DNA from: Minisyncoccota bacterium
GTDB taxonomy: Bacteria > Patescibacteriota > Minisyncoccia > Phycocordibacterales > UBA9973
Assembly (NCBI GenBank): GCA_041659845.1
Contig: JBAZXM010000002.1
Location: 4-64,003 of the forward strand
Reading direction: 5' to 3'
DNA length: 64,000 nucleotides
The number at the start of each line of letters is the position of its first letter. Positions within the stretch are counted from its first letter, which is position 1. The notes beneath the pieces are model-generated. The model was not told the origin of the DNA, made no database searches, and saw only the letters and a program-made list of their open reading frames with translations. The translations under genes and the position numbers were made by a program. This document shows, piece after piece, positions 1 to 64,000 of the stretch.

Positions 1-956
1 ATGTCGTCTCAAATCGTTTCGGATTGACTGAAGACGCAGAGCGAAAAACACTGGAAGCGATAGGTGAAAAATACGGCATCACCCGCGAACGTGTTCGCCA
101 GATTGAGAATGCAGCGCTTGCTTCAATCAAAAAAGGAGATGCTTATAAGGGCGACAAAGCATCTTTTGACGAGCTCAAAGAGATCGTGAAATCACTCGGC
201 GCCATAGTAACCGAAGATGAATTACTCTCCCATATCTCAAAAGATAAATCTATTCAAAATCATATTCATTTCTACCTTGTCCTTGGAGATGAATTTAAAA
301 AGCACAAAGAAGACGAAGGTCACCATTCAAGGTGGACCATCGATGACACTATAGCTGAACAAGTTCATACTGCGATTAAGAAATTGTATGGAGGTCTTTC
401 AGACGATGAACTCGTCCCAGAGAATGACATAATTTCTCGTTTCCTTGGTCAATTGAAGGATATCGCTGATCACTACAAGAATGAAGAAATTGCTCGCCGA
501 TGGCTATCAATCTCGAAATCAATCAGTAAGAATCCACTCGGTGAATGGGGAAAGACTACATCATCCAATGTGAAGACTCGAGGCATTAAAGACTACGCAT
601 ATCTCATAATGCGAAAGCACGGTTCACCGATGCATTTCCGTGAGGTGGCGAAGGCTATCAGTGATACTTTCAGTAAAAAGACTCACGTTGCAACTTGCCA
701 CAATGAACTCATTAAAGACAAACGTTTCGTTCTTGTTGGCCGAGGGTATTACGCACTTGCGGAATGGGGATACAAGCCAGGTGTCGTCCGCGATGTCATC
801 AAAGAAATTTTGAAAAAGGAAGGTCCGCTCTCGAAAGAAGATGTCGTTGACCGCGTACTCAAGGAGCGCTTTCTTAAAAAGAATACTATTTTAGTGAATC
901 TTCAGAATACAAAATACTTCAAAAAGAACAAACAAGGTCTCTATACAGTTGCCTAA
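1..956 (+). CDS. RNA polymerase sigma-70 family factor, 3' portion (gene begins upstream of the window): region 4 followed by a 270-aa C-terminal extension with a HARE-HTH-like domain
   Basis: The frame is open from nt 3 (..VVSNRFGLTEDAERKTLEAIGEKYGITRERVRQIE, a sigma70 region 4.2 signature). The C-terminal MHFREVAKAI..ATCHNELIKDKRFVLVGRGYYALAEWG resembles the HARE-HTH of RNAP delta (RpoE). A terminator hairpin follows at 968-1006. Confidence 0.7.
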   Translation, partial: VVSNRFGLTEDAERKTLEAIGEKYGITRERVRQIENAALASIKKGDAYKGDKASFDELKEIVKSLGAIVTEDELLSHISKDKSIQNHIHFYLVLGDEFKKHKEDEGHHSRWTIDDTIAEQVHTAIKKLYGGLSDDELVPENDIISRFLGQLKDIADHYKNEEIARRWLSISKSISKNPLGEWGKTTSSNVKTRGIKDYAYLIMRKHGSPMHFREVAKAISDTFSKKTHVATCHNELIKDKRFVLVGRGYYALAEWGYKPGVVRDVIKEILKKEGPLSKEDVVDRVLKERFLKKNTILVNLQNTKYFKKNKQGLYTVA

Positions 957-967
957 ATCAAAAATGT

Positions 968-1006
968 AGAAAGAACGCACTCTAGTAGTGCGTTCTTTCT
1001 TTTTAG
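968..1006 (+). terminator. rho-independent terminator after the sigma factor gene
   Basis: AGAAAGAACGCACT-ctagt-AGTGCGTTCTTTCT followed by TTTT. Confidence 0.6.
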
Positions 1007-1041
1007 AATTGGTTTTATGATATAATAAATTACACGAATAT

Positions 1042-2439
1042 ATGAAAACAAGAGGTTTTATTCACAACATAATTTTAATTATTTTCGGCATAATTTTATC
1101 GATACTCGCTGTCGGTCTTGTCTTGCTGTCTTTCTTGCCGACCGCTCCGATCGCCTCGATTAAAGGCGATTTGATTAATACTTATCTTCAATCTGGGGGT
1201 TTTTACATATTGAAATTTATTTGGGATCTCGCTCCTTTTTGGGTGCCGCCATTGCTTATTATTGCAGCTTGGAGATTATGGAAGTACTACATCAATTACG
1301 CTTTCCTTACAAAAATGAATTGGGTTTTACTCGAAGTCCGCATCCCGAAGGATGTTCACAAATCTCCACTCGCGATGGAAGTCGTGCTTACCAATGCTTT
1401 TTATCAAGCTGGTGGTACAGGTACTTGGTATGCAAAACATTGGGAAGGCAAACTGCGTAATTGGTTTTCGCTTGAGATGGTCTCAATCGAGGGTAAAATC
1501 TTTTTTTTCATTCGCACACCGGTACAATTCAAAAACATCATCGAAGCGCAAATTTATTCTCAATATCCGAAAGCCGAAATCAATGAAGTGGATGATTATA
1601 CCAATCTCGTACCACTTCACGCAAACACAGATGCATGGGAGCTGACTGGTACTGAATTTGTTTTAAGTAAAGAGGATCCATACCCGATTAAGACATACAT
1701 TGATTATGGCCTAGATAAGGCATCGGGTTTGCTTGAGGCTGAACAGCAGATCGATCCTATTTCTTCGACTATGGAATTACTGGGCTCAATAGGTAAAGAT
1801 GAGCAGATTTGGATCCAGATCATCATTCGCGCTACGACAGAGCGCTTCCACAAACCGGGGACATGGTTCGGCAAGCAAGACTGGAAAAAGGAGGGAGAGG
1901 CCTTGATTAAAAAATTGAAGGATGAGCTTAAACCTAAACCGAAAGACAAAGACGACAAGCCAGCACCGCAAATGGCCACTAAAGGTGAACAGGAAAAGAT
2001 TAATGCTGTTGAGCGCAGTATAGACAAGTTTGGATTCGACTGCGGTATCCGTACTCTCTATGTAGCTAAAAAGGACGCATTCAAAGGTATGAATCTCGTT
2101 GCTCTTCTGGGAGCATTTCGCCAGTACAATTCAGCAAATCTGAATGGCTTTAAACCAGCGAACGTAACATCTTTTGATTATCCTTGGCAGGATTTTTCCG
2201 GACGGCGCATTCAAGCGCTCAAACGTGAAATATTTGATGCGTATCGAGCACGATCTTATTTTTATATGCCACACAGCAGTTCGTTTGTTGCCGGTAAAAG
2301 TATTACTCGCAAACAATTTGTATTGAATACTGAGGAGCTTGCGACGATTTTTCATTTCCCGGGCCGTGTTTCAGAGACACCATCCTTCAAGCGTATCGAA
2401 TCAAAGAAGGCCGAACCACCAGTCAACCTTCCAATGTAA
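1042..2439 (+). CDS. hypothetical membrane protein (N-terminal TM helices, Lys/Pro-rich low-complexity segment)
   Basis: 465-aa ORF with hydrophobic N-terminus (IILIIFGIILSILAVGLVLL) and a KPKPKDKDDKPAP stretch. I do not recognise a family. Confidence 0.5.
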   Translation: MKTRGFIHNIILIIFGIILSILAVGLVLLSFLPTAPIASIKGDLINTYLQSGGFYILKFIWDLAPFWVPPLLIIAAWRLWKYYINYAFLTKMNWVLLEVRIPKDVHKSPLAMEVVLTNAFYQAGGTGTWYAKHWEGKLRNWFSLEMVSIEGKIFFFIRTPVQFKNIIEAQIYSQYPKAEINEVDDYTNLVPLHANTDAWELTGTEFVLSKEDPYPIKTYIDYGLDKASGLLEAEQQIDPISSTMELLGSIGKDEQIWIQIIIRATTERFHKPGTWFGKQDWKKEGEALIKKLKDELKPKPKDKDDKPAPQMATKGEQEKINAVERSIDKFGFDCGIRTLYVAKKDAFKGMNLVALLGAFRQYNSANLNGFKPANVTSFDYPWQDFSGRRIQALKREIFDAYRARSYFYMPHSSSFVAGKSITRKQFVLNTEELATIFHFPGRVSETPSFKRIESKKAEPPVNLPM

Positions 2440-2442
2440 TAT

Positions 2443-3411
2443 ATGGAAAACATTTCATCTCAATCGAAAGAGTCAGTGTGCATCTCGCCGGATTTTCGCT
2501 ACTGTCATCCAACGGAGCATTTTAATAAAAAGAAAAATATATTTAAATTTTTTTTCATCATAATTATTATTGCTTTATGCTTCGGAACATACTCCTATGC
2601 TTTTCGCGCACCGGAAGATTTCCCGCTAGGCACTATTGTCCATATTAAATCGGGAGAAAATCTGGGTTCTATAGCAAATACTCTTAAAGAAATGCATACG
2701 ATACAATCTCGATTTATTTTCGAAACGTTTGTCATGACACTTACGAGTGACCGCAAGATTCCTTCAGGCGATTACACACTAGATGAGCGAGTATCCGTAT
2801 TTAGCCTTGCTCGGCGTTTTGCTGAAGGCGATTACCGTACTGCAAAAATAAAGATTACATTTCCCGAGGGTATAACGCGCCAAGAAATAAAATCATTGCT
2901 CATGGAGAAAATCTCCGGATTTGATGGTGAACAATTTCTCTTATTAACCGCACAAGAAGAAGGATATCTTTTCCCTGAAACTTATTTCTTTTTTCCGAAA
3001 ACAGAGCCTTCTGAAGTCAGAGAAGTATTTCGTGATACTTTTAATAAAAAAATAGATGAACTTTCCAGTGAAATCTCGCGTTCAGGTAGGAGTGAACGCC
3101 AAATCGTAATCATGGCATCTCTTATCGAAGGGGAGGCAAAAGGTAATTCTGATCGCGATGTCGTATCCGGAATTCTTTGGAATCGAATTGTGCGTGGAGA
3201 AAAACTTCAAGTTGATGTAGCGCCGGATACATACGACCATACAGGTCTTCCAGTAGAACCGATTTCAAATCCCGGCTTTGAGGCAATGTTCGCCGCTATA
3301 CATCCGAAGGATACGCCTTATTTGTTCTACCTTCATGATAAAGGCGGAATTATTCACTATGCGAAGACATTCGCCGAACATAAGGCAAATATTGCAAAAT
3401 ACTTGAAATAA
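2443..3411 (+). CDS. mltG: endolytic murein transglycosylase MltG (YceG-like)
   Basis: N-terminal TM helix, and YceG-like motifs (..GDYTL.., ..SLIEGEA.., C-terminal HYAKTFAEH). Confidence 0.7.
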   Translation: MENISSQSKESVCISPDFRYCHPTEHFNKKKNIFKFFFIIIIIALCFGTYSYAFRAPEDFPLGTIVHIKSGENLGSIANTLKEMHTIQSRFIFETFVMTLTSDRKIPSGDYTLDERVSVFSLARRFAEGDYRTAKIKITFPEGITRQEIKSLLMEKISGFDGEQFLLLTAQEEGYLFPETYFFFPKTEPSEVREVFRDTFNKKIDELSSEISRSGRSERQIVIMASLIEGEAKGNSDRDVVSGILWNRIVRGEKLQVDVAPDTYDHTGLPVEPISNPGFEAMFAAIHPKDTPYLFYLHDKGGIIHYAKTFAEHKANIAKYLK

Positions 3412-3417
3412 ATTTCC

Positions 3418-3981
3418 ATGGCAGACATTAAAAAACAAAAACTCGCATTCTTAGATACGGAAACTACCGGATTAAATCCAGACAAACATGAGCTGATTGA
3501 AATCGGTTGCGTGATTGTCGAACAAGACTGGACTGGAGACGATAAGAAGCCCACATTTGAAATAGTTGAAGAAATAGAAATTAAGATAAAGCCAGAACAT
3601 ATTGAAGATGCCGATCCTGTGGCACTGCGGGTCAACCACTATGATCCTGTTGATTGGGTATTTGCATACACTCTGCCAGAGGCTATGAAAATTCTTTCGG
3701 AAAAAACCAAAGGAGCTATTATGGTAGGACACAATATATGTTTTGATAATGGGTTTATAGAGCATGCTTTTAGAATATCCGGAGTAGATAATACAATGCA
3801 CTACCACAAGTTAGATACTATTTCCATAGCGTTCGCAAAACTTCATAATCACGAAGATATCGATAAGTTTTCTCTTCACGCACTCGGAGAATACTTCAAT
3901 ATTGAGAATAAGCACGCCCACTCGGCACTTTCCGACGCTCGGGCGACTTTTGAGCTTTATGAAAAGCTTATGAGAATTTAG
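3418..3981 (+). CDS. 3'-5' exonuclease, DnaQ/DEDDh family
   Basis: Exo I FLDTETTG, Exo II MVGHNICFDNGF and Exo III HSALSDARAT motifs. Confidence 0.7.
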   Translation: MADIKKQKLAFLDTETTGLNPDKHELIEIGCVIVEQDWTGDDKKPTFEIVEEIEIKIKPEHIEDADPVALRVNHYDPVDWVFAYTLPEAMKILSEKTKGAIMVGHNICFDNGFIEHAFRISGVDNTMHYHKLDTISIAFAKLHNHEDIDKFSLHALGEYFNIENKHAHSALSDARATFELYEKLMRI

Positions 3982-4053
3982 CTATTGCTTATTTTTGAAT
4001 ATGTGATATAGTTTCAAGTAGATATTTTAACATTTAAAAATAGGAGGTTATTC

Positions 4054-4710
4054 ATGATCTACATTTCAAATGGCGGTCAGGATAATCTTGACCAATTTTT
4101 ACTCGCTAAAGAGCGCCTTATCAATATTTTAGAAGAATTCAAATCTGTCGGTATAATTATTTCTTTCAGCGAATGTCCGATAAAGGGCCTTGAAGGAAAG
4201 ACTTTTATGAAAGTTTTCCATCTGGAAAATCTTTATATTAAAATTTTCCTGGGAATGGATAAGTTGGATGTTACTGAAAAATATATAAATTCAGGATCGG
4301 ATTTTATAAATCTAGACGCGGAAGATGATGTCATTCGCGCGCTCATTATGAAGCATATAGAGCACGGGCGTTATGGATATGCGATTGAAAAGCGCGTACA
4401 GAAAGTATTAGAAAATCTAAACAATTACCAGAAAGGTTTCTCGTGCTCAATTCTCCCACAATCGGTGGTTGATGACAGCAAGGGGAGGGATTTTGTAATC
4501 GAACTTGATTACTTGGCTTTGGGATATCGCATATGGGGGCGAATACCTTTGCAAATCAAATCGAATGAATATCATCAGAAAAAGCACATTGAGAAGTATC
4601 CTAGTGTTCCGTCTGTTGTGATAGACATTAATGATTCTGATGAGATAATTTTGAAAAAAATAATTCAAGTCGTAGAAGGGTATTTTGAAGGAAAAATCCT
4701 TCATATCTGA
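4054..4710 (+). CDS. hypothetical protein (possible PD-(D/E)xK-like core DFVIELDY..IPLQIKS)
   Basis: 218-aa ORF with an AGGAGG RBS at 4040-4046. The nuclease-fold suggestion is speculative. Confidence 0.4.
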   Translation: MIYISNGGQDNLDQFLLAKERLINILEEFKSVGIIISFSECPIKGLEGKTFMKVFHLENLYIKIFLGMDKLDVTEKYINSGSDFINLDAEDDVIRALIMKHIEHGRYGYAIEKRVQKVLENLNNYQKGFSCSILPQSVVDDSKGRDFVIELDYLALGYRIWGRIPLQIKSNEYHQKKHIEKYPSVPSVVIDINDSDEIILKKIIQVVEGYFEGKILHI

Positions 4711-4780
4711 ACATCCTGCATATTCTGCAGGATGTTTTTTATTGACAATAAGTGTTGTTCTTGCGAAGATACAAGCGATT

Positions 4781-5896
4781 GTGAAAAATCTACAAATAAA
4801 AAAGAAGAAAGTTGTTTTTGTTGGCGTGTCCGGTGGTGTGGATTCTTCCGTCTCTGCGGCTTTATTAAAAGATTTAGGCTATGAAGTTTTTGGGGTATTT
4901 ATTAAAGTCTGGCAGCCCGATTTCATAACTTGTACATGGCGCGAAGAAAAGCGCGACGCTATGCGCGTCTGTGCACATTTGGATATTCCATTTATATTTC
5001 TCGACTTGGAAAAAGAGTATAAAGAAGGAGTGGCGGATTATATGATTAACGAATACAAAGCCGGTCGCACTCCGAATCCAGATGTTATGTGTAATAAAGA
5101 GGTTAAATTCGGTGCGTTTTTGAAATGGGCACTTCTCCATGGGGCGGACTATATTGCCACGGGGCACTATGCAAGAAATGAAGAATTACGAATTACGAAT
5201 TACGAATTAAAGAATAAAAAACAATATAAACTTCTTGCAGGCAAAGATCAAAATAAAGATCAATCTTATTTTCTCTGGACGCTGACACAAGAAAAATTAA
5301 ATCATGTGCTTTTTCCTGTAGGAAATTTAACTAAACCTGCAGTCAGGAAGCTTGCGGGGAAATTCGGTTTACCAACTGCAGAAAAAAAGGATAGCCAGGG
5401 TGTATGCTTCTTGGGGAAATTGGACATGAAAGATTTCTTGAAGCATTACATCAAAGAGAAAAAAGGAAATATTCTCGATGAAAAAGGCAAGGTTATCGGT
5501 ACGCATAATGGCGCGCTTTTCTATACGCTTGGTGAGCGTCACGGATTTGAAATTATAAAAAAGGGAATTAATGATAAGCCGTACTATGTAGTCGGAAAAG
5601 ATATTTTAAAAAACACTCTCATTGTCTCACAAACTATTAAACGCTCGGCTTCTGATAGTTTTAAAAATAATGAATTTTTACTTGAAGGCGTAAGCATAAC
5701 AAATAAAGTTCCAGTAATTGGCAAAAAATACCATGCACGCATCCGTTATCGCCAAGTTCTTGAAGAGTGCGTTGTGTTGGAATGGGGTATTAAAACTGCT
5801 AAAGTCCACTTCAAAAATCCGCAGACGGTTGCATCTGGCCAGTCGTTAGTACTTTATGATAAATATGAATGTTTAGGCGGGGGAATTGTTGTTTAA
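4781..5896 (+). CDS. mnmA: tRNA-specific 2-thiouridylase MnmA
   Basis: PP-loop VVFVGVSGGVDSS, then ..ATGHYAR.. and DQSYFLW. The long ORF begins at 4685, but an in-frame GTG at 4781 gives the canonical MnmA N-terminus (M-KNLQIKKKKVVFVG). Start is uncertain. Confidence 0.75.
   Translation: MKNLQIKKKKVVFVGVSGGVDSSVSAALLKDLGYEVFGVFIKVWQPDFITCTWREEKRDAMRVCAHLDIPFIFLDLEKEYKEGVADYMINEYKAGRTPNPDVMCNKEVKFGAFLKWALLHGADYIATGHYARNEELRITNYELKNKKQYKLLAGKDQNKDQSYFLWTLTQEKLNHVLFPVGNLTKPAVRKLAGKFGLPTAEKKDSQGVCFLGKLDMKDFLKHYIKEKKGNILDEKGKVIGTHNGALFYTLGERHGFEIIKKGINDKPYYVVGKDILKNTLIVSQTIKRSASDSFKNNEFLLEGVSITNKVPVIGKKYHARIRYRQVLEECVVLEWGIKTAKVHFKNPQTVASGQSLVLYDKYECLGGGIVV
5183..5210 (+). repeat. 7-bp tandem repeat (GAATTAC) x about 4 inside the mnmA coding region
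   Basis: Direct read: gaattac gaattac gaattac gaatta, encoding ELRITNYEL. Confidence 0.8.
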
Positions 5897-5956
5897 TTTT
5901 TAATTATAAAAGTATGGTATATTTGTTTTAAATACAGATATTTAAAATTATGCATA

Positions 5957-6265
5957 ATGAAAGAAGCAGAAAGAAGAACCGAGTTAATTAGAAAAGCCGT
6001 TGAAAGTGTAATTTCGCACTATAAAGTAGACAGATTTTATTCCGGTGAGATAGAAAAATTAATAGATGAAGTTTCAGATTCAATTGTTAAAACTGTTGGT
6101 GTGGATACTGAAGTTGATGTTAATAATGTTGCGAATCATGCCTACATAGGAGCTAACCTCATACTTGATCCTCTTGAGCATGCAGGTTCACTCAAGCTTA
6201 ATAGTCATCATTTATCACGGTACATTGCCAGCGCAGTTATTAGTGAGTTTATATTAAAAATGTGA
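5957..6265 (+). CDS. hypothetical protein
   Basis: 102-aa ORF followed by a terminator. Confidence 0.4.
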   Translation: MKEAERRTELIRKAVESVISHYKVDRFYSGEIEKLIDEVSDSIVKTVGVDTEVDVNNVANHAYIGANLILDPLEHAGSLKLNSHHLSRYIASAVISEFILKM

Positions 6266-6271
6266 ACTAGT

Positions 6272-6300
6272 AAAAGCCCTTTTTCTGGGCTTTTTTATTT
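6272..6300. terminator. bidirectional rho-independent terminator
   Basis: AAAAGCCC-tttttct-GGGCTTTTTT. Confidence 0.65.
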
Positions 6301-6370
6301 TATTCAAGTATTTTATTCATTGGAGATTTTTGCTATACTAGCCGCATAGCATTTTAATTTACAGAAATTT

Positions 6371-6856
6371 ATGGAATCACTTTTTTTTTCAAATACAGAT
6401 ATTTTTATCAGACTAGCAGTAGCTATGAGTCTTGGTATGCTTGTCGGGGTGGAACGCCTTCTTGCTCAAAAAACGGCTGGTATGCGCACTTATGCGTTAG
6501 TAGCAATGGGCTCATCTCTTTTTGTGATTATATCTGAAATGATGATAGCTTCTCGAGGTGATCTTATAGGGCTCGATCCGCTTCGTATGGCATCACAAAT
6601 AGTAGTCGGGGTCGGATTTTTGGGTGCTGGATTGATAGTATTCAAAGACGAGCGTGTCGTCGGGCTCACAAGTGCCAGCGGGCTTTGGGTTGCGGCGGGT
6701 ATCGGTGTTGCGGCGGGGTTTGGCCTTTTTTGGCTTTCGATAATGGCAACGATTCTCACACTATTTATTTTCACCGTACTTTGGTTTATTGAAGAATATT
6801 TGAAACGTTTTTCCAGATATAAAAATAATTCAACTAACAACACGGATACTTTGTAA
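6371..6856 (+). CDS. mgtC: MgtC/SapB family membrane protein
   Basis: LAVAMSLGMLVGVERLLAQKTAGMRTYALVAMGSSLF..VGVGFLGAGLI are typical MgtC-family motifs. Confidence 0.65.
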   Translation: MESLFFSNTDIFIRLAVAMSLGMLVGVERLLAQKTAGMRTYALVAMGSSLFVIISEMMIASRGDLIGLDPLRMASQIVVGVGFLGAGLIVFKDERVVGLTSASGLWVAAGIGVAAGFGLFWLSIMATILTLFIFTVLWFIEEYLKRFSRYKNNSTNNTDTL

Positions 6857-6869
6857 TTTTTATTTTTGT

Positions 6870-8633
6870 ATGCAATCTTTGGAAATCAGATCACGATTTT
6901 TAAAATTTTTCGAAAAACGCGGACATGCGATTATTCCCTCGGCATCACTGGTTCCCGAGAATGATCCTTCTGTGCTTTTTAACACTGCGGGTATGCAGCC
7001 TCTTGTTCCATATCTTTTGGGTACGAAGCATCCGATGGGTGCTCGCTTAGCGGATGTACAGAAATGCGTACGCACAGGTGACCTCGATGATATTGGGGAT
7101 AATCGCCACTTTTCTTTTTTTGAAATGCTTGGAAATTGGTCGCTTGGAGATTATTTCAAAGAAGATACTATTAAATGGAGTTATAATTTTTTAACAAATG
7201 GAGACGATAAAAAAGAAGGAGATAAGGGATTAGGTCTCGATGTGAAGCGTTTATATTTTACAATTTTCGAAGGTGATGAAAATGCGCCTTTCGACCAAGA
7301 AGCAAAAGATTTGTGGATGAGTTTGGGTATTCCAGAACATCGCATTTATCCGCTTCCCGCAGAAGATAATTGGTGGAGCCCCGGAGATAACGGACCTTGT
7401 GGTCCTTGTAGCGAAATGTTTTATGACATGAGTGGAGATGTTGGAGATCTTTCAAAAGAAGCTTTTCTTGATGCTGTAAAAAAAGAAGATGTGATTGAAA
7501 TCTGGAATGATGTCTTTATGGAGTATGAAAAGAAAGATGGAAAAGTAATTGGGAAATTAAAACAAAAAAATGTGGATACTGGTGCGGGACTTGAGCGCAT
7601 CACAGCGGTAATGCAAGGTAATCGTACTGCATACGACACTGATATTTTTAAGTCAATTTTCGGGAAGATTAATGAATTTACTTTAAGTAAAGATGAAAAG
7701 GCTAAGCGTATTGTTGCTGACCATGTCCGCACCAGTGTATTTATGATTGCTGATGGTGTTGTTCCAGCAAATACTGATCGAGGATATATTCTACGCCGAT
7801 TGCTTCGCCGTGCGGTCAGATATGCTGATCAGCTTGGGATGAAGCACAGCTCGCTTTTTTGGATTGCGCAAACTGTAATTGAAAAATATAAAGATACGTA
7901 TTCAAATCTAGAATCTGAATCTGAAAAAATAAAGTCTGAAATTGATAAAGAAGAAAGTAAATTCCGTCAGACACTGGAAAAAGGTATGAAAGAGTTTGAA
8001 AAAGGTATTGACCCATTTACTCTTGCGACGACCTATGGCTTTCCGATTGAGCTCACTCTTGAAATTGCGAAAGAAAAAGGGATGGAGATAAATCTCGACG
8101 ATTTTTACACAAAGATGACAGAACATCAAAATCTTTCTCGTACCGCGTCCGCAGGAATGTTTAAAGGCGGATTAGCGAATCATAATGAAAAGACCATACG
8201 ATTACATACTGCACACCACCTCTTGCTTGCAGCATTACAGAAAGTGCTTGGTCGGAGCGTCAAACAGCGGGGGAGTAATATCACTGAAGAGCGCTTGCGT
8301 ATCGACTTTTCTTTTGAAAGAAAGATGACCGATGAAGAAAAAAAACAGGTGGAAGAGATTGTGAATGAAAAAATTCAAGAAGGATTGAATGTAATACGAA
8401 AGGAAATGCCGAAAGAAGAAGCTGAGAAACTGGGTGCCGAGATGGAATTCGGCGCAAAGTACGCAGACACTGTTTCCGTCTATTTTATTGAAGAAAAAAA
8501 TGGCAGCCCATTCTCAAAAGAATTTTGCGGTGGTCCACATGTCACCAATACTCACGAACTCGGTCAGTTTAAAATCCAAAAAGAAGAAGCCGTGGCGCAA
8601 GGAGTGCGAAGAATCAAAGCTATATTGTTATAA
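6870..8633 (+). CDS. alaS: alanyl-tRNA synthetase, short form (catalytic plus editing-like HxxxH segment, no long C-terminal domain)
   Basis: N-terminus RFLKFFEKRGHAIIPSASLVPENDPSVLFNTAGMQPLVPYLLG is the AlaRS signature. HTAHHLLLAALQKVLG..ITEERLRIDFSF is an editing/Zn-type motif. 587 aa, against about 870 for the canonical enzyme. Confidence 0.8.
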   Translation: MQSLEIRSRFLKFFEKRGHAIIPSASLVPENDPSVLFNTAGMQPLVPYLLGTKHPMGARLADVQKCVRTGDLDDIGDNRHFSFFEMLGNWSLGDYFKEDTIKWSYNFLTNGDDKKEGDKGLGLDVKRLYFTIFEGDENAPFDQEAKDLWMSLGIPEHRIYPLPAEDNWWSPGDNGPCGPCSEMFYDMSGDVGDLSKEAFLDAVKKEDVIEIWNDVFMEYEKKDGKVIGKLKQKNVDTGAGLERITAVMQGNRTAYDTDIFKSIFGKINEFTLSKDEKAKRIVADHVRTSVFMIADGVVPANTDRGYILRRLLRRAVRYADQLGMKHSSLFWIAQTVIEKYKDTYSNLESESEKIKSEIDKEESKFRQTLEKGMKEFEKGIDPFTLATTYGFPIELTLEIAKEKGMEINLDDFYTKMTEHQNLSRTASAGMFKGGLANHNEKTIRLHTAHHLLLAALQKVLGRSVKQRGSNITEERLRIDFSFERKMTDEEKKQVEEIVNEKIQEGLNVIRKEMPKEEAEKLGAEMEFGAKYADTVSVYFIEEKNGSPFSKEFCGGPHVTNTHELGQFKIQKEEAVAQGVRRIKAILL

Positions 8634-8727
8634 AATCTTAAATGCCAACTATTCATTGACTTGTCAATTATGAAATGGTATTGTCTTGTCAGTTAAATAA
8701 ATTGTTCAAACCTAAAAAACTTTAAAA

Positions 8728-8961
8728 ATGAGCCACATAGACGTAACTGAAGTAAAATTCAGGCAGGAAACCTTTAGGCAGAGGAATCTCTTTATTTCAG
8801 ATAGAGATGCTCTTATGGTTAAAATTTCTTCTCTAAAAAAAAGATTATCTGCTTCTGACGAAAAAGATAAGTTACAAAAAGAAATTAATTTTTCGCAAGG
8901 GAAATTAGACAAACTTGCAAAGCAAATCTATGATTTGAGTGATGCTTTAAAACTCGATTGA
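8728..8961 (+). CDS. hypothetical small coiled-coil protein
   Basis: 77-aa ORF preceded by a TTGACT..TATTGT promoter-like region and followed by a terminator. Confidence 0.35.
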   Translation: MSHIDVTEVKFRQETFRQRNLFISDRDALMVKISSLKKRLSASDEKDKLQKEINFSQGKLDKLAKQIYDLSDALKLD

Positions 8962-8968
8962 GTAAATA

Positions 8969-9006
8969 ACCCCGCTACTGGTAAATCCATAGCGGGCTTT
9001 TTTATT
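8969..9006 (+). terminator. rho-independent terminator
   Basis: CCCGCTA-ctggtaaatcca-TAGCGGG-CTTTTTTA. Confidence 0.6.
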
Positions 9007-9039
9007 TGTCATTATCTCTTGTAAACTGATATACTAGAG

Positions 9040-10236
9040 ATGTATATTATGTCTCTCTTTTCATCATTTTTAAAAAAGAAAAAAGAAATTGTCGCGATTT
9101 TTGATATCGGTAGCGGGAGTGTCGGTGGCGCAATAATTGAGATTGATCACACAGGCAAAGTGCCGCGGTCAAAAATTCTCTACACTACACGCGCGCAGAT
9201 TGTTCTTCAGATGAATCTCAATTTTGAGCAATTTCTATCTTCTATGCTTCGTTCACTCGCAGAAGTTACAGAAGACATTGAGAAAAAGGCTCTCGGAGCT
9301 CCTGATCGAGTACATTGCTTTCTTGCATCGCCATGGTATGGGTCACAGACGCGTGTTGTGACTTATTCGAAAAACACAGATTTTATCGTAACGGAAAAAA
9401 TCCTGAATAATTTGATGGAAAAAGAAATTAAGGCTTTTGAGCAAGATGAACTTAAAAAGTATACCGGTCTCGGTACTCACGCCCGTATTATCGAGCATCA
9501 AAATATTAAAGTCTCTATGAATGGGTATATGACCGCATCTCCTGTCGGTAAAAAAGCACGCAGTCTCGAGCTTGTTCTTTTTGTCAGTATGAGTCCGGAA
9601 AATGTTCTTCGCGCTATTGAAAAAAGTATTAAAAATAAATTCTCAATATCTAAGATCAGATTTTCTTCATTTATCTTCGCCTCATTCATTGTTGCGCGTG
9701 ACGCATTCATCGGGCAGAAAAATTTCCTTTTGCTCGATATCGGCGGGGAAATCACAGATGTTGCAATTGTGAAGAATGAAGTCATTGTCGAATCACTCTC
9801 TTTTCCATTGGGGAAAAACTTTCTGATTCGCCGAATTGCTTCACTTTTAAATGTTACTCCGGCAAATGCGCTACCATTGCTTAAACTATACATTTCAAGC
9901 CAACTCGAGGAGACGGTCATGCTCAAGTTCTCCGGTACATTGCAAAAAGCCAGGATTGAGTGGTTGACGCATTTCCAGAATGCCCTAGCTGCAGTTTCAA
10001 GCGATTTATATCTTCCAGACAATATCTTTATGACGGTTGATTCTGACGTGGCTTCTTGGTTTTCCGATTCAATCAAAAAGGAGGAGTATAATCAATACAC
10101 ACTCACGGAAAGGCAGTTTAATGTTATAGTATTAGAAGAGAGTCCGCTCGGGGACGATGTGGATTTTGCCCCAGGGGCAGAGAGAGATCAATTTCTTATG
10201 ATCGAAGCGATTTGTGCCGTTAAACTTTCAAATTAA
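9040..10236 (+). CDS. actin-like ATPase fold protein (FtsA/PilM-like)
   Basis: N-terminal IVAIFDIGSGSVGGAIIE phosphate-1-like motif, and ..LLLDIGGEITDVAIV.. phosphate-2-like motif. The family assignment is tentative. Confidence 0.4.
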   Translation: MYIMSLFSSFLKKKKEIVAIFDIGSGSVGGAIIEIDHTGKVPRSKILYTTRAQIVLQMNLNFEQFLSSMLRSLAEVTEDIEKKALGAPDRVHCFLASPWYGSQTRVVTYSKNTDFIVTEKILNNLMEKEIKAFEQDELKKYTGLGTHARIIEHQNIKVSMNGYMTASPVGKKARSLELVLFVSMSPENVLRAIEKSIKNKFSISKIRFSSFIFASFIVARDAFIGQKNFLLLDIGGEITDVAIVKNEVIVESLSFPLGKNFLIRRIASLLNVTPANALPLLKLYISSQLEETVMLKFSGTLQKARIEWLTHFQNALAAVSSDLYLPDNIFMTVDSDVASWFSDSIKKEEYNQYTLTERQFNVIVLEESPLGDDVDFAPGAERDQFLMIEAICAVKLSN

Positions 10237-10246
10237 TTTTTTAATC

Positions 10247-11566
10247 ATGCCTAAAAAAAATTTTCTTCAAGACATTGTTAGAATGTCATCTCCAGATAAA
10301 GGATCACCTCCTTCTTCGAAGCTGCCTAACAAAATCACTGATAACCCGATTGAATCGTTGGTGATTATTTCTCCACCTGTTTCTATCCACAAAGAAAATA
10401 TGATAGATGAACCACCTCGCCAACATCGCGCAATATGGGGACTCGCAATATTCTCAATAATATCTTTATTTTTTGCACTCTCTTTTCTTTTTTCTGGTGC
10501 TAAAGTCACTGTCGTGCCTAAAATTGAAACATTTTTACTCGATGATACATTTTCTGCCAAGCGTAATCCAAGTGAAGGCGATATTCCATTCCAGTTAATG
10601 GCACTAAAAGGTGAAGAGACGAAAAATATCACCGGTACCGGAACAAAGGCTGTAGAGCAAAAAGCAACGGGCCGCGTAGTCATTTATAATTCATACAGTT
10701 CATCACCACAAAGGCTTTTGATAAATACTCGCCTTGAATCACCAATAGGGAAAATTTATAAAACTCTTACTCCGACAACAGTCCCGGGTATGACCATAAA
10801 AGATGGGCAGCAGGTTCCTGGATCAGTCGAAGTGACCATAGTTGCCGATGCCTCAGGAGAGGAATATAACAGTCCAATGACTGATTTTACTATCGTTGGG
10901 TTTAAGGGAAATCCTAAATATCAGAAATTCTATGCTCGTTCTAAAACTGACATCACTGGTGGATTCAAGGGAACTATCGGTATTATTGACGATAAGGACA
11001 AATCTGATGCCGCTATCGAACTCAAACAAACTCTCAAGGATAAATTGATTAAACAGGCGCGTGCTCAGATCCCAGATGGCTTCATTCTATACGATGAGGC
11101 GACTATTCTCAGTCCTTCGAATTCTGAGCCGACTATCGGGAAGATGGCAAATGATGGCCTGGTTCCAATGACTGAAGAAGCTACCCTTTACGCATTTTTA
11201 TTACCCGAACAAGCACTGACAAAAAAAATCGCTGAAAACGGAATCAGTCAATTTGATGATAGTTCTGTTTACATAGAGGAACTGAAAAATATCACTTTCG
11301 TTCTTGATAATAAAGAAACCATTGTTCCAGAGGATGCATCTCAAATCTCGTTCAAGCTTTCAAGCGATGTGCATGTCATATGGAATGTCGACCAAGATAA
11401 GCTTACAAATGATCTAGTGGGTACGTATAAAAAAGATTTCCAGAAAATATTATCGAATTATAAAAATATCGACTCGGCTGAAGTCACCGTCCGTCCGTTC
11501 TGGAAACGAACAATTCCCGATGATAAGAAAAAGATCACGATTATAATCAAAACGAGCAAGAATTAA
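10247..11566 (+). CDS. hypothetical membrane-anchored protein (Pro-rich N-terminus, one TM, large extracytoplasmic domain)
   Basis: TM helix AIWGLAIFSIISLFFALSFLFSGA. The start is chosen at M12 to avoid overlap. Confidence 0.45.
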   Translation: MPKKNFLQDIVRMSSPDKGSPPSSKLPNKITDNPIESLVIISPPVSIHKENMIDEPPRQHRAIWGLAIFSIISLFFALSFLFSGAKVTVVPKIETFLLDDTFSAKRNPSEGDIPFQLMALKGEETKNITGTGTKAVEQKATGRVVIYNSYSSSPQRLLINTRLESPIGKIYKTLTPTTVPGMTIKDGQQVPGSVEVTIVADASGEEYNSPMTDFTIVGFKGNPKYQKFYARSKTDITGGFKGTIGIIDDKDKSDAAIELKQTLKDKLIKQARAQIPDGFILYDEATILSPSNSEPTIGKMANDGLVPMTEEATLYAFLLPEQALTKKIAENGISQFDDSSVYIEELKNITFVLDNKETIVPEDASQISFKLSSDVHVIWNVDQDKLTNDLVGTYKKDFQKILSNYKNIDSAEVTVRPFWKRTIPDDKKKITIIIKTSKN

Positions 11567-11609
11567 TTGACGCAATCATTTTTTTTTGTTAGGATAAAAA
11601 GGTTCACTA

Positions 11610-11831
11610 ATGATTGAAAAAAATAAAGAAAAAAATACAGCCATGGGTGTAGTAACGGAAGCACTACCAAATACTCTTTTCAGAGTAGAACTCAATGGAG
11701 AAGAGAACAAGACTCTCGCGTACCTTTCCGGAAAAATGCGGATGAACCGAATCAAGGTGTTGGTAGGTGATAAGGTTGAGGTTCTAATTGATCCATATGG
11801 AGGTAAGGGCCGCATATTGAAACGCCTTTAA
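11610..11831 (+). CDS. infA: translation initiation factor IF-1
   Basis: [57 protein letters not shown]. Confidence 0.85.
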
Positions 11832-11917
11832 ACTACTTTTCCTAAAGGCTCTCTTGTGTTCTCTTTAGTAATATGTTAGCATGGTGTTCTCTGGTTTATT
11901 GTAAGTTTATTCAAATA

Positions 11918-11942
11918 TTAAGGGCTTAAACCCTTAATTTTT
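11918..11942 (+). terminator. rho-independent terminator after infA
   Basis: TTAAGGG-cttaaa-CCCTTAA-TTTTT. Confidence 0.65.
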
Positions 11943-11968
11943 GACTTAGAAATTAATTTTAATATAAA
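11941..11968 (+). promoter_or_regulatory. sigma70-like promoter for the rpmJ-rpsM-rpsK-rpsD-rpoA-rplQ operon
   Basis: -35 TTGACT, a 16-nt spacer, -10 TATAAA, then an AAGGG RBS and the rpmJ ATG at 11977. Confidence 0.45.
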
Positions 11969-11976
11969 GGGTTTAT

Positions 11977-12087
11977 ATGAAAGTTCGCGCTGCTGTTAAA
12001 AAAATGTGTGAAAAATGTAAAATGGTCAAGCGAAAGGGCCACCTCCGCGTTATTTGTGTGAACCCGAAACATAAGCAAAAACAATAA
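11977..12087 (+). CDS. rpmJ: 50S ribosomal protein L36
   Basis: Translates as [36 protein letters not shown]. It is absent from the ORF track (under 60 aa) but unmistakable. Confidence 0.9.
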
Positions 12088-12092
12088 TTATT

Positions 12093-12473
12093 ATGAGAAT
12101 TCTCGGTATCAACATCCCAAATGAAAAGAGGCTTGAAATTGGCTTGACTGCCCTCTACGGTATCGGCATTTCCCGTGCGCGAAAAATCCTAAATGATGTC
12201 AAAATTGAACACAGCACCAAAGCGAAGGATCTTTCCGTCGACGAAGAAAACAAGATTCGTAAAGTCATCGAAGAGATGAAAATTGAAGGAAACCTAAAAC
12301 GCGAAGTCGCAGCAAACGTTAAACGTTTGAAAGACATCAAAGCATACCGAGGAATCCGCCACATGAGAAAGCTCCCAGTCCGAGGCCAGCGCACAAAGAC
12401 TAATTCTCGTACCGTTCGTGGCAATGTCAGAAAGACGATGGGATCCGGACGACGCAAGGAATCAAAGACATAA
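12093..12473 (+). CDS. rpsM: 30S ribosomal protein S13
   Basis: MRILGINIPNEKRLEIGLTALYGIGISRARKIL.. Confidence 0.9.
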   Translation: MRILGINIPNEKRLEIGLTALYGIGISRARKILNDVKIEHSTKAKDLSVDEENKIRKVIEEMKIEGNLKREVAANVKRLKDIKAYRGIRHMRKLPVRGQRTKTNSRTVRGNVRKTMGSGRRKESKT

Positions 12474-12501
12474 TAATCACAAAAACTACTAAAATAATAT
12501 C

Positions 12502-12936
12502 ATGGGTAAAAAAAGAATTATAAAAAAAGAAGGGGGCAGCGTAAACAGCGAGATGAAAGCTCGCTCACTTGCGCGTGTCCCGAAGAAAAAGATTACTTCC
12601 GGAACCCTTCATATCGAAGCGACTTTCAACAACACTAAAGTCGTTTTTTCTGATCAACAGGGTAATACACTCTTTTGGTCTTCAGCTGGTTCACTCGGAT
12701 TCAAGGGGGCAAAGAAGGGCACACCATTCGCAGCTTCTAAGGTTGGCGATTTGATCGGTGAAAAGGCTCAGACTCTTGGCATTAAAGAAGCTGATGTAGT
12801 GATCAAAGGCGTTGGTTCCGGCCGTGAGCCTGTGGTGCGAGCATTTATGGCTCGAGGTATCGAGATTACTGGTGTTAAAGACCAAACTCCGATTCCGCAC
12901 AACGGTCCTAAGCCTAAGAAACCTCGTCGAGTATAA
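12502..12936 (+). CDS. rpsK: 30S ribosomal protein S11
   Basis: ..VVFSDQQGNTLFWSSAGSLGFKGAKKGTPFAA.. Confidence 0.9.
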   Translation: MGKKRIIKKEGGSVNSEMKARSLARVPKKKITSGTLHIEATFNNTKVVFSDQQGNTLFWSSAGSLGFKGAKKGTPFAASKVGDLIGEKAQTLGIKEADVVIKGVGSGREPVVRAFMARGIEITGVKDQTPIPHNGPKPKKPRRV

Positions 12937-12953
12937 TAATTTTTAAATTTTTT

Positions 12954-13559
12954 ATGATTATCAAGTCAAAATATAAAATCTGCCGACGTCTCGGTCCTAT
13001 CTATGAAAAGTGTCAAACTCAGAAGTTTGTGCTTTCAAGCGGACGAAAAGCAAAAGCCACAAAAGGCAAGCGCCCGAAACAGCTTTCTGACTTCGGTGCG
13101 CAGTTGATAGAGAAGCAGAAAATTCGCTTCAGCTACGGCATGTCGGAAAAGCAGTTTTCTAACTATGTTAAAGAAGCTGAAACAACAAAGGGTATGGCTA
13201 TCGCTGATAAACTTTTTGAACTATTAGAAACTCGTCTCGACAATGTCGTTTATCGTCTCGGTCTTGCCAACACACGCGCTCTTGCCCGACAGATGGTTTC
13301 TCACGGTCACTTTACAGTCAATGGTAAAAAGACAACAGTCCCTTCATATCATGTACGAGCAGGCGATATAATTTCCGCCCGCGAGGGAAGCAGAAAGAGT
13401 GTCCTCTTCGCTGATATCGAGAAGAAGCTGAAAAATTACAGTATTCCGGCATGGCTTTCATTTGATGCTGTAAAGATTGAAGCGGCTGTGAAAGAAAAAC
13501 CAAAGAATACCGAGACTTTCCTTGATTTCAATACCGTTCTCGAATATTACAGCCGATAA
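12954..13559 (+). CDS. rpsD: 30S ribosomal protein S4
   Basis: KYKICRRLGP.. N-terminus and an S4 RNA-binding domain. Confidence 0.9.
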   Translation: MIIKSKYKICRRLGPIYEKCQTQKFVLSSGRKAKATKGKRPKQLSDFGAQLIEKQKIRFSYGMSEKQFSNYVKEAETTKGMAIADKLFELLETRLDNVVYRLGLANTRALARQMVSHGHFTVNGKKTTVPSYHVRAGDIISAREGSRKSVLFADIEKKLKNYSIPAWLSFDAVKIEAAVKEKPKNTETFLDFNTVLEYYSR

Positions 13560-13608
13560 AAATTATTTATTATTTACGTCGATTTTATTAAAGTAACCTA
13601 AAAAATAT

Positions 13609-14595
13609 ATGTCCAATCACAACATTATTTTGCCATCAAAACCTCGTGTAGTTTCTGAAGAAGAAATGAAAGGGGTATACGAAATAGACGGTTTGTATCC
13701 AGGGTATGGCCACACCTTGGGTAATTCACTTCGCCGCATCATCCTTTCATCCCTCCCAGGAGCAGCGATTACTTCGGTAAAGATCGACGGTGTTTCTCAC
13801 GAATTTTCAGTCGTAGACGGAATCAAAGAAGACGTTATAACTATGCTTCTTCATTTGAAACAGGTTAGATTTAAAATGTCATCTGATGAGCCTCAGGTTG
13901 TTACACTTTCAGTTAAAGGTCCAAAGCTAGTCACTGCTGGTGATATCAAAACAGGTGGACAAGTAGAAGTACTTAATCCTGAATTGTATATCGTTGAAGT
14001 TACAGACAAAAACACTCATTTCAACATTGAAATGACTATTGAAAAAGGCCTTGGTTTCGTACCAAAGGATGTACATCAGAAAGGCAAAGTCGATATCGGT
14101 ACTATTGCTCTTGATGCAATATTTACACCGATCCGTCGCGTCAGCTACGAAGTTGAGAATATGCGCGTGGGCGACAAGACTAACCACAATCGCCTTCGCA
14201 TGATTATCGAAACTGATGGAACTATTTCCCCTCGCGAAGCCCTTGAAACGTCTATAAAGACAATGATAGAACAACTAGGATCAATTCTTGATTTTAAAGT
14301 TGATATCGCTTCAGAAATGGTTTCTTCTCCAGAAGTTGAAGAAGAGACGGGTGAGATGATGGCTGAAATGGATGAAAAGAAATCAGACGAAATTGCTGAT
14401 ATTCTAAAGACTCGCATCGATACTCTCGATCTCTCAACTCGTACTCTGAATGCTCTCTCAGCTGCAAATATCCGCACCGTCGGAGGTGTTGCCCGCAAAA
14501 AGAGTGAAGACCTTCTTGAGCTTGCTGGTATGGGTGAGAAGGGTATACAGGAAATCAAACGCGCACTTTCTAATTTCGGTATTACGTTAAAGTAA
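13609..14595 (+). CDS. rpoA: DNA-directed RNA polymerase alpha subunit
   Basis: Typical RpoA N-terminal domain (..GYGHTLGNSLRRILLSS..) and an alpha-CTD (..RTLNALSAANIRTVGGV..). Confidence 0.9.
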   Translation: MSNHNIILPSKPRVVSEEEMKGVYEIDGLYPGYGHTLGNSLRRIILSSLPGAAITSVKIDGVSHEFSVVDGIKEDVITMLLHLKQVRFKMSSDEPQVVTLSVKGPKLVTAGDIKTGGQVEVLNPELYIVEVTDKNTHFNIEMTIEKGLGFVPKDVHQKGKVDIGTIALDAIFTPIRRVSYEVENMRVGDKTNHNRLRMIIETDGTISPREALETSIKTMIEQLGSILDFKVDIASEMVSSPEVEEETGEMMAEMDEKKSDEIADILKTRIDTLDLSTRTLNALSAANIRTVGGVARKKSEDLLELAGMGEKGIQEIKRALSNFGITLK

Positions 14596-14617
14596 GTTAT
14601 CAGATTTAATCATTCCT

Positions 14618-14971
14618 ATGAGACACAACAATACAGTTCGAAAATTTGGCAGAAAAACAAACGTGAGAAACGCGCTTATTAAATCTCTTGCACTCTCGCT
14701 TATTATCCATGACCGAATTACTACGACTGAAGCAAAGGCAAAAGAGCTTCGTCCTTTTGTTGAGAAGCTCGTAACTACGGCTAAAAAGGGTGATCTTGCT
14801 TCCAAGCGTATGGTAGTGTCTCGCTTGATTAATCGAAAGCCGGAAGCAAAAAAGCTTATTGATGAAATCGCGCCGAAATATGCTGATCGTAAAGGAGGCT
14901 ACACACGAGTGCTCAAGCTCCCTCGCCGATTATCAGATGGCAGTCCGATGGCAATCATCGAATTTGTATAA
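14618..14971 (+). CDS. rplQ: 50S ribosomal protein L17
   Basis: MRHNNTVRKFGRKTNVRNALIKSLA.. Confidence 0.9.
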   Translation: MRHNNTVRKFGRKTNVRNALIKSLALSLIIHDRITTTEAKAKELRPFVEKLVTTAKKGDLASKRMVVSRLINRKPEAKKLIDEIAPKYADRKGGYTRVLKLPRRLSDGSPMAIIEFV

Positions 14972-15000
14972 TTATTGAAAATACGCTAGTATAAAAGTCC

Positions 15001-15345
15001 ATGACACACACAATTGACGCAAAAGGAAAAGCAATCGGCAGAGTCGCAAGCGAAGCGGCGATAATTTTGATGGGTAAAAACGAAACCGATTTCGCGAAGA
15101 ATGTCGTTTCTAAGAATAAAGTTATCATCATAAATGCATCAAAGGCTAAAATCTCTGCAAAAAAGCTTACTGAGGTGGAATACGAGCGTTACTCTGGCTA
15201 CCCAGGCGGCTTAACAAAGCAGAAAATGGGTGATGTGATCTACAAGAAGGGCTACGGCGAACTATTTAAAATGGCGGTCAACGGCATGCTTCCGAAGAAC
15301 AAGCTTCAGAGCCTTATGATGAAGAATTTAACTATTACCGAATAA
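15001..15345 (+). CDS. rplM: 50S ribosomal protein L13
   Basis: IDAKGKAIGRVASEAAIILMGKN.. Confidence 0.85.
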   Translation: MTHTIDAKGKAIGRVASEAAIILMGKNETDFAKNVVSKNKVIIINASKAKISAKKLTEVEYERYSGYPGGLTKQKMGDVIYKKGYGELFKMAVNGMLPKNKLQSLMMKNLTITE

Positions 15346-15346
15346 T

Positions 15347-15763
15347 ATGGAAAAAACAGTAAAAAAAGCAAAAGGAGGATACATTGAGGCTGTCGGACGA
15401 CGCAAGACTTCAACTGCGCGCGTACGCATCACCGAGGCTGCAAAGCAGACCTTCTCGGTGAATGACAAAGATGCTGAAAAGTATTTCATGACGAAAGACC
15501 TTTACAATACTGTCGTTGCTCCTTTTGAGAAATCAAAATTAGAGGTACATTTTATAATCACTGCAAAAGTTTCAGGTGGAGGAATCCATTCTCAAGCTGA
15601 AGCTGTACGACACGGTATCTCACGAGCACTTTTAATTTTCGATACTGAACTCCACGACAATCTTAAAAAGTCTGGTTTCCTCAAGCGTGATCCTCGAGCG
15701 AAAGAGCGTCGCAAGTTTGGTCTCAAGAAAGCTCGTAAAGCTCCACAGTGGTCTAAGCGTTAA
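15347..15763 (+). CDS. rpsI: 30S ribosomal protein S9
   Basis: ..GGGIHSQAEAVRHGISRALL.. with C-terminal ..PQWSKR. Confidence 0.9.
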   Translation: MEKTVKKAKGGYIEAVGRRKTSTARVRITEAAKQTFSVNDKDAEKYFMTKDLYNTVVAPFEKSKLEVHFIITAKVSGGGIHSQAEAVRHGISRALLIFDTELHDNLKKSGFLKRDPRAKERRKFGLKKARKAPQWSKR

Positions 15764-15770
15764 TTTACTC

Positions 15771-15806
15771 AAAAAAATCCCAATCAATCGATTGGGATTT
15801 TTTTAT
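15771..15806 (+). terminator. rho-independent terminator after rpsI
   Basis: AAATCCCAATC-aatc-GATTGGGATTTTTTTA. Confidence 0.7.
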
Positions 15807-15842
15807 CATCTACAAGATTCGCCATGGCGAATCTTGTAGATG
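15807..15842. repeat. perfect 36-bp palindrome CATCTACAAGATTCGCCATGGCGAATCTTGTAGATG (family member 1)
   Basis: Direct read. The reverse complement is identical. It lies immediately downstream of the rpsI terminator. Confidence 0.9.
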
Positions 15843-15863
15843 TGGTTTTAGGTTTATATTTTT

Positions 15864-15879
15864 CGTGCTAGACTGTTTC
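15864..15879 (+). promoter_or_regulatory. extended -10-like promoter motif CGTGCTAGACTGTTT upstream of the small zinc-ribbon ORF
   Basis: TGnTAGAcT. An almost identical GTGCTAGAATGTTT occurs at 30763-30777. Confidence 0.35.
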
Positions 15880-15899
15880 AGAAATAAAAAATTTAAATA

Positions 15900-16097
15900 A
15901 TGGAAAAAGATTTTTTCTTATCGCGACAGAGCGAACCGCTAGTACAAATGAGGTATGTATGTACAGATTGCGGAAATGAAAAAATCCGCTTCCAAAAGTT
16001 ACCTAGCGAACAAAATTCTGATTTCAGAAGATTTTGCCCAGTATGTAAAAAGGTCACGGAGCATACTCAGTACCTACCCAAACCACCCATAAAATAG
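15900..16097 (+). CDS. small zinc-ribbon protein (CxxC..CxxC)
   Basis: CTDCGNEKIRF...CPVCKKVTEH, and a terminator follows. Confidence 0.45.
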   Translation: MEKDFFLSRQSEPLVQMRYVCTDCGNEKIRFQKLPSEQNSDFRRFCPVCKKVTEHTQYLPKPPIK

Positions 16098-16110
16098 GGT
16101 GGTTTTATAT
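16079..16110 (+). terminator. rho-independent terminator
   Basis: AACCACCC-ataaaata-GGGTGGTTTTAT. Confidence 0.6.
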
Positions 16111-16207
16111 TGACAAATCAATCAATTAATGTAATGATGAGCTTGCTAAATAAATTAGCGACTGTTTCGGCAGGAAAATCCGAAGTTCTTTTTTAAAATC
16201 TAGTGTT

Positions 16208-16471
16208 ATGAGATATATACCCATTTCTTTAGTGCTTATATTATTTAGTCTATTTATTCATTGGGGTTCTGAGCGAGCCGATAAAATTTTTGATGAACAG
16301 ACATCTGCAAGAGTTGTTTCTGAAAATTCTGAAACCATTACCTTTAAGCAAGGCTTTGGGGGTGATCGTTGGGACAACAGAAATGAATTTATAAAGGAAG
16401 AATATTGGACTGTTAGCAAAAAAAAGCACGGGGAATACCTTGTGTTAATAGCTGCAACAAACAAAATGTAG
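16208..16471 (+). CDS. hypothetical small secreted or membrane protein
   Basis: N-terminal hydrophobic segment IPISLVLILFSLFIHWG. Confidence 0.4.
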   Translation: MRYIPISLVLILFSLFIHWGSERADKIFDEQTSARVVSENSETITFKQGFGGDRWDNRNEFIKEEYWTVSKKKHGEYLVLIAATNKM

Positions 16472-16487
16472 ACCTTGTAATTAAGGG

Positions 16488-16517
16488 AAAAAGCCGTTTC
16501 GATAGAAGCGGCTTTTT
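16488..16517. terminator. bidirectional terminator between convergent genes
   Basis: AAAAAGCCG-tttcgatagaa-CGGCTTTTT. Confidence 0.65.
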
Positions 16518-17166
16518 ATATCACCCCAAACTGTTTCAAGATTGATTCTGAAGTTTCATGGTCGAGGTCGTTTGTGTTGAAGGTAATGATTCGCCCTTCT
16601 GGGAATTCTTCTTGCAGGCGATTGGTTATATGAGGGAATGGATAGATGGTGACATATGCTCCGGTAGCGAAGGGGATGAAGCGAGCCTTTTTTAATATAT
16701 AGCGAACACGCTCGCGATCTGATTTTTCATCTTCCGAGAAATTTAAAATTACAATTTGGAAAACTCCATTCCAAGAGAGGGGAATCATTGCTTTTTCTTC
16801 TGTGAAGAGCGCTTCTTCTAATTTTTTAAATCCCTCGGGTGTCAACTTCGCGTAGTTTGTTTTTTCCTGGCCTTCGATCATCAGCATTCCGCCTTCCGTC
16901 ATTTTCTTGATTGTGCGGTTAATGACATACGATGGTTTGGTTTTCCTATCTGCAAAAGAATTTTCATTACCGAGCATTTTTTCAACCTCCGGAACGAGGT
17001 CTTCAATGCTCATACGTTTTCCGATAGATACTGCTCGCAGGATAAAATATTGTACCGGCTGGCGTTCAGCTTTCCCCAAAGGACTTTCCTTTGGGGGCAC
17101 AAAGGAAAGTCCTTTGGGAGATTTCTTAGCCTTTTTTATGCTCAGCTTTTTGGGGATTCTTGACAT
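16516..17166 (-). CDS. putative winged-HTH transcriptional regulator, divergent from grpE-dnaK-dnaJ
   Basis: A wHTH-like stretch (YFILRAVSIGKRMSIEDLVPEVEKMLG...SYVINRTIKKMTEGGMLMIEG) and a Lys-rich N-terminus whose codons form a 44-bp palindrome. The start is uncertain. Confidence 0.45.
   Translation of the reverse strand: MSRIPKKLSIKKAKKSPKGLSFVPPKESPLGKAERQPVQYFILRAVSIGKRMSIEDLVPEVEKMLGNENSFADRKTKPSYVINRTIKKMTEGGMLMIEGQEKTNYAKLTPEGFKKLEEALFTEEKAMIPLSWNGVFQIVILNFSEDEKSDRERVRYILKKARFIPFATGAYVTIYPFPHITNRLQEEFPEGRIITFNTNDLDHETSESILKQFGVI
17075..17118. repeat. 44-bp near-perfect palindrome CCCAAAGGACTTTCCTTTGGGGGCACAAAGGAAAGTCCTTTGGG
   Basis: Direct read. Each arm contains its own CAAAGG-N6-CCTTTGG sub-palindrome. 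It lies at the 5' end, or just upstream, of the divergent regulator gene. Confidence 0.85.
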
Positions 17167-17192
17167 ACCCCAATCCTAGCATGTATATTGTC

Positions 17193-17232
17193 TTTGACAA
17201 GTTTTTCGCATGTGCAAAATACTTGTCAAAAG
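17193..17232. promoter_or_regulatory. inverted-repeat operator candidate TTTGACAAGT-N18-ACTTGTCAAA in the grpE promoter region
   Basis: Perfect 10-bp arms. It overlaps -35-like hexamers, with a TATATAAT -10 at 17243-17250 and the grpE ATG at 17257. Confidence 0.5.
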
Positions 17233-17256
17233 ATTTTAAACCTATATAATAGTCCT

Positions 17257-17838
17257 ATGTTAAACAATGATGACCAGATTGAAGACGAAATTGTCGAAGA
17301 ACCGGAACTTTCTTACGAAGAATCCTCTGAAGATGGCGAAGAGTCGAGTACGAAGGATAAGCTGAAAGACCTTCGTGAAAAGCTCAAAAAATGCGTAGCC
17401 GAAAAACAAGAATATCTCACTGGCTGGCAGAAAGAAAGAGCAGACTTCGTTAATTTCAAATCCGAAGAAGACAAGCGCAAAGCTGAGCTTGTCACTTATA
17501 CGAAAGAAAAGACAATTCACGAATTTCTTGGAGTCCTCGATAGTTTCGATATGGCATTCGCCAACAAAGAAGCCTGGGAAAAAGTAGACAAGAATTGGCG
17601 CATAGGAGTGGAATACATTTATGCGCAATTCCTCGGAGTTCTCGGAGATCACGGCGTGAAGCAGATCAATGAAATCGATGTAGAATTCAATCCTGAATTT
17701 CATCAATCACTGGAGACTGTAGATACGACTGATGAAAAGAAAGATCATCTCGTTGCCGAAGTTATTCAGAAAGGCTACATCATGAATGACAAAGTAATCC
17801 GACCAGCGAGAGTGCATATTTATCATTATAAACAATAA
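17257..17838 (+). CDS. grpE: nucleotide exchange factor GrpE
   Basis: ..[27 protein letters not shown].. is the GrpE signature, and dnaK follows downstream. Confidence 0.85.
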
Positions 17839-17903
17839 TTAATTTTTTAAAATTACGCCGCGTTTCAATGGACGTTACGCGGCATGATTTCGCAAAATCA
17901 CAT

Positions 17904-19805
17904 ATGTCAAAAATAATTGGAATTGATTTGGGTACAACAAATTCAGCGGTCGCAATCATTGAAGGCGGCCAGCCGAAGATCATAGAGAACATTGAAGGCG
18001 CACGCACGACGCCCTCTATTGCTGCGATTGCCAAGAATGGTGATCGGCTCGTCGGTCTTCTTGCAAAGCGTCAAGCAGTGACCAATCCTGAAAATACTAT
18101 TTACGGTATCAAACGCTTCATGGGTCACAACTTTGAAGATCCTGAAATTCAGAACAATATAAAAAGCATTTCTTTCAAAATGGAAAAAGGCCCGGATAGC
18201 GGCGTTTTGGTAAAAATGGGAGATAAAGCATATCGTCCTGAAGAGGTCTCTGCGATGATCCTCCAAAAAATCAAAGCCGATGTGGAGGCAAAGCTTGGTG
18301 AGAAGATTACTGAAGCTATCATCACCGTGCCTGCATATTTCAATGACGCACAGCGTAAGGCAACTACAGACGCTGGTGCGATTGCAGGCCTTAATGTGAA
18401 GCGCATCATCAACGAGCCTACGGCTGCAGCCCTCGCATACGGTTTCAATACTCGCAAGAATGAAAAGATTGTTGTTTACGATTTTGGCGGTGGAACATTT
18501 GATATTTCAGTACTCGAAGTCGGTGATGATGTCATTGAAGTGAAGTCTACTGACGGAGACTCACACATGGGTGGGCGCGATATCGATTACAAAATCATGG
18601 CGTATATTGCCGATGAATATAAAAAGGAATCCGGTATCGATGTCTCTAAGGATCCTCTAGCAAAGCAACGTCTCGATGAAGCTGCAGAAAAGGCAAAGCT
18701 CGAGCTTTCAACCACAATGGAGACGGAAATCAACATTCCATTCATCACTTCAGATGCATCGGGTCCGAAGCACCTTTTAATGAAGCTCACTCGCGCTAAG
18801 CTCGAAGAATTGGCTGCTGATTACATCAAACGCTCAATTGAGATCACAAAGAGAGCTATGGAAGCTTCTCCATTTAAAATAGCGGACATTAATGAAATTA
18901 TCATGGTCGGCGGGCAGACCCGCATGCCAGCGATTTTGAATGCTGTGAAGAGTTACTTCGGTAAAGAACCAAATCTCTCTATCAATCCTGATGAAGTCGT
19001 AGCACTCGGCGCAGCAGTACAAGGTGGTGTTCTTCAAGGCGAAGTCCGTGATGTACTCTTGCTTGATGTCATCCCACTTTCTCTCGGTATTGAAACGCTT
19101 GGAGGTGTAGGTACAAAATTGATTGAAAAGAATACTACGATTCCAGCATCTCGTTCGCAGGTATTCTCGACAGCAGCTGATAATCAGACATCTGTTGAGA
19201 TTCATATCGTGCAAGGCGAACGCCCGATGGCAAGCGACAATAAATCGCTCGGACGTTTTATTCTCGACGGTGTTCCACCAGCACCACGTGGTATGCCACA
19301 GGTGGAAGTTACTTTTGATGTGGACGCCAACGGAATCTTGAATGTGAAGGCGAAAGAAAAGACTTCTGGTAAAGAACAGAGTATTCGTATCGAAGCTGGT
19401 GGCGGACTTTCTAAAGACGACATCGCTCGTATGCAGGCAGATGCAGAATCACATGCAGAAGAAGACAAGAAAAAGAAGGATGCGGTTGATGCTAAGAATA
19501 CTGCCGAAATGATTATTTACAGTGCTGAGAAATCTCTCGCTGATGCGGGTGATAAAGTTCCTGCGGAAATTAAAACTTCAGTTGAAGAAAAGATTACTTC
19601 ACTTAAAGCTGTTAAAGACGGTGCGGATGTCGAAGCGATCACCAAAGCAACTTCTGAACTCTCAAATGAAATGCAAAAAATAGGCGAAGCTATGATGAAA
19701 AACCAGCAAACTGAACAGCCAGCTGGTGAACAAGCAACTCCCGAAAATCCTGAAGGTAATGTTCGTGATGCAGAAACAAAAGAAGGAGATGCTAGTGCAC
19801 AATAA
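17904..19805 (+). CDS. dnaK: molecular chaperone DnaK (Hsp70)
   Basis: [17 protein letters not shown].., DLGGGTFD, VPAYFND and a Glu-rich C-terminus. Confidence 0.95.
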
Positions 19806-19813
19806 ATAATTTA

Positions 19814-20896
19814 ATGAAGAAAGATTATTATGAAGTTTTAGGCATATCAAAGACTGCCTCAAAAGACGAAATCAAAAAAGCTTTTCACAAGCTTGCGCAC
19901 AAATACCATCCCGACAAAAAGGGAGGGGACGAAGCGCGCTTCAAAGAGGCGAGTGAGGCGTACCAGACACTCTCTGATGATACTAAGCGAAGTCAGTACG
20001 ATACATACGGACACAATTCTGCTGGCGCGCAAGGCAGCGGCTTTCAGGGCGGATTCGGAGGCAATGGCCAAGGATTCGGTTTTGATTTTTCTGGTGCGCA
20101 GGGCTTCGATATGGGTGACCTCGGCGATATTTTTGGTGACTTTTTTGGTGGAGGTATGGGCGGTAGGCAACAGAAAAGAGGACGAGATATTTCTACAGAA
20201 ATCCGTATTCCTTTTAAGGATGCGATTTTCGGCGCAGAGCGCGATATTGTGATTTCTAAAACTTCCACTTGTGATACTTGTAGTGGAACTGGTGGCAAGC
20301 CGGGCACAAAGATGAAAAAGTGTTCCACTTGCGATGGCAAGGGTCGCACTCGTCAAGCACAGCGCACTATTTTAGGTAGTGTGATGACTGAGCGCGTATG
20401 TGATGCTTGTCACGGTGTTGGGCAAATTCCTGAAGAAAAGTGCACCACTTGTCGTGGTTCCGGTGTTTACAATAAAAAAGAAGAAATTCATATCACAATT
20501 CCTGCAGGAATTCAAAATGGACAAATGCTCCGTATGAACGGCATGGGTGAAGCAATTTCGCATGGTGGATCAGGTGATCTTTATATTAAAATTCTCGCTG
20601 AAAATCATCTTGTCTTCCGACGAGAAGGTGCGAATTTGTTGATGGATTTGAATATCAAACTCTCTGATGCGCTTCTAGGCACAGAGTATAAACTTGAAAC
20701 ACTCGATGGTCCGCTTACGGTAAAAATTCCCGAAGGTATTTCTCCGAATGAAATTCTGCGCGTCAAAGAAAAAGGCGTGCCAATTTCCAAATCAAAACGT
20801 GGTGATATTCTCATCACTATTCATATTAAACTCCCACACAAACTTTCCAAAAACTCCCGCGAACTGATTGAGAAATTAAAAGAAGAAGGAGTATAG
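19814..20896 (+). CDS. dnaJ: chaperone DnaJ
   Basis: J-domain with HPD (YHPDKK), a G/F-rich region and four CxxCxGxG zinc-finger repeats. Confidence 0.95.
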   Translation: MKKDYYEVLGISKTASKDEIKKAFHKLAHKYHPDKKGGDEARFKEASEAYQTLSDDTKRSQYDTYGHNSAGAQGSGFQGGFGGNGQGFGFDFSGAQGFDMGDLGDIFGDFFGGGMGGRQQKRGRDISTEIRIPFKDAIFGAERDIVISKTSTCDTCSGTGGKPGTKMKKCSTCDGKGRTRQAQRTILGSVMTERVCDACHGVGQIPEEKCTTCRGSGVYNKKEEIHITIPAGIQNGQMLRMNGMGEAISHGGSGDLYIKILAENHLVFRREGANLLMDLNIKLSDALLGTEYKLETLDGPLTVKIPEGISPNEILRVKEKGVPISKSKRGDILITIHIKLPHKLSKNSRELIEKLKEEGV

Positions 20897-20899
20897 AAA

Positions 20900-20941
20900 C
20901 CTCATCTACAATCTACGCCATGGCGTAGATTGTAGATGAGG
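20900..20941. repeat. perfect 42-bp palindrome CCTCATCTACAATCTACGCCATGGCGTAGATTGTAGATGAGG (family member 2)
   Basis: Direct read. It shares the outer CATCTACAA..TTGTAGATG arms and the CGCCATGGCG core with the 15807-15842 element. It lies immediately after the dnaJ stop. Confidence 0.9.
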
Positions 20942-21017
20942 TTGGTTGTATTTATAAAAAGTGATACGATAGGAGGGTTATTAAATAATATAAGTTGGAC
21001 GCATTTATTTTTATTTT

Positions 21018-24000
21018 ATGCATCATGTATATATTTTTAGCCATCGATTAAAAAAATATTTCTCCACTAAATTGCCAGCGTTTTTGCTGGCCTTTTTATT
21101 TATTTTTTCACCGGTAGCTCAAATTTTTGCAGAAGAAGTATCACAATCTTCAACTGCAGAAAATATTGAAACACAAGCACCAGAAATTAATCAAACTGAA
21201 ACAACACCAACACCTGAACCCGAACCTCAAAGCCAAGAATCTAACTCAAGCCAATCTTTATCTCAAGCACCAATCTCAAGTTCAACTGCAAATACAAATC
21301 TACCGCCATCAAGTATTAAAGTATTGCTTCCGGAGGCAGACCAAACGACAGGTGCTCTTGTATACAGTTATCCAATAGCTATTCCGTCAGGACGAAATGG
21401 TTTACAACCAGATTTAGGACTTACATATAATAGCCAAAACATGCAGGAGGGTAGTATTTTTGGATCAGGATGGTCGGTAAATATTCCGCAAATTGAACGG
21501 ATTAATCGAAAAGGTTCTGAAAAGCTATATACAGAAAATTATTTCTCCTCCTCACTTGATAGTGAGCTGGTGGAAGTATTCTCAAATGTTTATGCTCCAA
21601 AGGTTGAGAATGGTAGTTTTAATAAATATGAATTTTCTAACAATATTTGGACAGTAACGGATAAAAAAGGAACTGTATATAAATTCGGTCAGACTGCAGT
21701 TTCCCGACAAGATGATCCAAACGATAGTACTAAAGTCTACACATGGACGCTTGAAGAGATAAGAGACACAAACGATAATTATATAAAATATGAATACTAT
21801 AAAGATGATGGACAGATTTATCCTTCTCGCATAATTTACACTGGGAATGGAATAACTGATGGCATTTTTGAAATCAATTTCCTTCGCCAATCGCGAACAG
21901 ATATTGCTCCGATAAACAAGACAGGCTTCAGTGTAAGTACTAATTATCGTGTTTACGAAGTTGATATAAAGACAAGCGGAATATTAACTCATAAATATGA
22001 AATTAGTTACACAACAGGAGATAACGGTGTCCGCTCGCTAGTAAATAGTATTACTGAATCAGGTATCAACCAGGCGACAGGTATAATAACTACACTTCCT
22101 CCGACATCTTTTTCTTATCAAACTAGTACTGCCGGATGGACGCAAGATACTTCCTTAACCGTTCCTGTGACATTTGTTTGGCCGTCTGGTCAAGATGCTG
22201 CAGTCCGTATTCTTGATGTAAATTCTGACGGCTTGCAAGATCTTGTCGTTTCGAGTGGATCATCAGGTGTGAAATCTGTGTATTTAAATAATGGCGGTGG
22301 CTGGGTAGAAGATACTTCTTGGGTAATACCGGAATATATTGTTGATGCCGGGAATAGTGATACAGGTTTTCGATTTTTGGATATAAACGGAGATAATTTG
22401 CCAGATATTATTTTATCAAGATTATGGGATTATAACGGCGATAATACCAAGCATGTGTATATCAATAATGGCAGTGGTTGGGTAGAAGATTTCACTTGGA
22501 CAATACCGGTATATTTTTCAATCCCAGGAGGCGTTGATCCAGGTTCTCGAATTGCCGATATAAATGGTGATGGTCTTCCTGATTTATTAGTTTCAGAAAG
22601 GATGAGTGATACTCAAAAAGTCTATATCAATAATGGTACTAATTGGGTATATGATCAAGCGTGGGTTATTCCGATGTATTTTACTAATATATTTTCGCGT
22701 GACGAAGGTACTATCCTTACTGATATTAACGGCGATGGGCAAGCAGATATTCTTTGGTCGAATAATGCCTTGTCGATGAAGTCTGTTTACATTAATACCG
22801 GCACAGGGTGGACTGAAGATACTACATGGGGGACTATTCCGGAATATTTTCTTGACGGGTCTCGTAAAGACAGAGGGGTACGATTCGCAGATATAAATAG
22901 TGATGGACTGATGGATATTTTGATTTCATATCTCGTGCAAGATAATCAATATGGTCGTACAGAAGAAAAGCATGTTTACATAAATACTGGCAAGGGCTGG
23001 ACGGAAAATACTTCAATCACCATCCCAGTTTTCTTTGTTGATCCTGGCAATGGCGACACTGGCGCTCGTATCAGCGATAATAAGGGTTCAAATTTGTCAG
23101 GTATTATTTTATCAAAACACTTACAGCCTAATTTAGACCAAAAGGAAGCATACAATAAAAATGGTAAAAGGTCAGATCTTCTTTCGCGTATTACATATTC
23201 TACAGGAGGAACAACTGACATCACATATAAATCATCAACACAATATAAAGATGGAAGTACAATATCAAACCCTAATCTTCCATTCGCATTTGATACGGTG
23301 CATCAATTATCTACAAATGATAATAATGGAAATATTTCAACCACTACATACGATTACGAAAATGGTAAGTATTATTTCAATACGCCTTTTGATAGAAAGT
23401 TCGCAGGGTTCGGCGCAATTACAAAAATAGATTCTGTAGGAAATACTGTAAAAACATATTTTCACCAAGGGGATGCCACCAATTCTTCACAAGGAGAATA
23501 CGATGATCATTCTTCAAAAATTGGCAAACCATATCTTATCGAATTCGCTGATGCATCGGGGAATATTTATTCTCGCACTATTAATAAATGGGAAAAGACT
23601 AGCTTAGGAACTGGTCGTGATTTTATTTACCAAAGTCAAAAGATTGATATGGTTTATGACGGCAATGCAACACACAAAGATATTGCCACGGAGTATACCT
23701 ACGATACAGTAAATGGTAACCTTCTCACCCAAGTAAATAGAGGGGAAGTAAATGCTTTACTGAACGGTACATTTACAGATACTGGTAGTGATATGAGCAC
23801 TGCAACTTATACATATAACCAAAATACATCAACAAATGTTTATGCTCCTCAAAATATTATTGTAACGGACGGTCTTTCAAATAAAATTCAAGAATCAAAA
23901 TATTATTATGATGCTTTGGCATATGGGTCAATTAGTAAAGGTAATCCCACAAAAGTAGAGAATTGGAAATCCGGCACATCATATATCTCAACAGAAAAGA

Positions 24001-27000
24001 CATACAATAATTATGGTCTCGTGACTTCTGATAAAGATGCTCGCGGCAAGATTACTTCATATACTTATGATTCGAATAATCTTTACCCGATAACAATTAC
24101 TAACCCACTCAACCACACTATTCAATACACACATGATTCTAGTACGGGCAAAGTCCTTACTACGACAGACCAAAACGGTGTCGTATATATAAATACTTAT
24201 GACGGTTTAGGGAGAATCAAGGAAGAAAAAATTCCGGGCACTATCGCTCCGTATTCTCCGGTTCTAAAAACAGACTATGTTTATACAGACACCTCCGGAG
24301 CAGTCGCAATTCAAAAAACCGAGTATCTCGATGCCTCAAATACCGTTGATACTTATCAGTATTTTGATGGATTGAATCGTCTTACACAAGAAAGGACGGA
24401 AGCGGAAATGGCGGGCGATTTTAATGTTCGTGATATTATTTACAACAATCTCGGCCTTCTTGAAAAAGAATCGTTAAAATATCAAAGTACTGGAAGTGTA
24501 AAGACCACACCGACAACTATACAAGCTCTTTATACCTCGAATACCTACGATCTGTTACAGCGCGTTTTGACTGCAACTAATGCATCCGGTACGACAAGCA
24601 ATATATATGACGGTTGGAAGGTATCTATTACTGATGCAAAAGGTAATGTAAAAAATTTCTACAAAGATGCTTACGGCAATCTCATAAAAGTCGAAGAAAA
24701 AAACGGAACAAGTACATATACGACACTCTATGAATGGAATCTCAACCAGAAACTTACAAAGATTACTGATGCTTTGGGGAATATTCGTAATTTCACCTAC
24801 GATGCTCTGGGTCAGCGTTTAACTGCGGAAGATCTTCACACTCCTACGGATACTACATTCGGCACGTGGACATATACATATGATGACGCTGGTAATATCA
24901 CTCAGACAACGAATCCAAGAGGCCAGATCATTACTTCTACTTATGATGACCTCAATCGAATTCTTACTGAAAGTGTCACTGGCGCACCTCTCGTGGGCGC
25001 TATATATGTGTACGATGTTTGTCTAAATGGTATAGGGAAACTGTGCAATGCTCTGGTGAAAGAAGGATCGACAAACACAGCGTATGCCTATGATTCTCGA
25101 GGGGGAGTCGCACTTGAAACGAAAACAATCAGTGCAATTGCATATCCTACTTCATATACTTACAATCACCAAAATAATATTCTCTCAATCACAACTCCCG
25201 ATTTGGCGGTCACGCAGTACACCTACAATCAAGGCGGGCTATTGGAAAAAATTGAAGTCAAAGAAGCCGGCGGCGCATTTGCAAATATCATTTCAAATTT
25301 TGATTATAATCCGATGGGTCAGATTACTACGCAGAATTTTGCAAACGGTGTTATTACGACCAATACTTATGATTCAGCAAATTTGTACCGCCTAACTCGT
25401 CGTCTAACTCAGAATTCCGCTCTGGAGAAATTACAAGATCTCAATTATACATATGACAATGTCGGAAATATTACCCAGATTATAGATTCATCCAATACCA
25501 ACGGAGCCAAGACTTCAGTATTTGCATATGATGATTTGTATCGTCTTATTTCTACTACAGTTACAAATTCAGCAAACGCTCAAAATTACGCGCAGGCCTA
25601 CACATACGATGCTCTAGGGAATATTCTCACTGGGCCGGCGGGGGCGTATCTTTATCAAGGTAGTACTGGAACAAGTAAAGCTAATTCGCATGCTGTGACT
25701 TCTATAAACGGCGCTGTAATTACTTATGACAATGATGGTAATGTATTAACGAGTGGTGCGCTTACTAACACATGGAATTATCGTGATCAATTAAGTCAGA
25801 CGATAAAACAAACGCCAAGCGTGGTCATAAGTGTTCCAGAAGTGCTAGTATCAGGAATGTCTTTGAGTGCTGTGCCTGTAAAAAACAGTCTTTTAAATAC
25901 TAGAACGTTTGAATCTGCTTCAACTGCCAAAATAATCCAGCCAATTAATGTTTCTGTTCCAATCACAATGAATTATTACTATGACCACACAGGTAGCCGA
26001 GTCTGGTATAAGGTGGATGCAGTAAGTACATATTATCCAAACAAGTTTTATAATACGAGTGGTACGAAAAAAACTAAGAAAATTTTTGCCGGCAATACTC
26101 TCGTCGCGAGCATTGAAACTGTAATCTCAGGGATGACGCCCGTATTAGAAATCAAAACACTGAGTTCTTTGACCAGTTTGGGCGGTTCTTCTGTCGGTGG
26201 TGTTACTACTCCAACAAAGACTATTACCCTGTATTATGTCCACACAGATCATGTTTTGGGTTCAAGCGTCATATCCAATCAATCAGGTACAAAAGTAGAA
26301 CTTCTAGACTACTATCCTTTCGGTCAAATCCGCCTTGATGAGAAAACTGGGAGTTTCAGCGAGCAAAGGAAATTCGGGGGACATATCTACGACCAAGAAA
26401 CAGATTTGAACTATTTGGGCGCAAGGTATTATAATGGAACATGGGGGAGATTTGCATCACAGGATTCCATGTTTTGGAGTCTACCAGATAGTTACCTGCT
26501 TGATCCTCAACAGCAAAATAGCTATAGTTATGCGAGAAATAATCCTGTGGTTTATGTTGATCCAGATGGGAATAGTGCACAATTACCTGCGGGACTCATA
26601 AGTGTCTATCAGTCAATTAAGCAAATATTTACCAATGCTTTTGGTGGACAAAAAAATAATAGTACTCCAGCCCAAGTTACAACTCCAACCCCTAAAGCTC
26701 AACAGGCACAAACTTCAAAAGTAGGACCAGGAGATTATCCGGGTGATGGACATATAAAAAGTGATTATATCAAAATAACTTTTGATCCTGGAGCAGATAA
26801 TTCCCTAAACCAAAAGGCTGTAAATGGTTATGAACAAATATTCGAACAAGCAAGTCAAAGAGGTATAACTTCTGTTAATTTTTCTTCTACGGCTAGATTA
26901 GATAAAGAAAAATTTTCTTGGCATAATTATGGTCTTGCTGGAGATATAAATATTGTTAATGGAATTCATGTTTCAAAAGATAATTCTTATGCAAAAACAT

Positions 27001-27149
27001 TACAGAATGTAATAGATAAAACTCCTGGAGTAAGGGAAAATTTTGGCCCCTTCATAATTAATCATAGTAGTAAAGTGTACTCAATGGAGCAATATGATAC
27101 TTTAAGCAAGGGACATCAAGATCATGTTCATACTTCGTTTAATAAGTAG
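21018..27149 (+). CDS. giant secreted polymorphic toxin combining TcB-like and TcC/RHS-like parts with a C-terminal LAS/M15-type zinc-peptidase toxin domain
   Basis: In order along the protein: a signal peptide; a T/P/S/Q-rich linker; an SpvB-like domain (GALVYSYPIAIPSGRNGLQPDLGLTYNSQN..GSGWSVNIPQIERINRKG); at least five DxNxDGxxD FG-GAP/VCBS loops (LDVNSDGLQDLV, DINGDNLPDII, ADINGDGLPDLL, TDINGDGQADIL, ADINSDGLMDIL); many YD repeats (YTYDALGN, YDGLGR, YDDLNR..); and the RHS core (LYYVHTDHVLGSS..YYPFGQIR..RKFGGHIYDQETDLNYLGARYYNGTWGRFASQDS..YVDPDGN). The tip carries SWHNYGLAGD ... DHVH. Confidence 0.85.
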   Translation: MHHVYIFSHRLKKYFSTKLPAFLLAFLFIFSPVAQIFAEEVSQSSTAENIETQAPEINQTETTPTPEPEPQSQESNSSQSLSQAPISSSTANTNLPPSSIKVLLPEADQTTGALVYSYPIAIPSGRNGLQPDLGLTYNSQNMQEGSIFGSGWSVNIPQIERINRKGSEKLYTENYFSSSLDSELVEVFSNVYAPKVENGSFNKYEFSNNIWTVTDKKGTVYKFGQTAVSRQDDPNDSTKVYTWTLEEIRDTNDNYIKYEYYKDDGQIYPSRIIYTGNGITDGIFEINFLRQSRTDIAPINKTGFSVSTNYRVYEVDIKTSGILTHKYEISYTTGDNGVRSLVNSITESGINQATGIITTLPPTSFSYQTSTAGWTQDTSLTVPVTFVWPSGQDAAVRILDVNSDGLQDLVVSSGSSGVKSVYLNNGGGWVEDTSWVIPEYIVDAGNSDTGFRFLDINGDNLPDIILSRLWDYNGDNTKHVYINNGSGWVEDFTWTIPVYFSIPGGVDPGSRIADINGDGLPDLLVSERMSDTQKVYINNGTNWVYDQAWVIPMYFTNIFSRDEGTILTDINGDGQADILWSNNALSMKSVYINTGTGWTEDTTWGTIPEYFLDGSRKDRGVRFADINSDGLMDILISYLVQDNQYGRTEEKHVYINTGKGWTENTSITIPVFFVDPGNGDTGARISDNKGSNLSGIILSKHLQPNLDQKEAYNKNGKRSDLLSRITYSTGGTTDITYKSSTQYKDGSTISNPNLPFAFDTVHQLSTNDNNGNISTTTYDYENGKYYFNTPFDRKFAGFGAITKIDSVGNTVKTYFHQGDATNSSQGEYDDHSSKIGKPYLIEFADASGNIYSRTINKWEKTSLGTGRDFIYQSQKIDMVYDGNATHKDIATEYTYDTVNGNLLTQVNRGEVNALLNGTFTDTGSDMSTATYTYNQNTSTNVYAPQNIIVTDGLSNKIQESKYYYDALAYGSISKGNPTKVENWKSGTSYISTEKTYNNYGLVTSDKDARGKITSYTYDSNNLYPITITNPLNHTIQYTHDSSTGKVLTTTDQNGVVYINTYDGLGRIKEEKIPGTIAPYSPVLKTDYVYTDTSGAVAIQKTEYLDASNTVDTYQYFDGLNRLTQERTEAEMAGDFNVRDIIYNNLGLLEKESLKYQSTGSVKTTPTTIQALYTSNTYDLLQRVLTATNASGTTSNIYDGWKVSITDAKGNVKNFYKDAYGNLIKVEEKNGTSTYTTLYEWNLNQKLTKITDALGNIRNFTYDALGQRLTAEDLHTPTDTTFGTWTYTYDDAGNITQTTNPRGQIITSTYDDLNRILTESVTGAPLVGAIYVYDVCLNGIGKLCNALVKEGSTNTAYAYDSRGGVALETKTISAIAYPTSYTYNHQNNILSITTPDLAVTQYTYNQGGLLEKIEVKEAGGAFANIISNFDYNPMGQITTQNFANGVITTNTYDSANLYRLTRRLTQNSALEKLQDLNYTYDNVGNITQIIDSSNTNGAKTSVFAYDDLYRLISTTVTNSANAQNYAQAYTYDALGNILTGPAGAYLYQGSTGTSKANSHAVTSINGAVITYDNDGNVLTSGALTNTWNYRDQLSQTIKQTPSVVISVPEVLVSGMSLSAVPVKNSLLNTRTFESASTAKIIQPINVSVPITMNYYYDHTGSRVWYKVDAVSTYYPNKFYNTSGTKKTKKIFAGNTLVASIETVISGMTPVLEIKTLSSLTSLGGSSVGGVTTPTKTITLYYVHTDHVLGSSVISNQSGTKVELLDYYPFGQIRLDEKTGSFSEQRKFGGHIYDQETDLNYLGARYYNGTWGRFASQDSMFWSLPDSYLLDPQQQNSYSYARNNPVVYVDPDGNSAQLPAGLISVYQSIKQIFTNAFGGQKNNSTPAQVTTPTPKAQQAQTSKVGPGDYPGDGHIKSDYIKITFDPGADNSLNQKAVNGYEQIFEQASQRGITSVNFSSTARLDKEKFSWHNYGLAGDINIVNGIHVSKDNSYAKTLQNVIDKTPGVRENFGPFIINHSSKVYSMEQYDTLSKGHQDHVHTSFNK
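26574..27149 (+). other. C-terminal toxin domain of the RHS protein, predicted LAS-family (M15/VanY/L-Ala-D-Glu peptidase-like) zinc peptidase
   Basis: It starts right after the DPDGN autoproteolysis motif. An SxHxxGxAxD motif (KFSWHNYGLAGD) and a C-terminal DxxH plus H (HQDHVH) match the His-Asp-His zinc ligands of LAS enzymes. Confidence 0.6.
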
Positions 27150-27158
27150 ATAAAAAAT

Positions 27159-27593
27159 ATGAAAAATATATTAAAAATTTTGTTTCTTATATTAATAATA
27201 CTGGGAATATATATCATTACTAAACCAAAGCTATCATTTGGTACTTTTACAAATATCCCGGAAAATTTAAAAGATTCTGGCTGTACTTTTTATTGGACAG
27301 AACAAGATGTAAGCAATAAAAATTATGCACTAGTCTCTACTTTTGGAAATACAGAAAATTTAGAACCCAATGCTATTATTTTTATAAATAATAAATTAGA
27401 AGAATTAAATACAAAAGACAGTGATTATCTTTATAAATATAAATATGAAAATAGTAAATATGCTATCAATATAAAAGTTATTAGAAGTACTCTTAACGGG
27501 AATGAAAGTTATTATGAAGAGGGCATTTTAACAGCCAAAGACAATAAGGGAAACAGCATATTACGTAATATTATAGGATATTGCGGAGTTTAA
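27159..27593 (+). CDS. candidate immunity protein for the peptidase toxin (small exported/membrane-anchored protein)
   Basis: 144 aa with a signal anchor (MKNILKILFLILIILGIYIITKP). It starts 10 nt after the toxin stop and is very AT-rich. Confidence 0.45.
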   Translation: MKNILKILFLILIILGIYIITKPKLSFGTFTNIPENLKDSGCTFYWTEQDVSNKNYALVSTFGNTENLEPNAIIFINNKLEELNTKDSDYLYKYKYENSKYAINIKVIRSTLNGNESYYEEGILTAKDNKGNSILRNIIGYCGV

Positions 27594-27638
27594 ATATTAA
27601 TTTAACCGAGTATAAATTGAGCCAGTTGTTTCTAGATT

Positions 27639-28256
27639 ATGTATAAAATAGGAAAGAAAATAGGAATAAATGATAAAAATATATACAGCACAGTTTTTAT
27701 TGTAATTGTTTTTATTACTCTATCAACGTTTTTCTTAAAAAGTTCTTCTAAAAATAATCAACCTATAGAAATTATTAATAACAATCAATTTAAAGAATGG
27801 AATAATTTTTTTGTTAAAAATACAGAAATTTTTACAACCAGTGATTGGTTTACATATGAAGGTAAAAATATAGGCGAATTTTCAATCGCCCTTCCAAATG
27901 ATTGGAAATTAGAAGGAAGTGTTTTTACAAATAACAATGATCAAAAAGTTGCAGAATTTTCTCCAGGTCTGGTTCAATTAAAAAATAATCAGAGTTGTTT
28001 TGATGTTGAATGGAGTAATGAAGATGGAGAGAGTGAAATGATCTCCCTAAATGATATTGAGATAGGGTCATTAAAAGGCAAACTACTTGTTGAAAAAGCG
28101 CCCGCATGGGAGGAAAGTGCTAATAAATATTTATATCCATATTTTTATTGTTTATCAAATGGACATAACGCTTTTGTAATGACTTTTTATGAATGGAATT
28201 TGGAATTAACTGATACAGAGTTACATAATAAAATTCTTAGTACATTGAGGTTCTAA
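27639..28256 (+). CDS. hypothetical membrane-anchored protein (possible orphan immunity gene)
   Basis: 205 aa with an N-terminal TM (IYSTVFIVIVFITLSTFFL). AT-rich. Confidence 0.4.
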   Translation: MYKIGKKIGINDKNIYSTVFIVIVFITLSTFFLKSSSKNNQPIEIINNNQFKEWNNFFVKNTEIFTTSDWFTYEGKNIGEFSIALPNDWKLEGSVFTNNNDQKVAEFSPGLVQLKNNQSCFDVEWSNEDGESEMISLNDIEIGSLKGKLLVEKAPAWEESANKYLYPYFYCLSNGHNAFVMTFYEWNLELTDTELHNKILSTLRF

Positions 28257-28289
28257 AATAGATCGCTGCCGTTAAACAATTTTTCTTAT

Positions 28290-29252
28290 ATGATCGCGAA
28301 TATTAAAATGAAAAAGTCAAAAATTATTAAATCAGCAATTATAGTCGTATTAATAGTTTTAGTTCTTGCTAGTTATTATTTACATCAAATAAACATTATC
28401 AATAATATTGATCAAAAAGTTCATTCTATGAATGGTGGAACTTTTAGGTATGGCATAGAAAATCTAAATAACGAAGAATTTTTGGAGAATATGACGGATG
28501 GTGGTGGGGGGCTTGTTGGATATTTTAGAGGTAGTGAGTTGATAAAAATGGTCGAACGGGTTGGTCTTTCCTATGGCACCCAAAATTTTCAGTTTTATTA
28601 TGAAAATGAAAAATTAATCTTTGCCTACCATGAACATAGATTTTTTAATCATAATGAAGATGGCTCAAAAGATTATGACCACCCGGGATTTCTTTTGGCC
28701 ACCAAATATTATTTCAAGGATGGAAAGTTATTTAAAAAAGAATTTCACAGAGAAAAGAATTTCCCAACAGGTTATGACATTACTATAGAATTTTTATTAG
28801 CACAATCAGAAAGAAATTCTAAAATTATTTCAGAATTCAAAAACAAGGAGTATTACGGAGAATGGATGGTATACAAATCTATGTCTCCTCAAAATATGGT
28901 GACTTTCGAAGAAGAGCCCTTAACTAAAGAACAAATTAATGAATTTTCAAATTCTAAAATTATTTTAGAGAAAGAAAAAGCGATTTTATCAGGAAATATT
29001 TGCAATAATCCAGAATATGTTAAGGTTGAAGAAACTCCTTTTGATTATTTTCTAAATAATTATAAAGTTGTTATTAATGAAGAAACTGGAAGTACAACCG
29101 CTTTAGATAAAAAATCTTTAGGCATAAACTCGGAATTTTCTGATATTGTAGAAATAAAATGTAATAACGATTACTATACTCTCTTAATCACTAACTCAAA
29201 AGAATCATTGCTTGAGTATAAAAATACTTTTTTCTTTTTAACAAAAAACTGA
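28290..29252 (+). CDS. hypothetical membrane-anchored protein (possible orphan immunity gene)
   Basis: 320 aa with an N-terminal TM (IIKSAIIVVLIVLVLASYYL). AT-rich. Confidence 0.4.
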   Translation: MIANIKMKKSKIIKSAIIVVLIVLVLASYYLHQINIINNIDQKVHSMNGGTFRYGIENLNNEEFLENMTDGGGGLVGYFRGSELIKMVERVGLSYGTQNFQFYYENEKLIFAYHEHRFFNHNEDGSKDYDHPGFLLATKYYFKDGKLFKKEFHREKNFPTGYDITIEFLLAQSERNSKIISEFKNKEYYGEWMVYKSMSPQNMVTFEEEPLTKEQINEFSNSKIILEKEKAILSGNICNNPEYVKVEETPFDYFLNNYKVVINEETGSTTALDKKSLGINSEFSDIVEIKCNNDYYTLLITNSKESLLEYKNTFFFLTKN

Positions 29253-29336
29253 CTATGGGTTAAGTTAAGTAATGAATTTTTCAAAACTAACTAAGCTTTT
29301 ATAGTAAGGTTAATTTTTAAATGGTAAAATATAGTA

Positions 29337-30638
29337 ATGAATAAAAACACAATCGCTATTATCAGTGCTCTTGGAATAATTATTCTCACTGGAGTAGTTG
29401 GATATTTTCTTCTTACTTCAAAAACACAGCCACAGCCCATTAAGGTTATAAGTTCTTTTGAGGAATGCGCACAAGCCGGCTATCCGATTTTAGAGAGCTA
29501 TCCCGAACAATGCCAAACTCCCGACGGGCAATCGTTTACAAAAGGACTCACTCCTCAAGAAGCAGTTTTGGGAAATCAGGTCACACTTCGCGTAAATGAG
29601 CAGGTAAAATTTGATGACGGCTTAGTAATAACGCTCACGGAAATCAATGACTCGCGCTGCAAACAAGGCGTGCAGTGCATATGGCAGGGTGAGCTTTCAT
29701 CTACATTCATTATTCTTGGTGGAAATGTTTCTGAGTTTAAAGAAATACAATTAGGAACAGTAACCGCTAAAAGCGCAACACAAAACGGGTACACGTTTAC
29801 ATTAAAAGAGGCGACTGAAATCAATGCGACGATCACGGTAACTAAGAAGGCGACTATTTCTCCGCCCACTCCAACACCAACCCCAATTCCACCAGTTGCG
29901 TGCACCGCTGATGCAAAACAATGTTCTGATGGATCGTATGTGGGAAGAACAGGACCAAAATGCGAATTCACAGCATGTCCGGGGGAAAACTCCGCTCAAG
30001 TATCTTTACGAGAGGGGCAACGTGAGGGACCATTGCTCGTTCAAAAAATTTATCCTACATATATCACCGGGCAAGTCTATAGAGAATATCCGGTAGCAAC
30101 CGATCAGGGCTCGCCGATAACAATGTACATCGGAGATAGTGCTTCAAATGGATGTACGGTAACACTGACGCTTATCAGAATCCAAAATGGAATAGCCGTG
30201 TTCACGAAAACAACAGATTATAATCGTCCGTGTCCGATATGTCTTGCTGAAAATACTTTTATCGATACGCCCGCAGGGGAGATAGCAGTCCAGAATCTTA
30301 CGGCAGGAATGGAAGTTTGGACAGTAAATAATTCTGGGATAAAAGTTTCAGCAAAGATTCTTAAAACCGGAAGAACATTGGTGCCAGAAACTCATCGCGT
30401 AATGCATTTTGTTTTGAGTGATAACCGCGAGCTTTTTGTCTCACCCGGGCATCCGACAAGTGATGGCCGACTCGCCGGCACTGTTTTGGCTGGAGACACG
30501 CTCGATGGTGCAAAAGTACTCAGCGCTATACTCGTCCCTTATGAAGACGAATATACCTACGATATACTTCCAGCTGGAGAAACTGGACAGTACTGGTCTA
30601 ACGGAATTCTCATGAGTAGTACGTTAATAACTAGCTAG
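29337..30638 (+). CDS. secreted Cys-rich protein with a C-terminal Hint (hedgehog/intein-like, BIL-type) autoprocessing domain
   Basis: A signal anchor, Cys-containing modules and a PPTPTPTPIPP linker. The protein then runs CLAENTFIDTPAGEIAVQNL..GMEVWT..TGRTLVPETHRVMHF..SPGHPTSDGRLAGTVLAGDTL (Hint block A Cys, block B TxxH) and ends at the Hint domain. Confidence 0.6.
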   Translation: MNKNTIAIISALGIIILTGVVGYFLLTSKTQPQPIKVISSFEECAQAGYPILESYPEQCQTPDGQSFTKGLTPQEAVLGNQVTLRVNEQVKFDDGLVITLTEINDSRCKQGVQCIWQGELSSTFIILGGNVSEFKEIQLGTVTAKSATQNGYTFTLKEATEINATITVTKKATISPPTPTPTPIPPVACTADAKQCSDGSYVGRTGPKCEFTACPGENSAQVSLREGQREGPLLVQKIYPTYITGQVYREYPVATDQGSPITMYIGDSASNGCTVTLTLIRIQNGIAVFTKTTDYNRPCPICLAENTFIDTPAGEIAVQNLTAGMEVWTVNNSGIKVSAKILKTGRTLVPETHRVMHFVLSDNRELFVSPGHPTSDGRLAGTVLAGDTLDGAKVLSAILVPYEDEYTYDILPAGETGQYWSNGILMSSTLITS

Positions 30639-30761
30639 AAAGGTCGCAAGACCGTCCTCGCGCAACTATTATTACAACACATTTTAAAATTACTGAGGCC
30701 TTGCCTAGGTAATTACAAGAACTGTTCTCATCTATCTATCGGTATAGACTTATTATATTTT

Positions 30762-30779
30762 ATGTGCTAGAATGTTTTT
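30762..30779 (+). promoter_or_regulatory. extended -10 promoter TGTGCTAGAAT upstream of the M16 peptidase gene
   Basis: A TGnTAGAAT match 30 nt upstream of the ATG at 30810. Compare the motif at 15864-15879. Confidence 0.4.
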
Positions 30780-30809
30780 TAGTAATTTCACAATTTAATA
30801 CTAAAAATC

Positions 30810-32078
30810 ATGCTAAAAGTAAAAGATCGCTTGGTCTTTGAGACCACTAAACTCAGCAACGGCATCACAGTCCATACAAAGAAAACTGATGACCCTTTTG
30901 TAATGATTCGTATTATGATTCCTGTGGGCAGTGCCCATAATACAGGAGGCATTTTGCCGGGATCATTTCATTTTCTCGAACATCTTGTCTGCTGCCGTTC
31001 TGAAATGCATCCTCAATACAAAGCATTTCAAAAAGAATTAGCACTTCATGGTGGTGGATTTAATGCGCAAACATGGATGTTGAATACGACATACATAGTT
31101 GATATACCATCCTCATTTTTTCATGAGGCACTTACAGGATTAATATCCATGGTATTTAATCCGCGTTTTAATGAGGATGATGTAGCACGTGAGCGCACCG
31201 TTATCATTAACGAGCGGAAAATGAGAGAGCCATATTTTCCAGGCGAAAATGAGCTTGAAGAGTATAAAGGAAATAAGTGGATGCGGAAACATAGCTTGGA
31301 CCTGCAGACAATTTTTGGTTCTGATCAGGACTTAGAATCTATGACACTCTCAATGATGGATTATCTGCATATGAACAACTACCGTGATAGTGGAATTAAT
31401 GTAATTATCGCCGGTGGAATCAAGGAAGAGGATATAGCAAAAATACTTCCTCAATTTGAATTGATTACTACTTATGTAAGAAATAATCTTGTTCATTACA
31501 ACCCATCACAATGGGTACATCAGGATTACCATGAGAAAATCTCAAAAGATACTAATCGTTTTCAATATTGCTTAGGGCTCGTATTGCCTAGATTAAGTAT
31601 TGAGGAATTTTGCATGTTGGCGTTTATGGGTAAGTTTTTGACGAATCATGTCCAAGGCCCGCTCTACAAATGGCTGCGAGAGGAAAATGGATGGGTGTAT
31701 GGTTTGCCCACAGATATGAAACGAAGTATGTGGGACACCAATTTTGAATTAAGAATTCCTTTGAGCAAGCGTGAACATGTTGATACCGTCCGCTCTGAAC
31801 TTTCTGAGCGTGTAGTTAATGCATTTCGCGACCAAGATCTGATTCAAAGGGAATTTTCCAGACAAGTAGCAAATTCTGTATTTGATTTTCAGACGCTCCA
31901 ATCTGTTGTTAGTATGGCTCACAGCCACCTTATGCATGTTGGTAGGGTAATTACTGAGAGTTCTATAGATGAATCAATGAAACAAGTCTGCGAAACCGGC
32001 TACCTATCAAGTCTTTTTGAGAAATATGTAACTCCTGAGACTTTAGGAACAATACTCGTTGTGCCTGAGCATGAATAA
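30810..32078 (+). CDS. peptidase M16 (insulinase/pitrilysin-like) family protein
   Basis: Inverted zinc motif HFLEHL (HxxEH). Confidence 0.6.
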   Translation: MLKVKDRLVFETTKLSNGITVHTKKTDDPFVMIRIMIPVGSAHNTGGILPGSFHFLEHLVCCRSEMHPQYKAFQKELALHGGGFNAQTWMLNTTYIVDIPSSFFHEALTGLISMVFNPRFNEDDVARERTVIINERKMREPYFPGENELEEYKGNKWMRKHSLDLQTIFGSDQDLESMTLSMMDYLHMNNYRDSGINVIIAGGIKEEDIAKILPQFELITTYVRNNLVHYNPSQWVHQDYHEKISKDTNRFQYCLGLVLPRLSIEEFCMLAFMGKFLTNHVQGPLYKWLREENGWVYGLPTDMKRSMWDTNFELRIPLSKREHVDTVRSELSERVVNAFRDQDLIQREFSRQVANSVFDFQTLQSVVSMAHSHLMHVGRVITESSIDESMKQVCETGYLSSLFEKYVTPETLGTILVVPEHE

Positions 32079-32082
32079 AAGC

Positions 32083-32116
32083 AACAGCCTTTTCTTACGA
32101 AAGGGCTGTTTTTATT
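32083..32116 (+). terminator. rho-independent terminator
   Basis: AACAGCC-ttttcttacgaaag-GGCTGTT-TTTATTT. Confidence 0.55.
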
Positions 32117-32166
32117 TGTTTCAAAATACAGAAAGAGGATTTTAATGTAAATTTGTAATAATCAAA

Positions 32167-32949
32167 TTAGACTTCATTTAAAAAATTCATTGTTTTTTCA
32201 AATAATTCTTTTTTAGCCTTTTTACCTTTAAAAAAATGATCGGTATTTTTTATAATAAAAAGTTCTGAAGTCTTTTTATTTTTAATCTTTGAAAAATACT
32301 TTTTTGCATCTTTATCAGCACTATTTTTTGCTGCAATAATGCATGTTTTTTTATTTAATGAAGAAAAAACATTCACAGTATTTATCGTGATTAATTCTTT
32401 GTAAAAGACTTTATTTATTATTGATCCACTAACTTTCTCACAATAATTTTTTTTATCAGCGGTTAATATAAAGTCCTCCAGCATCCACTCCTTCTTCCAT
32501 GGTAAAAGGCTAGGATCCCATAAAACTAAAGATGTATTCTTTTTATATTTTTTATATTTGTGTAAAAATAAAATAGAGACGACTGCCCCAAAACTATGGC
32601 CGATAAGCACTATTCGGGAATATTTACTATCAAAAAAATCCACTATATTTTTTAATTCCTCGATGTAAACGGAAAATGACATTTCTTCAAGATTAAGAGC
32701 ATCAAATTCCTGTTTCTTATCATCACTATCTCCACAGAAATTAAATTTAAGTGTGCTAAAATTATTTTTTAAAAAAATAGCAGAAGCATCTTTAAAAAGC
32801 GGCAACTCTCTGCTTCCGGAAAAACCACTCAAGAATATAACAAGAGTATTCGCCTTCTTATTTTCTAAAAGATCTCCATATATAAATTTATTCTTTATTT
32901 TTTTTGATTTTATTTTCATATTCATGATTTTATAAAAAAATCTCACCAA
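32167..32949 (-). CDS. alpha/beta-fold hydrolase (esterase/lipase-like)
   Basis: GxSxG nucleophile elbow LIGHSFGAV, and a later His. Confidence 0.55.
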   Translation of the reverse strand: MVRFFYKIMNMKIKSKKIKNKFIYGDLLENKKANTLVIFLSGFSGSRELPLFKDASAIFLKNNFSTLKFNFCGDSDDKKQEFDALNLEEMSFSVYIEELKNIVDFFDSKYSRIVLIGHSFGAVVSILFLHKYKKYKKNTSLVLWDPSLLPWKKEWMLEDFILTADKKNYCEKVSGSIINKVFYKELITINTVNVFSSLNKKTCIIAAKNSADKDAKKYFSKIKNKKTSELFIIKNTDHFFKGKKAKKELFEKTMNFLNEV

Positions 32950-32984
32950 AATATAGTGAGATTATTCAAAGTGATGCGTGCCCG

Positions 32985-33245
32985 TCATGACCCTAGGTCA
33001 AATTCTCCTTTTTTTACACCAGCAATAAAAGCTTTCCACTCAGCGTGGTTAAATTTCAAGGTTGTCTTGCTAGAGTCTTTTGTGTCCCGAATCTGGACAC
33101 TGTCTTCGTTAATTTTAACAGATACACATGTTCGTCTAACTGTAATGTAGGTTTGTGATGATGTTCTAAACCCATCTTCGTCTACTTTTTGCCCATGTTC
33201 GTTTGTCACGAAAGAGCATCCATTCAAAAATTTACCTTTATTCAT
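32985..33245 (-). CDS. DUF397-like small protein
   Basis: NGCSFVTNEHGQ..VQIRDTKDSSKTTLKFNHAEWKAFIAGVKKGEFD matches the DUF397 pattern (C..V.....V.vRDSKdp.gp.L.f...eW.aF...vk.GefD). Confidence 0.45.
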   Translation of the reverse strand: MNKGKFLNGCSFVTNEHGQKVDEDGFRTSSQTYITVRRTCVSVKINEDSVQIRDTKDSSKTTLKFNHAEWKAFIAGVKKGEFDLGS

Positions 33246-33480
33246 CTTTTCAATAGCTGTGTATTATCTCTGAAACACTCAAAGATCTTGCCTATTTAAC
33301 TATAACACTCTTTTTACAAAAAACAATGTATCCTAAAATTTAAAATGAAATATTAAATCTGTCAATTAATTTGGGTAATGTGCACATACAAATACTAACA
33401 AGGACTGTCCTTACTGGATTTCAATGGCAAGCTTGCAAAATATGGTAATTTTATATAATTTATGAGATAATCATTTTGTA

Positions 33481-33822
33481 ATGAGTAAGATTCATATTTG
33501 GTTTTATATTATTGCCGCTGTCGCAATTGCCGTATCGGCAAATTATATAAGTGTAATTTGGGCGAACAAAGAAAACAGATTTTCGTCACCTTGGCTTTTG
33601 GCTGTCATTTTTATTTCTCCTTTTGTTTTTATTACCTTTGGACTAGTAGCGTCAAAATTAGGACTAGCTGTAAGTTCCGCGACGATTGATTTATTATTGA
33701 CCGTAAGTACAGTTTTGGTTGGACTTTTTGTGCTGGGTGAATGGCATAGTATTTCTTTGTATCAGTATTTTGGAATAGCCTTAGCGTTTGGTGGAATTAT
33801 TTTAATGCAATTTCATAAATAA
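33481..33822 (+). CDS. small 4-TM membrane protein, SMR/DMT-like
   Basis: 113 aa with four hydrophobic helices and a C-terminal ..YQYFGIALAFGGIILMQF. Confidence 0.4.
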   Translation: MSKIHIWFYIIAAVAIAVSANYISVIWANKENRFSSPWLLAVIFISPFVFITFGLVASKLGLAVSSATIDLLLTVSTVLVGLFVLGEWHSISLYQYFGIALAFGGIILMQFHK

Positions 33823-33830
33823 ATTTCTCA

Positions 33831-35675
33831 ATGCAAAATTTAAAGACAATTAAAAAAAACAAGAAGTCTTCGGAAGCCGTATTTATTCCATACACACCTC
33901 TTAATTTTTCTGAAATTGATAGAAAGGCCAAGAATTTGGCAGATATTATCGAAGCTCGTTTTGAAGATCTATCAGAAATTTTACTAGAATATGAAAGTTA
34001 TGAAGTAGTAGAAGATGAAACAGCTCGAACCCTAGATCTTTTAAGGAGTCTTAAGGAAAATAAAGAATATTTTAAATTACGAGTAGGTGCAATCACTGCA
34101 TTTTTACCAAGGAATCAGCCTCTTTATGCTTTTACATGTTTTGTAATTATTCCTTCACTTATGGCAAGCGAAGCGCACTTCCGCATTCCTCATAGTATGC
34201 GAAGCTTCTTTCCAAAGATGTTTGCTCTGCTGGATATAAATAAATTGTTTCCAAATATTTTTATTTCTTCCAAGCAAAGAATCGAATTTTTAACAGACAG
34301 ATCTGCAATTATTGTAAATTCAAAAACCAAGGAGAGTACTCCTGTTACTGATACCGTTATTTTTACCGGAACTTCTGCTCATGCAGATCAATTGCGTTTA
34401 GTTTTTGATAAACAAACATTATTTATTGCAAATGGATCAGGCCATAATCCAATAGTCATAAACAAAGATGCTGATCTTCGGAAAGCGGTTGAGGCCGTCA
34501 TAACTCTTCAATTTTATAATCAAGGGCAGGATTGCGCAGCTCCAAATGCCGTTCTTGTTCAGAAATCCATATTGCCAAATTTTCTTAAAATGCTCCGTGC
34601 CGAAGTCAGCTCTGTTAAGGTCGGGCATTATCGGGATAAGTCATGCAGAATTGGTCCAATAAGCGACCCAAAAGATCTCGTAAGAATACAAGATTTTCTC
34701 ATTGAACATCGCGAATGGCTTGATCCTCAAACTCAGGGGATAATCAGAGCACACGATGCAATTGTAGAGCCGACTATTATAAACAAGCCGCTTGTATTAG
34801 GAGGCAATTTCAGGGAAATATTTGCTCCAATTATCTTTGTCCAAGAATATAAGAACGATACTGATCTAAAATATTATTTTGAGGATTCACATTATGCGCA
34901 TGGCGCTATGTATGTGACTTTATATGGTACAAGTAAATATGTTAAAAATTTAATTGGTCAGAACATAGGAGGGAAAGTTCTTCATAAAAATTCTTCTTTC
35001 ATTCACAATACTCATCTACATGCTCTAGGATTGGAGAGGGGAACAAAGCCGTACGGAGGATATGGTTACGGAGCTTCTAGTATAAGTATTAATGAAAAAC
35101 TTATACCTATGCCGACACTGCCTCAGCGTGATATTTATGAGCATGTTGCTAAATTAATACTTCGCAAAAAAACAGCCAAAATGTACAAGGCGGAATTTAA
35201 ACAATTTACAAAAATAGAGTATAAAAATGTACAAAAATTATTACGACTCCAATCTTCAAAAGAAAACAAACAGGATGAAGTCGGCAAATTCAGTGATGCC
35301 GCCTATTTTGATTTACATTCAATCAAAACAGGCAGTGTACGTTATATAAAAATAGAAGAAGATAATATTTATTATCTTCTAAATGAGCCCAATGTAAAAC
35401 ATATCGCCGCCTTGAGATCAGAAGATATGAAAATGATTCGCGCTTTAAAGAAATTACTTCTCCGAAAATCCACTATTTCTTTAGACGAATTTCGTACTTT
35501 AATGTATGCTATAGCTAAAGATCCAAAGGCAACAGAGAAGGGTAATAGAGAAAACCAAATTAACTTTTTTCAACATGTTTATCAATTATTGTTTGGTGAA
35601 AAGTCGGGACCTCAACTCGCACCATTTCTCTTGGATGTAGAACAAGGAAAAATAGATAAGCTTTTAGCTATCTAA
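33831..35675 (+). CDS. aldehyde dehydrogenase superfamily protein with a 200-aa C-terminal extension
   Basis: FTGTSAHADQL.. and catalytic-Cys motif FYNQGQDCAAPNAVLVQKSI. The usual ELGGK general-base position reads ANGSGHNP. Confidence 0.55.
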   Translation: MQNLKTIKKNKKSSEAVFIPYTPLNFSEIDRKAKNLADIIEARFEDLSEILLEYESYEVVEDETARTLDLLRSLKENKEYFKLRVGAITAFLPRNQPLYAFTCFVIIPSLMASEAHFRIPHSMRSFFPKMFALLDINKLFPNIFISSKQRIEFLTDRSAIIVNSKTKESTPVTDTVIFTGTSAHADQLRLVFDKQTLFIANGSGHNPIVINKDADLRKAVEAVITLQFYNQGQDCAAPNAVLVQKSILPNFLKMLRAEVSSVKVGHYRDKSCRIGPISDPKDLVRIQDFLIEHREWLDPQTQGIIRAHDAIVEPTIINKPLVLGGNFREIFAPIIFVQEYKNDTDLKYYFEDSHYAHGAMYVTLYGTSKYVKNLIGQNIGGKVLHKNSSFIHNTHLHALGLERGTKPYGGYGYGASSISINEKLIPMPTLPQRDIYEHVAKLILRKKTAKMYKAEFKQFTKIEYKNVQKLLRLQSSKENKQDEVGKFSDAAYFDLHSIKTGSVRYIKIEEDNIYYLLNEPNVKHIAALRSEDMKMIRALKKLLLRKSTISLDEFRTLMYAIAKDPKATEKGNRENQINFFQHVYQLLFGEKSGPQLAPFLLDVEQGKIDKLLAI

Positions 35676-35682
35676 AATTAAA

Positions 35683-37176
35683 ATGAATCAAAATAAAACT
35701 ATATTTAAAAAATTAATGAAGCCAACCGTGATCGGTGTGGTGATTTTATTTATTTCAATCGCTATCATAATCTTTACATCTTGGATGCTCTATAATCGCA
35801 CAGTAGACATTTTAACTCAAAATTTGAGAGATCGTTTGCTGACTATATCAATTACAGGAGCAGCCAATATTGACTCAAAAGATCTTGAAGCACTTCAAGA
35901 AGAAACTGATTGGAAAAAACCAGAATGGGCGCGTGTAGTAAACCAACTACATAAAATAAAATACAGCAATAAAGACATTGTTTTTATGTATATTTTTCGA
36001 AAAATAAAAAGTGACCCTACAAACATGGAGTTTGTAGTAGATGCTGATTCTATTGATCCTTATGCTAATACGAGTGGTGATCCATTAAAATATGTTGATG
36101 TTAACAGAGATGGTAAGGTAGAACCTGATGGTGCTGATAAACTTCAATGGCCTGGACAACCCTATCCTGAAGCAATAGATATCCCAGAAGCATATGAAGC
36201 ATATAATGGACCCATCACAGTTAAAGATCTTTATACTGATGAATACGGTACTGTTTTAACGGGTTATGCTCCAATTAGGGATGAAAATGGAAATACTGTG
36301 GCAATCCTAGCAACAGATGTTAAAGCTGATGATTTTTTCACAATAACAAAACAAACACTACAGCCATTTTTGATATTTATCATACTTCTTTCACTTATTA
36401 TTTCAATCCTCATAATAGTTATTATTCATTCATGGAATAAACATGAAAAGTATCTTAAAGAAGTGAATGAAAAACTTAAAGGTCTCGATAAGCTTAAGAC
36501 TGAATTTCTTTCGCTTGCGTCACACCAGCTTAGGAGCCCGCTTACTGCGATTAAGGGCTATACTTCCATGCTTTTGGAGGGAGATTTCGGAAAGGTGACA
36601 GCTCAGCAAAAAGAAATGATTGATCGAGTATTCCAATCAAGTCAACATCTGACAAAAGTCGTGGAAGACTTGCTAAATGTTTCGAAAATTGAACAAGGTG
36701 GTATGAAGTACGAAATGGCGCCATTTGATATGAATAAAGTCGCTTGTGATCTCTCGAACGATCTTACAGTTAGCGCACAAAAGAAAGGTCTTGAACTTAC
36801 CTGTGAAAACGATCACCAAGAGTCATATATGATAAACGGCGATATGGAAAAAATTCGCCAAGTTGTTCTCAATTTGATTGATAATTCTATCAAGTATACT
36901 GAAAAAGGATTTATTAAAGTCTCGCTATCCAAAAACAATGGTAAGGTTCTATTTGCAGTCTCTGATTCCGGAATGGGCATGACTCCGGAAATTAAAGCAT
37001 CGCTATTCCAGAAATTCTCTCGAGGTGAAGGTGGAAAGGTGAATACTGGCGGATCAGGCTTGGGGCTATATTTGGCAAAAGAAATCGTTGAGGCTCACCA
37101 CGGCCGCGTATGGGTGGAATCCGCAGGCCTGGGGCTTGGTTCTACATTTATCGTTGAACTGAAGGGGGTGGAGTAG
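35683..37176 (+). CDS. sensor histidine kinase (two TM helices flanking a periplasmic Cache-like domain, then HisKA plus HATPase)
   Basis: H-box LASHQLRSPLTAIKGYTSML and G-boxes GGSGLGLYLAKEIVEAHHGRVWVES. No response regulator lies adjacent. Confidence 0.8.
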   Translation: MNQNKTIFKKLMKPTVIGVVILFISIAIIIFTSWMLYNRTVDILTQNLRDRLLTISITGAANIDSKDLEALQEETDWKKPEWARVVNQLHKIKYSNKDIVFMYIFRKIKSDPTNMEFVVDADSIDPYANTSGDPLKYVDVNRDGKVEPDGADKLQWPGQPYPEAIDIPEAYEAYNGPITVKDLYTDEYGTVLTGYAPIRDENGNTVAILATDVKADDFFTITKQTLQPFLIFIILLSLIISILIIVIIHSWNKHEKYLKEVNEKLKGLDKLKTEFLSLASHQLRSPLTAIKGYTSMLLEGDFGKVTAQQKEMIDRVFQSSQHLTKVVEDLLNVSKIEQGGMKYEMAPFDMNKVACDLSNDLTVSAQKKGLELTCENDHQESYMINGDMEKIRQVVLNLIDNSIKYTEKGFIKVSLSKNNGKVLFAVSDSGMGMTPEIKASLFQKFSRGEGGKVNTGGSGLGLYLAKEIVEAHHGRVWVESAGLGLGSTFIVELKGVE

Positions 37177-37195
37177 GAATATTTGTATAAATAAA

Positions 37196-37690
37196 ATGAT
37201 AATAAATAAAATAATAGTAGAAAAAGAATTTGAATTTCGTGTTGCTAATAAGAAAGACGTTGATTTTTTATTAGGTTTAATAAACGAACCTGAAATAAAT
37301 GAATATTTGGTTAATCCAGCTGAGCAACCTATATCAAAAAAACAAGAATTAGATTGGATACAAGATTATATCAATTCTAATACAAGTATCGCCCTCATTG
37401 TTAAATTTAAAAATAAACGAGTGGGTGTAATTTCTGTTGACGACATAAACAAAAAAGATGGAAGTGCAAGTTTTGGTTTAATTATTAAAAAAGATTCTAG
37501 AGGTATGGGAATAGGTAAAGATGTGATAAAAATTCTTACAAATAAAGTTTCAAAAAAAATAAAAGTTAAAAAATTCTATTCTTTTATTAAGAAAACTAAC
37601 ACAAGAAGTATTGCTTTAGTTAAAAGTGTTGGTTTTGTTTTAAATAAAGAAAAATCTAAAAAGAATCTTGTCTATTTCGAATTTATATAG
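37196..37690 (+). CDS. GNAT family N-acetyltransferase
   Basis: ..RVGVISV.. and RGMGIGKDVIKIL (acetyl-CoA binding motif A). Confidence 0.55.
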   Translation: MIINKIIVEKEFEFRVANKKDVDFLLGLINEPEINEYLVNPAEQPISKKQELDWIQDYINSNTSIALIVKFKNKRVGVISVDDINKKDGSASFGLIIKKDSRGMGIGKDVIKILTNKVSKKIKVKKFYSFIKKTNTRSIALVKSVGFVLNKEKSKKNLVYFEFI

Positions 37691-37694
37691 AAAT

Positions 37695-37727
37695 AAAAAA
37701 ACACCTACTATTTATAGTAGGTGTTTG
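37695..37727. terminator. bidirectional terminator between the convergent GNAT and queC genes
   Basis: AAAACACCTACTA-tttat-AGTAGGTGTTT. Confidence 0.6.
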
Positions 37728-37740
37728 ACATAGTAATGAA

Positions 37741-38451
37741 TTAAAAAGATTTTTGAAGTACTCTTTTTTTATTTTGTTTTATATTTAGAGCATTAATCGC
37801 TGATTGTCTTTCAATACAACCTTGGCATTTACCACAATGATTTTCTCTGCTATGTAAGCAACTCCATGTGTCCTCATTGTTCATTCCAGCTTCAATACCT
37901 TTTTTGATTAATTCAGACTTACTTATTCCAATAAATGGAATTACAATAGTAACCTGGTAACCTGAAACATGCAGCATTTTATTGAAAGTATCAATATAAT
38001 CAGTTATTGAATTATCCCAATTGTCGTCCTTATGAACAGCCCAAACAATTTCGTTGAATCCATGCGATACTGCATATACGGCACTTAATAAATGCATTGT
38101 TTGAAGACTAAGTGGTGCTTCAATTTTTCCATCAGGAGTACACGAGGTTTTACCTAAAAAACCAAAAGGTTTACGTTTCCCAGGCTTATTTCCCCCACCC
38201 ATTCCAATTGTTATTAAGGGAATATCAGAAAATAACTGGTCTAATTGAGATACATCAATAATTTTATGCTGTACATTACATTGATTTGCAATAATTTTTG
38301 CACAGTCAATTTCCCTTGAATTATCAGTCATTTTGCTTGCTAAGAAGCTTAAGCACTGAATTTCATCTGAAGTTTCTTTTTGCATATTTAAAATAAAAAT
38401 TGCAGCAGAAGAATCTGGTCCCCCAGACAGTAAAATAATGGTCTTTTTCAT
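37741..38451 (-). CDS. queC: 7-cyano-7-deazaguanine synthase QueC
   Basis: PP-loop LLSGGPDSS and a C-terminal Zn motif HCGKCQGCIERQ. Confidence 0.6.
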   Translation of the reverse strand: MKKTIILLSGGPDSSAAIFILNMQKETSDEIQCLSFLASKMTDNSREIDCAKIIANQCNVQHKIIDVSQLDQLFSDIPLITIGMGGGNKPGKRKPFGFLGKTSCTPDGKIEAPLSLQTMHLLSAVYAVSHGFNEIVWAVHKDDNWDNSITDYIDTFNKMLHVSGYQVTIVIPFIGISKSELIKKGIEAGMNNEDTWSCLHSRENHCGKCQGCIERQSAINALNIKQNKKRVLQKSF

Positions 38452-38513
38452 ACTTATTTATATTTAAGAGAACTCTTACGATATGTAAGTTTATTCTAGT
38501 ATCACTATACAGA

Positions 38514-38531
38514 TTGACAAATATCTGTCAA
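38514..38531. promoter_or_regulatory. TTGACA-aatatc-TGTCAA inverted repeat upstream of queC (overlapping -35-like hexamers)
   Basis: Direct read. It may be nothing more than the queC promoter -35 element. Confidence 0.3.
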
Positions 38532-39877
38532 TGGGAGTATACCAAGGGCCCACCCGGTGCATCTTTCACTTCAAATCCCAAATCGTTTATCTTTTTTCGT
38601 AGCTCGTCTGATCGATTGAAGTCTTTTGTAATTCTGGCAGATTCTCGTTCGTCTATAAGTTTTTGAACTTCTTCTGGGATGATTGTTTTTTTAAGTGTGG
38701 AAAATCCAAGCCCGAGTACTTGATCTAAATCAAGCACTGTCGCACGACGGTCAGCATTGGGAACCTTCTCGTCTTTAATTACATCCCAAAGCACGGTAAG
38801 CGCGCGAGGAGTATCAAGGTCATTTGCTAAGTATTCTTTAAATTTGTTTTTATATTCTTCATTAACAGTACCAGTATCTTCTCCAAGCTCGAGGAAAAGA
38901 TTGTATAGGCGTTTAAGCGCAGTTTCCGTACCTACAAGAGCTTCCCATGTGAAATTAATTGGCGTTCTGTAACTTGCCATAAGCATTAGGTATCGGAAGG
39001 CTAGGGGATTTATATTTTTTTCAATAATATCTCGAAGCGTGTAAAAATTCCCTAAGGATTTTGACATTTTTTTGCCGTCTACAAGTAGCCAGGCATTGTG
39101 CATCCAGTAATTGACGAAATGCTCGCCGGTAGCGCATTCAGACTGTGCAATTTCATTTTCATGGTGGGGGAACATATTATCTATACCGCCGGTGTGGATG
39201 TCAAAATGATTCCCAAGCTCTTTAGTGCTCATTGCCGAGCATTCTATGTGCCAGCCCGGGCGTCCTTTGCCGAGAGACGTCTCCCAAAAGACATCTCCAT
39301 CACTCTCATCCCACATTTTCCACAGTGCGAAGTCTCGAGCGTCATCTTTTTCATATTCATCTTTTATAATTCGTCCTCCGGCATTTTCCTTCAGCGCATC
39401 AAGTGAGAGATTATTAAGTTCTCCGTATTTTGGAAATTTTTTAATTGAAAAATAAATACTACCGTCTTCGCCCTTATAAGCAAAACCTTTTTCAAGAAGC
39501 TTTTCAATCATTACAACCATTTCTTTCACATAATCCGTCGCCTTTGTGTATTTCGTCGCAGGCAATATATTCAAAATATCGCGGTCTTTGAAAAATTCAT
39601 TAGTGTAGTATTCAGTAAATTCCTTAAGTGATTTACCAGTAGCCTTTGAATCACGGATTGTTTTATCATCTATGTCTGTGATATTCATTATGTGGTTTAC
39701 GTCATACCCCACGTAGACAAGTGCGCGCTTCAGTACGTCGCCGAATATGTACGCTCGATAATTACCGATATGCGGGAAGTTGTAGACTGTCGGCCCACAG
39801 GTATACATGCCGACTTTATTGCCATTAATCGGTTTGAATTCCTCCTCTTTCTTTGTCAGAGTATTATAGAGCTTCAT
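38528..39877 (-). CDS. cysS: cysteinyl-tRNA synthetase
   Basis: CGPTVYNFPHIGNYRAY (HIGH) and KMSKSLGN. Confidence 0.9.
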   Translation of the reverse strand: MKLYNTLTKKEEEFKPINGNKVGMYTCGPTVYNFPHIGNYRAYIFGDVLKRALVYVGYDVNHIMNITDIDDKTIRDSKATGKSLKEFTEYYTNEFFKDRDILNILPATKYTKATDYVKEMVVMIEKLLEKGFAYKGEDGSIYFSIKKFPKYGELNNLSLDALKENAGGRIIKDEYEKDDARDFALWKMWDESDGDVFWETSLGKGRPGWHIECSAMSTKELGNHFDIHTGGIDNMFPHHENEIAQSECATGEHFVNYWMHNAWLLVDGKKMSKSLGNFYTLRDIIEKNINPLAFRYLMLMASYRTPINFTWEALVGTETALKRLYNLFLELGEDTGTVNEEYKNKFKEYLANDLDTPRALTVLWDVIKDEKVPNADRRATVLDLDQVLGLGFSTLKKTIIPEEVQKLIDERESARITKDFNRSDELRKKINDLGFEVKDAPGGPLVYSH

Positions 39878-40713
39878 TTGAAGTAAATACCTACGATGCT
39901 GAAGGCTAGCGTCAAAATGAAAATGATTATGGAAAAGATGGTTAGGCGCTTGATTGTCCGGTTTGTCTTTGCTGTGAGTAGGGAGTCATTTGTTTCGCGT
40001 AAATCAACCAGCATTTCCTTGTCTCCATCGACGACATTTCTTATTTTATTGTACTCACCGGTAATTGCTGAGAGATAATATGAGAAATCTTCACCGAAGA
40101 ATTTTTTCCCAGCAGATTCAAATGATGAAAGCACTTCATGATGGAAGCGGACAGCCTGCTTGAAGTCGAGGAGCTTCCTGTGTACGTAAGAAATCTTTTT
40201 AACCATTTGAGCCTCCTTACCTTCAAAGATATTCATTTCAATCGCTTTCAAATCACTAGTGATACCGTCGAGCTGGCTCATGAGCGAGCTGTAGAGTTCC
40301 TTGATGATATGGTAAAAGAGGAAGCCGGCATGAGGGCCGATGAAATTATTATTGAGCATTGAATTAGTTTCAAAAACTTTTCCGAAATCATGCAATGCGT
40401 CCACCATTTCATAATGCGTAGTGATGAGGAAATTCTTGCCTAATATGAAGTCGATTTCTTGCTCGTCCTGACGGCCGTCATTTTGGCGCATGGTAGGGAA
40501 GTGAAGGATGACATAAATGCAATTAGAGTAGACATCCACCTTTGATCGCAAGGTTTTTTTAAGCATTTCTTCGACTACTAGCGGGGGGATGCTGTATTCG
40601 TCAATTAGAGCGATAATCTCTTCGCGTTTTGGAGATCCAGCATCAATCCAAGTCAAATCCTTATAAGTATATTTTGAAATCATAATAGTTCTATTATAAA
40701 GGAAAATCAGCAA
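39874..40713 (-). CDS. CorA-like Mg/Co transporter homolog truncated after TM1 (no GMN motif, no TM2)
   Basis: A cytoplasmic domain and a CorA-like TM1 (RLTIFSIIIFILTLAFSIVGIYFK*). The ORF stops where YGMNF would be, in an ATGA overlap with the cysS start. Confidence 0.4.
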   Translation of the reverse strand: MLIFLYNRTIMISKYTYKDLTWIDAGSPKREEIIALIDEYSIPPLVVEEMLKKTLRSKVDVYSNCIYVILHFPTMRQNDGRQDEQEIDFILGKNFLITTHYEMVDALHDFGKVFETNSMLNNNFIGPHAGFLFYHIIKELYSSLMSQLDGITSDLKAIEMNIFEGKEAQMVKKISYVHRKLLDFKQAVRFHHEVLSSFESAGKKFFGEDFSYYLSAITGEYNKIRNVVDGDKEMLVDLRETNDSLLTAKTNRTIKRLTIFSIIIFILTLAFSIVGIYFK

Positions 40714-40759
40714 ACACCAAAGCTTGCCTTATCTGGATTTTCTTGCTATTATGCCATAC

Positions 40760-41077
40760 ATGGAATTTGCTGTTATAAAAACAGGCGGAAAGCAGTATAA
40801 AGTCTCAGTTGGTGAAGTTATCACTATTGAGAAGCTTCCTGGTGCCCACGTTGTGGGTGATAAAATCACGTTTGAAAGCGTGCTTCTTGTTGATAATGGC
40901 AAAGACACTACTATCGGTACTCCTTACATTAAGGGTGCGAAAGTTGAGGCTACATTTCAAGCCGAAGGCCGAGCAAAGACTGTTATGGTCATGAAATACA
41001 AGGCAAAAAGCCGATACCTCAAGAAAAACGGCCACCGCCAGCCATTTGCGAAAGTCAAAATCACAGCAATTAAGTAA
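40760..41077 (+). CDS. rplU: 50S ribosomal protein L21
   Basis: MEFAVIKTGGKQYKVSVGEVITIEKL.. The start is chosen at M13 of the longer ORF. Confidence 0.8.
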   Translation: MEFAVIKTGGKQYKVSVGEVITIEKLPGAHVVGDKITFESVLLVDNGKDTTIGTPYIKGAKVEATFQAEGRAKTVMVMKYKAKSRYLKKNGHRQPFAKVKITAIK

Positions 41078-41162
41078 AAATCTCTCAATAAAATGAGAGA
41101 TTTTTACTACTATTGACAAAATACTACTTTCGTGTTTAATTGAAGTAAATAAACTTAGCACA

Positions 41163-41843
41163 TTGAAAAAACTATCCATCTTCTTATTATTAGCAGGGAT
41201 GCTGGTCTTAAGCGCTTGTGGTTCAGGCGAAATCAAAAACCAAAAGAAAGTAGAAAAATTTCCAACTCTTTTTCTAGAGGGTAGAGATACTCTCATTGAA
41301 GAAGAAAACCAGGCATGGCACCAAGTAGATCATTCATACACAAAATGTAATGGCAGTCCCGGAGTTCGTAAAGTTTGGGAGCCTGCTGCCGATGTGGACG
41401 GGGTGCCGTATGTACGAGCCCATCAATTAAAAGTTCAGGGCGACACCTTGAGCTTGGATTCATTAAAGAAAATTTTTAATGTTTCAGGCATGGGGAAAAG
41501 TAATCCAAAGAATAGTATTGCCGGTCTATGGGATGGCATTCAATGGAATTGGCTAGGCTTTATAATTTTTTGGGGACTCTTGGCTTTGCTGGCGCTACTT
41601 CTTTTAGCACTACTCATTTGGTTACTGAATTTATTAAGTAGCTTTTTTACCAGAAAGTCTTCGTCTCAACCAGCACCAGCTCCGGCACCTATTCCTGCTC
41701 CACAAGCAGCGCCTAATCAATGTACGCCTGGTAATTGTAATTGTGGTAGAAATGGATGCTATATGAATCCGCATCCCATGTTGAAAAAGAGGACTACTAC
41801 TATTGTTGAAGAGTTCTATCCACCCACATCGGAAAAAAGATGA
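41163..41843 (+). CDS. hypothetical lipoprotein with an internal TM and a Cys-rich C-terminus
   Basis: Lipobox LVLSACGSG, hydrophobic segment LGFIIFWGLLALLALLLLALLIWLL, and PAPAPAPIPAPQAAP..CTPGNCNCGRNGC. Confidence 0.45.
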   Translation: MKKLSIFLLLAGMLVLSACGSGEIKNQKKVEKFPTLFLEGRDTLIEEENQAWHQVDHSYTKCNGSPGVRKVWEPAADVDGVPYVRAHQLKVQGDTLSLDSLKKIFNVSGMGKSNPKNSIAGLWDGIQWNWLGFIIFWGLLALLALLLLALLIWLLNLLSSFFTRKSSSQPAPAPAPIPAPQAAPNQCTPGNCNCGRNGCYMNPHPMLKKRTTTIVEEFYPPTSEKR

Positions 41844-41858
41844 CGATCTTAAAACGTG

Positions 41859-41890
41859 AAAACCTTCCAAATTTTTGGAAGGTTTTTTTA
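41859..41890. terminator. bidirectional rho-independent terminator
   Basis: AAAACCTTCCAAA-ttt-TTGGAAGGTTTTTTT. Confidence 0.65.
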
Positions 41891-41898
41891 TTTCCCGA

Positions 41899-42336
41899 TT
41901 AAAAAGGAATCATCTCTCCTTTTTCATCACGGACTCTTTTTATTGTGTCCTCAACGCTAAGTTTCCTGGCTCTTTGAAACTGATCGTAATCTAAACTAAA
42001 AATGTAGCCATTTTTATAGATTGTCCATAAAATTGTTTTTTTGTTTCTTTTGAAAAACCATTCAGCTTCTCCGTACACTCCGGCACCCCAGGCTCCATCA
42101 CTAAAGGGAAGGAAAATGCCAGTATCGCATTTAGGTAGTACAACTTTGAAAAAGTAATCCATTCCATTACCAGTATCTTTTTTCCACTGCTGATAGCCCT
42201 CTTGGTGGTGCAACTGATTTGGATTTTCAATTTTAAAATCAGGACGAGCTTGTTTAATTATTTTCAGTAATTTTTCTTCAAATTTGGTTCCATATGTATT
42301 TATAGGATGCCCAAAGTACATAACTCTTTTTTTCAT
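41899..42336 (-). CDS. hypothetical protein
   Basis: 145-aa ORF. No family recognised. Confidence 0.4.
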   Translation of the reverse strand: MKKRVMYFGHPINTYGTKFEEKLLKIIKQARPDFKIENPNQLHHQEGYQQWKKDTGNGMDYFFKVVLPKCDTGIFLPFSDGAWGAGVYGEAEWFFKRNKKTILWTIYKNGYIFSLDYDQFQRARKLSVEDTIKRVRDEKGEMIPF

Positions 42337-42431
42337 GGGAACAGGTTTTGATTTACCAGAATACTACTCTTTTTATTCAAAAAATCAAACTACCCCAAAA
42401 GTGCGCTATAGCGCACTTTTGGGGTAAAAGA

Positions 42432-43046
42432 TTATTGTCTATTCTTCAACGCATTTTTGATTGTGTCTGAATCAGAGTATTCGAGCTCTGTACCGGTGGA
42501 GAGTCCGCGGCCGAGGCTTGAGATTTTAATTTGATATTCTTCTCTAAGCGAGGAGAGCATTTGGCGAGTGTAAATATCAGTATTGTCGCCTTGCGGGTTT
42601 AACGAGAAAGCAAGAATGATTTCCTTCAGTCCACTCGCTACATCCTTTTTAACTTTTTCAAAAAGTTCCTTAGAGCGTACAAGTTTCTCGGTATTCTTTT
42701 CTACGATTGGCACTAATCCGCCCAGAATAAAATAAAGCCCATTGTATGATTTACTTTTACGAATGCTTTCGAGATCGCTATCCTTCTCGACGATCATCAA
42801 TATGCTTTTATCCGTCGCGGAGCTTGCACAGATATCACAGAGCTCATTGCCATCTGTCTGGAAGAAGCGATGACAAGATGTACATTCAGAAATATTTTGT
42901 TTAAGTGTTTTTACAGATTCAATCAATGATTGTAAATATGATTGATCTTGCTTAAGAAGGAAATACACAAAACGCCTCGATTGGCGTTCACCGATGCCGG
43001 GGAATTTTGCAAACAGTTCTGCAAGTTTTTCGATTGAATTATTCAT
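42432..43046 (-). CDS. recR: recombination protein RecR
   Basis: HhH FPGIGERQSRRFVYFLLK, a C4 zinc finger (CTSCHRF..CDIC) and a Toprim-like C-terminus. Confidence 0.85.
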   Translation of the reverse strand: MNNSIEKLAELFAKFPGIGERQSRRFVYFLLKQDQSYLQSLIESVKTLKQNISECTSCHRFFQTDGNELCDICASSATDKSILMIVEKDSDLESIRKSKSYNGLYFILGGLVPIVEKNTEKLVRSKELFEKVKKDVASGLKEIILAFSLNPQGDNTDIYTRQMLSSLREEYQIKISSLGRGLSTGTELEYSDSDTIKNALKNRQ

Positions 43047-44461
43047 TAAAAATCATCAAGTGAGCCGGCTTTAGACCGAGCCATTTTGCCATAGCCATCA
43101 TCTTTTTCGAGGTCAAGAAATGTGGACTTGTCTTTGTCGAAATAAAGCTCGACTCTTCCGACTGGGCCGTTTCTATGCTTTTCAATGAGAATTTCGGCAA
43201 TATTAGTCTGCTCGGATTCTTCCTTTCCTTTATCTTCGCGATGAATAAACATCACCACATCAGCATCTTGTTCGATTGATCCGGAATCACGCAGGTCGGA
43301 AAGGCGTGGCTTGCCTCCGCGTGCTTCAACTGCTCGAGAGAGCTGTGAGAGTGCGAGCACGGGCACATTGAATTCTTTTGCCAAACCTTTCAATGAGCGA
43401 GAAATTTCAGTCACTTGGTTGACCATTGAATCATAATTTTTACTCGTTGACATGAGCTGTAGATAGTCGACAATAACAAGTCCAAGCCCATTTTCAGCCT
43501 TGAGTCTTCGGATAATCGTACGCATTTGTATGATGTTAGTCGCGGATTTGTCATAAATGAATATCGGCGCTTTGGAAAATTTATCAAGAGATTCACGAAG
43601 CTTGGAAAATTCACTGTCAGCCGAGAGTTTGCCTGTGCGCAGATTCCACGCGTTCACCCGCGATTCGGCCGCGAGCATTCTATCCACTAATTGCTGAATC
43701 GACATTTCAAGAGAGAAAATACCGACAGGAATATTATGTCTAACCGCAGCATGGCGAGCAATATCGAGAGCGAGAGTTGTTTTACCGACGGATGGGCGCG
43801 CTGCGAGTATGATAAGGTCAGATTCTTGGAATCCGGAAAGCATTGCGTCCAAATCACGGAAGCCAGTGGAAATACCCCGGAGTTCGCCTTTGTTTTCGTG
43901 TAATTTTTCTAATCGCTCCCATGCTTCTGGTAAGGTTTCTTTGATGTGAACAAACCTTTGGCTTTTACTCTGATTTGAAGTAACATCATAAATTTTCTTC
44001 CCTGCTTCATCCAGAATTTCATCAATATGAGTGTCGCCCTCATTAAAGCCGAGCTCGACGACTCGATCGGCCGCTTCAATCAGTTTTCGTAATGTATATT
44101 TTTTATAAACGATTTCCGCGTAGTGCCTGATGTTGGCGGAGGAGGGAACGGTCTGTGAAATTTCTGTCAGATATGAAGTTCCACCGACATTATCGAGTAT
44201 CTTTTTTTCTTTTAATTTTGTCGAGAGCGAAATCAGATCGATAGGTTCGTTCTTATTCGAAAGGTCGAGCATTGATTGGTATATCATTGCATGCTTGTCC
44301 GCATAAAATGATTCCGGGGTGAGCACATCAGCAATTTCATATACAGCTCCTGGGCGGAGCATGATAGAGCCCAAGACCGCCTTCTCGGAATCCAAGCTTT
44401 GCGGAGGAACGCGTAGGACTGGCGCCGATCTCTGTGTATTTTTATTGAAGTCTTTGGACAT
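43046..44461 (-). CDS. dnaB: replicative DNA helicase DnaB
   Basis: DnaB N-domain and Walker A ARPSVGKTTLALDIA. Length is normal at 471 aa, so there is no intein. Confidence 0.9.
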   Translation of the reverse strand: MSKDFNKNTQRSAPVLRVPPQSLDSEKAVLGSIMLRPGAVYEIADVLTPESFYADKHAMIYQSMLDLSNKNEPIDLISLSTKLKEKKILDNVGGTSYLTEISQTVPSSANIRHYAEIVYKKYTLRKLIEAADRVVELGFNEGDTHIDEILDEAGKKIYDVTSNQSKSQRFVHIKETLPEAWERLEKLHENKGELRGISTGFRDLDAMLSGFQESDLIILAARPSVGKTTLALDIARHAAVRHNIPVGIFSLEMSIQQLVDRMLAAESRVNAWNLRTGKLSADSEFSKLRESLDKFSKAPIFIYDKSATNIIQMRTIIRRLKAENGLGLVIVDYLQLMSTSKNYDSMVNQVTEISRSLKGLAKEFNVPVLALSQLSRAVEARGGKPRLSDLRDSGSIEQDADVVMFIHREDKGKEESEQTNIAEILIEKHRNGPVGRVELYFDKDKSTFLDLEKDDGYGKMARSKAGSLDDF

Positions 44462-44552
44462 ACAGTGATACTACCACAGCGCGTCTACCATTCAAAAATC
44501 AAAATCCTTAAGAACCTGTGCGTACCCTGTGGATTAATGTTATAATCTTCGC

Positions 44553-45503
44553 ATGTCACAAAAAATTCTTATTTCCGGGGTTAAGCCTACAGGCACAGTA
44601 CATATTGGCAATTATTTCGGTGCAATGAAGCAGTTTATCGATCTTGAAAGTTCCTACGAAAGCTATGTTTTCATAGCTGATTTACATGCTTTGACTAGTG
44701 TGCAAAATAGAGAGCAAATGACACAAGGAATACTTGATGTCGCGCTTGATTATCTTGCTATAGGCCTCGATCCGAAGAAAACCTGCCTCTTTAAGCAGTC
44801 TGACCTTCCGGAAGTCACTGAGCTTGCTTGGACTTTCAACTGCATCACTACTATGCCTTACCTTATGCGCGCTCATGCCTTCAAAGATGCGGAAGCGAAG
44901 AATAAAGAAATAAATGTCGGAGTTTTTGATTATCCGATTCTCATGGCTGCCGATATCTTAATTCAAAATGCGGATGTAGTACCTGTCGGGCTTGATCAAA
45001 AACAGCATATTGAGTACACACGCGACATAGCGGAGAAATTCAACCACATTTTCGGCGAGACATTCAAATTACCAGAACCGCTCATCATGGAGAGTGTAGC
45101 GACTGTGCTCGGAACAGATGGGCGCAAGATGTCTAAAAGCTATGGCAACACAATTCCTCTTTTCGCTGAAGAAGATGAATTACGGAAACTTGTGATGGGT
45201 ATCGTGACAGATTCAAGCGGGGGAATTCCAGAAAATGTTTATGTTATTCACAAGTTAATCAAGCCTGAATCAGAACTGAAAGATTTATATGAATCAAAGA
45301 AGGGTAAGTATAAAGAATTAAAGGAGGCACTGGCTGACGACCTCGAAGCATTTATCGCTCCTATGCGTGAACGCCGTAAAGAGTTGGCGAAAAATAAAGA
45401 CGAAGTACTGGCCATGCTTGCCGAAAATGCTTTGAAAATAAAAGCCCGCATCGCTCCAAAAATGAATGAGGTTAGGGAAAAGATAGGAGTTAAATTGGAT
45501 TAA
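44553..45503 (+). CDS. trpS: tryptophanyl-tRNA synthetase
   Basis: ISGVKPTGTVHIGNYFGA (HIGH) and KMSKSYGN. A TGTTATAAT extended -10 lies at 44536-44546. Confidence 0.85.
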   Translation: MSQKILISGVKPTGTVHIGNYFGAMKQFIDLESSYESYVFIADLHALTSVQNREQMTQGILDVALDYLAIGLDPKKTCLFKQSDLPEVTELAWTFNCITTMPYLMRAHAFKDAEAKNKEINVGVFDYPILMAADILIQNADVVPVGLDQKQHIEYTRDIAEKFNHIFGETFKLPEPLIMESVATVLGTDGRKMSKSYGNTIPLFAEEDELRKLVMGIVTDSSGGIPENVYVIHKLIKPESELKDLYESKKGKYKELKEALADDLEAFIAPMRERRKELAKNKDEVLAMLAENALKIKARIAPKMNEVREKIGVKLD

Positions 45504-45522
45504 GGTTTTTAGAAATCCAAAA

Positions 45523-47364
45523 ATGAAAATAAAAAATACAGAAGACAATTATACATTGCAAGGACTTCTTGATTTTTCTAAGATTTTACAAAACTTAAAA
45601 AAATCTATTTCTTTTGCATTCAAATCCGACAAGGCGCGAGTAATCGTCCTTATTACTATTGCCGTGATCACTGCGGTTATTCCGTATCTGCAAAACGGAC
45701 TTTTCGGAAAGCTTATTGATTCGACAATCAATTACAAAGTTGAGGGTACTGGGTTACAGGGAATTTTATTCACAGTAGTGCTATTGATTATTGCTACTGC
45801 TATTCCTAATATAGCCAGCCTTATTAAAAGTTTTGTTGATACGAATTTTCGCTTTAATCTTACTCAATTTATAGAAATTTATTTTTTGAAGAAAATAAGT
45901 TCTCTGGATATTGCAACAATAGAAAGTACGGAATATCAGGAATTAACTCAAAAGGCCAATGAACGAGGGTCGATGAGTATTTATCAACTCATTAGTTTTT
46001 CTATTGATAATTTCTCTAACCTTATTGGGGTTATTGTTTCTCTTGTTATTCTGGGTTTTATAGATCAAACACTTTTGTTATACGCATTCTTGGGGGCAAT
46101 TCCTGCACTTTACGTTCAACTTAAATATGGAAAAGATATTTATTGGATTTGGGACCTTAACTCCGGAAATCGAAGAAAGTATTTTAATCGCCGACACCAT
46201 TTTCAAAATACGACTGCATTGATTGAGGTTAAGCTTTATCAGCTTGCAAAAAATTTCCTTGGTGAGATAAAGAATATTCTAAGTAGTTTTAATGATGAAT
46301 TGAAATCAACCGAACGCAATAAGCTCACATGGGAGCTCTTGGCTCTTGGGGTGTTTGTTGTTTTTCTTGGAATGGGTATGTGGCGTATTGTTCACCTTAC
46401 GATAAGCGGTACTATGCCTATTGGCCAAATGTTTTTCGCATATACCACATATAGAGGATTTAAGGGGACGCTTATAGAATTTTTCCGAAAGATTGGCTGG
46501 ATGTCAGAGTTTTCTAATTATGTTGGCTACTGGTTTAAAATAGATGATTTGGTTCCTAAAATTCAAAATGAAAAAGACGCTTACAATCTCCATATCAAAG
46601 ACTTACCACCTCGTATTGAGTTTAAAAATGTCAGCTTCAGATATGATGTTGCAAGCAATAAAAGTTATGCCATCAAAGATCTTTCTTTTGTAGTTGAACC
46701 TGGGCAAAAGATTGCTATTGTTGGGCTCTCTGGAGCAGGAAAGACAACACTCATAAAGCTTTTGTGCAGAATTTATGATCCAGAGTCTGGTCATATTTTG
46801 ATTAACGGAAAAGATTTGCGGGAAATCAATCTTGATTCTTGGCAAGAACAATTGGCTGTAATGTTTCAAGATTTTGCCACATATGAATTTACAGTTCGTG
46901 AATCTATTGCTTTCGGTAATCCAAACATTGAACCTAATGAAAAGAAAATAAAACAAGCTGCCGAAATGGCAAAGGCACATGATTTTATTGACCGGTTACC
47001 CAAAAAGTATGACCAGCTATTATGGAAGGGATTTGAAGATGGAGTAGATCTTTCAAAGGGTGAACGCCAGCGTATGGCGCTTGCGCGAGTTCTTTATCGT
47101 GAATCACCAATTACGATCCTAGATGAGCCAACTGCATCTGTCGACGCTCTAGCTGAACAGGAAATATTCGGAACACTTGAGAAACTTCCAGGTGATAGAA
47201 CAGTAATTCTTATTTCTCACCGCTTCAGTACTGTAAAAAATACAGACAATATTCTTGTTATTGAGCATGGTCAATTGATTGAAGAAGGAAGTCATTTGAA
47301 ATTGATGAAAGAAAAAGGTAAATATGCTGAGCTGTACAAACTTCAAAAAGAGTCCTACGATTAA
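45523..47364 (+). CDS. ABC transporter, fused permease and ATPase (exporter, MsbA-like)
   Basis: Six-TM N-terminus, Walker A GLSGAGKTT, signature LSKGERQRMALAR and Walker B ILDEPT. Confidence 0.85.
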   Translation: MKIKNTEDNYTLQGLLDFSKILQNLKKSISFAFKSDKARVIVLITIAVITAVIPYLQNGLFGKLIDSTINYKVEGTGLQGILFTVVLLIIATAIPNIASLIKSFVDTNFRFNLTQFIEIYFLKKISSLDIATIESTEYQELTQKANERGSMSIYQLISFSIDNFSNLIGVIVSLVILGFIDQTLLLYAFLGAIPALYVQLKYGKDIYWIWDLNSGNRRKYFNRRHHFQNTTALIEVKLYQLAKNFLGEIKNILSSFNDELKSTERNKLTWELLALGVFVVFLGMGMWRIVHLTISGTMPIGQMFFAYTTYRGFKGTLIEFFRKIGWMSEFSNYVGYWFKIDDLVPKIQNEKDAYNLHIKDLPPRIEFKNVSFRYDVASNKSYAIKDLSFVVEPGQKIAIVGLSGAGKTTLIKLLCRIYDPESGHILINGKDLREINLDSWQEQLAVMFQDFATYEFTVRESIAFGNPNIEPNEKKIKQAAEMAKAHDFIDRLPKKYDQLLWKGFEDGVDLSKGERQRMALARVLYRESPITILDEPTASVDALAEQEIFGTLEKLPGDRTVILISHRFSTVKNTDNILVIEHGQLIEEGSHLKLMKEKGKYAELYKLQKESYD

Positions 47365-47375
47365 CCCAAATTTCG

Positions 47376-47404
47376 TTGACAAAATAATTTATAACTTATA
47401 CAAT
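47376..47404 (+). promoter_or_regulatory. consensus sigma70-like promoter TTGACA-17-TACAAT upstream of ORF 47428
   Basis: Direct read. Confidence 0.55.
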
Positions 47405-47427
47405 TTGGATAAATAAAAATCTTTAAC

Positions 47428-48174
47428 ATGATGGAACCAACAGGGGCACTATTTATTATTTTAATGATAGTGGTCGTACTCTTCATTGTTTGGAGAGTAG
47501 AGATTGCCAAATGTAAAATACGTAAAGCCTCAACATTAGCCGAACTTTCTATATGTCATAATTCGCTTTCAGGATTCATTAAAAATCTCATACAAGCTTC
47601 ATATCTTACAAAGAGGATAAGATTAGTACGCAGTTTCATCGCGACAACGCCTTCATTTCTTGAGCTTATCAAGAAAATGCGTTCCTGTGCACATGAGGCG
47701 AGAATGCTTTTTGAAATATCTGAAAATGAAATTCTTGATTCTGCTTATGACGCGCTTGAGCACTGTTTCAATTATAATGAAGTAGAAAAGTTACGAACAC
47801 ATTTGGAACATCCTCATATTTTGCACAAAATCTTTCATGAAGAGGGAAGTCTTTGCAATGATTTTTACAAAAGTCTTATTGCAAAGGAGAACTATTTTTC
47901 TTTGAAAGATGCAGAGAATGCGAAATACAGTATTCGTGAGTTGTTTACGATTTACGAACGCGCGCATTTGAGCGAAATGGTGAGGAGGACGCTTGCAGAC
48001 CACCTTTCAAATTTGCTTGAAAAAGTGAATAGGGGAATAATCCTAAATACATTCACTGAAGAAGAAAAAGAAAGATGGAAAAAGGTGATCAGTTACAAAC
48101 ATCACTACGAGCAGAAAGTATTTGCGAAATATATGCATTTGTTTGCATCGGCGAAAAAGCCACCTGAACAATAG
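47428..48174 (+). CDS. hypothetical protein with an N-terminal TM helix
   Basis: 248-aa ORF. No family recognised. Confidence 0.4.
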   Translation: MMEPTGALFIILMIVVVLFIVWRVEIAKCKIRKASTLAELSICHNSLSGFIKNLIQASYLTKRIRLVRSFIATTPSFLELIKKMRSCAHEARMLFEISENEILDSAYDALEHCFNYNEVEKLRTHLEHPHILHKIFHEEGSLCNDFYKSLIAKENYFSLKDAENAKYSIRELFTIYERAHLSEMVRRTLADHLSNLLEKVNRGIILNTFTEEEKERWKKVISYKHHYEQKVFAKYMHLFASAKKPPEQ

Positions 48175-48227
48175 TACGGTGGTTTTTTTTATTTTCTAAA
48201 AATCGCTTTTATGCTATTATCTAGGGC

Positions 48228-49640
48228 ATGACAGAGCGAACTTATATTAAAGATTTATCTGCTAAAAAAGACGAGGAAGTCTCTATTTCCGGCTGGGTCA
48301 ATGTCCGTCGTGATCAGGGGAAATTGATTTTTCTTGATTTTCGAGATATGTCGGGCCTAGTGCAGGGTGTCGTTTTGCCGAATCATACGGAAGCGATGGA
48401 AGTAGCAAAGACTCTCCGCACAGAGTGGGTGGTGGAAGTGGAAGGTATCGTTAATGCTCGCCCAGAGAAAAATGTGCAGGCTGATAGGCAGAACGGCACC
48501 ATTGAGCTTGAGATTACATCTATTAAAGTATTAAACGAAGCTGAAACTCCGGTTTTTGATATTACTACTGATACTCGCGAAGTCGGTGAAGAAGTGCGAT
48601 TAAAATATCGTTACCTTGATCTTCGAAGCGAACGCATGCAGAAGAATCTCCGCATGCGTCATAAGATGATCAAGCTCATTCGTGATTTCTTAGACAAAGA
48701 AAATTTCATTGAAGTTGAAACTCCGATTCTTACCAAATCTACTCCTGAAGGCGCACGCGACTATGTCGTGCCCTCACGTCTCTATAAAGGTAAATTCTAT
48801 GCGCTTCCGCAGTCTCCTCAGCAATACAAACAGCTATTGATGGCTTCCGGCGCAGAGCGATACTTCCAAGTAGCACGCTGTATGCGTGATGAAGATACTC
48901 GTGGCGATCGCCAGCCGGAATTTACTCAGATTGATATGGAAATGAGTTTTGTGAAGCAAGAAGACGTCATGGCGGTGAATGAAAAGCTTTTGATTGATAT
49001 AGTGCAGACGCTCTATCCTGAAAAAAAGATTCAACAAATTCCATTCCCAAGAATCACATATAAAGACGCGATGGAAAAATACGGCAATGACCGCCCGGAT
49101 ATCCGCGAGGACAAGAATGATCCGAATCTGCTCGCATTCTGCTGGGTAATCGCTTTCCCATTCTTTGAAAGGACTGATACGTCGGACAATCCTGATACTC
49201 ACGGCGAATGGACATTCACTCACAATCCTTTTTCCGCACCGAAAGAAGAGCATATGGAATGGCTCATGAATAAGGAAAATCTCGGAGAAATTTTAACCAC
49301 GCAATACGATATTGCTCTCAATGGTTATGAAATAGGCGGGGGAAGTATTCGTAATCACCGTCCTGAAGCGCTTAAAAAAGTTTTTGAAATCATCGGGCAT
49401 AAGGAAGAAGATATTGAAAAGAATTTCGGCCACATGCTTCACGCGCTCGCTTCGGGTACGCCTCCTCACGGAGGAATCGCTTGGGGTTTTGATCGTTTGC
49501 TTATGTTACTACAAGGCGAGCCGAATATCCGTGAGGTGATCCCATTCCCGAAGACTGGCGAAGGCAAGGATCTGATGATGGAATCTCCATCTGAAATTTC
49601 CGAAGCGCAGATGAAAGAGCTTGGTATTAAGATTATTTAA
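48228..49640 (+). CDS. aspS: aspartyl-tRNA synthetase, short form lacking the GAD insertion
   Basis: N-terminal OB fold, motif 2 FQVARCMRDEDTRGDRQPEFTQIDMEM and motif 3 GGGSIR. 470 aa. Confidence 0.8.
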   Translation: MTERTYIKDLSAKKDEEVSISGWVNVRRDQGKLIFLDFRDMSGLVQGVVLPNHTEAMEVAKTLRTEWVVEVEGIVNARPEKNVQADRQNGTIELEITSIKVLNEAETPVFDITTDTREVGEEVRLKYRYLDLRSERMQKNLRMRHKMIKLIRDFLDKENFIEVETPILTKSTPEGARDYVVPSRLYKGKFYALPQSPQQYKQLLMASGAERYFQVARCMRDEDTRGDRQPEFTQIDMEMSFVKQEDVMAVNEKLLIDIVQTLYPEKKIQQIPFPRITYKDAMEKYGNDRPDIREDKNDPNLLAFCWVIAFPFFERTDTSDNPDTHGEWTFTHNPFSAPKEEHMEWLMNKENLGEILTTQYDIALNGYEIGGGSIRNHRPEALKKVFEIIGHKEEDIEKNFGHMLHALASGTPPHGGIAWGFDRLLMLLQGEPNIREVIPFPKTGEGKDLMMESPSEISEAQMKELGIKII

Positions 49641-49650
49641 TAAGAAAGAT

Positions 49651-49684
49651 AAAAACTCCGAAATTGTTCGGAGTTTTTGTTTTA
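49651..49684 (+). terminator. rho-independent terminator after aspS
   Basis: AAAAACTCCGAA-attg-TTCGGAGTTTTTGTTTT. Confidence 0.7.
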
Positions 49685-49927
49685 TAAATATTCTATAAAT
49701 ATTAAACAAACCACTGTTAAAATAATAATGGCTCCAGCGAATATGATTTTGTTTCTCAAATTTTCGTCAGATTTTATCTTCTCAACTTTCCTATCTATCC
49801 ATTTCATGACACTTGTTTTTTTATTTAAGCTCTAGTGTTAAGAACACTGTCAGCTAATATAATACCACGCATTCTAAAAGAGGTAAATTCATATTTTTCC
49901 AACAATACGTTAGAATATGAGTAATAA

Positions 49928-50695
49928 ATGGAATCAATCGAAACAATAGAATACAAAGTCAAAACCTCAGTTTTTGAAGGGCCGTTGGAACTTCTGCTTG
50001 ATTTGATTGAGAGGAGAAAGCTTTTCGTGAATGATGTTTCGCTCGCACAGGTAACAGAGGATTACATCAATCACATAAAAACAATGAATGATGGCGCAAA
50101 TATGAGCGACATCACTAGCTTCATCGTTGTCGCAGCTACGCTTATTTTAATCAAATCCAAGTCACTCCTGCCAAATATTAATCTGACTGAAGATGAGGAG
50201 AGTCAAATCACAAATTTAGAAGATCGTTTGCGCTTGTATCAGATTATCCGCGATGCGACTGTCGGTATTAAAGAGCGTTTTGGTAAACAAATTATTTTTG
50301 AAGGTGGTGCGCTTGTAAACAACCAGCCGATATGGAGCCCGGATTCCGCTATAACTACGCCTCGTATGCATCAGGCAATTAACGATGTTTTAAATTCAAT
50401 TCCGAAAAAGGAATTTTTACCGAAGGTGAATATGAAAAAGGTGGTGAGTATCGAAGAGATGATAGATAGCCTCACAGCACGCATCCAAGCTGGCATAAAG
50501 ATGAGCTTTAAAGAATTCTCTCGCTCTAAAGATGCAGAGACTATAAAAGAGCAAAAAGTCTATGTAATTGTCGGTTTTCTTGCTATGCTGGAGCTTATCA
50601 GAGAAGGGATTTTAGAAGCAGTGCAGAATGACAATTTTTCAGATATTGAAATTGAGAAGAGGGTAATTGACGAAACGCTACCAGAAGCAGAATGA
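49928..50695 (+). CDS. scpA: segregation and condensation protein A
   Basis: FEGPLELLLDLIERRKLFVNDVSLAQVTEDY.. is the ScpA signature. Confidence 0.8.
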   Translation: MESIETIEYKVKTSVFEGPLELLLDLIERRKLFVNDVSLAQVTEDYINHIKTMNDGANMSDITSFIVVAATLILIKSKSLLPNINLTEDEESQITNLEDRLRLYQIIRDATVGIKERFGKQIIFEGGALVNNQPIWSPDSAITTPRMHQAINDVLNSIPKKEFLPKVNMKKVVSIEEMIDSLTARIQAGIKMSFKEFSRSKDAETIKEQKVYVIVGFLAMLELIREGILEAVQNDNFSDIEIEKRVIDETLPEAE

Positions 50696-50805
50696 TGTAA
50701 TTTCTCGAGGTCCTCGGGTCGCCCGCGCGGTTTTTTTGAGAAGTGCGGGCTCGACCAGACCGTCTCGAAATCACATCATCCTGCTTCTGGGTAATCAAAT
50801 TTTTT

Positions 50806-51357
50806 ATGAACTTAGACGCAAAAATTGAAGGACTTTTATTTTTTAAAGGTGAACCGATTTCTCGAAAAGAGCTCGGCAAGCTTTTGAAAGCGAACATGAG
50901 CGAAATAAACGACGCTCTCGCTTTGCTTACCGAAAAATTAAATGACCGCGGCCTCACGCTTGTGTTTAAAGAAGACGACGTCATACTCGGCACTAATTCG
51001 GAACTTTCTACATTGATTGAAGACCTTCGAAAAGAAGAAATTAACAAAGAGCTTTCAAAGGCAAGCTTGGAAACGATTGCGATAATACTATATAAAGAGT
51101 TTGTGACCAGAAGCGAGATTGACTACATTCGCGGAGTAAATTCCAGCTTCATTTTGCGTAATCTTTTGATTCGCGGATTAATTGAAAAAGTTAACCATCC
51201 GGAAGATAATCGTAAATTCGCGTACAAGCCAAGCTTTGAACTTTTACAATTCATGGGCGTTTCTAAGATTGAAGATTTGCCTGATTTTGAATCAATCAAG
51301 CAAACGCTTGCGAAAAATATCTCTGAACAATCAGAGGGCGATGAGGAAATAAAATAA
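50806..51357 (+). CDS. scpB: segregation and condensation protein B
   Basis: MNLDAKIEGLLFFKGEPISRKELGKLL.. with two wHTH repeats. The start is chosen at an internal Met of the longer ORF. Confidence 0.75.
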   Translation: MNLDAKIEGLLFFKGEPISRKELGKLLKANMSEINDALALLTEKLNDRGLTLVFKEDDVILGTNSELSTLIEDLRKEEINKELSKASLETIAIILYKEFVTRSEIDYIRGVNSSFILRNLLIRGLIEKVNHPEDNRKFAYKPSFELLQFMGVSKIEDLPDFESIKQTLAKNISEQSEGDEEIK

Positions 51358-51358
51358 T

Positions 51359-52363
51359 ATGGCACGAAAACAAAAGCTCGATGTTAATAAGCTCGTTTTC
51401 TCTTACGCGAAGAATGTGAAAAAAACTTTGCGTGCAGATACGAAAAAGTGGAAGACTCTCCGCGGGGATCTTCTATTTATACTTATTTTATCTGTAACAC
51501 TCTCTGCTTTTTATTTTATCCAGGCTCATTTGGTATTGGCTAAAGAGCGTGCTCTTGTCGTAGAACAGATTAAAGAAGCGTCACAGCGCGCAGCTTTTTT
51601 CAAAGATATGAATCTACAGGCAAAGGCTGTGTATGTGTTTGATATTACAGAACAAAAAGAAATTTTTATGTTACGAGCGGATGATCCGCTTCCACTCGCA
51701 TCTATTACGAAGGTCATGACTGCTCTTATTGCTCTCGATACTGCAGGCAGGGATGCAATGGTAACTATCTCAGATGCATCACTCAAAGCAGAAGGTAATA
51801 GCGGGCTTTTAATTAATGAAAAATGGAAACTTGCCAATCTGCTCAAGCTCACACTCGTTTCTTCATCAAATGATGGCGCAGAAGCGGTTGCGCAATCTGT
51901 GCAAGTAGAAAATAGAAATTTTACATATATTATGAACAAAAAAGCTCGCGAGCTCGGTCTTTCTCAGACTCATTTTGAAAATTCGACTGGGCTTGATCTC
52001 GACCAAGCGTACGCAGGCGCTCATGGTTCCGCTCGTGATATGGCGTACCTGCTCGCATATAGTTACCAGAAGTATCCTGATATTTTCAGAGTTACCGCAT
52101 CTTCTGCTATAACAGTCGCTTCGGCTTACAATTTCAACCACACAGTGAAAAATACAAATACTTTTACTTCAGATATTAGGAATCTGCGCGCATCAAAGAC
52201 CGGCTTCACGGATCTTGCCGGGGGGAATCTAGTAATTATCACTGAGCCATCTCCTGGGCATTTGGTCGCAATTGCGGTGCTTGGTTCTACTTATGATGGC
52301 AGATTTCAGGATATTAAAATTCTTGCGGAAAGAGCTGAAAAGTATATACTACGCTTATTATGA
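51359..52363 (+). CDS. D-alanyl-D-alanine carboxypeptidase (peptidase S11, PBP5/6-like)
   Basis: SxxK (ASITKVMTAL), SxN (SSN) and KTG (KTGFT) motifs. N-terminal TM. Confidence 0.75.
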   Translation: MARKQKLDVNKLVFSYAKNVKKTLRADTKKWKTLRGDLLFILILSVTLSAFYFIQAHLVLAKERALVVEQIKEASQRAAFFKDMNLQAKAVYVFDITEQKEIFMLRADDPLPLASITKVMTALIALDTAGRDAMVTISDASLKAEGNSGLLINEKWKLANLLKLTLVSSSNDGAEAVAQSVQVENRNFTYIMNKKARELGLSQTHFENSTGLDLDQAYAGAHGSARDMAYLLAYSYQKYPDIFRVTASSAITVASAYNFNHTVKNTNTFTSDIRNLRASKTGFTDLAGGNLVIITEPSPGHLVAIAVLGSTYDGRFQDIKILAERAEKYILRLL

Positions 52364-53421
52364 CCATAGATGTCGTCAAAGTTTTTCTCCCCGCCATTCT
52401 CGCATTCTTCATCGGTATTGGCATCACGCCGATTCTTTCGCATTACTTTTTTAAATATAAACTTTGGAAAAAATCTTCTCGCAGTACGAACAATATAGAT
52501 GTTATCTCTGAAGATTTTAAAAAAATTCACAACGAAGAAGGGGAGCTTGGTACTCCGCGCGTAGGCGGTATGCTTATCTGGCTCTCAGCGCTTCTTACAA
52601 TTTCCGCACTTTTTATACTTTTTGTTTTATTTCCGAATTCAATCACAGGTAAGCTTGAATTTGTAAGCCGCAACCAGACACTCATTCCTATCGTGGCATT
52701 TATTCTAGCCGCATTGATAGGCCTTGTGGATGATTTACTGCAAGTTTCAGGGCGCGGTGTATATGCGCGCGATGGTGAAGTTTTTCGTTGGATTAAAATC
52801 GGTACTTTGATTGTAATCGGTTTATTTGTTTCTTTTTGGTTTTATTTCAAGCTTGATATGCATTCCATCCATATTCCATTCGGTGGGGAATTAAATTTAG
52901 GGATCTTATTTATTCCATTTTTCATTCTCGTTATGCTTGCAGTATTTTCTTCAAGCGTTATTGACGGCATAGATGGCCTCTCTGGCGGTGTTCTCGCACC
53001 TATTTTCCTCGCATATGCAGGCATCGCATTTTCTAATAATCAGATAGACCTCGCGGCATTCAGCGCAGTGATTGCCGGGGCAACCTTGGCATTCCTTTGG
53101 TTCAATATCCCGCCTGCGCGCTTCTACATGGGGGAGACGGGGATGCTTTCGCTTACTGTGGTACTCGCAGTGATAGCTTTTATGACGAATTCAGTGCTTA
53201 TATTACCGATAGTTGCTATGCCACTTGTACTTACATCTCTTTCAGTTATCCTTCAAATGCTTTCGCGTAAATTCCGCAACAACAAACGCATTTTCAAAAT
53301 CGCGCCACTTCACCACCACTTTGAAGCTATCGGCTGGCCGAAATACAAAGTTACAATGCGCTTTTGGGTTCTCTCAATAGTCTTCGCTCTTGTTGGTATG
53401 GTTCTCTATCTCATCAGTTAG
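52360..53421 (+). CDS. mraY: phospho-N-acetylmuramoyl-pentapeptide transferase MraY
   Basis: 10-TM protein with the DDxxQ-like LVDDLLQ motif and the IDGIDGLSGG motif. Confidence 0.85.
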   Translation: MTIDVVKVFLPAILAFFIGIGITPILSHYFFKYKLWKKSSRSTNNIDVISEDFKKIHNEEGELGTPRVGGMLIWLSALLTISALFILFVLFPNSITGKLEFVSRNQTLIPIVAFILAALIGLVDDLLQVSGRGVYARDGEVFRWIKIGTLIVIGLFVSFWFYFKLDMHSIHIPFGGELNLGILFIPFFILVMLAVFSSSVIDGIDGLSGGVLAPIFLAYAGIAFSNNQIDLAAFSAVIAGATLAFLWFNIPPARFYMGETGMLSLTVVLAVIAFMTNSVLILPIVAMPLVLTSLSVILQMLSRKFRNNKRIFKIAPLHHHFEAIGWPKYKVTMRFWVLSIVFALVGMVLYLIS

Positions 53422-53435
53422 TATATACTGACTAT

Positions 53436-55106
53436 ATGCATTCAAAGAAAATATTTAAAGGTTTACTTACCGCTATTTTTCTGTTTGTTATTTTTCCTAC
53501 TACTATACACGCACTACCATTTCTGCAAGGCAAGGTAGTTGATTATGATGCAACTAATGTAATTGTCTCGTATTCAGATATGAAGACTGAAAAGACTTAT
53601 CATTGCCCTTTTACGACCCTTGTATGCGAGAAGGTGGGCGAGCGTGAAATTCCTCCTCCTAGTATTGAAAAGGTGGCAACTCCCACACCACCCACAGCTA
53701 CTACAATAACTCCAAAGCCATCAATCGGCATACTCCAAGCCTATTCATCGAGTGGACGCTACACAGCAGCTTATAGCGGTATTCACCCTACGAAAAAGAC
53801 TCGATCGTTTAAATTATTAGATACTTCAACAAATACTTCGTATGACTTTGGTAAATCAACATCTAAAAGCACTTGGGATCTAATGCGAGAAGGAAATCGT
53901 CTTATTTCATTTGCGCCGAGTGAAAAGTTTTTTGTTTATATGGATGATCGTTCCGGCTTCCAGACTTTGTATAAAGTTAGTTTGCCAATTCAAGATAAAG
54001 TTACAGAAACACAGCTAATCAGTAAAAAGTATACAGTTACTGATTTCATAGTCTGGGATGACAATACTATTTTCTTTACCGCGAACAGAGAAGCGCCTTA
54101 TGAATGGAATCTTTATAAATATGATATTGAAAAAGAGACTGTAAAAAAGGTTATTGGAAATGTTTCCTACGGACCTTCGCTTCTCCGCGTACACGACATG
54201 CTCATGTTTAGTGTTATTCATAGTACACAGGCGGATCCAACTTTCTATGATCCAGCGACAAATAAAATCCGTGAGCTTTCTCTCGTCCAAGCATCTAATG
54301 CTCCGATAAATCAAAAGGCGGTAAAAATCGGATCAGTTTCCGGAGTGTTGATGCCCTCAGGTGTTGCGAAATCGCACCCTTTAATCATCTGGCTCCATGG
54401 CGGACCGTACAGGCAGACGAGCCTAGGCTATCATTCTTTTGTAAACTACAACCGTTTTGAATATATTTTACAAGAAGCGCAGAGTGCCGGCGCGAGCGTG
54501 CTCAAGCTTGATTACAGCGGAAGCTTCGGCTATGGCAGAGCATTTTCTGAAAATTTATATAAAAACGTCGGCATGAGCGATGTCTCCGGTGTGAAAAATG
54601 CGATTGATTATATGAAGAAGCCTGCCCGACCAGATAATCCTTTGGGCGGGAAAGAAAAGATTAATAAAGTTTATGTAATGGGCAATAGTTATGGCGGGTA
54701 CCTGGCTATGCGCTCGCTCGTTGCGTACCCGGGAACTATTAATGGCGCAATAACTATCAGTGGCGTCTCTGATTGGAAAAAACTTCTTGATGACCTTCAG
54801 ACTTCAATTTTCAATGCATTGTTCGATGGCCGTCCTTTGAAGAAAAATCCTACTATCTACAACAATGCATCAATAGTCAATCGCCTCAGCCGTCTTAAAG
54901 GCCAGAAGATCATGATAGTTCACGGCGTAGAAGACAAAACAATCCCACTCGAGCAATCAGCCCTGCTCTACGAAGCAACTAAAAACTCCACCCTAATCAC
55001 ATACCCCCTCGAAGACCATGTTTTCGTACAAGAATCGACCATTCTCGATTTGTGTAAGAAAACGATTGAGTTTGTTGGATTATCTGTAGGTGGTAGGTGC
55101 AAATAG
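53436..55106 (+). CDS. secreted peptidase S9 family protein (prolyl oligopeptidase/dipeptidyl-peptidase-like)
   Basis: Signal peptide and a C-terminal alpha/beta hydrolase domain with the nucleophile elbow VMGNSYGGYLAM. Confidence 0.65.
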   Translation: MHSKKIFKGLLTAIFLFVIFPTTIHALPFLQGKVVDYDATNVIVSYSDMKTEKTYHCPFTTLVCEKVGEREIPPPSIEKVATPTPPTATTITPKPSIGILQAYSSSGRYTAAYSGIHPTKKTRSFKLLDTSTNTSYDFGKSTSKSTWDLMREGNRLISFAPSEKFFVYMDDRSGFQTLYKVSLPIQDKVTETQLISKKYTVTDFIVWDDNTIFFTANREAPYEWNLYKYDIEKETVKKVIGNVSYGPSLLRVHDMLMFSVIHSTQADPTFYDPATNKIRELSLVQASNAPINQKAVKIGSVSGVLMPSGVAKSHPLIIWLHGGPYRQTSLGYHSFVNYNRFEYILQEAQSAGASVLKLDYSGSFGYGRAFSENLYKNVGMSDVSGVKNAIDYMKKPARPDNPLGGKEKINKVYVMGNSYGGYLAMRSLVAYPGTINGAITISGVSDWKKLLDDLQTSIFNALFDGRPLKKNPTIYNNASIVNRLSRLKGQKIMIVHGVEDKTIPLEQSALLYEATKNSTLITYPLEDHVFVQESTILDLCKKTIEFVGLSVGGRCK

Positions 55107-55144
55107 GGTTTGGAAAAAGCCTGAAAATATGAGAGAATTCGAGA

Positions 55145-57865
55145 ATGATAAGCCTAAATGAAATTAGAAATCGTTCAGTTACTTTTGCTCATGAGTGGGA
55201 GCGCGAAGTTAATGAAGACGCAGAAGCTAAGAGTTTTTGGGATGATTTTTTTAATGTTTTTGGGATGTCTAGACGCCGTGTTGCTTCTTTTGAATATCAA
55301 GTAAAGAAACAAGATGGTTCACAGGGTTATATTGATGTTTTATGGAAGGGTGTAATGCTTGCGGAGCACAAATCTCGTGGCAAAAGTCTAGACAAAGCAT
55401 ATTCTCAGGCTAAAGGGTATTTTCCAGGATTAAAAGATGAAGAATTACCTAGATATATAGTTGTCTCTGATTTCGAAAAAATTCGTCTATACGATTCAGA
55501 AAAAGACACCCAAGAAGAGTTTTTACTCAAAGATCTGCATAAGCACATAGATCTTTTTAATTTTATTTCTGGATATACATCTGTAAATTATGAAAAAGAA
55601 GAAGAAGCAAGTATTAAAGCAGCACAACTCATGGCTGATTTTCATAATGAAATTGCAAAAACAGGATACAGTGGCCATGATCTAGAAGTTTTCCTTATTC
55701 GTATTTTATTTTGTTTATTTGCTGATGACACAGGAATTTTTCCTAAAAATCATTTTCGTACTTACATAGAAAAAAGAATAAACCAAGATGGTTCTGATCT
55801 TGGCATAAAACTTTTAGAAATTTTTCATGTTCTTAATACCCCCAGAGAAAAAAGGCAAACAAACTTAGATGAACAACTAATGGCATTTGATTATATTGAT
55901 GGAGGTGTTTTTAAAGAACAAATTGCATCTATATCACTTGACGCTACTGCGTATTTAAAATTATTAAAATGCTGCAGTTTTAACTGGTCTCAAATATCAG
56001 TATCTATTTTCGGATCCTTGTTTCAGGGAGTAATGGAGGAAAAAGAAAGAAGACAGTTAGGAGCACACTATACTTCTGAGAAAAATATTATTAAAGTTAT
56101 TCAACCACTTTTTCTTGATGAACTATATGTTGAATTTGACAGAGTTAAATACGACAAGAAAAAACTCGATATATTTCATGAAAAATTATCAAAATTGAAC
56201 TTTTTAGATCCAGCTTGTGGGTGTGGAAATTTCTTAGTTATTGCTTACAGAGAACTTCGCAAGCTTGAAATTGAAATCTTACTTAAAAAAAGAACAAAAA
56301 AAGATGCAAGTATGAGAATGTTTGGAGCTGAAGAACTTTCTATCATAAATGTAAATCAATTTTATGGGATTGAAATAGAAGAATTTCCTGTTCTTGTTGC
56401 ACGTGTAGCGATGTACTTAGTTGACCATCAGATGAATCAATTACTTTCAGAAAAATTTGGGGTTATTTACGCGCGTATTCCACTTCGTGAACCAGCTACC
56501 ATTGTACACGCTGATGCTCTCACTACTGACTGGGAAAGTGTTGTCCCAAAAAATGATCTATCTTATATCCTAGGTAATCCACCATTTGTGGGTGCTCGTC
56601 TCATGGGAAAGGAACAGAAAAAAAATTTTTTGAGGATTTTTGATAATATGAAGGGTGCCGGAAATCTTGATTTTGTAACAGCATGGTATGAAAAAGCATC
56701 AAGATATATGGAAAATACACATATTAAAACTGCCTTTGTTTCTACTAATAGCATTTGCCAAGGTGAGCAAGTTGCTATTTTATGGAAAAGATTAAAAGAA
56801 AAATATCATGTAAGTATTCATTTTGCGCACCAAACATTTAAGTGGAGTAATGATGCTCCAGGAGTGGCTGCAGTTTATTGTATTATTGTCGGGTTTGCCC
56901 ACGAAGATTCTTTAAAAAATTATTTATATGAATACGAAACAGTAAGAAGTGAACCTAAAGAAAAGCAAGTCGCACATATTAATGGTTATTTAGTAGCAGG
57001 GGATGACATATTTATTGAAAATAGAACTGAGTCAATTTCCAATGCACCAAAAATTAATTATGGAAGTTTTGCTCTAGATGATGGAAATTATACTCTATCA
57101 GAATCAGATAAAGATGAAATAATTGAGTCTAGTTCTTTAGCAGAAAAATATATACGGCCATTTATTGGTGGAAGAGAATTGCTTCATAACGAGAAAAGAT
57201 ATTGTTTATGGTTAAAAGGTGCTGACCCAACGGAATTAAAAAAAATTCCGAAAATAATCGAGCGAATAGAAAAAGTAAAGATATGGAGGCAGAATAGTGA
57301 AAGAAAAAATACAGTTGAATTAGCAAGAACTCCAACTCTTTTTGCTGAGATAAGACAGCCTGAAACTTCTTATATTGCTTTTCCCACAGTTTCATCAGAA
57401 AATAGAGACTATATTCCTATTGCCTACTTAGATAAAAATATAATTGCCTCAAATCAAGTTTATGTCATTCCTAACGCTACCCTTTTTGATTTTGGTATTT
57501 TAGAATCAGTAATGCATATGACATGGGTATTCTATGTTTGTGGTAAATTAGAAAGTCGTTTTCGATATTCTAGTAAATTAGTTTATAATAACTTTCCTTG
57601 GCCAGAAAGAATTTCTGATGAGCAAAATAAGAAAGTTGAAGTTTGTGCACAAGGAGTTCTTGATGCACGCCTAAAGTTTACTCATAGCTCACTCGCTGAT
57701 TTATATGATCCTAATACAATGCCTCCTGAGCTTGTAAAAGCACACGAAAACCTTGACATAGCAGTAGATGCTTGTTATGGAAAGAAATTTAAAAACAAAG
57801 AAGAAAGAATTGAGTTTTTGTTTGAGTTGTATAAGAGGTATACTAAAACGACATGGCAAGAGTAA
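55145..57865 (+). CDS. MmeI-family Type IIL restriction-modification enzyme (single-chain endonuclease plus N6-adenine methyltransferase, with a target-recognition region)
   Basis: N-terminus MISLNEIRNRSVTFAHEWERE..AKSFWDDFFNVFG; PD-(D/E)xK motif YIDVLWKGVMLAEHKSRGKSL (D..ExK); methyltransferase motif I LDPACGCGNFL and motif IV ILGNPPFVGA. 906 aa. Confidence 0.7.
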   Translation: MISLNEIRNRSVTFAHEWEREVNEDAEAKSFWDDFFNVFGMSRRRVASFEYQVKKQDGSQGYIDVLWKGVMLAEHKSRGKSLDKAYSQAKGYFPGLKDEELPRYIVVSDFEKIRLYDSEKDTQEEFLLKDLHKHIDLFNFISGYTSVNYEKEEEASIKAAQLMADFHNEIAKTGYSGHDLEVFLIRILFCLFADDTGIFPKNHFRTYIEKRINQDGSDLGIKLLEIFHVLNTPREKRQTNLDEQLMAFDYIDGGVFKEQIASISLDATAYLKLLKCCSFNWSQISVSIFGSLFQGVMEEKERRQLGAHYTSEKNIIKVIQPLFLDELYVEFDRVKYDKKKLDIFHEKLSKLNFLDPACGCGNFLVIAYRELRKLEIEILLKKRTKKDASMRMFGAEELSIINVNQFYGIEIEEFPVLVARVAMYLVDHQMNQLLSEKFGVIYARIPLREPATIVHADALTTDWESVVPKNDLSYILGNPPFVGARLMGKEQKKNFLRIFDNMKGAGNLDFVTAWYEKASRYMENTHIKTAFVSTNSICQGEQVAILWKRLKEKYHVSIHFAHQTFKWSNDAPGVAAVYCIIVGFAHEDSLKNYLYEYETVRSEPKEKQVAHINGYLVAGDDIFIENRTESISNAPKINYGSFALDDGNYTLSESDKDEIIESSSLAEKYIRPFIGGRELLHNEKRYCLWLKGADPTELKKIPKIIERIEKVKIWRQNSERKNTVELARTPTLFAEIRQPETSYIAFPTVSSENRDYIPIAYLDKNIIASNQVYVIPNATLFDFGILESVMHMTWVFYVCGKLESRFRYSSKLVYNNFPWPERISDEQNKKVEVCAQGVLDARLKFTHSSLADLYDPNTMPPELVKAHENLDIAVDACYGKKFKNKEERIEFLFELYKRYTKTTWQE

Positions 57866-58071
57866 ATTTTGATTCAATTTTTATAATACATCCAGATGGA
57901 AGTCTTGAACCACGACAGCGTGTTCGTGTTGGCGGTGTTGAATTTGGACCAGGGGTAAGATTCCAAAATACTAGCTTTGGTGGTATTAATTTTCACGATC
58001 CACAATTTTTTAATAAAGACTTAGAAATTAAAACAGACAATGATACAACAGCTATAACTGGAGTTTATTAA
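57853..58071 (+). CDS. hypothetical small protein
   Basis: 72-aa ORF that overlaps the end of the RM gene. Weak support. Confidence 0.25.
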   Translation: MARVNFDSIFIIHPDGSLEPRQRVRVGGVEFGPGVRFQNTSFGGINFHDPQFFNKDLEIKTDNDTTAITGVY

Positions 58072-58074
58072 ATC

Positions 58075-58374
58075 ATGATCAATGAAAAACCAAAATATAA
58101 AATATTTGATCCTGTTGCTGATATTGCTAGTAAGTTTGATTTTTATATAAAAATTGTAATAGGTGTACTTGTGGTTGGCTTTATTAGCATGCTTTTAATG
58201 GTTGGAGGAATAATTTTAGATGCATGGCATTTCAACTCTGCGACCTATAGAGAATATTCAAAAAAAACGGAGTCAGTTGAAACTATGCAAAAAATTAATC
58301 AAGAATTACTAGAGCAAAATAAAAGAAATCAAGAAATAATTATTGAATTACAAAAACGACTTTTAAATAAATAA
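58075..58374 (+). CDS. hypothetical small membrane protein
   Basis: 99 aa with one TM (IVIGVLVVGFISMLLMVGGIIL). A terminator follows. Confidence 0.4.
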   Translation: MINEKPKYKIFDPVADIASKFDFYIKIVIGVLVVGFISMLLMVGGIILDAWHFNSATYREYSKKTESVETMQKINQELLEQNKRNQEIIIELQKRLLNK

Positions 58375-58401
58375 AAATACCGCACTTAGTGCGGTATTTT
58401 T
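58373..58401. terminator. rho-independent terminator
   Basis: AAAAATACCGCAC-tta-GTGCGGTATTTTT. Confidence 0.7.
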
Positions 58402-58517
58402 ATGAGCGAGGCATACCTTTCTTGCGCCTTCATAGGATGTTGGTTCTGAAAGTCTGTGTTCTGATTATCTCTTCCCATCAAGCTCTCAATAAGCCAGTAT
58501 CTTTTGCTCAAGAACCT

Positions 58518-58694
58518 CTAAACAAGGTCTACTATATCTGTTGTCTTACCATTTGCCTGATTCCAATTAAGCGATTTTTTTACACCTTGTTTTGAATCAT
58601 AGGCCTCACTACTCATACAAACAATTTCTCCATTGCTTGATTTTAGAATCCAATAGTATTGAGCCTTATTATCTTTCTTGATGTAGTATGTTGC
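58518..58694 (-). CDS. YegP-like (DUF1508) small protein
   Basis: YYIKKDNKAQYYWILKSSNGEIVCMSSEAYDSKQGVKKSL fits the DUF1508 repeat pattern. Confidence 0.45.
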   Translation of the reverse strand, partial: ATYYIKKDNKAQYYWILKSSNGEIVCMSSEAYDSKQGVKKSLNWNQANGKTTDIVDLV

Positions 58695-58816
58695 CATATA
58701 ACCGTATAAGTATTTTGTGATAAATACCAGTTCGACCAATCTGGCATACTCACTTTACATTCTTACATTATCCACAGTCAAGTTGCAAAAAGTGGACAAT
58801 ATGTTAATATCTACGC

Positions 58817-59542
58817 ATGTCTATGTGGATTAAAATAAAGCGCAAAGAAGCCGGTTTTTCCCAGTCGGAAACAGCTAAAAGTCTCGGTATTTCTCGCCCA
58901 ACATACACAAAGCTCGAGCAAGGTCTCGCAAAACCTACAGAGGAACAAAAAGTTCTTCTGGCTCGTATTTTCAATACTTCTTATGAATCTGTTGCTAAAA
59001 ATAGTATGGAGAAGAAAATTATTTCTGAAACCATTTATCCTCAAAGTATACCAAAAGAAAGTGAAGCAAAGTTTAAACAAGTCTTGCTTTACATTGTGAG
59101 CAAGGTTGGTAGTCGGCCAAATATTGGTCAAACTGCCATTTATAAAATTCTTTACTTTATTGATTTTGACTTTTACGAGAAGTTTCAAAAATACTTGATT
59201 GGTGCAACATATATCAAAAATACTCATGGACCGAGTCCAATATCTTTTGCGAAAATCTCGCGTGATTTGGAAGGTCAAGGTAAATTAGTTGAAGTACGGA
59301 GTAAATATTTTAACTATGATCAGAAAAAATACCTAATTACTTCCGAGCCTCAGGTCTCGCTTCTCTCTGCAGAAGAATTGAAGCATATTGATGATGAGCT
59401 TGTTCGACTCGCATCAAAATCAGCAAAAGAATTATCAGATATGTCGCATATTGATACACCGTGGCGTGTGGCTAAGGATAGAGAAGTGCTAAATTATCGT
59501 CACGTATTTTACAGACCGGATGAAACATCTGTATTGAATTAA
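58817..59542 (+). CDS. antitoxin: XRE-family HTH fused to a Panacea (DUF4065, SocA-like) domain
   Basis: N-terminal HTH (AGFSQSETAKSLGISRPTYTKLEQG), then QTAIYKILYFIDFDFYEKFQKYLIGATYIKNTHGP, which is Panacea-like. Confidence 0.55.
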   Translation: MSMWIKIKRKEAGFSQSETAKSLGISRPTYTKLEQGLAKPTEEQKVLLARIFNTSYESVAKNSMEKKIISETIYPQSIPKESEAKFKQVLLYIVSKVGSRPNIGQTAIYKILYFIDFDFYEKFQKYLIGATYIKNTHGPSPISFAKISRDLEGQGKLVEVRSKYFNYDQKKYLITSEPQVSLLSAEELKHIDDELVRLASKSAKELSDMSHIDTPWRVAKDREVLNYRHVFYRPDETSVLN

Positions 59543-59546
59543 TACT

Positions 59547-59891
59547 ATGGCAACCTTCAGTCAGTTACCGGAATTTGAGAAAGAATTAAAAAAGCTTTCT
59601 AAAAAATATTCAAGTTTGGAGAACGATATAGATGATATCAAGCCTGTTCTTTTGAGTTGCCCAACAGGCATAGGAAAAAATTTTACTATCATACATTCCG
59701 ATAATGAAATAAAGATAATAAAGGTGCGAATTCATTGCGAATCACTTCATACGAGAACAATCCGACTTATATATGCGTACCATAAAAATAAAATAGAATT
59801 CATTTATATTGAGCTTTATTTTAAAGGAAATAAAGAAAACGAAAACAAAGATAGAATTGAAGAATATTTAAGAGGTATCAAATCATGCTAA
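59547..59891 (+). CDS. HigB/RelE-like type II toxin (candidate PanT partner)
   Basis: 114 aa. ..IKIIKVRI..RLIYAYHKNKIEFIYIELYFKGNKENE.. is a RelE/HigB-like beta-core. It starts 5 nt after the antitoxin gene. Confidence 0.45.
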   Translation: MATFSQLPEFEKELKKLSKKYSSLENDIDDIKPVLLSCPTGIGKNFTIIHSDNEIKIIKVRIHCESLHTRTIRLIYAYHKNKIEFIYIELYFKGNKENENKDRIEEYLRGIKSC

Positions 59892-59900
59892 AATAACCCT

Positions 59901-60650
59901 ATGTCCGAATTCTATAATCCCAATCGAACAAGGAATATATATGATCCGAAGGAGGAGAAGCCTTTTAAGCTGTCTCGGTCAAAGATTGAACTATATATGA
60001 GTTGTCCGAAGTGCCTTTATTTGGATCGCAGGCTTGGCGTAGGTAGACCACCAGGATTTCCATTTGCTCTCAATTCTGCCGTAGACACTCTATTAAAAAA
60101 GGAATTTGATATACATAGAGCGAAGCAGGTTGCGCACCCGCTTATGAAAGCTTACGGCCTCGATGCTGTGCCTTTTAAACACAAAATGATGAATGAGTGG
60201 CGGGAGAATTTCAAAGGCGTGCAATACTTGCATGAACCTACCAACTTCATTATGACTGGAGCGGTGGATGACCTATGGCACGACAAGGACGGGAATATCA
60301 TTGTTGTAGATTACAAAGCGACAAGCAAACCATCTAAAGTTACACTTGATGCTGACTGGCAGATGGGCTACAAACGCCAGATGGAAATGTATCAATGGCT
60401 GTTGCGCAAGAATGGCTTGAAAGTTTCAGACACCGGCTACTTTGTATACTGTAATGGTAAAACAGATCGTGAAGTCTTTGATGGAAAATTGGAATTTGAT
60501 ATTGATATACTGCCTTATACCGGAGACGATTCATGGGTGGAAGGCGTATTGTATGACATCAAAAGTTGTCTTGATGGTGAAATGCCTGAGCCAAGCTCTG
60601 AGTGTGATTATTGCACATACTGTAATGCAAGGGAAGAAATTGAGAAATAA
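59901..60650 (+). CDS. Cas4/RecB-like PD-(D/E)xK nuclease with Fe-S cysteine cluster (stand-alone)
   Basis: N-terminal Cys pair (YMSCPKCLYLD), motif II TGAVDDLWHD, motif III IIVVDYKAT, a QxxxY motif (RQMEMYQ) and C-terminal CDYCTYC. Confidence 0.55.
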   Translation: MSEFYNPNRTRNIYDPKEEKPFKLSRSKIELYMSCPKCLYLDRRLGVGRPPGFPFALNSAVDTLLKKEFDIHRAKQVAHPLMKAYGLDAVPFKHKMMNEWRENFKGVQYLHEPTNFIMTGAVDDLWHDKDGNIIVVDYKATSKPSKVTLDADWQMGYKRQMEMYQWLLRKNGLKVSDTGYFVYCNGKTDREVFDGKLEFDIDILPYTGDDSWVEGVLYDIKSCLDGEMPEPSSECDYCTYCNAREEIEK

Positions 60651-60651
60651 A

Positions 60652-60915
60652 ATGCAATCATTCCAAGAGAAAGTCTTAAGTATTGTTAAAAAAATTCCTA
60701 AGGGTAAGGTCTTAACTTATAAACAGGTTGCAGAGAAGACGGGGAGTGTGAATGCCTCGCGGGCGGTGGGGAGTATATTGAAGAAGAACTATAATCCGGA
60801 TATTCCATGTCATCGAGTGATCAGAAGTAATGGCGTTGCTGGTGAATACAATCGTGGTCGATCTGAAAAAATCCGCAAACTCAAATCCGAAGGTATAATT
60901 TTCCCAAAGCCCTAA
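60652..60915 (+). CDS. O6-alkylguanine-DNA alkyltransferase DNA-binding/active-site domain protein (short Ogt/MGMT-like)
   Basis: ..VLTYKQVAEKTGSVNASRAVGSILKKNYNPDIPCHRVIRSNG.. carries the PCHRV active-site motif. The internal ATG of the longer overlapping ORF was used. Confidence 0.65.
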   Translation: MQSFQEKVLSIVKKIPKGKVLTYKQVAEKTGSVNASRAVGSILKKNYNPDIPCHRVIRSNGVAGEYNRGRSEKIRKLKSEGIIFPKP

Positions 60916-60955
60916 TTTCTTAACCCATCAACATCTTTCTCCTCTCCCAAATCAT

Positions 60956-60986
60956 ATCTCTAATTCGCTCGAATAGGCGAATAGTT
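60956..60986. promoter_or_regulatory. 31-bp operator-like element, copy A (ATCTCTAATTCGCTCGAATAGGCGAATAGTT), upstream of arsR
   Basis: Contains the inverted repeat ATTCGC-N8-GCGAAT. It is 29/31 identical to copy B. TATAAT at 60996-61001. Confidence 0.55.
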
Positions 60987-61040
60987 AAGCTGGGTGTATA
61001 ATTGATAGATAACAAAATGGAGTATATAAAATAAATAAGT

Positions 61041-61307
61041 ATGAAAGAAAAAGAATTGGAAAAAATATTTAAAGCCCTTGCTAACAAACGCCGTCTTGCG
61101 ATTCTTAAATATATCAAATCAAAAAATCGCGCATCCGTAGGGGATATTGCTGGCGCGATCAAACGCTCATTCAAGGCGACATCCAAGCACTTGATGATTT
61201 TGCGTAATGTAGACATTCTCGATCGCGAGCAAGAGAGTTTGCAAATGTATTACAGTCTAAATAAACCACTACCGAGCATTATTAATGCAACTCTCTCTGT
61301 TCTGTAA
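61041..61307 (+). CDS. ArsR/SmtB family transcriptional regulator
   Basis: ..LANKRRLAILKYI..ASVGDIAGAIKRSFKATSKHLMILRNVDIL.. is the ArsR HTH. Confidence 0.7.
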   Translation: MKEKELEKIFKALANKRRLAILKYIKSKNRASVGDIAGAIKRSFKATSKHLMILRNVDILDREQESLQMYYSLNKPLPSIINATLSVL

Positions 61308-61354
61308 ATATTCATAAAACCTTGTTTTTTTCAAGCCCTATTTTTTAGTATTCA

Positions 61355-61385
61355 ATCTCTAATTCGCGCGAATAAGCGAATAGTT
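61355..61385. promoter_or_regulatory. 31-bp operator-like element, copy B (ATCTCTAATTCGCGCGAATAAGCGAATAGTT), upstream of the dehydrogenase gene
   Basis: Same IR architecture. It sits 53 nt before the ATG at 61438, with TATAAT at 61425-61430. Confidence 0.55.
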
Positions 61386-61437
61386 GGTTTGGGTTCAAAT
61401 AATAAAATTAGATTGCCATAATGCTATAATATAAATT

Positions 61438-62685
61438 ATGAAGAACTTTATTTTTTCCAAAGCATTTAAAATAATTATTATCATTCTGGTTATTGCCGGA
61501 ATTGGTTTGTATCTTTTCAAAACTAAAATCGGTAGCATTAATATACCCACACAAACTCCAGTGTCTGAAACAACTCTACCGAAAGAAGTTGAAGATGCAT
61601 TTATTGCTTCCAACTTTTCAATCCCTGAAGGATTTGGGTTAAATATATTCGCCTCAAATGTCACCGGTGCTCGCGCGCTCGAGATTGATTCGAAGGGGAG
61701 GATTCTCGTTAGTCAGACTAGCGAAGGAAGCATTACAGCTCTTACTGATACAGATAGTGATGGTGTGGCTGATGAACATAAAGTACTCATAAAAGGGCTC
61801 AAGAAGCCCCACGGTATGGCATTCCGATGCGATGGTGCTCTTGGTGCTGAAACATGCTTGCTTTATGTTGCTGAATCAAATGCTCTTTCGCAATTTGATT
61901 ATGATTCCGCAAATCCCTCACTTTCAAATAAAAAGAGGCTCGCTAGTATTTCCTCATCTATCTCAGATAATCACTTCACTCGATCTTTACTATTTATGCC
62001 GTCACCAAATGAAGATACACTGCTTATTTCCGTCGGTTCATCATGTAATGTGTGTATTGAAAAAGATACAGAGTATGCAAAAATTTTGGCCTATGATATT
62101 AAGACAAAAAAACTTACTGAATTTGCTCGCGGTCTTCGAAATTCTGTATTTATGAATTTGAACCCCGTTACCGGTGATGTATGGGCGACAGAAATGGGCA
62201 GGGATTTGTTAGGCGACAATATTCCGCCCGATGAAATAAATATTATCAAAAAAGATAAAAATTACGGATGGCCTAATTGCTACGGCAAAAATATCCATGA
62301 TGATAATTTTGATAAAAATGTATACATACGGAATCCCTGCATGGAGCCGTTTGAAACAGAGTCTCATGTAGATCTACAAGCTCATTCTGCGCCGCTCGGC
62401 TTGTCATTTATCCCGGAAGAAGGCTGGCCAGAATCGCATTGGTATAATCTCCTTGTGGCATATCACGGCTCGTGGAACAGATCAGAACCTACAGGATATA
62501 AGATTGTACGGATTAAACTTGATGCGAAAGGGAAGTATCTAGGCACAGAAGATTTCATCACTGGCTGGCTCACGAAAGATGGTAAGAAGCTCGGTAGGCC
62601 TGCGGATATTAAAATTTTCTCTGGTGGTACTGGGTATATTACCGATGATGGAGCTGGAAGAGTGTATCGTCTAATAAAAAAATAA
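61438..62685 (+). CDS. PQQ-dependent soluble sugar (glucose/sorbosone) dehydrogenase family protein, exported
   Basis: N-terminal TM/signal and a beta-propeller with the hallmark ..KNYGWPNCYG.. motif. Confidence 0.65.
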   Translation: MKNFIFSKAFKIIIIILVIAGIGLYLFKTKIGSINIPTQTPVSETTLPKEVEDAFIASNFSIPEGFGLNIFASNVTGARALEIDSKGRILVSQTSEGSITALTDTDSDGVADEHKVLIKGLKKPHGMAFRCDGALGAETCLLYVAESNALSQFDYDSANPSLSNKKRLASISSSISDNHFTRSLLFMPSPNEDTLLISVGSSCNVCIEKDTEYAKILAYDIKTKKLTEFARGLRNSVFMNLNPVTGDVWATEMGRDLLGDNIPPDEINIIKKDKNYGWPNCYGKNIHDDNFDKNVYIRNPCMEPFETESHVDLQAHSAPLGLSFIPEEGWPESHWYNLLVAYHGSWNRSEPTGYKIVRIKLDAKGKYLGTEDFITGWLTKDGKKLGRPADIKIFSGGTGYITDDGAGRVYRLIKK

Positions 62686-62704
62686 AAGGAGAATAGGTGA
62701 GTTT

Positions 62705-62714
62705 TGTGTATAAT
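62705..62714 (+). promoter_or_regulatory. extended -10 promoter TGTGTATAAT giving a near-leaderless helicase mRNA
   Basis: The -10 ends 10 nt before the ATG at 62725. Confidence 0.4.
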
Positions 62715-62724
62715 AGATTTCATT

Positions 62725-64000
62725 ATGACTCAAGCTGAAGCGCTTAATATTTTAAAATCTGGAGCTAATGTGTATTTGACCGGTAATGCCGGATCGGGCA
62801 AAACATATGTGCTTAACCAATACATCGGTTATTTAAAAGCTCATGGCGTAGAGGTGGCAGTAACTGCTTCTACTGGCATCGCCGCGACTCATATGAACGG
62901 TATCACTATCCATTCGTGGTCTGGGCTTGGTATCAGAGACAGTCTTTCTGATTGGGACCTTGAAGTACTTCAGGAAAAACAAAATTTATTTAAAAGATTC
63001 GAGAAAACGAAAGTCTTGATAATCGATGAAGTCTCGATGCTTCATGCGCGGCAATTAGATATGATTGATCGCATTGCACGGGCATTCAAGCGAAGTGACA
63101 AGCCCTTCGGCGGGATGCAAGTAGTGCTTTCCGGTGATTTTTTTCAATTACCACCGATTACGAGAGATGCGAGTGAGGTATGTTTCGTAGATCAATCAAA
63201 TGCTTGGAAATGCATGGATATTAAAATCTGTTATTTGGAAGAGCAACATCGTCAAGAAAAAGGCGGCATATTTACAAAAATTTTAAATGAAATTCGAAGC
63301 GCGAATGTATCAGAAGAAACAATGCAACATTTTCGCAGTCGATATAGAAAAGCGCCCGAAGGAAGCGTGATGCCGACCAAGCTCTACACGCATAATGCAG
63401 ATGTGGATGCACTTAATAATCGAGAACTTGAAAAATTACCAGGTGATATGGAAGTGTATGAAATGACCTCGCGAGGGAAGGGAAACTTAGTGGAAAATTT
63501 AAAGAAAAGCTGTCTCGCTCCGGAGACGCTTCGCTTAAAAGAGGGTGCGGCAGTGATGTTTGTCAAAAATAATTTTGAAAAAGGATATGCGAACGGCACA
63601 CTCGGAACTGTTATTGGTTTTGATGATTCAGATGCAAGTTTGCCTATTGTGAAATTGAAAGACGGAAGGGAAATCACAGTTTCTTCCGAGAGTTGGGCGG
63701 TGGAGGAGGATGGAAAAGTGAAAGCTGAGATTGACCAAATTCCTCTCCGTCTCGCTTGGGCTATTACAGTCCACAAAAGCCAAGGGATGAGCCTCGATGC
63801 CGCCGAAATCGACCTTTCCAAATCATTCGTCGCGGGCCAAGGGTATGTGGCTCTTTCGCGCCTAAGATCACTCGAGGGGCTTTGCCTCATGGGGCTCAAT
63901 AAAACTGCGCTTGAGGTGGATGCTAGAATTCTAGATCTTGACCAAGAACTTAAAAATCGTTCCGAAGAAATAATGGAAGTTTTTGAAAACCTTGATGAAA
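62725..64000 (+). CDS. PIF1/RecD-family ATP-dependent DNA helicase, 5' portion (continues past the window end)
   Basis: Walker A LTGNAGSGKTYVL, Walker B VLIIDEVSM, ..VVLSGDFFQLPPI.., and C-terminal ..AITVHKSQGMSLD... The frame is open to nt 64000. Confidence 0.75.
   Translation, partial: MTQAEALNILKSGANVYLTGNAGSGKTYVLNQYIGYLKAHGVEVAVTASTGIAATHMNGITIHSWSGLGIRDSLSDWDLEVLQEKQNLFKRFEKTKVLIIDEVSMLHARQLDMIDRIARAFKRSDKPFGGMQVVLSGDFFQLPPITRDASEVCFVDQSNAWKCMDIKICYLEEQHRQEKGGIFTKILNEIRSANVSEETMQHFRSRYRKAPEGSVMPTKLYTHNADVDALNNRELEKLPGDMEVYEMTSRGKGNLVENLKKSCLAPETLRLKEGAAVMFVKNNFEKGYANGTLGTVIGFDDSDASLPIVKLKDGREITVSSESWAVEEDGKVKAEIDQIPLRLAWAITVHKSQGMSLDAAEIDLSKSFVAGQGYVALSRLRSLEGLCLMGLNKTALEVDARILDLDQELKNRSEEIMEVFENLDE

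Follow-up and report, generated by a model that had tools for sequence, protein, structure and literature searches.

Described systems related to the locus

Polymorphic RHS toxins of the TcdB/TcaC class are built from a signal peptide, an SpvB domain, an integrin-like propeller, RHS repeats and a variable toxin, with an immunity gene attached (Zhang, de Souza, Anantharaman, Iyer and Aravind 2012, PMC3482391). Wall-directed tips such as Tox-LD-peptidase are listed for the class, and swappable tips with linked partner genes are presented as the hallmark of systems that discriminate kin or competitors; within the passages compared, no VanY or LAS-type tip and no 144-aa immunity family is described, and Patescibacteria are absent from the phyletic list. 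Surveyed Tc toxins are overwhelmingly proteobacterial, and natural tcB-tcC fusions are known among them (e.g. B. pseudomallei ABA52082.1; PMC7861908). M15- or MepA-like peptidase effectors are delivered by the T6SS (PMC12135965, PMC6833914). LAS (MEROPS clan MD) peptidases used for comparison were MepA (M74), VanY, VanXY and LdcB (M15B), the Zn DD-carboxypeptidase (M15A) and the Ply500/T5 endolysins (M15C), the latter being delivered by phage. The secreted RHS protein WapA is not known to have a TcB-like N-terminal half of SpvB plus propeller, and the characterised WapA tips are nucleases.

The locus described here encodes a 2043-aa protein which probably belongs to the TcdB/TcaC (BC-fusion) class of polymorphic RHS toxins and is exported by Sec, with a LAS-fold zinc peptidase as cargo and an anchored, extracytoplasmic candidate immunity protein as partner. 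The weapon type is known and the example fairly ordinary; the warhead family is not yet catalogued. The whole defining architecture of the TcdB/TcaC class and a linked gene in the immunity position are shared (PMC3482391). WapA of the monoderms Bacillus subtilis and Streptococcus suis is likewise a Sec-exported RHS shell whose polymorphic C-terminal toxin is followed by an immunity gene, and it serves in interbacterial competition without T6SS (PMC12704120).

Gene and genomic setting

Analysis of the genome covered the window, i.e. the whole 64-kb stretch of DNA. ORF analysis gave a single unbroken 2043-aa ORF at 21018..27149 (+), and a record identical in sequence is held at NCBI as 'MAG: FG-GAP-like repeat-containing protein [Candidatus Paceibacterota bacterium]'. 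A preliminary description of this DNA had proposed one intact frame, the largest gene of the window and a CPR-like lineage; the frame was not split into separate ORFs, the runner-up ORF (an MmeI-type restriction-modification enzyme) measured 906 aa, and the lineage agreed with the NCBI label and with the nearest loci, which belong to Candidatus Nomurabacteria MAGs. At least 664 homologues were found at E <= 1e-10 among 8000 candidates scored, and the family is very abundant among Patescibacteria MAGs. Peptidoglycan genes of the producer in the window comprised an S11 DD-carboxypeptidase and a Glycos_transf_4 (MraY/WecA-type) enzyme. A terminator-like hairpin (Table 1) sets the toxin unit apart from dnaK-dnaJ upstream.

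Table 1. Features of the toxin locus (window coordinates; aa, residues of the 2043-aa protein)
Feature	Coordinates	Strand	Basis or remark
Terminator-like perfect hairpin, 20 bp	20899..20942	+	20 pairs, 9 G-C; just 3' of dnaJ
Sec-type signal peptide, aa 1-37	21018..21128	+	Hydropathy and homologue N-termini; predicted cleavage after QIFA
Low-complexity S/E/T/P/Q-rich linker, aa 38-100	21129..21317	+	Composition
SpvB / TcB N-terminal domain, aa 101-370	21318..22127	+	Pfam SpvB aa 110-266, E 3e-15
FG-GAP (integrin-like) beta-propeller, six-blade, aa 371-720	22128..23177	+	Pfam, motif and profile alignment
RHS/YD-repeat shell, aa 721-1764	23178..26309	+	Pfam RHS_repeat, NCBIfam YD_repeat, AF2 model
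Rhs-associated core, aspartyl autoprotease, aa 1765-1852	26310..26573	+	NCBIfam Rhs_assc_core / TIGR03696 aa 1765-1851, E 4.6e-16
Tip linker, non-conserved, aa 1853-1900	26574..26717	+	Alignments
Predicted toxin domain, LAS / Hedgehog-DD-peptidase-fold zinc peptidase, aa 1901-2043	26718..27149	+	
Candidate cognate immunity protein, 144 aa	27159..27593	+	Starts 9 nt past toxin stop
AT-rich ORF, 205 aa, N-terminal membrane anchor	27639..28256	+	
AT-rich ORF, 320 aa, N-terminal membrane anchor	28290..29252	+	GC 0.28

Architecture of the 2043-aa protein

Signal peptide, SpvB domain and propeller, all N-terminal to the RHS repeats, follow the order of the TcdB/TcaC class. The signal peptide has a basic n-region (R10, K12, K13, K18) and a hydrophobic core LPAFLLAFLFIFSPV (Kyte-Doolittle 2.3), followed by QIFA-EE (hyphen, predicted cleavage site). 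A comparable N-terminal hydrophobic window was present in 53 of the first 60 homologues taken, and the pattern ...LLAFLF...(V/F)xA-(E/Q/D) was common to all seven homologue N-termini displayed. The low-complexity linker that follows may serve as a spacer. The SpvB domain was 54-58% identical to those of the close homologues P0002, P0003 and P0037, and the SpvB structure 6p0x was matched by the family profile. Pfam matches in the propeller were FG-GAP_3 (E 8.5e-22) and FG-GAP (E 1.8e-14); with strict DxNxDGxxD calcium loops at aa 400, 514, 569 and 625, a relaxed loop (DINGDNLPD, aa 455) and a degenerate sixth near aa 686 (SDNKGSNLSG), the propeller has six blades, all but the last of them with an intact Ca-loop motif.

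The repeat shell was matched by Pfam RHS_repeat (E 6.7e-26, six stretches) and NCBIfam YD_repeat_2x (E 9e-16). An AF2 model of aa 721-1900, folded with the N-terminal half left out, consisted of beta-hairpins nearly throughout (pLDDT 79), with low confidence over the final ~55 core residues; by Foldseek it lay nearest to TcdB2-TccC3 (TMq 0.71-0.76), with lower values for T6SS Rhs proteins (0.43-0.55) and teneurins (0.25-0.40). In the core, the autoprotease motif reads P1843xxxxD1848xxG1851, with YVDPDGN at aa 1846-1852. D1816, P1843, D1848 and G1851 were invariant in alignments of 32 and 39 homologues, and conservation was lost sharply right after G1851 in both. With motif and cleavage register taken from PMC7861908, D1816 and D1848 are predicted to be catalytic and the tip to be cut between N1852 and S1853.

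The domain succession of the preliminary description (signal peptide, SpvB, at least five calcium loops, a long YD/RHS array, a core ending in YVDPDGN) was thus recovered, the loop count on admitting the relaxed and degenerate forms, and the aspartyl-protease residues it had proposed to check near DPDGN are the invariant pair named above; the tip beyond the autoproteolysis site is likewise present, at a length of 191 rather than 190 aa.

The C-terminal tip is a LAS-superfamily domain

The AF2 model of the tip (pLDDT 93.5) shows the LAS / Hedgehog-DD-peptidase alpha/beta sandwich fold, and the zinc-ligand signature of the superfamily, H-x(3-6)-D plus H-x-H, is present; the predicted ligands are H1969, D1976 and H2038. 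The succession S-x-H-x6-D ... E-N-x-G-P ... H-x-x-H-x-H was kept across 82 domains, with both residues of H1969-x6-D1976 conserved at 100% and H2036-x-H2038, which aligned to AHIH of Sonic hedgehog, at 94-95%; further conserved positions are S1967, E2007-N-x-G-P, H2033 and H2036. The E-N-x-G-P element and the H-x-x-H-x-H C-terminus are extra to the LAS peptidases used for comparison, and delivery as an RHS tip differs from that by phage or T6SS.

Among 36 tip members, sub-threshold matches were obtained to Peptidase_M15_4 in 19 and, less often, to M15_3, VanY, Extensin-like_C, HH_signal and M74; no member reached significance in Pfam (best E-values ~1e-4), and no curated family (M15_4, M15_3, VanY, M74 and others) was reached at gathering score, the top Pfam match of the tip in the window being Peptidase_M15_4 at 18-19 bits (cut-off 25). 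Compared with 96 homologue tips, the sole weak matches were two tips with Pfam VanY/M15_4 domains. VanY-type enzymes carry an Arg/Gln substrate-binding motif ahead of the SxHxxGxAxD box; this motif is apparently not conserved in the tip (P0037 alignment). The tip is a member of the LAS superfamily (Pfam clan Peptidase_MD) that belongs to no catalogued family, and its most likely targets are the peptide stems or cross-links of peptidoglycan. The identity of this cargo and the downstream candidate immunity gene are additions to the preliminary description.

Tip and candidate immunity gene as a probable exchangeable module

Ten sister proteins carried ten different Pfam toxin domains at the tip (Tox-REase-7, HNH, Tox-GHH, EndoU, barnase-type RNase, RNase A, Ntox21, Ntox44, NlpC/P60 and CHAP); among 96 tips from the 120 homologues listed, the same tip recurred in P0003 only. 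Conservation is higher in the tip than in the shell: tip identity was ~60% to both P0003 and P0121, the shell reaching 48% (P0003) and 35% (P0121). In the comparison with flanking core genes that had been suggested, GC was 0.315 in the tip and 0.246 in the immunity gene, as against 0.387 in the toxin shell and 0.44 in dnaK and dnaJ. AT-richness extends from the tip over the ORFs that follow it, and tip and candidate immunity gene together probably constitute an exchangeable, AT-rich cassette.

The 144-aa protein carries a membrane anchor at its N-terminus as well as a conserved pair of cysteines, Cys42 and the C-terminal Cys142, and had no match to a Pfam or NCBIfam family. A homologue was the next gene after the same tip in five of the six tip-bearing loci, Bacteroidota-like loci included (related loci with the homologue directly 3' of the tip: L001, L002, L005 and L006); the exception was L003/L004, where the gene after the tip is unrelated. 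The homologues directly after the tip were 46-51% identical in two loci of Candidatus Nomurabacteria that show no synteny in the upstream flank. Those of the Bacteroidota-like L005 and L006 were remote (HMM E 3e-13 and 8e-13) and resemble lipoproteins, L005 with a clear LVSC lipobox and L006 starting with MSC and possibly truncated. The co-occurrence is observed at the loci, and the 144-aa protein is probably the cognate immunity protein, its presumed action being neutralisation of the tip. The 205-aa ORF, for which the related loci compared gave no homologue, is possibly an extra or orphan immunity protein; the 320-aa ORF had a weak homologue at the matching relative position in L001 (E 4e-12 and 7e-9).

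That the C-terminal domain is no toxin at all, being instead a self-directed wall remodelling enzyme or a non-catalytic, Hedgehog-like binding or adhesion module on an RHS scaffold, with an unrelated membrane protein encoded downstream, is most improbable: the metal-binding and catalytic signature is complete and invariant or nearly so over the 82 domains, the domain stands directly after an intact Rhs autoproteolytic site where sisters bear bona fide toxins, the pairing of tip and downstream gene recurs in five of the six loci, in different phyla and with differing flanks, and the GC of tip and downstream block is anomalous.

Relation to Tc toxins

The family profile matched the TcdB2-TccC3 fusion at E 5e-57 and, at ~1e-25 to 1e-27 in each case, TcdB1 and YenB over the propeller and TccC2 and YenC2 over the C-terminal shell. 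These matches were collinear, profile positions 338-819 corresponding to residues 340-796 of TcdB1 and 338-801 of YenB, propeller region included, and positions 1378-1788 to residues 207-663 of TccC2/YenC2; together with the Foldseek result they bear out the earlier proposal of a TcB-then-TcC-like fusion. Collinear domains, a cocoon fold and PxxxxDxxG ahead of a hypervariable region are shared with the Tc BC subcomplexes (TcdB2-TccC3, YenB-YenC2), and the domain order is that of the natural tcB-tcC fusions. Identity to the Tc BC subcomplex is only ~15%, however, and the part before the tip, with 1850 aa, is shorter than TcB plus TcC (~2150 aa).

A genuine BC subunit of a Tc (ABC) toxin would dock on a TcA pentamer encoded elsewhere and inject eukaryotic (or archaeal) host cells. 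For such a subunit speak the closest solved structures, which by profile and fold are TcdB2-TccC3, YenB/YenC and TcdB1/TccC2, the presence of the propeller that serves as TcA-docking gate, and the 64-kb extent of the genome inspected. At the level of the locus, however, no TcA was visible, as already noted in the preliminary description: besides the toxin no window ORF exceeded 906 aa, hence none was of TcA size, and TcA-type Pfam families were absent from the window and from the flanks of five distinct related loci, as were T6SS and T7SS genes. Unlike a Tc BC subcomplex, the protein has a Sec signal peptide, conserved in the family, and a linked candidate immunity gene, and its cargo is by modelled fold a wall peptidase, not an ADP-ribosyltransferase or similar. 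The Tc BC trait of a eukaryote-directed cargo without immunity gene fails here, the cargo having a peptidoglycan-peptidase fold and the downstream partner co-varying with it; this co-variation and the extracytoplasmic anchoring of the partner agree with an antibacterial polymorphic toxin. Given also the proteobacterial bias of the surveyed Tc toxins, a Tc BC subunit is considered very unlikely.

Proposed mode of action and biological meaning

For the preferred reading, a polymorphic toxin of the TcdB/TcaC class, the following course is proposed. The signal peptide, judged by sequence and family conservation, would carry the 2043-aa chain over the single membrane. SpvB domain, six-blade propeller and RHS repeats would then fold into a closed cocoon of BC type that encloses the C-terminal tip; similarity to the BC-type fold is seen in the model, and encapsulation of the tip is suggested by Tc and Rhs structures. 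The D1816/D1848 protease, its residues being invariant, would cut after N1852 and leave a 21-kDa fragment free inside the shell. On contact with a neighbour, the cargo may be released into the neighbour's cell wall and hydrolyse peptidoglycan. Since peptidoglycan is situated on the outer side of the cytoplasmic membrane, the cargo would require no T6SS and no TcA-like translocon, at least where the target is monoderm. The producer cell and its kin, which have peptidoglycan genes of their own, would be shielded by the 144-aa anchored protein.

A different use of the same parts would be attack on a host: an episymbiotic CPR cell would use the caged peptidase to breach the peptidoglycan of the bacterium to which it is attached, at the point of contact, and so gain nutrients or an anchorage, and the downstream protein would shield only the wall of the symbiont. 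The Paceibacterota lineage with Candidatus Nomurabacteria as closest relatives, the abundance of the family in Patescibacteria MAGs and a cargo that by its modelled fold would act on walls are consistent with this, as is the episymbiotic or parasitic life of cultivated members of the group (cf. the abstract of PMC13622651). Against it stand the exchange of tips on the shell (nucleases, RNases and peptidases, with partner genes linked to them), which is typical of kin or competitor discrimination (PMC3482391), and the occurrence of the tip-plus-immunity pair in Bacteroidota-like RHS loci, which are not those of episymbionts; a host-attack factor is considered unlikely.

Sister shells with nuclease tips, which need the cytoplasm, indicate that the family probably has a membrane-translocation route, one that the course proposed for the TcdB/TcaC-class toxin does not explain. 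The preliminary description had assigned the protein to contact-dependent antagonism or host interaction, and the wall-peptidase-type cargo and the candidate immunity gene support such a role: their combination makes antagonism between bacteria, or against the wall of a host cell, likely, in preference to a Tc function of the insecticidal type.

Domain organization of the toxin

The toxin gene is one unbroken ORF, not a set of split frames, and as the preliminary description had claimed it is by far the largest gene in the window, the next-largest ORF encoding an MmeI-type restriction-modification enzyme of 906 aa. The identical protein already has an entry, from a contig of 71,885 bp, under the title 'MAG: FG-GAP-like repeat-containing protein [Candidatus Paceibacterota bacterium]'; Candidatus Paceibacterota is the phylum Minisyncoccota in current NCBI taxonomy, and this label bears out the CPR-like lineage proposed earlier. 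Each domain named in that description was recovered by profile searches (table), the signal peptide being backed by its sequence pattern: the N-terminus consists of a basic n-region and a hydrophobic core (LPAFLLAFLFIFSPV) followed by QIFA/EE. A hydrophobic window of the same kind was found in 53 of the first 60 homologues, and the pattern '...LLAFLF...xFA/E' was common to all seven homologue N-termini displayed, so that export by Sec is a well-founded inference from sequence. Four strict DxNxDGxxD calcium loops, a relaxed one and a degenerate sixth were counted in the propeller (at least five had been claimed), which gives six blades. The motif YVDPDGN occupies aa 1846–1852 and leaves a tip of 191 aa, close to the 190 aa first given.

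Features of the window and of the toxin (aa, residues of the toxin; E, profile search)
Feature	Position (nt)	Residues (aa)	Strand	Size	Remarks
ORF	1042–2439		+	465 aa	no Pfam match at E 1e-5
Alanyl-tRNA synthetase	6870–8633		+	587 aa	stops at tRNA_SAD domain
ORF	9040–10236		+	398 aa	no Pfam match at E 1e-5
ORF	10214–11566		+	450 aa	no Pfam match at E 1e-5
Inverted repeat	20899–20942		+	20 bp, 4-nt loop	perfect; directly after dnaJ, between dnaJ and toxin gene
Toxin gene	21018–27149		+	2043 aa	
SpvB		110–266			E 3e-15
FG-GAP_3 and FG-GAP					E 8.5e-22 and 1.8e-14
RHS_repeat					six stretches, E 6.7e-26
YD_repeat_2x					matched by profile search
Insertion in RHS shell	~25839–25934	1608–1639			pLDDT <50
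Insertion in RHS shell	~26136–26201	1707–1728			pLDDT <50
Rhs_assc_core		1765–1851			E 4.6e-16
Predicted LAS-type domain	26718–27149	1901–2043	+		
Partner gene	27159–27593		+	144 aa	candidate immunity protein
ORF	27639–28256		+	205 aa	AT-rich, N-terminal membrane anchor
ORF	28290–29252		+	320 aa	AT-rich, N-terminal membrane anchor
Membrane-anchored protein	29337–30638		+	433 aa	Pro/Thr-rich linker, C-terminal Hint_2-like segment
MmeI-type restriction-modification enzyme	55145–57865		+	906 aa	complete; all five MmeI Pfam domains, E 1e-21 to 1e-91

Scaffold and autoprotease core

A profile built from 32 full-length homologues was searched against PDB sequences and matched the engineered TcdB2-TccC3 fusion (E 5e-57); profile positions 338–819 align to YenB residues 338–801 and TcdB1 residues 340–796, and positions 1378–1788 to residues 207–663 of TccC2 and YenC2. 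This collinear match to TcB members and then to TcC members identifies the toxin, at the level of sequence, as a natural TcB-then-TcC fusion. The proposed BC-like shell was modelled with AlphaFold2 (aa 721–1900, 39-sequence alignment, pLDDT 79) and consists almost entirely of beta-hairpins; in Foldseek, TcdB2-TccC3 was the best match (TMq 0.71–0.76), followed by T6SS Rhs effectors (0.43–0.55) and teneurins (0.25–0.40). Two low-pLDDT insertions in the modelled shell are possibly disordered loops that line the cocoon or lead out of it.

R1803, Y1804, F1812, S1814, D1816, P1843, D1848 and G1851 are invariant in both family alignments, and conservation drops away directly past G1851. The aspartyl-protease residues expected near DPDGN are accordingly present, D1816 and D1848 being invariant and the PxxxxDxxG motif intact. 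Mutation of this motif abolishes cleavage of TcC, whose cleavage register has D-x-D-G-R at P-5 to P-1 (PMC7861908); applied to the toxin, the register predicts autocleavage between N1852 and S1853, with a fragment of 20.9 kDa and pI 8.7.

The tip as a putative LAS-superfamily peptidase

Peptidase_M15_4, below threshold, was the sole Pfam/NCBIfam match of the tip, and a word-index homology search of the database gave no match to it. When 1.84 billion cluster representatives were searched exhaustively with HMMER, 118 relatives were obtained, in all of which the domain is C-terminal; nine have at least 900 aa, and several are RHS proteins of about 2000–2270 aa. Many of the shorter relatives start with remnants of the Rhs core, an NNPxxxxDPxG-like motif being present in 37 of 117.

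In 82 aligned domains the signature S1967-x-H1969-x4-A-x-D1976-I...Q1996...E2007-N-x-G-P...H2033-x-x-H2036-x-H2038-x-S is invariant or nearly so. The zinc signature of the LAS group (lysostaphin / D-Ala-D-Ala carboxypeptidase / Sonic hedgehog; MEROPS clan MD) is H-x6-D plus H-x-H, and the segments 'SrHnggrAvDi' and 'HiHiSv' of the tip family profile align to the matching segments of Sonic hedgehog. Sub-threshold Pfam matches among 36 aligned members were to Peptidase_M15_4 (19), Peptidase_M15_3 (7), Extensin-like_C (7), VanY (3), HH_signal (1) and Peptidase_M74 (1), families which belong to one Pfam clan; none of the 36 reached a Pfam gathering score. As an independent check, the window tip was compared with 96 tips taken from the 120 full-length homologues listed. 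One true homologue was found (the tip of P0003, a homologous toxin; E 1.6e-54), and the only two other, weak matches both carry Pfam VanY/M15_4 domains, one of them aligning at SYHNYGLALD.

These data identify the cargo as a putative LAS-superfamily zinc peptidase, with peptidoglycan peptides as its most probable substrates. Its family is uncatalogued: in the Pfam and NCBIfam libraries searched, it stays below every threshold. Enzymes named in connection with the cargo are VanYB, VanX, Ply500, LysB4, DacB and the T5 and RB49 L-Ala-D-Glu peptidases. VanY-type enzymes have an Arg/Gln motif ahead of the zinc box; this motif was not evident in the tip, whose specificity may therefore differ from that of M15B enzymes; the bond cleaved is not readable from the sequence. 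Two other PDB matches were rejected: exonuclease mut-7 (single-sequence search, E 0.064) was spurious, and MJ0754, the top match of the tip profile, was aligned to a His-tag.

The partner gene and its linkage to the tip

The partner ORF starts 9 nt past the toxin stop codon and encodes a protein with an N-terminal membrane anchor; it belongs to no Pfam or NCBIfam family, and the word-index search returned only the query itself. Four other loci have a homologue directly 3' of the same tip. In the P0003 locus (L001) the next gene encodes a 147-aa homologue (48% identity, E 9e-46), and in that of P0121, a second homologous toxin, a 148-aa homologue occupies the equivalent position, both contigs being Candidatus Nomurabacteria MAGs. 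Upstream, these two loci are flanked by AdoHcyase/AAA_28 and PBP/arginase, whereas the window has dnaK-dnaJ, so that the conservation is a property of the cassette and not of general synteny. A related-locus search with the partner alignment returned only the two Nomurabacteria loci already found, and an HMM built from the three CPR sequences detected the partner directly 3' of the tip in two remote, Bacteroidota-like loci (E 3e-13 and 8e-13), of which L005 has a Por_Secre_tail neighbour and L006 a carrier without Pfam match. The partners in both resemble lipoproteins (a clear LVSC lipobox in L005; in L006 the protein begins MSC and is possibly truncated), and all five partner proteins invariably have Cys42 and a C-terminal G-x-C. 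That an extracytoplasmic, anchored partner tracks the tip across phyla is as expected for immunity to a wall-active toxin, and we infer that the 144-aa protein neutralises the tip. In one tip-bearing locus (L003/L004), that of toxin P0146 (2111 aa, SpvB-RHS scaffold), the place of the Cys-pair partner after the tip is taken by an unrelated protein of 229 aa (10361–11050), possibly an alternative immunity family, and a DUF1176 protein comes next.

Composition and modularity of the cassette

Conservation is higher in the tip than in the scaffold: tip identity to P0003 and P0121 is about 60%, against 48% and 35%, respectively, for the shell. The proposed comparison of GC with flanking core genes gave 0.387 in the shell and 0.315 in the tip versus 0.44 in dnaK and dnaJ. 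The value falls to 0.246 in the partner gene and is 0.27 and 0.28 in the next two ORFs, which makes 26718–29252 a compositionally distinct block. These two ORFs have no family matches; the 320-aa product has a weak homologue (E 4e-12) at the equivalent place in the locus of P0003, the 205-aa product none in the related loci. Both products may be extra or orphan immunity proteins, or may have an accessory role.

Sister proteins with scaffolds 40–49% identical carry as tips Tox-REase-7, NlpC/P60, CHAP, HNH, Ntox44, EndoU, a barnase-type RNase, Ntox21, Tox-GHH with PT-TG, and RNase A, and many bear labels of Patescibacteria, among them Paceibacterota, Ryanbacteria, Doudnabacteria and Uhrbacteria. 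Clustering of tips gave one cluster of 49 members; what these have in common is probably pre-toxin or linker sequence at the regex boundary, so the cluster was not used as a measure of diversity. The 2314-aa scaffold homologue P0011, which has an additional LamG-like segment at its N-terminus and covers 69% of the query at 47% identity, carries the label of an archaeon, Candidatus Methanoperedens nitratireducens; this suggests cross-domain transfer or a binning artefact.

Genomic surroundings

Neither the window nor any related-locus flank showed TcA, T6SS or T7SS components, in keeping with the earlier remark that no TcA-like partner is visible. A tblastn search showed no further, orphan fragments of the Rhs core or of the tip in the window, which thus holds no orphan toxin array; tRNA and Rfam scans of it were empty. 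Housekeeping genes encode AlaRS, CysRS, a class II (D/K/N-type) aminoacyl-tRNA synthetase, DnaB and MnmA. Canonical bacterial AlaRS has about 870 aa; the enzyme here is shorter (table). An S11 DD-carboxypeptidase and a Glycos_transf_4 enzyme are related to peptidoglycan, so that the producer probably has a wall needing protection. For an intrinsic terminator the inverted repeat is very long, and the tail after it is poor in T. The gene of the 433-aa protein comes directly after the AT-rich block and has a normal GC of 0.44; its Hint_2 match (Pfam E 4.5e-6, segment starting 'CLAENTFIDTPAG') is just under the gathering score. Hint domains can act as releasing peptidases in polymorphic toxins, and a tie between this protein and the toxin is possible.

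Discussion

The observation made in the preliminary description is real, and its interpretation as contact-dependent antagonism or host interaction is supported. Architecture, fold similarities, invariant residues, tip-partner linkage and modular composition are shown by the data; in the best-supported mechanism the toxin would be exported by Sec, its BC-type cocoon would fold round the tip, aspartyl autoproteolysis would follow N1852, and the peptidase, set free into a neighbour's wall, would be toxic there, the anchored partner protecting producer and kin. With a substrate outside the cytoplasmic membrane a TcA pore would be unneeded, at least for monoderm targets. The nucleases carried by sister proteins must cross a membrane, so the scaffold is likely to provide for translocation or release by means beyond the steps given here. 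A more far-reaching view is that Sec-exported, TcA-independent BC cocoons are a general delivery device of Patescibacteria with an autonomous opening or translocation mechanism, and that here the uncatalogued LAS peptidase breaches the wall of an episymbiont's host, as a parasitism factor and not a weapon in kin competition; we regard this as improbable, and if true it would be considerably more interesting.

Zhang et al. (PMC3482391) describe this architecture class across many phyla and list wall-directed tips such as Tox-LD-peptidase, and the toxin falls within the class as defined there. Natural tcB-tcC fusions have been noted (PMC7861908), M15- and MepA-like peptidases are known T6SS effectors (PMC12135965, PMC6833914), and WapA proteins are established Sec-exported RHS toxins of monoderm bacteria (PMC12704120). 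Unlike Tc toxins, the toxin described here has no TcA at its locus and carries antibacterial-type cargo with a linked partner gene, for which two reasons it is filed as working partly like a BC cocoon and not as a Tc component. This class of architecture has been on record since 2012, and current understanding is not overturned. What is new is modest: a LAS-fold tip family and a partner family below the thresholds of the Pfam and NCBIfam libraries searched, and a tip-partner cassette common to Patescibacteria and Bacteroidota-like RHS loci. No publication on RHS or BC-fusion toxins of Parcubacteria or Patescibacteria came up in literature searches.

Two sequence families are delineated, the LAS-fold tip (118 cluster representatives) and the small Cys-pair immunity partner. 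They offer a concrete, testable candidate effector-immunity pair for an uncultivated lineage with reduced genomes and poorly understood cell interactions, and suggest that such bacteria put about 6 kb into wall-directed antagonism. The toxin would also be a natural case of a BC-type cocoon working without TcA, and may as such bear on how Rhs cages release their cargo.

Follow-up and report, generated by a model that had tools for sequence, protein, structure and literature searches.

What does the unannotated end of a giant repeat protein do in a CPR bacterium, Candidatus Paceibacterota? The question is raised by an RHS gene lying within the 64-kb stretch of DNA analysed here (hereafter the window), for which the public record gives only [quoted passage not shown]. 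The reading we favour, at a probability of about 0.72, is that the last 142 residues form a catalytically active zinc metallopeptidase of the LAS type, carried as toxic cargo by a Sec-exported RHS cocoon. Together, this tip and the product of the next gene, ORF 27159, are most likely a cell-wall-cutting toxin and its antidote. The tip represents a new sequence family; the kind of weapon is already familiar. The coordinates of the features are collected in Table 1.

Table 1. Features of the RHS toxin gene and its downstream neighbours (window coordinates)
Feature	Coordinates	Strand	Basis
RHS polymorphic-toxin ORF, 2043 aa	21018..27149	+	ORF list and translation
Predicted Sec signal peptide, aa 1-38, MHHVYIFSHRLKKYFSTKLPAFLLAFLFIFSPVAQIFA followed by EE	21018..21131	+	Read from sequence
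Rhs-associated core, aa 1765-1851	26310..26573	+	TIGR03696, model 1-75 of 76, E 4.6e-16
Tip linker, aa 1853-1901	26574..26720	+	Translation; short amphipathic stretch, then P/T/Q-rich low-complexity segment
Predicted LAS-fold (hedgehog/DD-peptidase-type) zinc-metallopeptidase domain, toxin domain, aa 1902-2043 (142 residues)	26721..27146	+	
H-x6-D motif within SWHNYGLAGD	26922..26945	+	Family conservation, profile alignment to VldE/Shh
H-x2-H-x-H motif HQDHVH	27114..27131	+	Family conservation, alignment to VldE/Shh
Predicted cognate immunity protein, 144 aa	27159..27593	+	ATG 9 nt past RHS stop codon; homologues at tip loci
Two further membrane-anchored ORFs, 27639-28256 (205 aa) and 28290-29252 (320 aa)	27639..29252	+	Same low-GC island

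The architecture of the RHS protein was assessed via profile searches. From the N-terminus onward it consists of a signal peptide, SpvB, FG-GAP repeats, an RHS/YD shell, the Rhs-associated core, a linker, and the LAS tip, with Pfam scores of 90.6 bits for RHS_repeat (eight stretches), 78 bits for FG-GAP_3, and 56.5 bits for SpvB, and NCBIfam scores of 59.1 bits for Rhs_assc_core (cutoff 32.5) and 57.6 bits for YD_repeat_2x. By inspection, the N-terminus has a basic n-region followed by a hydrophobic core and ends in a stretch resembling A-x-x-x-A, and a Sec signal peptide is predicted there. The core closes with the boundary motif PVVYVDPDGN (aa 1843-1852), of which DPDGN occupies aa 1848-1852 (nt 26559-26573), and the sequence features expected for autoproteolysis by the Rhs core aspartyl protease were found in the translation (DQETDLNYLGARYYNGTWGRFASQDS). 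RHS/YD repeats together with an Rhs-associated core ending in a PxxxxDPxG boundary mark the protein as an RHS polymorphic toxin. No T6SS or TcA delivery apparatus was evident near the gene.

Past this boundary, positions 26574-27149 encode 191 residues and the stop codon in frame 1. The linker falls outside the conserved family domain, and the initial nine residues of the modelled segment have low pLDDT (mean of 64 for the first 10-residue block). The tip contains KFSWHNYGLAGD; SWHNYGLAGD (aa 1967-1976), which holds H1969 (26922-26924) and D1976 (26943-26945), is an exact fit to SxHxxGxAxD, and HQDHVH (aa 2033-2038) ends five residues short of the C-terminus. Across all six reading frames of the window SxHxxGxAxD is seen once, where residue shuffles predict 0.01; homology is the stronger argument against a chance motif.

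An exhaustive HMMER search found 117 representative relatives of the tip at E ≤ 1e-3; a word-indexed homologue search with the tip alone returned none. Many of these relatives are the C-terminus of RHS proteins, and the family is common to different RHS bodies and other scaffolds; about half of its members lack an RHS scaffold and stand alone as small proteins 136-150 aa long. The motif residues form the invariant columns of the family alignment: H1969 is found in 211 of 213 sequences, D1976 in all 216, H2033 and H2038 each in 209 of 211, and H2036 in all 211. In contrast, position 2035 is variable, with Asp in 117 of 211 (55%), Asn in 57, and Thr in 18. The family also has a motif of its own, R-E-N-[FY]-G-P (E2007 in 210 of 215), and a Bacteroidota subgroup carries a 3-residue insertion which lengthens the His-to-Asp spacer. 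Thus the LAS signature, H-x(3-6)-D plus H-x-H, is conserved across homologues as H1969-x6-D1976 and H2036-V-H2038. We predict H1969 and D1976 to be the first and second zinc ligands, H2038 the third, and H2036 the catalytic His of the LAS HxH. The conserved C-terminal motif, H-x2-H-x-H, is the canonical LAS HxH with an extra His (H2033), as in VldE.

The initial annotation had placed the tip directly after DPDGN and had read in it SxHxxGxAxD and a His-Asp-His ligand set, and both the translation and the family alignment agree with this. It had further divided HQDHVH into DxxH plus His. The hexapeptide is present, but given the variability of D2035 the division is not that of the family. A structure prediction had been proposed as a check for an LAS fold, and the tip model has this fold. 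It was obtained from an AlphaFold run with an MSA, as a single-sequence run reached a pLDDT of only 44.5, and it places a central antiparallel sheet against helices, the alpha/beta arrangement common to solved LAS proteins. In the model, D1976 falls in the strand of residues 73-79, H2036 (residue 135) comes just before the final strand (136-140), and H2038 lies within that last strand, a placement which fits the LAS topology. Ranked by fold comparison, hedgehog-N, MepA, VldE, LdcB, and the DD-peptidase stand above the M15C structures.

A family profile compared with PDB sequences gave marginal matches to VldE (E 0.0031, both motifs aligned) and to hedgehog-N (E about 0.005). H1969 and D1976 align with VldE H301 and D308 and with the Shh motif SLHYEGRAVD, and HQDHVH aligns with VldE H370-Y-D372-H373-V-H375 and with Shh HIH, so that the extended H-x-D-H-x-H of VldE is present (HQDHVH vs HYDHVH) at an overall identity of about 22%. 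Among the Pfam and NCBIfam peptidase families, the tip falls below every curated threshold; the best match, to Pfam Peptidase_M15_4, scores 18.0-18.8 bits (E 0.0026-0.0043; gathering threshold 25) over 24-25 residues around the first motif and recurs in 16 of 50 relatives, always sub-threshold. HH_signal (PF01085) does not match the window tip and matches three of 50 relatives, likewise sub-threshold, and the tip has neither this match nor the >50% identity to ShhN that would mark it as hedgehog-N/bacHh. No relevant match to the tip, the immunity gene, or the window came from NCBIfam, PHROGs, or Rfam. The best phmmer match of the tip in PDB, an exonuclease (E 0.064), was rejected as spurious.

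ORF 27159 encodes an N-terminal signal-anchor helix and a predicted exported domain with two invariant cysteines (Cys42 and Cys142), features which fit an exported product. The protein shares 45% identity (E 2e-39) with the product of the gene that comes right after the nearest homologous RHS, despite different flanking genes, and a genome scan with a 6-sequence alignment as query found a homologue directly downstream of the tip in eight of nine loci from CPR and Bacteroidota. Orphan copies of the homologue also exist, which is typical of interbacterial toxin systems. Because of this coupling and the orphan occurrence, ORF 27159 very likely encodes the immunity protein for the tip. It belongs to a family of 66 clusters, all annotated "hypothetical", that matches nothing in Pfam or PDB. 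An exchangeable C-terminal toxin with an adjoining cognate immunity gene is the arrangement of polymorphic toxins, and there are further signs of exchange. A low-GC island begins inside the tip, forming a compositional break, and in a comparison of the window with P0002 the tip is 60-63% conserved and the RHS body 30-45%. A related locus (L003) carries a degraded tip remnant downstream, the kind of relic that cassette displacement leaves in toxin loci.

The initial annotation had proposed exported immunity candidates downstream; the evidence points to this role for ORF 27159 only, and not for ORFs 27639 and 28290. Neither has a family match in Pfam or NCBIfam, and we rejected both as added immunity genes: related loci contain no homologue of the former, and for the latter the sole homologue is that of L003, where it occupies the same relative position. 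We also rejected a connection of the Hint_2 ORF at 29337 with the tip, since that ORF differs in composition and lies outside the cassette.

Under the favoured reading, the Rhs core would cut the chain at the DPxG boundary, and the tip of about 190 residues would be freed from the shell or carried inside it. As in MepA, VldE, and the DD-peptidase of Streptomyces, H1969, D1976, and H2038 would hold Zn2+ and H2036 would help the water to attack. The tip could then cut a peptide bond in the stem peptides or cross-links of the peptidoglycan of a neighbouring cell, weakening its wall, while the membrane-anchored, extracytoplasmic ORF 27159 product would shield the wall of the producer, presumably by binding and blocking the active-site cleft. 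Cleavage of peptidoglycan is our inference. As to the scissile bond, endopeptidase activity is our best guess, since VldE, the closest sequence relative with a solved structure, cuts L-Ala-D-iGln (PMC11667670) and the structural neighbour MepA cuts D-Ala-mDAP. The initial annotation had set the action in a target periplasm, which is only one possible site given that the host is a CPR bacterium.

Several other explanations were weighed. The tip might belong to the M15C-type L-Ala-D-Glu peptidases, as do the phage T5 and Ply500 endolysins, with SxHxxGxAxD followed by a DxxH whose Asp is the catalytic base. This was the flavour suggested at first, and we now regard it as unlikely: the would-be catalytic Asp three residues ahead of the ligand His is not conserved in the family (117 of 211), whereas the His two residues ahead never varies, giving the HxH pattern seen in M15A, M74, hedgehog, and VldE. 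The third ligand and the catalytic His would thus come from HxH and not from DxxH. The low rank of M15C structures and the short, sub-threshold Pfam match also speak against this assignment. An LAS tip could instead have a lethal substrate other than mature peptidoglycan, either as a dipeptidase or carboxypeptidase of the VanX/VanY kind, which would block cross-linking by trimming D-Ala-D-Ala from lipid II or nascent stems, or by cleaving a surface protein. We find this quite unlikely, as the closest neighbours, whether in sequence or in structure, are hedgehog-N and the endopeptidases VldE and MepA, and the catalytic Glu of the VanX/VanY group's ExxH is absent, its equivalent being the variable D2035. 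Such a tip would still be an extracytoplasmic toxin of the cell-wall pathway; only the bond attacked differs.

Not every LAS domain hydrolyses peptidoglycan; hedgehog-N acts as a signalling ligand, and VanX is a dipeptidase of the cytoplasm. The domain may not be a toxin at all, and could serve as a housekeeping module for remodelling the producer's own wall, helping the 2043-residue protein to cross or anchor in it much as TagX does for T6SS, or as a non-catalytic binder like hedgehog-N. That many LAS enzymes are autolysins (VldE, MepA, LdcB) and that so many family members stand alone would suit such a role. It is nonetheless very unlikely, since the domain sits exactly at the exchangeable position past the DPxG boundary, a dedicated exported partner gene is coupled to it across phyla and is also found as an orphan, and L003 retains the displaced remnant; a purely binding role is further opposed by the invariance of all catalytic-type residues.

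CPR bacteria (Paceibacterota) are thought to live as epibionts on other bacteria. For a producer of this group, it is conceivable, if doubtful, that the RHS cocoon with its LAS peptidase is part of an episymbiotic attack or attachment apparatus instead of a competition weapon, opening the host wall locally for feeding or entry while ORF 27159 guards the wall of the epibiont. More remotely, toxin tips such as this one may form the bacterial reservoir that gave rise to the hedgehog "Hedge" domain, in parallel to HINT and SuFu, components which have already been traced to polymorphic-toxin systems.

If the toxin reading is right, the end of a giant CPR protein named only by its repeats gains a concrete predicted biochemical function. 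The tip would define an LAS-fold toxin family not classified before, with about 117 representative clusters, RHS-borne as well as stand-alone, in CPR, Bacteroidota, and other bacteria, and this family is now paired with an equally unannotated exported immunity family. A cargo directed at the wall need not pass the cytoplasmic membrane of its target, which is relevant to organisms without obvious injection machinery. With the pair would also come a natural inhibitor protein for an LAS peptidase, which could aid the study of VldE-like and MepA-like enzymes. To our knowledge, wall-acting zinc-metallopeptidase tips have rarely been documented on RHS scaffolds, and a literature search on CPR RHS or peptidoglycan-hydrolase toxins returned nothing pertinent.

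Among proteins of solved structure, the closest in sequence is the C-terminal "MT3" domain of VldE (Spr1875) from Streptococcus pneumoniae (PDB 9FLH-9FLM), with ligands H301, D308, and H375 plus H373 (PMC11667670). Unlike the toxin tip, VldE is a LysM-anchored housekeeping or stress autolysin without an immunity partner. Conservation of its Arg294 and zinc-zipper Glu368 is not evident among the tips, and the R-E-N-[FY]-G-P motif of the tips aligns to unrelated VldE residues. MepA (MEROPS M74) and the Zn DD-peptidase of Streptomyces albus (M15A) have housekeeping roles, in the periplasm or as secreted enzymes, and no RHS context; their solved chains of 213-240 residues contain extra subdomains and are 14-18% identical to the tip. 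The hedgehog N-terminal domain is only 12-15% identical, and bacterial "bacHh" Hh/DD-peptidases are >50% identical to ShhN (PMC6027127), which the tip family is not.

Similar in proposed function are T6SS peptidoglycan-peptidase effectors predicted to carry M15-like or MepA-like domains, namely Tpe14AB (PMC6833914) and the WHIX effectors (PMC12135965). These share with the tip, as predicted, the use of an LAS/M15-type peptidase as an extracytoplasmic interbacterial toxin with an adjoining immunity gene. They are, however, T6SS cargo or VgrG-linked proteins of Proteobacteria with LysM or WHIX modules, whereas the domain described here is the post-DPxG tip of an RHS protein with a Sec signal in CPR, and in the window both toxin and immunity protein come from unannotated sequence families. 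Similar in scaffold are the RHS toxins with wall-targeting NlpC/P60 and L,D-peptidase (YkuD-type) tips in Zhang et al. 2012 (PMC3482391), which have in common with the locus analysed here the RHS scaffold, the exchangeable C-terminal toxin, and the linked immunity gene. A term search of the first 300,000 of the 357,715 characters of that article did not find "VanY", "M15", or "D-Ala-D-Ala", and "hedgehog" appeared there only where signalling is discussed. The difference is one of chemistry, a predicted zinc metallopeptidase here as opposed to the thiol peptidases described there.

The segment at 26574-27149 comprises the final 191 codons and stop of the RHS ORF at 21018-27149. The N-terminus of the encoded protein reads as a putative Sec-type signal peptide, with the cut between MHHVYIFSHRLKKYFSTKLPAFLLAFLFIFSPVAQIFA and EE. 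Pfam and NCBIfam profiles detected a SpvB domain (56.5 bits), several FG-GAP repeats, eight RHS-repeat stretches (90.6 bits) and YD repeats, as well as an Rhs-associated core at aa 1765-1851 (TIGR03696, 59.1 bits against a cutoff of 32.5). PVVYVDPDGN closes the core (DPDGN at nt 26559-26573), and the tip that starts at 26574 therefore begins precisely at the border where RHS toxin domains canonically start. In the public record, which labels the MAG as a Candidatus Paceibacterota bacterium, the protein is listed as MFA5933696.1, "FG-GAP-like repeat-containing protein", and the tip carries no annotation. The locus is chromosomal, with the RHS gene directly after grpE-dnaK-dnaJ and a terminator. 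Between dnaJ and the RHS gene, immediately 3' of the former and 75 nt ahead of the start codon of the latter, is a perfect hairpin with a 20-bp stem (20899-20942). Transcription of the grpE-dnaK-dnaJ operon probably ends here, in which case the RHS gene would be read from a promoter of its own.

Features of the RHS locus
Feature	Length	Coordinates	Strand	Characteristics
RHS ORF	2043 aa	21018-27149	+	single ORF
ORF 27159	144 aa	27159-27593		ATG 9 nt past RHS stop; N-terminal hydrophobic helix
ORF 27639	205 aa	27639-28256	+	membrane-anchored; no family match
ORF 29337	433 aa	29337-30638	+	N-terminal TM helix, PTPTPTP linker, C-terminal Hint_2

The initial annotation had proposed a peptidoglycan-cleaving tip of the LAS type, and both motifs that it quoted were found: SWHNYGLAGD, matching SxHxxGxAxD, at aa 1967-1976, and HQDHVH at aa 2033-2038. 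The six reading frames of the whole window contain a single SxHxxGxAxD, against 0.01 expected. The tip alone does not reach the curated cutoff of any Pfam peptidase family (best match Peptidase_M15_4, 18 bits with a cutoff of 25, over 24 residues only), and it had no meaningful match in the PDB by phmmer and no relatives among 5.8 billion proteins in a word-indexed search. HMMER, run exhaustively over 1.84 billion representatives, retrieved 117 relatives at E<=1e-3, 34 of them at E<=1e-10. The nearest is P0002, an RHS protein of 2083 aa whose corresponding domain is 61% identical. Further RHS proteins of 1000-2300 aa carry a homologue at their C-terminus (P0009, P0014, P0015, P0017, P0021, P0025 and P0027), and many relatives are stand-alone proteins of 136-300 aa.

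In a 50-sequence alignment of the family, H68, D75, H132 and H135 (domain numbering; adding 1901 gives ORF numbering) are invariant, while H137 and an R-E-N-[FY]-G-P motif are at least 90% conserved. Residue counts were drawn from 217 retrieved family sequences. D2035, which the initial annotation read as the Asp in "DxxH", proved variable, and the conserved C-terminal signature is therefore H-x2-H-x-H. The RENFGP stretch (27036-27050, aa 2006-2011) represents the near-invariant, family-specific R-E-N-[FY]-G-P motif (E2007 210/215, G 212/215, P 213/215), for which no counterpart was identified in VldE or hedgehog from alignments. Its Glu might serve in catalysis or in substrate binding, in a role peculiar to the tip family.

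Conservation of tip residues in the family and their counterparts by profile alignment in VldE and Sonic hedgehog (Shh)
Tip residue	Conservation	VldE	Shh
H1969	211/213	H301	His of SLHYEGRAVD
D1976	216/216	D308	Asp of SLHYEGRAVD
H2033	209/211	H370	not aligned
D2035	Asp 117/211, Asn 57, Thr 18	D372	not aligned
H2036	211/211	H373	first His of HIH
H2038	209/211	H375	second His of HIH

AlphaFold prediction from the single tip sequence gave a pLDDT of 44.5 and was not usable; a model based on the 50-sequence alignment was taken instead (mean pLDDT 94.5, pTM 0.89, 126/142 residues at >=90). Structural comparison of this model gave scores of 11.4-11.1 for the Drosophila and Sonic hedgehog N-domains, 9.5 for MepA, 9.1 for the VldE C-terminal domain, 8.5 for LdcB, 8.4 for both the Streptomyces Zn DD-peptidase 1lbu and VanX, 8.4 and 8.2 for VanXYc and VanXYg, 8.0 for VanYB, 7.4 for Ply500, 7.2 for LysB4, 6.5 for the T5 endolysin, 5.6 for the RB49 peptidase and 5.3 for DacB. 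Foldseek agreed with this list, returning MepA (E 2.8e-4), then hedgehog-N, VldE, VanXYc, LdcB, ChiX and VanY, and matches among viral models were peptidoglycan-hydrolysing domains of tape-measure proteins, M15A peptidases and endolysins. Two independent sequence-level results agree with the LAS fold. The alignment profile matched VldE (E 0.0031) and the Sonic, Indian and Desert hedgehog N-products (E 0.005-0.05) among PDB sequences, and the recurring weak Pfam matches of the 50 members all came from one peptidase group: Peptidase_M15_4 (16/50), M15_3 (8), Extensin-like_C (7), VanY (5), HH_signal (3), DUF5715 (2) and M74 (1). The confident model thus resembles LAS structures, as had been proposed, and the tip is very probably a LAS-fold metalloenzyme domain.

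In crystal structures of VldE, H301, D308 and H375 bind the catalytic zinc, and H373-x-H375 is the canonical LAS HxH, the site being extended by H370, D372 and E368 (PMC11667670). The Hh/DD-peptidase motif as defined by Roelink is H-x6-D plus H-x-H (PMC6027127), and the spacing in the tip is exactly this. From these correspondences we predict H1969, D1976 and H2038 as zinc ligands and H2036 as the catalytic His; H2033 may be an accessory residue with a second-metal or regulatory role. The tip is of the HxH subtype, as in M15A, M74, hedgehog and VldE, and not of the [DE]xxH subtype (M15B, M15C and M15D).

What speaks most strongly for the tip being a toxin, and one that acts outside the cytoplasm, is its coupling to the family of ORF 27159 (MFA5933697.1, "hypothetical protein"). 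No terminator lies between the RHS stop codon and this ORF. The nearest homologous RHS gene (locus L002, Candidatus Nomurabacteria MAG JAPLXO01) has a neighbourhood that differs from the window's, and directly 3' of it is a 148-aa protein with 45% identity to ORF 27159 (E 2e-39). Scanning 185,579 species-representative genomes yielded nine tip-domain loci, eight of which have an ORF 27159 homologue directly after the tip (E 4.5e-41 to 2e-8). These are two Ca. Nomurabacteria loci from the CPR, Hoylesella marshii, H. timonensis, an uncultured Prevotella, Pedobacter and two Mucilaginibacter loci; the ninth is a weak, partial Streptomyces match. The homologues share an N-terminal signal or anchor and invariant C42 and C142, features that fit an exported, disulfide-bonded domain. 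All 66 clusters of the family are labelled "hypothetical", and it has no Pfam domain or PDB relative.

Homologues of ORF 27159 with no adjoining tip occur on metagenome contigs (L012-L015) beside Y1 transposase or Fic genes, and L012 holds two tandem copies. These resemble immunity genes that were orphaned or acquired; such orphan and tandem copies are typical of interbacterial-toxin immunity genes. Of the exported downstream proteins initially put forward as candidate immunity proteins, ORF 27159 is upheld, but there is no comparable evidence for the next two, ORFs 27639 and 28290. ORF 27639 has no homologue at related loci except on a duplicate contig of the same sequence, and the only trace for the pair is an ORF 28290 homologue in the same position at locus L003.

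The RHS body has a GC content of 0.39-0.41, which drops to 0.23-0.33 from about 26,700 to about 29,300 and reaches 0.43-0.47 in ORF 29337. The low-GC stretch starts inside the tip and spans the catalytic domain and ORFs 27159, 27639 and 28290. Between the window RHS and P0002, the tip domain is 60-63% identical and the body 30-45%. For these nearest full-length relatives, this is the reverse of the usual conserved-body/variable-tip pattern among close strains. At L003 (Ca. Nomurabacteria JAHFNT010000003.1), the second ORF 3' of the homologous RHS (5906-6784) is homologous to ORF 28290 in its N-terminal part, and over its last ~65 residues it matches the tip profile (positions 72-136, E 8e-14) but lacks HxxHxH, a degenerate LAS remnant that is likely a scar of tip displacement. 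Together, the GC drop, the contrast in identity and the remnant fit a mobile tip-plus-immunity module, as known for RHS loci, and the low-GC island fits a laterally exchanged cassette of this kind. ORF 29337, with a Hint_2 (hedgehog/intein) domain just under the Pfam threshold (27.5 vs 28.4 bits), sits four genes past the RHS ORF, whose tip has the hedgehog N-domain as its closest structural match. This is probably a coincidence, because its GC content is unlike that of the toxin cassette.

The initial interpretation is thus supported for the LAS tip and for ORF 27159 as immunity gene, but not for DxxH, the motif being HxH with an extra His. We put at roughly 70% the probability that the tip cleaves peptidoglycan as a toxin and that ORF 27159 neutralises it. 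Members of the CPR, to which the source organism belongs, are small and reduced, often live as epibionts and have an envelope usually called Gram-positive-like; therefore the periplasm of a target, the site originally suggested, is only one possibility among others. In a monoderm target the wall would be accessible from outside, and no membrane-crossing injector would be needed. No T6SS or TcA-like gene was seen adjoining the RHS ORF.

Wall-directed interbacterial effectors are well known, and predicted M15-like and MepA-like peptidase effectors occur in T6SS repertoires (PMC6833914, PMC12135965). Among the RHS tips described in the 2012 polymorphic-toxin catalogue are NlpC/P60 and YkuD-type L,D-peptidases; in the first 300,000 of its 357,715 characters, "VanY", "M15" and "D-Ala-D-Ala" are absent and "hedgehog" appears in signalling contexts only (PMC3482391). 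Given these known effectors, the sub-threshold Pfam scores and the missing annotation, we place the tip in a LAS-superfamily sequence family that is new, as is the family of its putative immunity partner; the type of scaffold is known, and the mechanism is not a new one.

Follow-up and report, generated by a model that had tools for sequence, protein, structure and literature searches.

The window considered here is the whole stretch of 64,000 nucleotides that was analysed, and the gene of interest occupies positions 29337..30638 of its plus strand, on which all the features described below also lie. It is a genuine coding ORF of 433 amino acids, the product of which is identical to the hypothetical protein WC795_00540 of a Candidatus Paceibacterota MAG and is matched by no family in NCBIfam. 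A weak sigma-70-like promoter match (29278..29305; TTTTCA-16-TATAGT, 9/12 matches) lies 32 bp 5' of the ATG, and the count of promoter-like sites in the region is no higher than the shuffled expectation. Within the window there are no tRNAs, and tblastn found no paralogue of the gene. An SpvB/FG-GAP/RHS toxin gene precedes it at a distance of 2.2 kb. The protein contains eleven cysteines, at residues 44, 59, 108, 114, 189, 196, 209, 214, 273, 299 and 302.

Structurally, the protein begins with a hydrophobic helix in the AlphaFold (AF2) model (residues 3-27; 29343..29417), which could be a membrane anchor or an uncleaved signal. Since no obvious signal-peptidase site is present, we read it as a membrane anchor and not as a cleaved signal. 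The preliminary description of a secreted Cys-rich protein holds for the cysteine modules; at the N-terminus, this hydrophobic helix of 25 residues is better read as an anchor. The helix is predicted to put the remainder of the protein outside the cell. An N-terminal hydrophobic segment is found in 113/120 relatives, and many Chloroflexota members of the family carry lipoboxes.

The helix is followed by a stalk composed of several modules. The first is a small two-Cys module (residues 40-70, with C44 and C59; 29454..29546), one part of a generic surface stalk of the CPR; the module is also seen in CPR proteins devoid of a Hint domain. Next comes a beta-sandwich domain (residues 74-170, with C108 and C114; 29556..29846), with strands modelled by AF2 at a pLDDT of about 90; its Pfam matches are all sub-threshold, and it too recurs without Hint. 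A flexible linker rich in Pro and Thr by sequence (residues 171-187; 29847..29897), with pLDDT below 50 at residues 178-182, leads to a four-Cys knot (residues 188-215, with C189, C196, C209 and C214; 29898..29981) that is widespread in CPR proteins. The first two positions of the knot, C189 and T190, belong to the consensus of the aligned family. The cysteine motifs listed earlier are all found in this part of the protein: CAQAGYP..C at 44-59, the PT linker at 175-186 and CTADAKQCSDGSY..C..C at 189-214.

Between the stalk and the C-terminal domain lies a beta-domain of 82 residues and seven strands (residues 217-298; 29985..30230), which contains an invariant cysteine, C273, and will be referred to as the cargo. 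It is modelled by AF2 with a pLDDT of 86.5, has no Pfam match, and its fold returned no meaningful PDB match by Foldseek (TM at most 0.3, rmsd about 13 Å). The cargo and the Hint domain are conserved jointly, at about 60% identity. At least three unrelated classes of cargo precede the same Hint cassette in the family, that of the query being the largest (191/324), and by these sequences the cassette is best described as a cargo-agnostic module. The junction C299-P300-I301/C302 (30231..30242; the slash marks the predicted scissile bond Ile301-Cys302) is conserved in the Hint sequences at each of its positions, with C299 in 319/331, P300 in 328/331 and I301 in 305/331, so that the family junction is nearly always Cys(-3)-Pro-Ile/Cys(+1)-Leu.

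The C-terminal domain (residues 302-430; 30240..30626) was described at first as a Hint domain of 125 residues. Its identity was borne out, and its length was revised: the last ~132 residues are, by profile matches and modelling, a genuine Hint domain, with an assignment well beyond chance. Pfam Hint_2 (PF13403), which we take to correspond to BIL-B, matches the query with an E-value of 4.5e-6 and 27.5 bits, 0.9 bits short of the gathering score of 28.4, and matches 71 of 73 relatives at E<=1e-3; the scores of relatives run from 29 to 41.5 bits. In PDB, the consensus intein 6dsl is matched by phmmer and hmmsearch, with E=1.3e-7 when the family profile is used. The AlphaFold model of the domain (pLDDT 86.9) has the horseshoe-shaped all-beta Hint fold, and Foldseek relates it with a probability of 1.00 and TM of 0.65-0.78 to mini-inteins, BIL domains and Hedgehog 1at0. 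The HMMs first proposed for this domain gave the assignment no support. The Hedgehog Hint family PF01079 is absent from the query hits at E<=1 and is not one of the 7 families that the 73 relatives hit, and PT-HINT (PF07591) does not match the query and matches 2 of the 73 relatives weakly, at E of about 2e-4. In both sequence and modelled fold, the Hog domains of Hedgehog are more distant from it than mini-inteins and BIL domains are.

The catalytic motifs of Hint domains can be followed through the alignments. The domain begins with CLAENTF, and the proposal that its first cysteine is the nucleophile was well founded: C302 takes the place of Cys1 when aligned to the gp41-1 intein and is invariant in 118/118 sequences that were not selected on C302. 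Cys302 is accordingly assigned by alignment as the block-A nucleophile and first Hint residue. Block B had been placed at PETHRVMHF, a segment without a TxxH; the alignments to CatC (SDNH) and gp41-1 (SEEH) put it instead at S369-P-G-H372 (T/SxxH; 30441..30452), where S369 is conserved in 330/331 and H372 in 331/331. The block-F Asp, D409 (30561..30563), aligns with the YDL/IDI motifs of inteins and is present in 331/331. A further histidine, H353 (30393..30395), is specific to the family and near-invariant (315/331). It lies in a hairpin loop before block B that is missing from the gp41-1 intein, in the region of D46 in HhC as far as sequence position goes, and could act as a general base.

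The end of the protein is equally informative. S428-T429-L430 (30618..30626) stand in place of the block-G Asn and the +1 nucleophile of inteins. The family motif ANGILxxS aligns with ANDILTHN of gp41-1, S428 is kept in 324/331, and the position of the penultimate His of inteins is occupied by G, D, A or K. In the query, S428 is followed by five residues, TLITS; only ITS stands after STL, before the stop codon. The earlier observation that the domain lacks His-Asn and is followed by nothing is thus correct, as the protein ends 3 residues past STL. With Ser428 in place of a terminal Asn and without an extein, N-terminal (thio)ester chemistry, that is cleavage or transfer, would be the only chemistry possible.

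The terminal position of the Hint domain is a property of the family, which comprises at least 1,442 cluster representatives at 50% identity, about 1,290 of them lying outside the sets inspected here. The Hint domain ends five residues or fewer from the C-terminus in 242/259 diverse relatives, and the remaining relatives have tails of 6-71 residues that are low-complexity as judged by eye. It is likewise terminal at 80/80 genomic loci, which were found with the consensus Hint sequence as query. No recognisable domain follows the Hint in the 259 relatives, the tails of which were read by eye, or at the 80 loci. All hosts belong to uncultivated lineages, both bacteria (CPR, Chloroflexota and others) and archaea, and the Hint is 55-73% identical between the two domains of life.

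These observations bear upon the suggestion that the protein is the remnant of a polymorphic toxin, which lost the tip following a pre-toxin Hint domain and remains functionally tied to the adjacent Rhs locus. The SpvB/FG-GAP/RHS gene 2.2 kb upstream and the weak PT-HINT matches in two relatives speak for such an origin. However, no member was seen with a toxin or any other domain past the Hint, and the family is both large and strongly conserved. Neither the contexts of 6 relatives nor the 80 further loci keep the Rhs toxin neighbour; the toxin neighbourhood is missing from every other context inspected. The GC content of the gene (0.44) is like that of dnaK and dnaJ, against 0.25-0.28 for the three ORFs that follow Rhs, and composition separates the gene from the GC-poor ORFs for the toxin and its putative immunity. 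A toxin that lost its tip was rejected on the terminal Hint and the non-conserved neighbour, and we regard this origin as extremely improbable. For the window, a false link between the gene and the neighbouring Rhs toxin locus is thereby removed. Strict neighbour clustering at the 80 loci did not yield any partner gene conserved across the family.

The number and the joint loss of cysteines bear on the state of the catalytic thiol. The mature part carries an odd number of cysteines in 275/286 exported members (binomial p of about 4e-67). The cargo cysteine and Cys(-3) are both kept in 51 sequences, both missing in 2, and never found one without the other (Fisher p=7e-4), the evidence of co-loss being two events only. 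One of the two co-loss sequences, L085, also lacks H353 and S369 and may therefore be a decaying copy. From the odd count and the co-loss together, we infer a disulfide between cargo and junction and one free catalytic cysteine; the resulting map of disulfides would include a C273-C299 staple.

The same cysteines admit another arrangement, in which a Cys299-Cys302 disulfide of the CPxC type, formed outside the cell, would stop the acyl shift until it is reduced. A C-P-[IV]-C junction occurs in about 91% of the 259 members, and a Cys(-3)-Cys1 disulfide governing N-cleavage is documented for inteins, namely in an engineered trap in the Ssp DnaE intein and naturally in the Pyrococcus abyssi MoaA intein (PMC3922620). 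Parity alone would also fit, if the free cysteine were that of the cargo. However, the joint and never single loss of the cargo cysteine and Cys(-3) argues that these two are partners. Two variants, P0189 and P0226, have the arrangement C(-5)-P-x-C(-2)-V-C1, with no other cysteine than these three in P0189, which we read as two cysteines paired locally and independently, with Cys1 left free. Such a redox gate was the first reading of the CPxC; because of the co-loss and parity analysis it was downgraded, and we now find it improbable.

Taking the domains and the cysteines together, the protein is probably a type-II-anchored surface protein, with a membrane helix, a Cys-stabilised CPR stalk, a cargo and a self-processing terminal Hint. 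After export, every cysteine but one would be engaged in disulfides, including the staple from C273 to C299 at position -3. The sole free thiol, Cys302, would then attack the carbonyl of Ile301 in an N-to-S acyl shift, with the help of S369 and H372 of block B and D409 of block F. An external nucleophile would resolve the thioester, detaching a Hint of ~14 kDa and leaving the stalk with its cargo domain and Ile301 as the new C-terminus. Splicing or C-terminal cleavage would be impossible, as Ser428 replaces the Asn, the penultimate His is lacking and nothing lies downstream. How Hint domains perform N-cleavage is established knowledge (PMC4031507, PMC7765530); for this protein, self-cleavage and the nature of the resolving nucleophile are predictions, and water and a non-water acceptor are indistinguishable on present data.

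The Hint could also have lost cleavage and been kept for a structural or binding role at the stalk tip. In favour of this, the whole domain is conserved beyond catalytic need, and cleavage is so far predicted only. Yet conservation is highest at precisely the residues on which an N-S acyl shift depends (Cys1, Ser and His of block B, Asp of block F), and one unpaired cysteine is kept in a disulfide-bonded exported protein, which would be costly unless the thiol were used. A non-catalytic role is in our judgment quite improbable, even slightly more so than a redox gate.

A sub-variant of the favoured self-processing surface protein is a transfer of the Hedgehog or BUBL type, in which the Ile301 thioester would pass to a specific hydroxyl or amine instead of water. 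Candidate acceptors would be a lipid head group, a component of the cell wall or S-layer, or a surface molecule of a partner or host cell, and a covalent tether would then hold the stalk-borne cargo by its distal end. Conservation of the whole Hint exceeds the apparent need of a throw-away, single-turnover domain and hints at an extra function; together with the near-invariant H353 in its family-specific loop, it would suit recognition or activation of an acceptor. Surface stalks and lipoproteins carry the cassette at their distal tip, and the Hedgehog and BIL2 precedents, the latter among the top fold matches, use the same chemistry. Against a transfer, neither a sterol-recognition-like extension nor any other domain follows the Hint, and no conserved partner gene was found. 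The hosts, from CPR bacteria to Thaumarchaeota, differ greatly in their envelopes, so that a common acceptor is not obvious, and the measurements here do not discriminate transfer from hydrolysis. Transfer is a possible outcome, and on balance a somewhat doubtful one.

The Hedgehog-like architecture proposed at the outset is supported as an analogy, since an exported cargo precedes a terminal Hint in both. Like Hedgehog and Hog proteins, the family would perform the N-terminal acyl shift only, has a Cys nucleophile and a block-B T/SxxH, and lacks the Asn; its model also matches 1at0 and 6tyy structurally. The use of one Hint with unrelated cargos recalls the Hog proteins of nematodes and protists (PMC2362128). 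In Hog domains, an Asp or His general base activates the incoming nucleophile, and the Hedgehog thioester goes to cholesterol (PMC7765530). In contrast, the family has no SRR/ARR (sterol/adduct-recognition) region past the Hint, a C-P-I/C-L junction instead of G/C-F, no match to PF01079, a sequence and fold nearer to mini-inteins and BIL domains, and a putative disulfide staple to position -3.

Among BIL domains, the B-type resembles the family in that it keeps all the N-terminal splicing motifs and lacks the C-terminal one (PMC7765530). B-type BIL/Hint_2 domains also occur in non-conserved, exported bacterial proteins, and Hint_2 is the best Pfam match of the family. However, the family Hint is strictly terminal, so that its C-end has nothing to cleave off, and bears a signature of its own (CPIC junction, H353, terminal STL). 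BILs were described from hypervariable regions, unlike this family with its high identity between bacteria and archaea. A-type BILs have a conserved C-terminal His-Asn (PMC7765530), which the family lacks. Tetrahymena BUBL BIL2 (6y75, 6tmm), one of the top fold matches, likewise has its Hint straight after a small domain, and its thioester serves to attach this ubiquitin-like domain to lysines (PMC8616854). It differs in its C-terminal Asn (the crystal construct is N143A) and downstream ubiquitin-like domain, and is cytosolic and eukaryotic, with only 9-10% sequence identity to the query. Mini-inteins (gp41-1, DnaB and the consensus Cat intein) are the best matches in sequence and structure, with blocks A, B and F in register; in contrast to them, the family Hint is not inserted in a host protein, and with neither C-extein nor His-Asn it should be unable to splice. 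The pre-toxin Hint of PT-HINT differs in turn, as no toxin domain is recognisable downstream in the relatives and loci inspected and the query has no PF07591 match.

A bacterial group of C-terminal Hint-like domains was reportedly noted by Dassa and Pietrokovski in 2005 and also by Buerglin in 2008. This Buerglin/Dassa group (MXAN_6253, plu1731 and STIAU_1829) shares with the family an uncharacterised C-terminal Hint-like domain (PMC2362128), signal peptides in some members and conserved cysteines upstream of the Hint, a likeness at the level of architecture only. As far as the published alignment fragments go, it differs in its YG/C and NS/C junctions and FAGGxLVGD end, where the family has CPI/CL and ANGILxxSTL. 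Its hosts are cultivated Proteobacteria and Myxococcota.

To our knowledge, the processing of exported proteins by a terminal Hint is well understood in animal Hedgehog only, and prokaryotic examples have been mentioned in passing since 2005-2008 and never characterised. Our literature search on Hint in Patescibacteria/CPR found no paper. What emerges from the sequences is a large, highly conserved and uncharacterised family in uncultivated bacteria and archaea, and not a broken toxin. Restriction to uncultivated lineages is probably the reason the family was overlooked. Its sequence logic consists of a CPI/CL junction, apparently one free cysteine, Ser for Asn, and exchangeable cargos. If the Hint performs self-cleavage only, surface proteins in CPR, DPANN and Chloroflexota would have a maturation step that is new. 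If the thioester is transferred, a new covalent-anchoring chemistry would be at hand, with a possible tool in the form of a compact, 130-residue module for N-cleavage only.

The furthest-reaching view, which we hold to be unlikely, is that Hedgehog autoprocessing has its prokaryotic counterpart in this cassette, which would be a self-contained, single-use ligase: the Hint would turn Ile301, positioned by the C273-C299 staple, into a thioester and hand it to a specific nucleophile of the envelope, a lipid or a partner cell. If this were true, it would provide sortase-independent covalent surface tethering in CPR, DPANN, Chloroflexota and Thaumarchaeota, and episymbionts could use it to tether to the host cell. 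For eukaryotes, the origin of the design in which an exported cargo is joined to a terminal Hint is unknown (PMC2362128), and on the same condition the family would be a candidate prokaryotic source of it.

The open reading frame at 29337..30638 (+) is real and encodes a protein of 433 aa, which is identical to a hypothetical protein from a Candidatus Paceibacterota (CPR) MAG. The preliminary description was on the whole largely correct: the sequence strings it quoted are all found in the protein, and the Hint domain it placed at the C-terminus is borne out. Pfam Hint_2 (PF13403) matches residues 301-345 (E=4.5e-6) at 27.5 bits, slightly under the 28.4-bit gathering score, and is matched by 71/73 relatives (E <= 1e-3), some at 31-41.5 bits. 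Of the two models named at the outset, the Hedgehog model PF01079 gave no match to the protein in the Pfam search and PT-HINT (PF07591) was matched by just 2/73 relatives. The engineered consensus intein CatC (6dsl) is matched by phmmer at E=3.7e-6, which the family profile improves to 1.3e-7. Using an AlphaFold2 model of the full-length protein (mean pLDDT 86.9), Foldseek returned intein, BIL (bacterial intein-like) and Hedgehog matches at probability 1.00 and target TM 0.65-0.78, including the mini-inteins gp41-1, MchDnaB and Ssp DnaB, the Clostridium BIL domain 2lwy, Tetrahymena BIL2 and Hedgehog HhC (1at0). Sequence and predicted fold together lend strong support to a Hint domain.

The motif register was fixed by alignment to gp41-1 and CatC. 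In block A, CLAENTFIDTPAG is aligned to CLDLKTQVQTPQG, making C302 the Cys1; VSPGH is aligned to CSEEH and CSDNH, placing block B at S369...H372; YTYDIL is aligned to the block-F Asp, D409; and ANGILxxS is aligned to ANDILTHN, so that S428 stands in for the terminal Asn and there is no penultimate His. Under this register PETHRVMHF, previously read as the TxxH block, is not block B; its H353 is near-invariant and family-specific, within a loop missing from gp41-1. Among 331 distinct Hint sequences, H372, D409 and Y419 occur in all 331, S369 in 330, S428 in 324, T429 in 323 and H353 in 315, and C302 is invariant (118/118) in a set not selected on it. As read from these motifs, the retained chemistry is the N-terminal acyl shift only, and splicing and C-terminal cleavage are impossible.

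Four Hint types are recognised, namely inteins, Hog-Hint, BIL-A and BIL-B (PMC7765530). The domain is neither an intein nor a BIL-A, because it has no His-Asn, and it is not a Hog-Hint, because it lacks both a sterol-recognition region (SRR) and a PF01079 match. It fits the description of BIL-B, which we take to be equivalent to Hint_2, in that the N-terminal motifs are retained and the C-terminal motif is gone; however, its family is strictly terminal, highly conserved and has its own signature. Dassa & Pietrokovski, and also Buerglin, pointed out a bacterial group of C-terminal Hint proteins that is uncharacterised; it is analogous to this family and distinct in sequence by the published alignment fragments (PMC2362128). 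The Hedgehog-like reading proposed earlier is fair as a functional analogy.

The conserved unit (residues ~217-430) comprises an 82-residue cargo beta-domain and the Hint domain, shows about 60% identity among relatives, and always stops 1-3 residues short of their C-terminus. An exhaustive search recovered at least 1,442 representatives of 50%-identity clusters (E <= 1e-3), 341 of them at E <= 1e-30, and the junction C-P-[IV]-C-L is present in about 91% of 259 diverse members. A scan of species-representative genomes found the family in at least 138 genomes, every one a MAG, with 55-73% identity to the Hint consensus. Bacterial hosts are mostly Chloroflexota, along with many CPR lineages, Actinobacteria, Dormiibacterota, Eisenbacteria, Verrucomicrobia, Bacteroidota, Gammaproteobacteria and Acetothermia; archaeal hosts are Methanoperedens, Methanosarcinales, Micrarchaeota, Woesearchaeota, Bathyarchaeia and Thaumarchaeota. 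Members are named solely "hypothetical protein" or "Hint domain-containing protein" in the source databases, and no published description of the family was found in the searched literature.

At least three unrelated cargo classes immediately precede the Hint domain (n=324): the EGQREG...SNGC beta-domain of the present protein (191/324), a KLxVYREHKKLNAI domain typical of Chloroflexota lipoproteins (83/324), and Cys-rich knots (40/324). The cargo domain here is confidently modelled (pLDDT 86.5), and a structure search of the PDB gave no meaningful match to it. At least 200 further Hint-less CPR proteins share the stalk (aa 30-215), combined there with different C-terminal domains, among them PF27854, CarboxypepD_reg, Gmad2 and PF27023. 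The modules of the stalk (29424-29981), a two-Cys module, a beta-sandwich with C..GVQC and a four-Cys knot, C.xD.K.C.DGS.V.R.GP.CEF..CP, form a modular CPR surface-protein toolkit. In four proteins, P0060 (423 aa), P0304, P0305 and P0308, a TspO/MBR five-helix membrane protein lies N-terminal to the same Cys-knot stalk modules; P0060 is unusual in that the complete cargo and Hint cassette is placed on this tryptophan-rich sensory membrane protein.

An N-terminal hydrophobic segment in 113/120 relatives, together with lipoboxes in many Chloroflexota members, indicates that the family is extracytoplasmic. The mature part holds an odd number of cysteines in 275/286 exported members (binomial p about 4e-67), which argues that exactly one unpaired Cys is kept; the present protein has 11 (44, 59, 108, 114, 189, 196, 209, 214, 273, 299 and 302). 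Within the KLxVYREHKKLNAI cargo class, the lone cargo Cys, in [FY]-C-DPD-YYP, and Cys(-3) are both kept in 51 members and both missing in two, with no single loss (Fisher p=7e-4). Of those two, P0245 is otherwise intact. The other, at L085 3422-4405 (Dehalococcoidales MAG), additionally carries Phe in place of H353 and Ala in place of the block-B Ser S369 while Cys1, H372 and D409 are still present, and may be inactivated, decaying or functionally shifted. Two variants, P0189 and P0226, have the junction C(-5)-P-x-C(-2)-V-C1; in P0189 these are the sole cysteines of the protein, a pattern that may represent a local Cys pair beside a free Cys1. Cys parity, co-loss and these variants together favour a C273-C299 disulfide with a free catalytic C302. 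A Cys(-3)-Cys1 disulfide in its stead, the "redox trap" known in inteins (PMC3922620), seems quite improbable here.

Upstream of the Hint gene lies an SpvB/FG-GAP/RHS-repeat polymorphic toxin gene (21018-27149, +; 2043 aa), whose C-terminal ~200 aa show the pattern SxHxxGxAxD ... HxDHxH along with a Peptidase_M15_4-like match that is weak and below threshold (E=0.0047), suggesting a LAS-type peptidoglycan-hydrolase toxin tip. Three consecutive small ORFs between the two genes (27159-29252, +; 144, 205 and 320 aa) each have an N-terminal hydrophobic segment, match no Pfam family, and plausibly serve the Rhs cassette as immunity or orphan-module genes. In composition (GC 0.25-0.28) they stand apart from the Hint gene, whose GC of 0.44 is like that of dnaK/dnaJ (0.44-0.445). 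In the contexts of six relatives and 80 further loci, neither a toxin neighbour nor any family-wide conserved neighbour was found. The link to the toxin locus drawn earlier therefore fails, and the adjacency is best read as coincidental. A toxin remnant that lost its tip is likewise rejected, since in 242/259 diverse members the protein stops no more than 5 residues after the Hint domain and the other 17 have only short tails (6-71 residues, low-complexity by eye). A functional link to the M16 (insulinase-type) peptidase gene immediately downstream (30810-32078, +; HxxEH motif, FHFLEH) is unlikely, because relatives do not share this neighbourhood. Most frequent among neighbours is an S9-peptidase-like gene, present at 15/80 loci, mostly of one Chloroflexota clade (Chloroflexota/Limnocylindria MAGs), and probably reflecting lineage synteny, not functional partnership. 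Read by eye, its ~611-aa product resembles an S9 peptidase with a beta-propeller; the gene sits immediately 3' of the Hint gene, on the other strand (loci L037, L042, L051, L052, L055, L057, L064, L068, L070, L071, L074, L076, L077, L078 and L082).

The mechanism we consider probable begins with export of the protein, which its N-terminal helix would keep in the membrane; disulfides would then form, leaving C302 as the sole free thiol. An N-S acyl shift at Ile301-Cys302 would follow, helped by S369, H372 and D409, and an external nucleophile would resolve the thioester, releasing Hint and leaving the cargo domain at the stalk tip. The acceptor could be other than water, which would resemble Hedgehog, where the thioester is passed to cholesterol, or Tetrahymena BIL2, where it is transferred to lysines (PMC8616854). 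We regard such transfer as rather unlikely. Hydrolysis is favoured by the finding of neither an SRR-like extension nor a partner gene; the exceptional Hint conservation and the near-invariant H353 point to a more specific event. The family would be of greater interest if the thioester were transferred and not hydrolysed.
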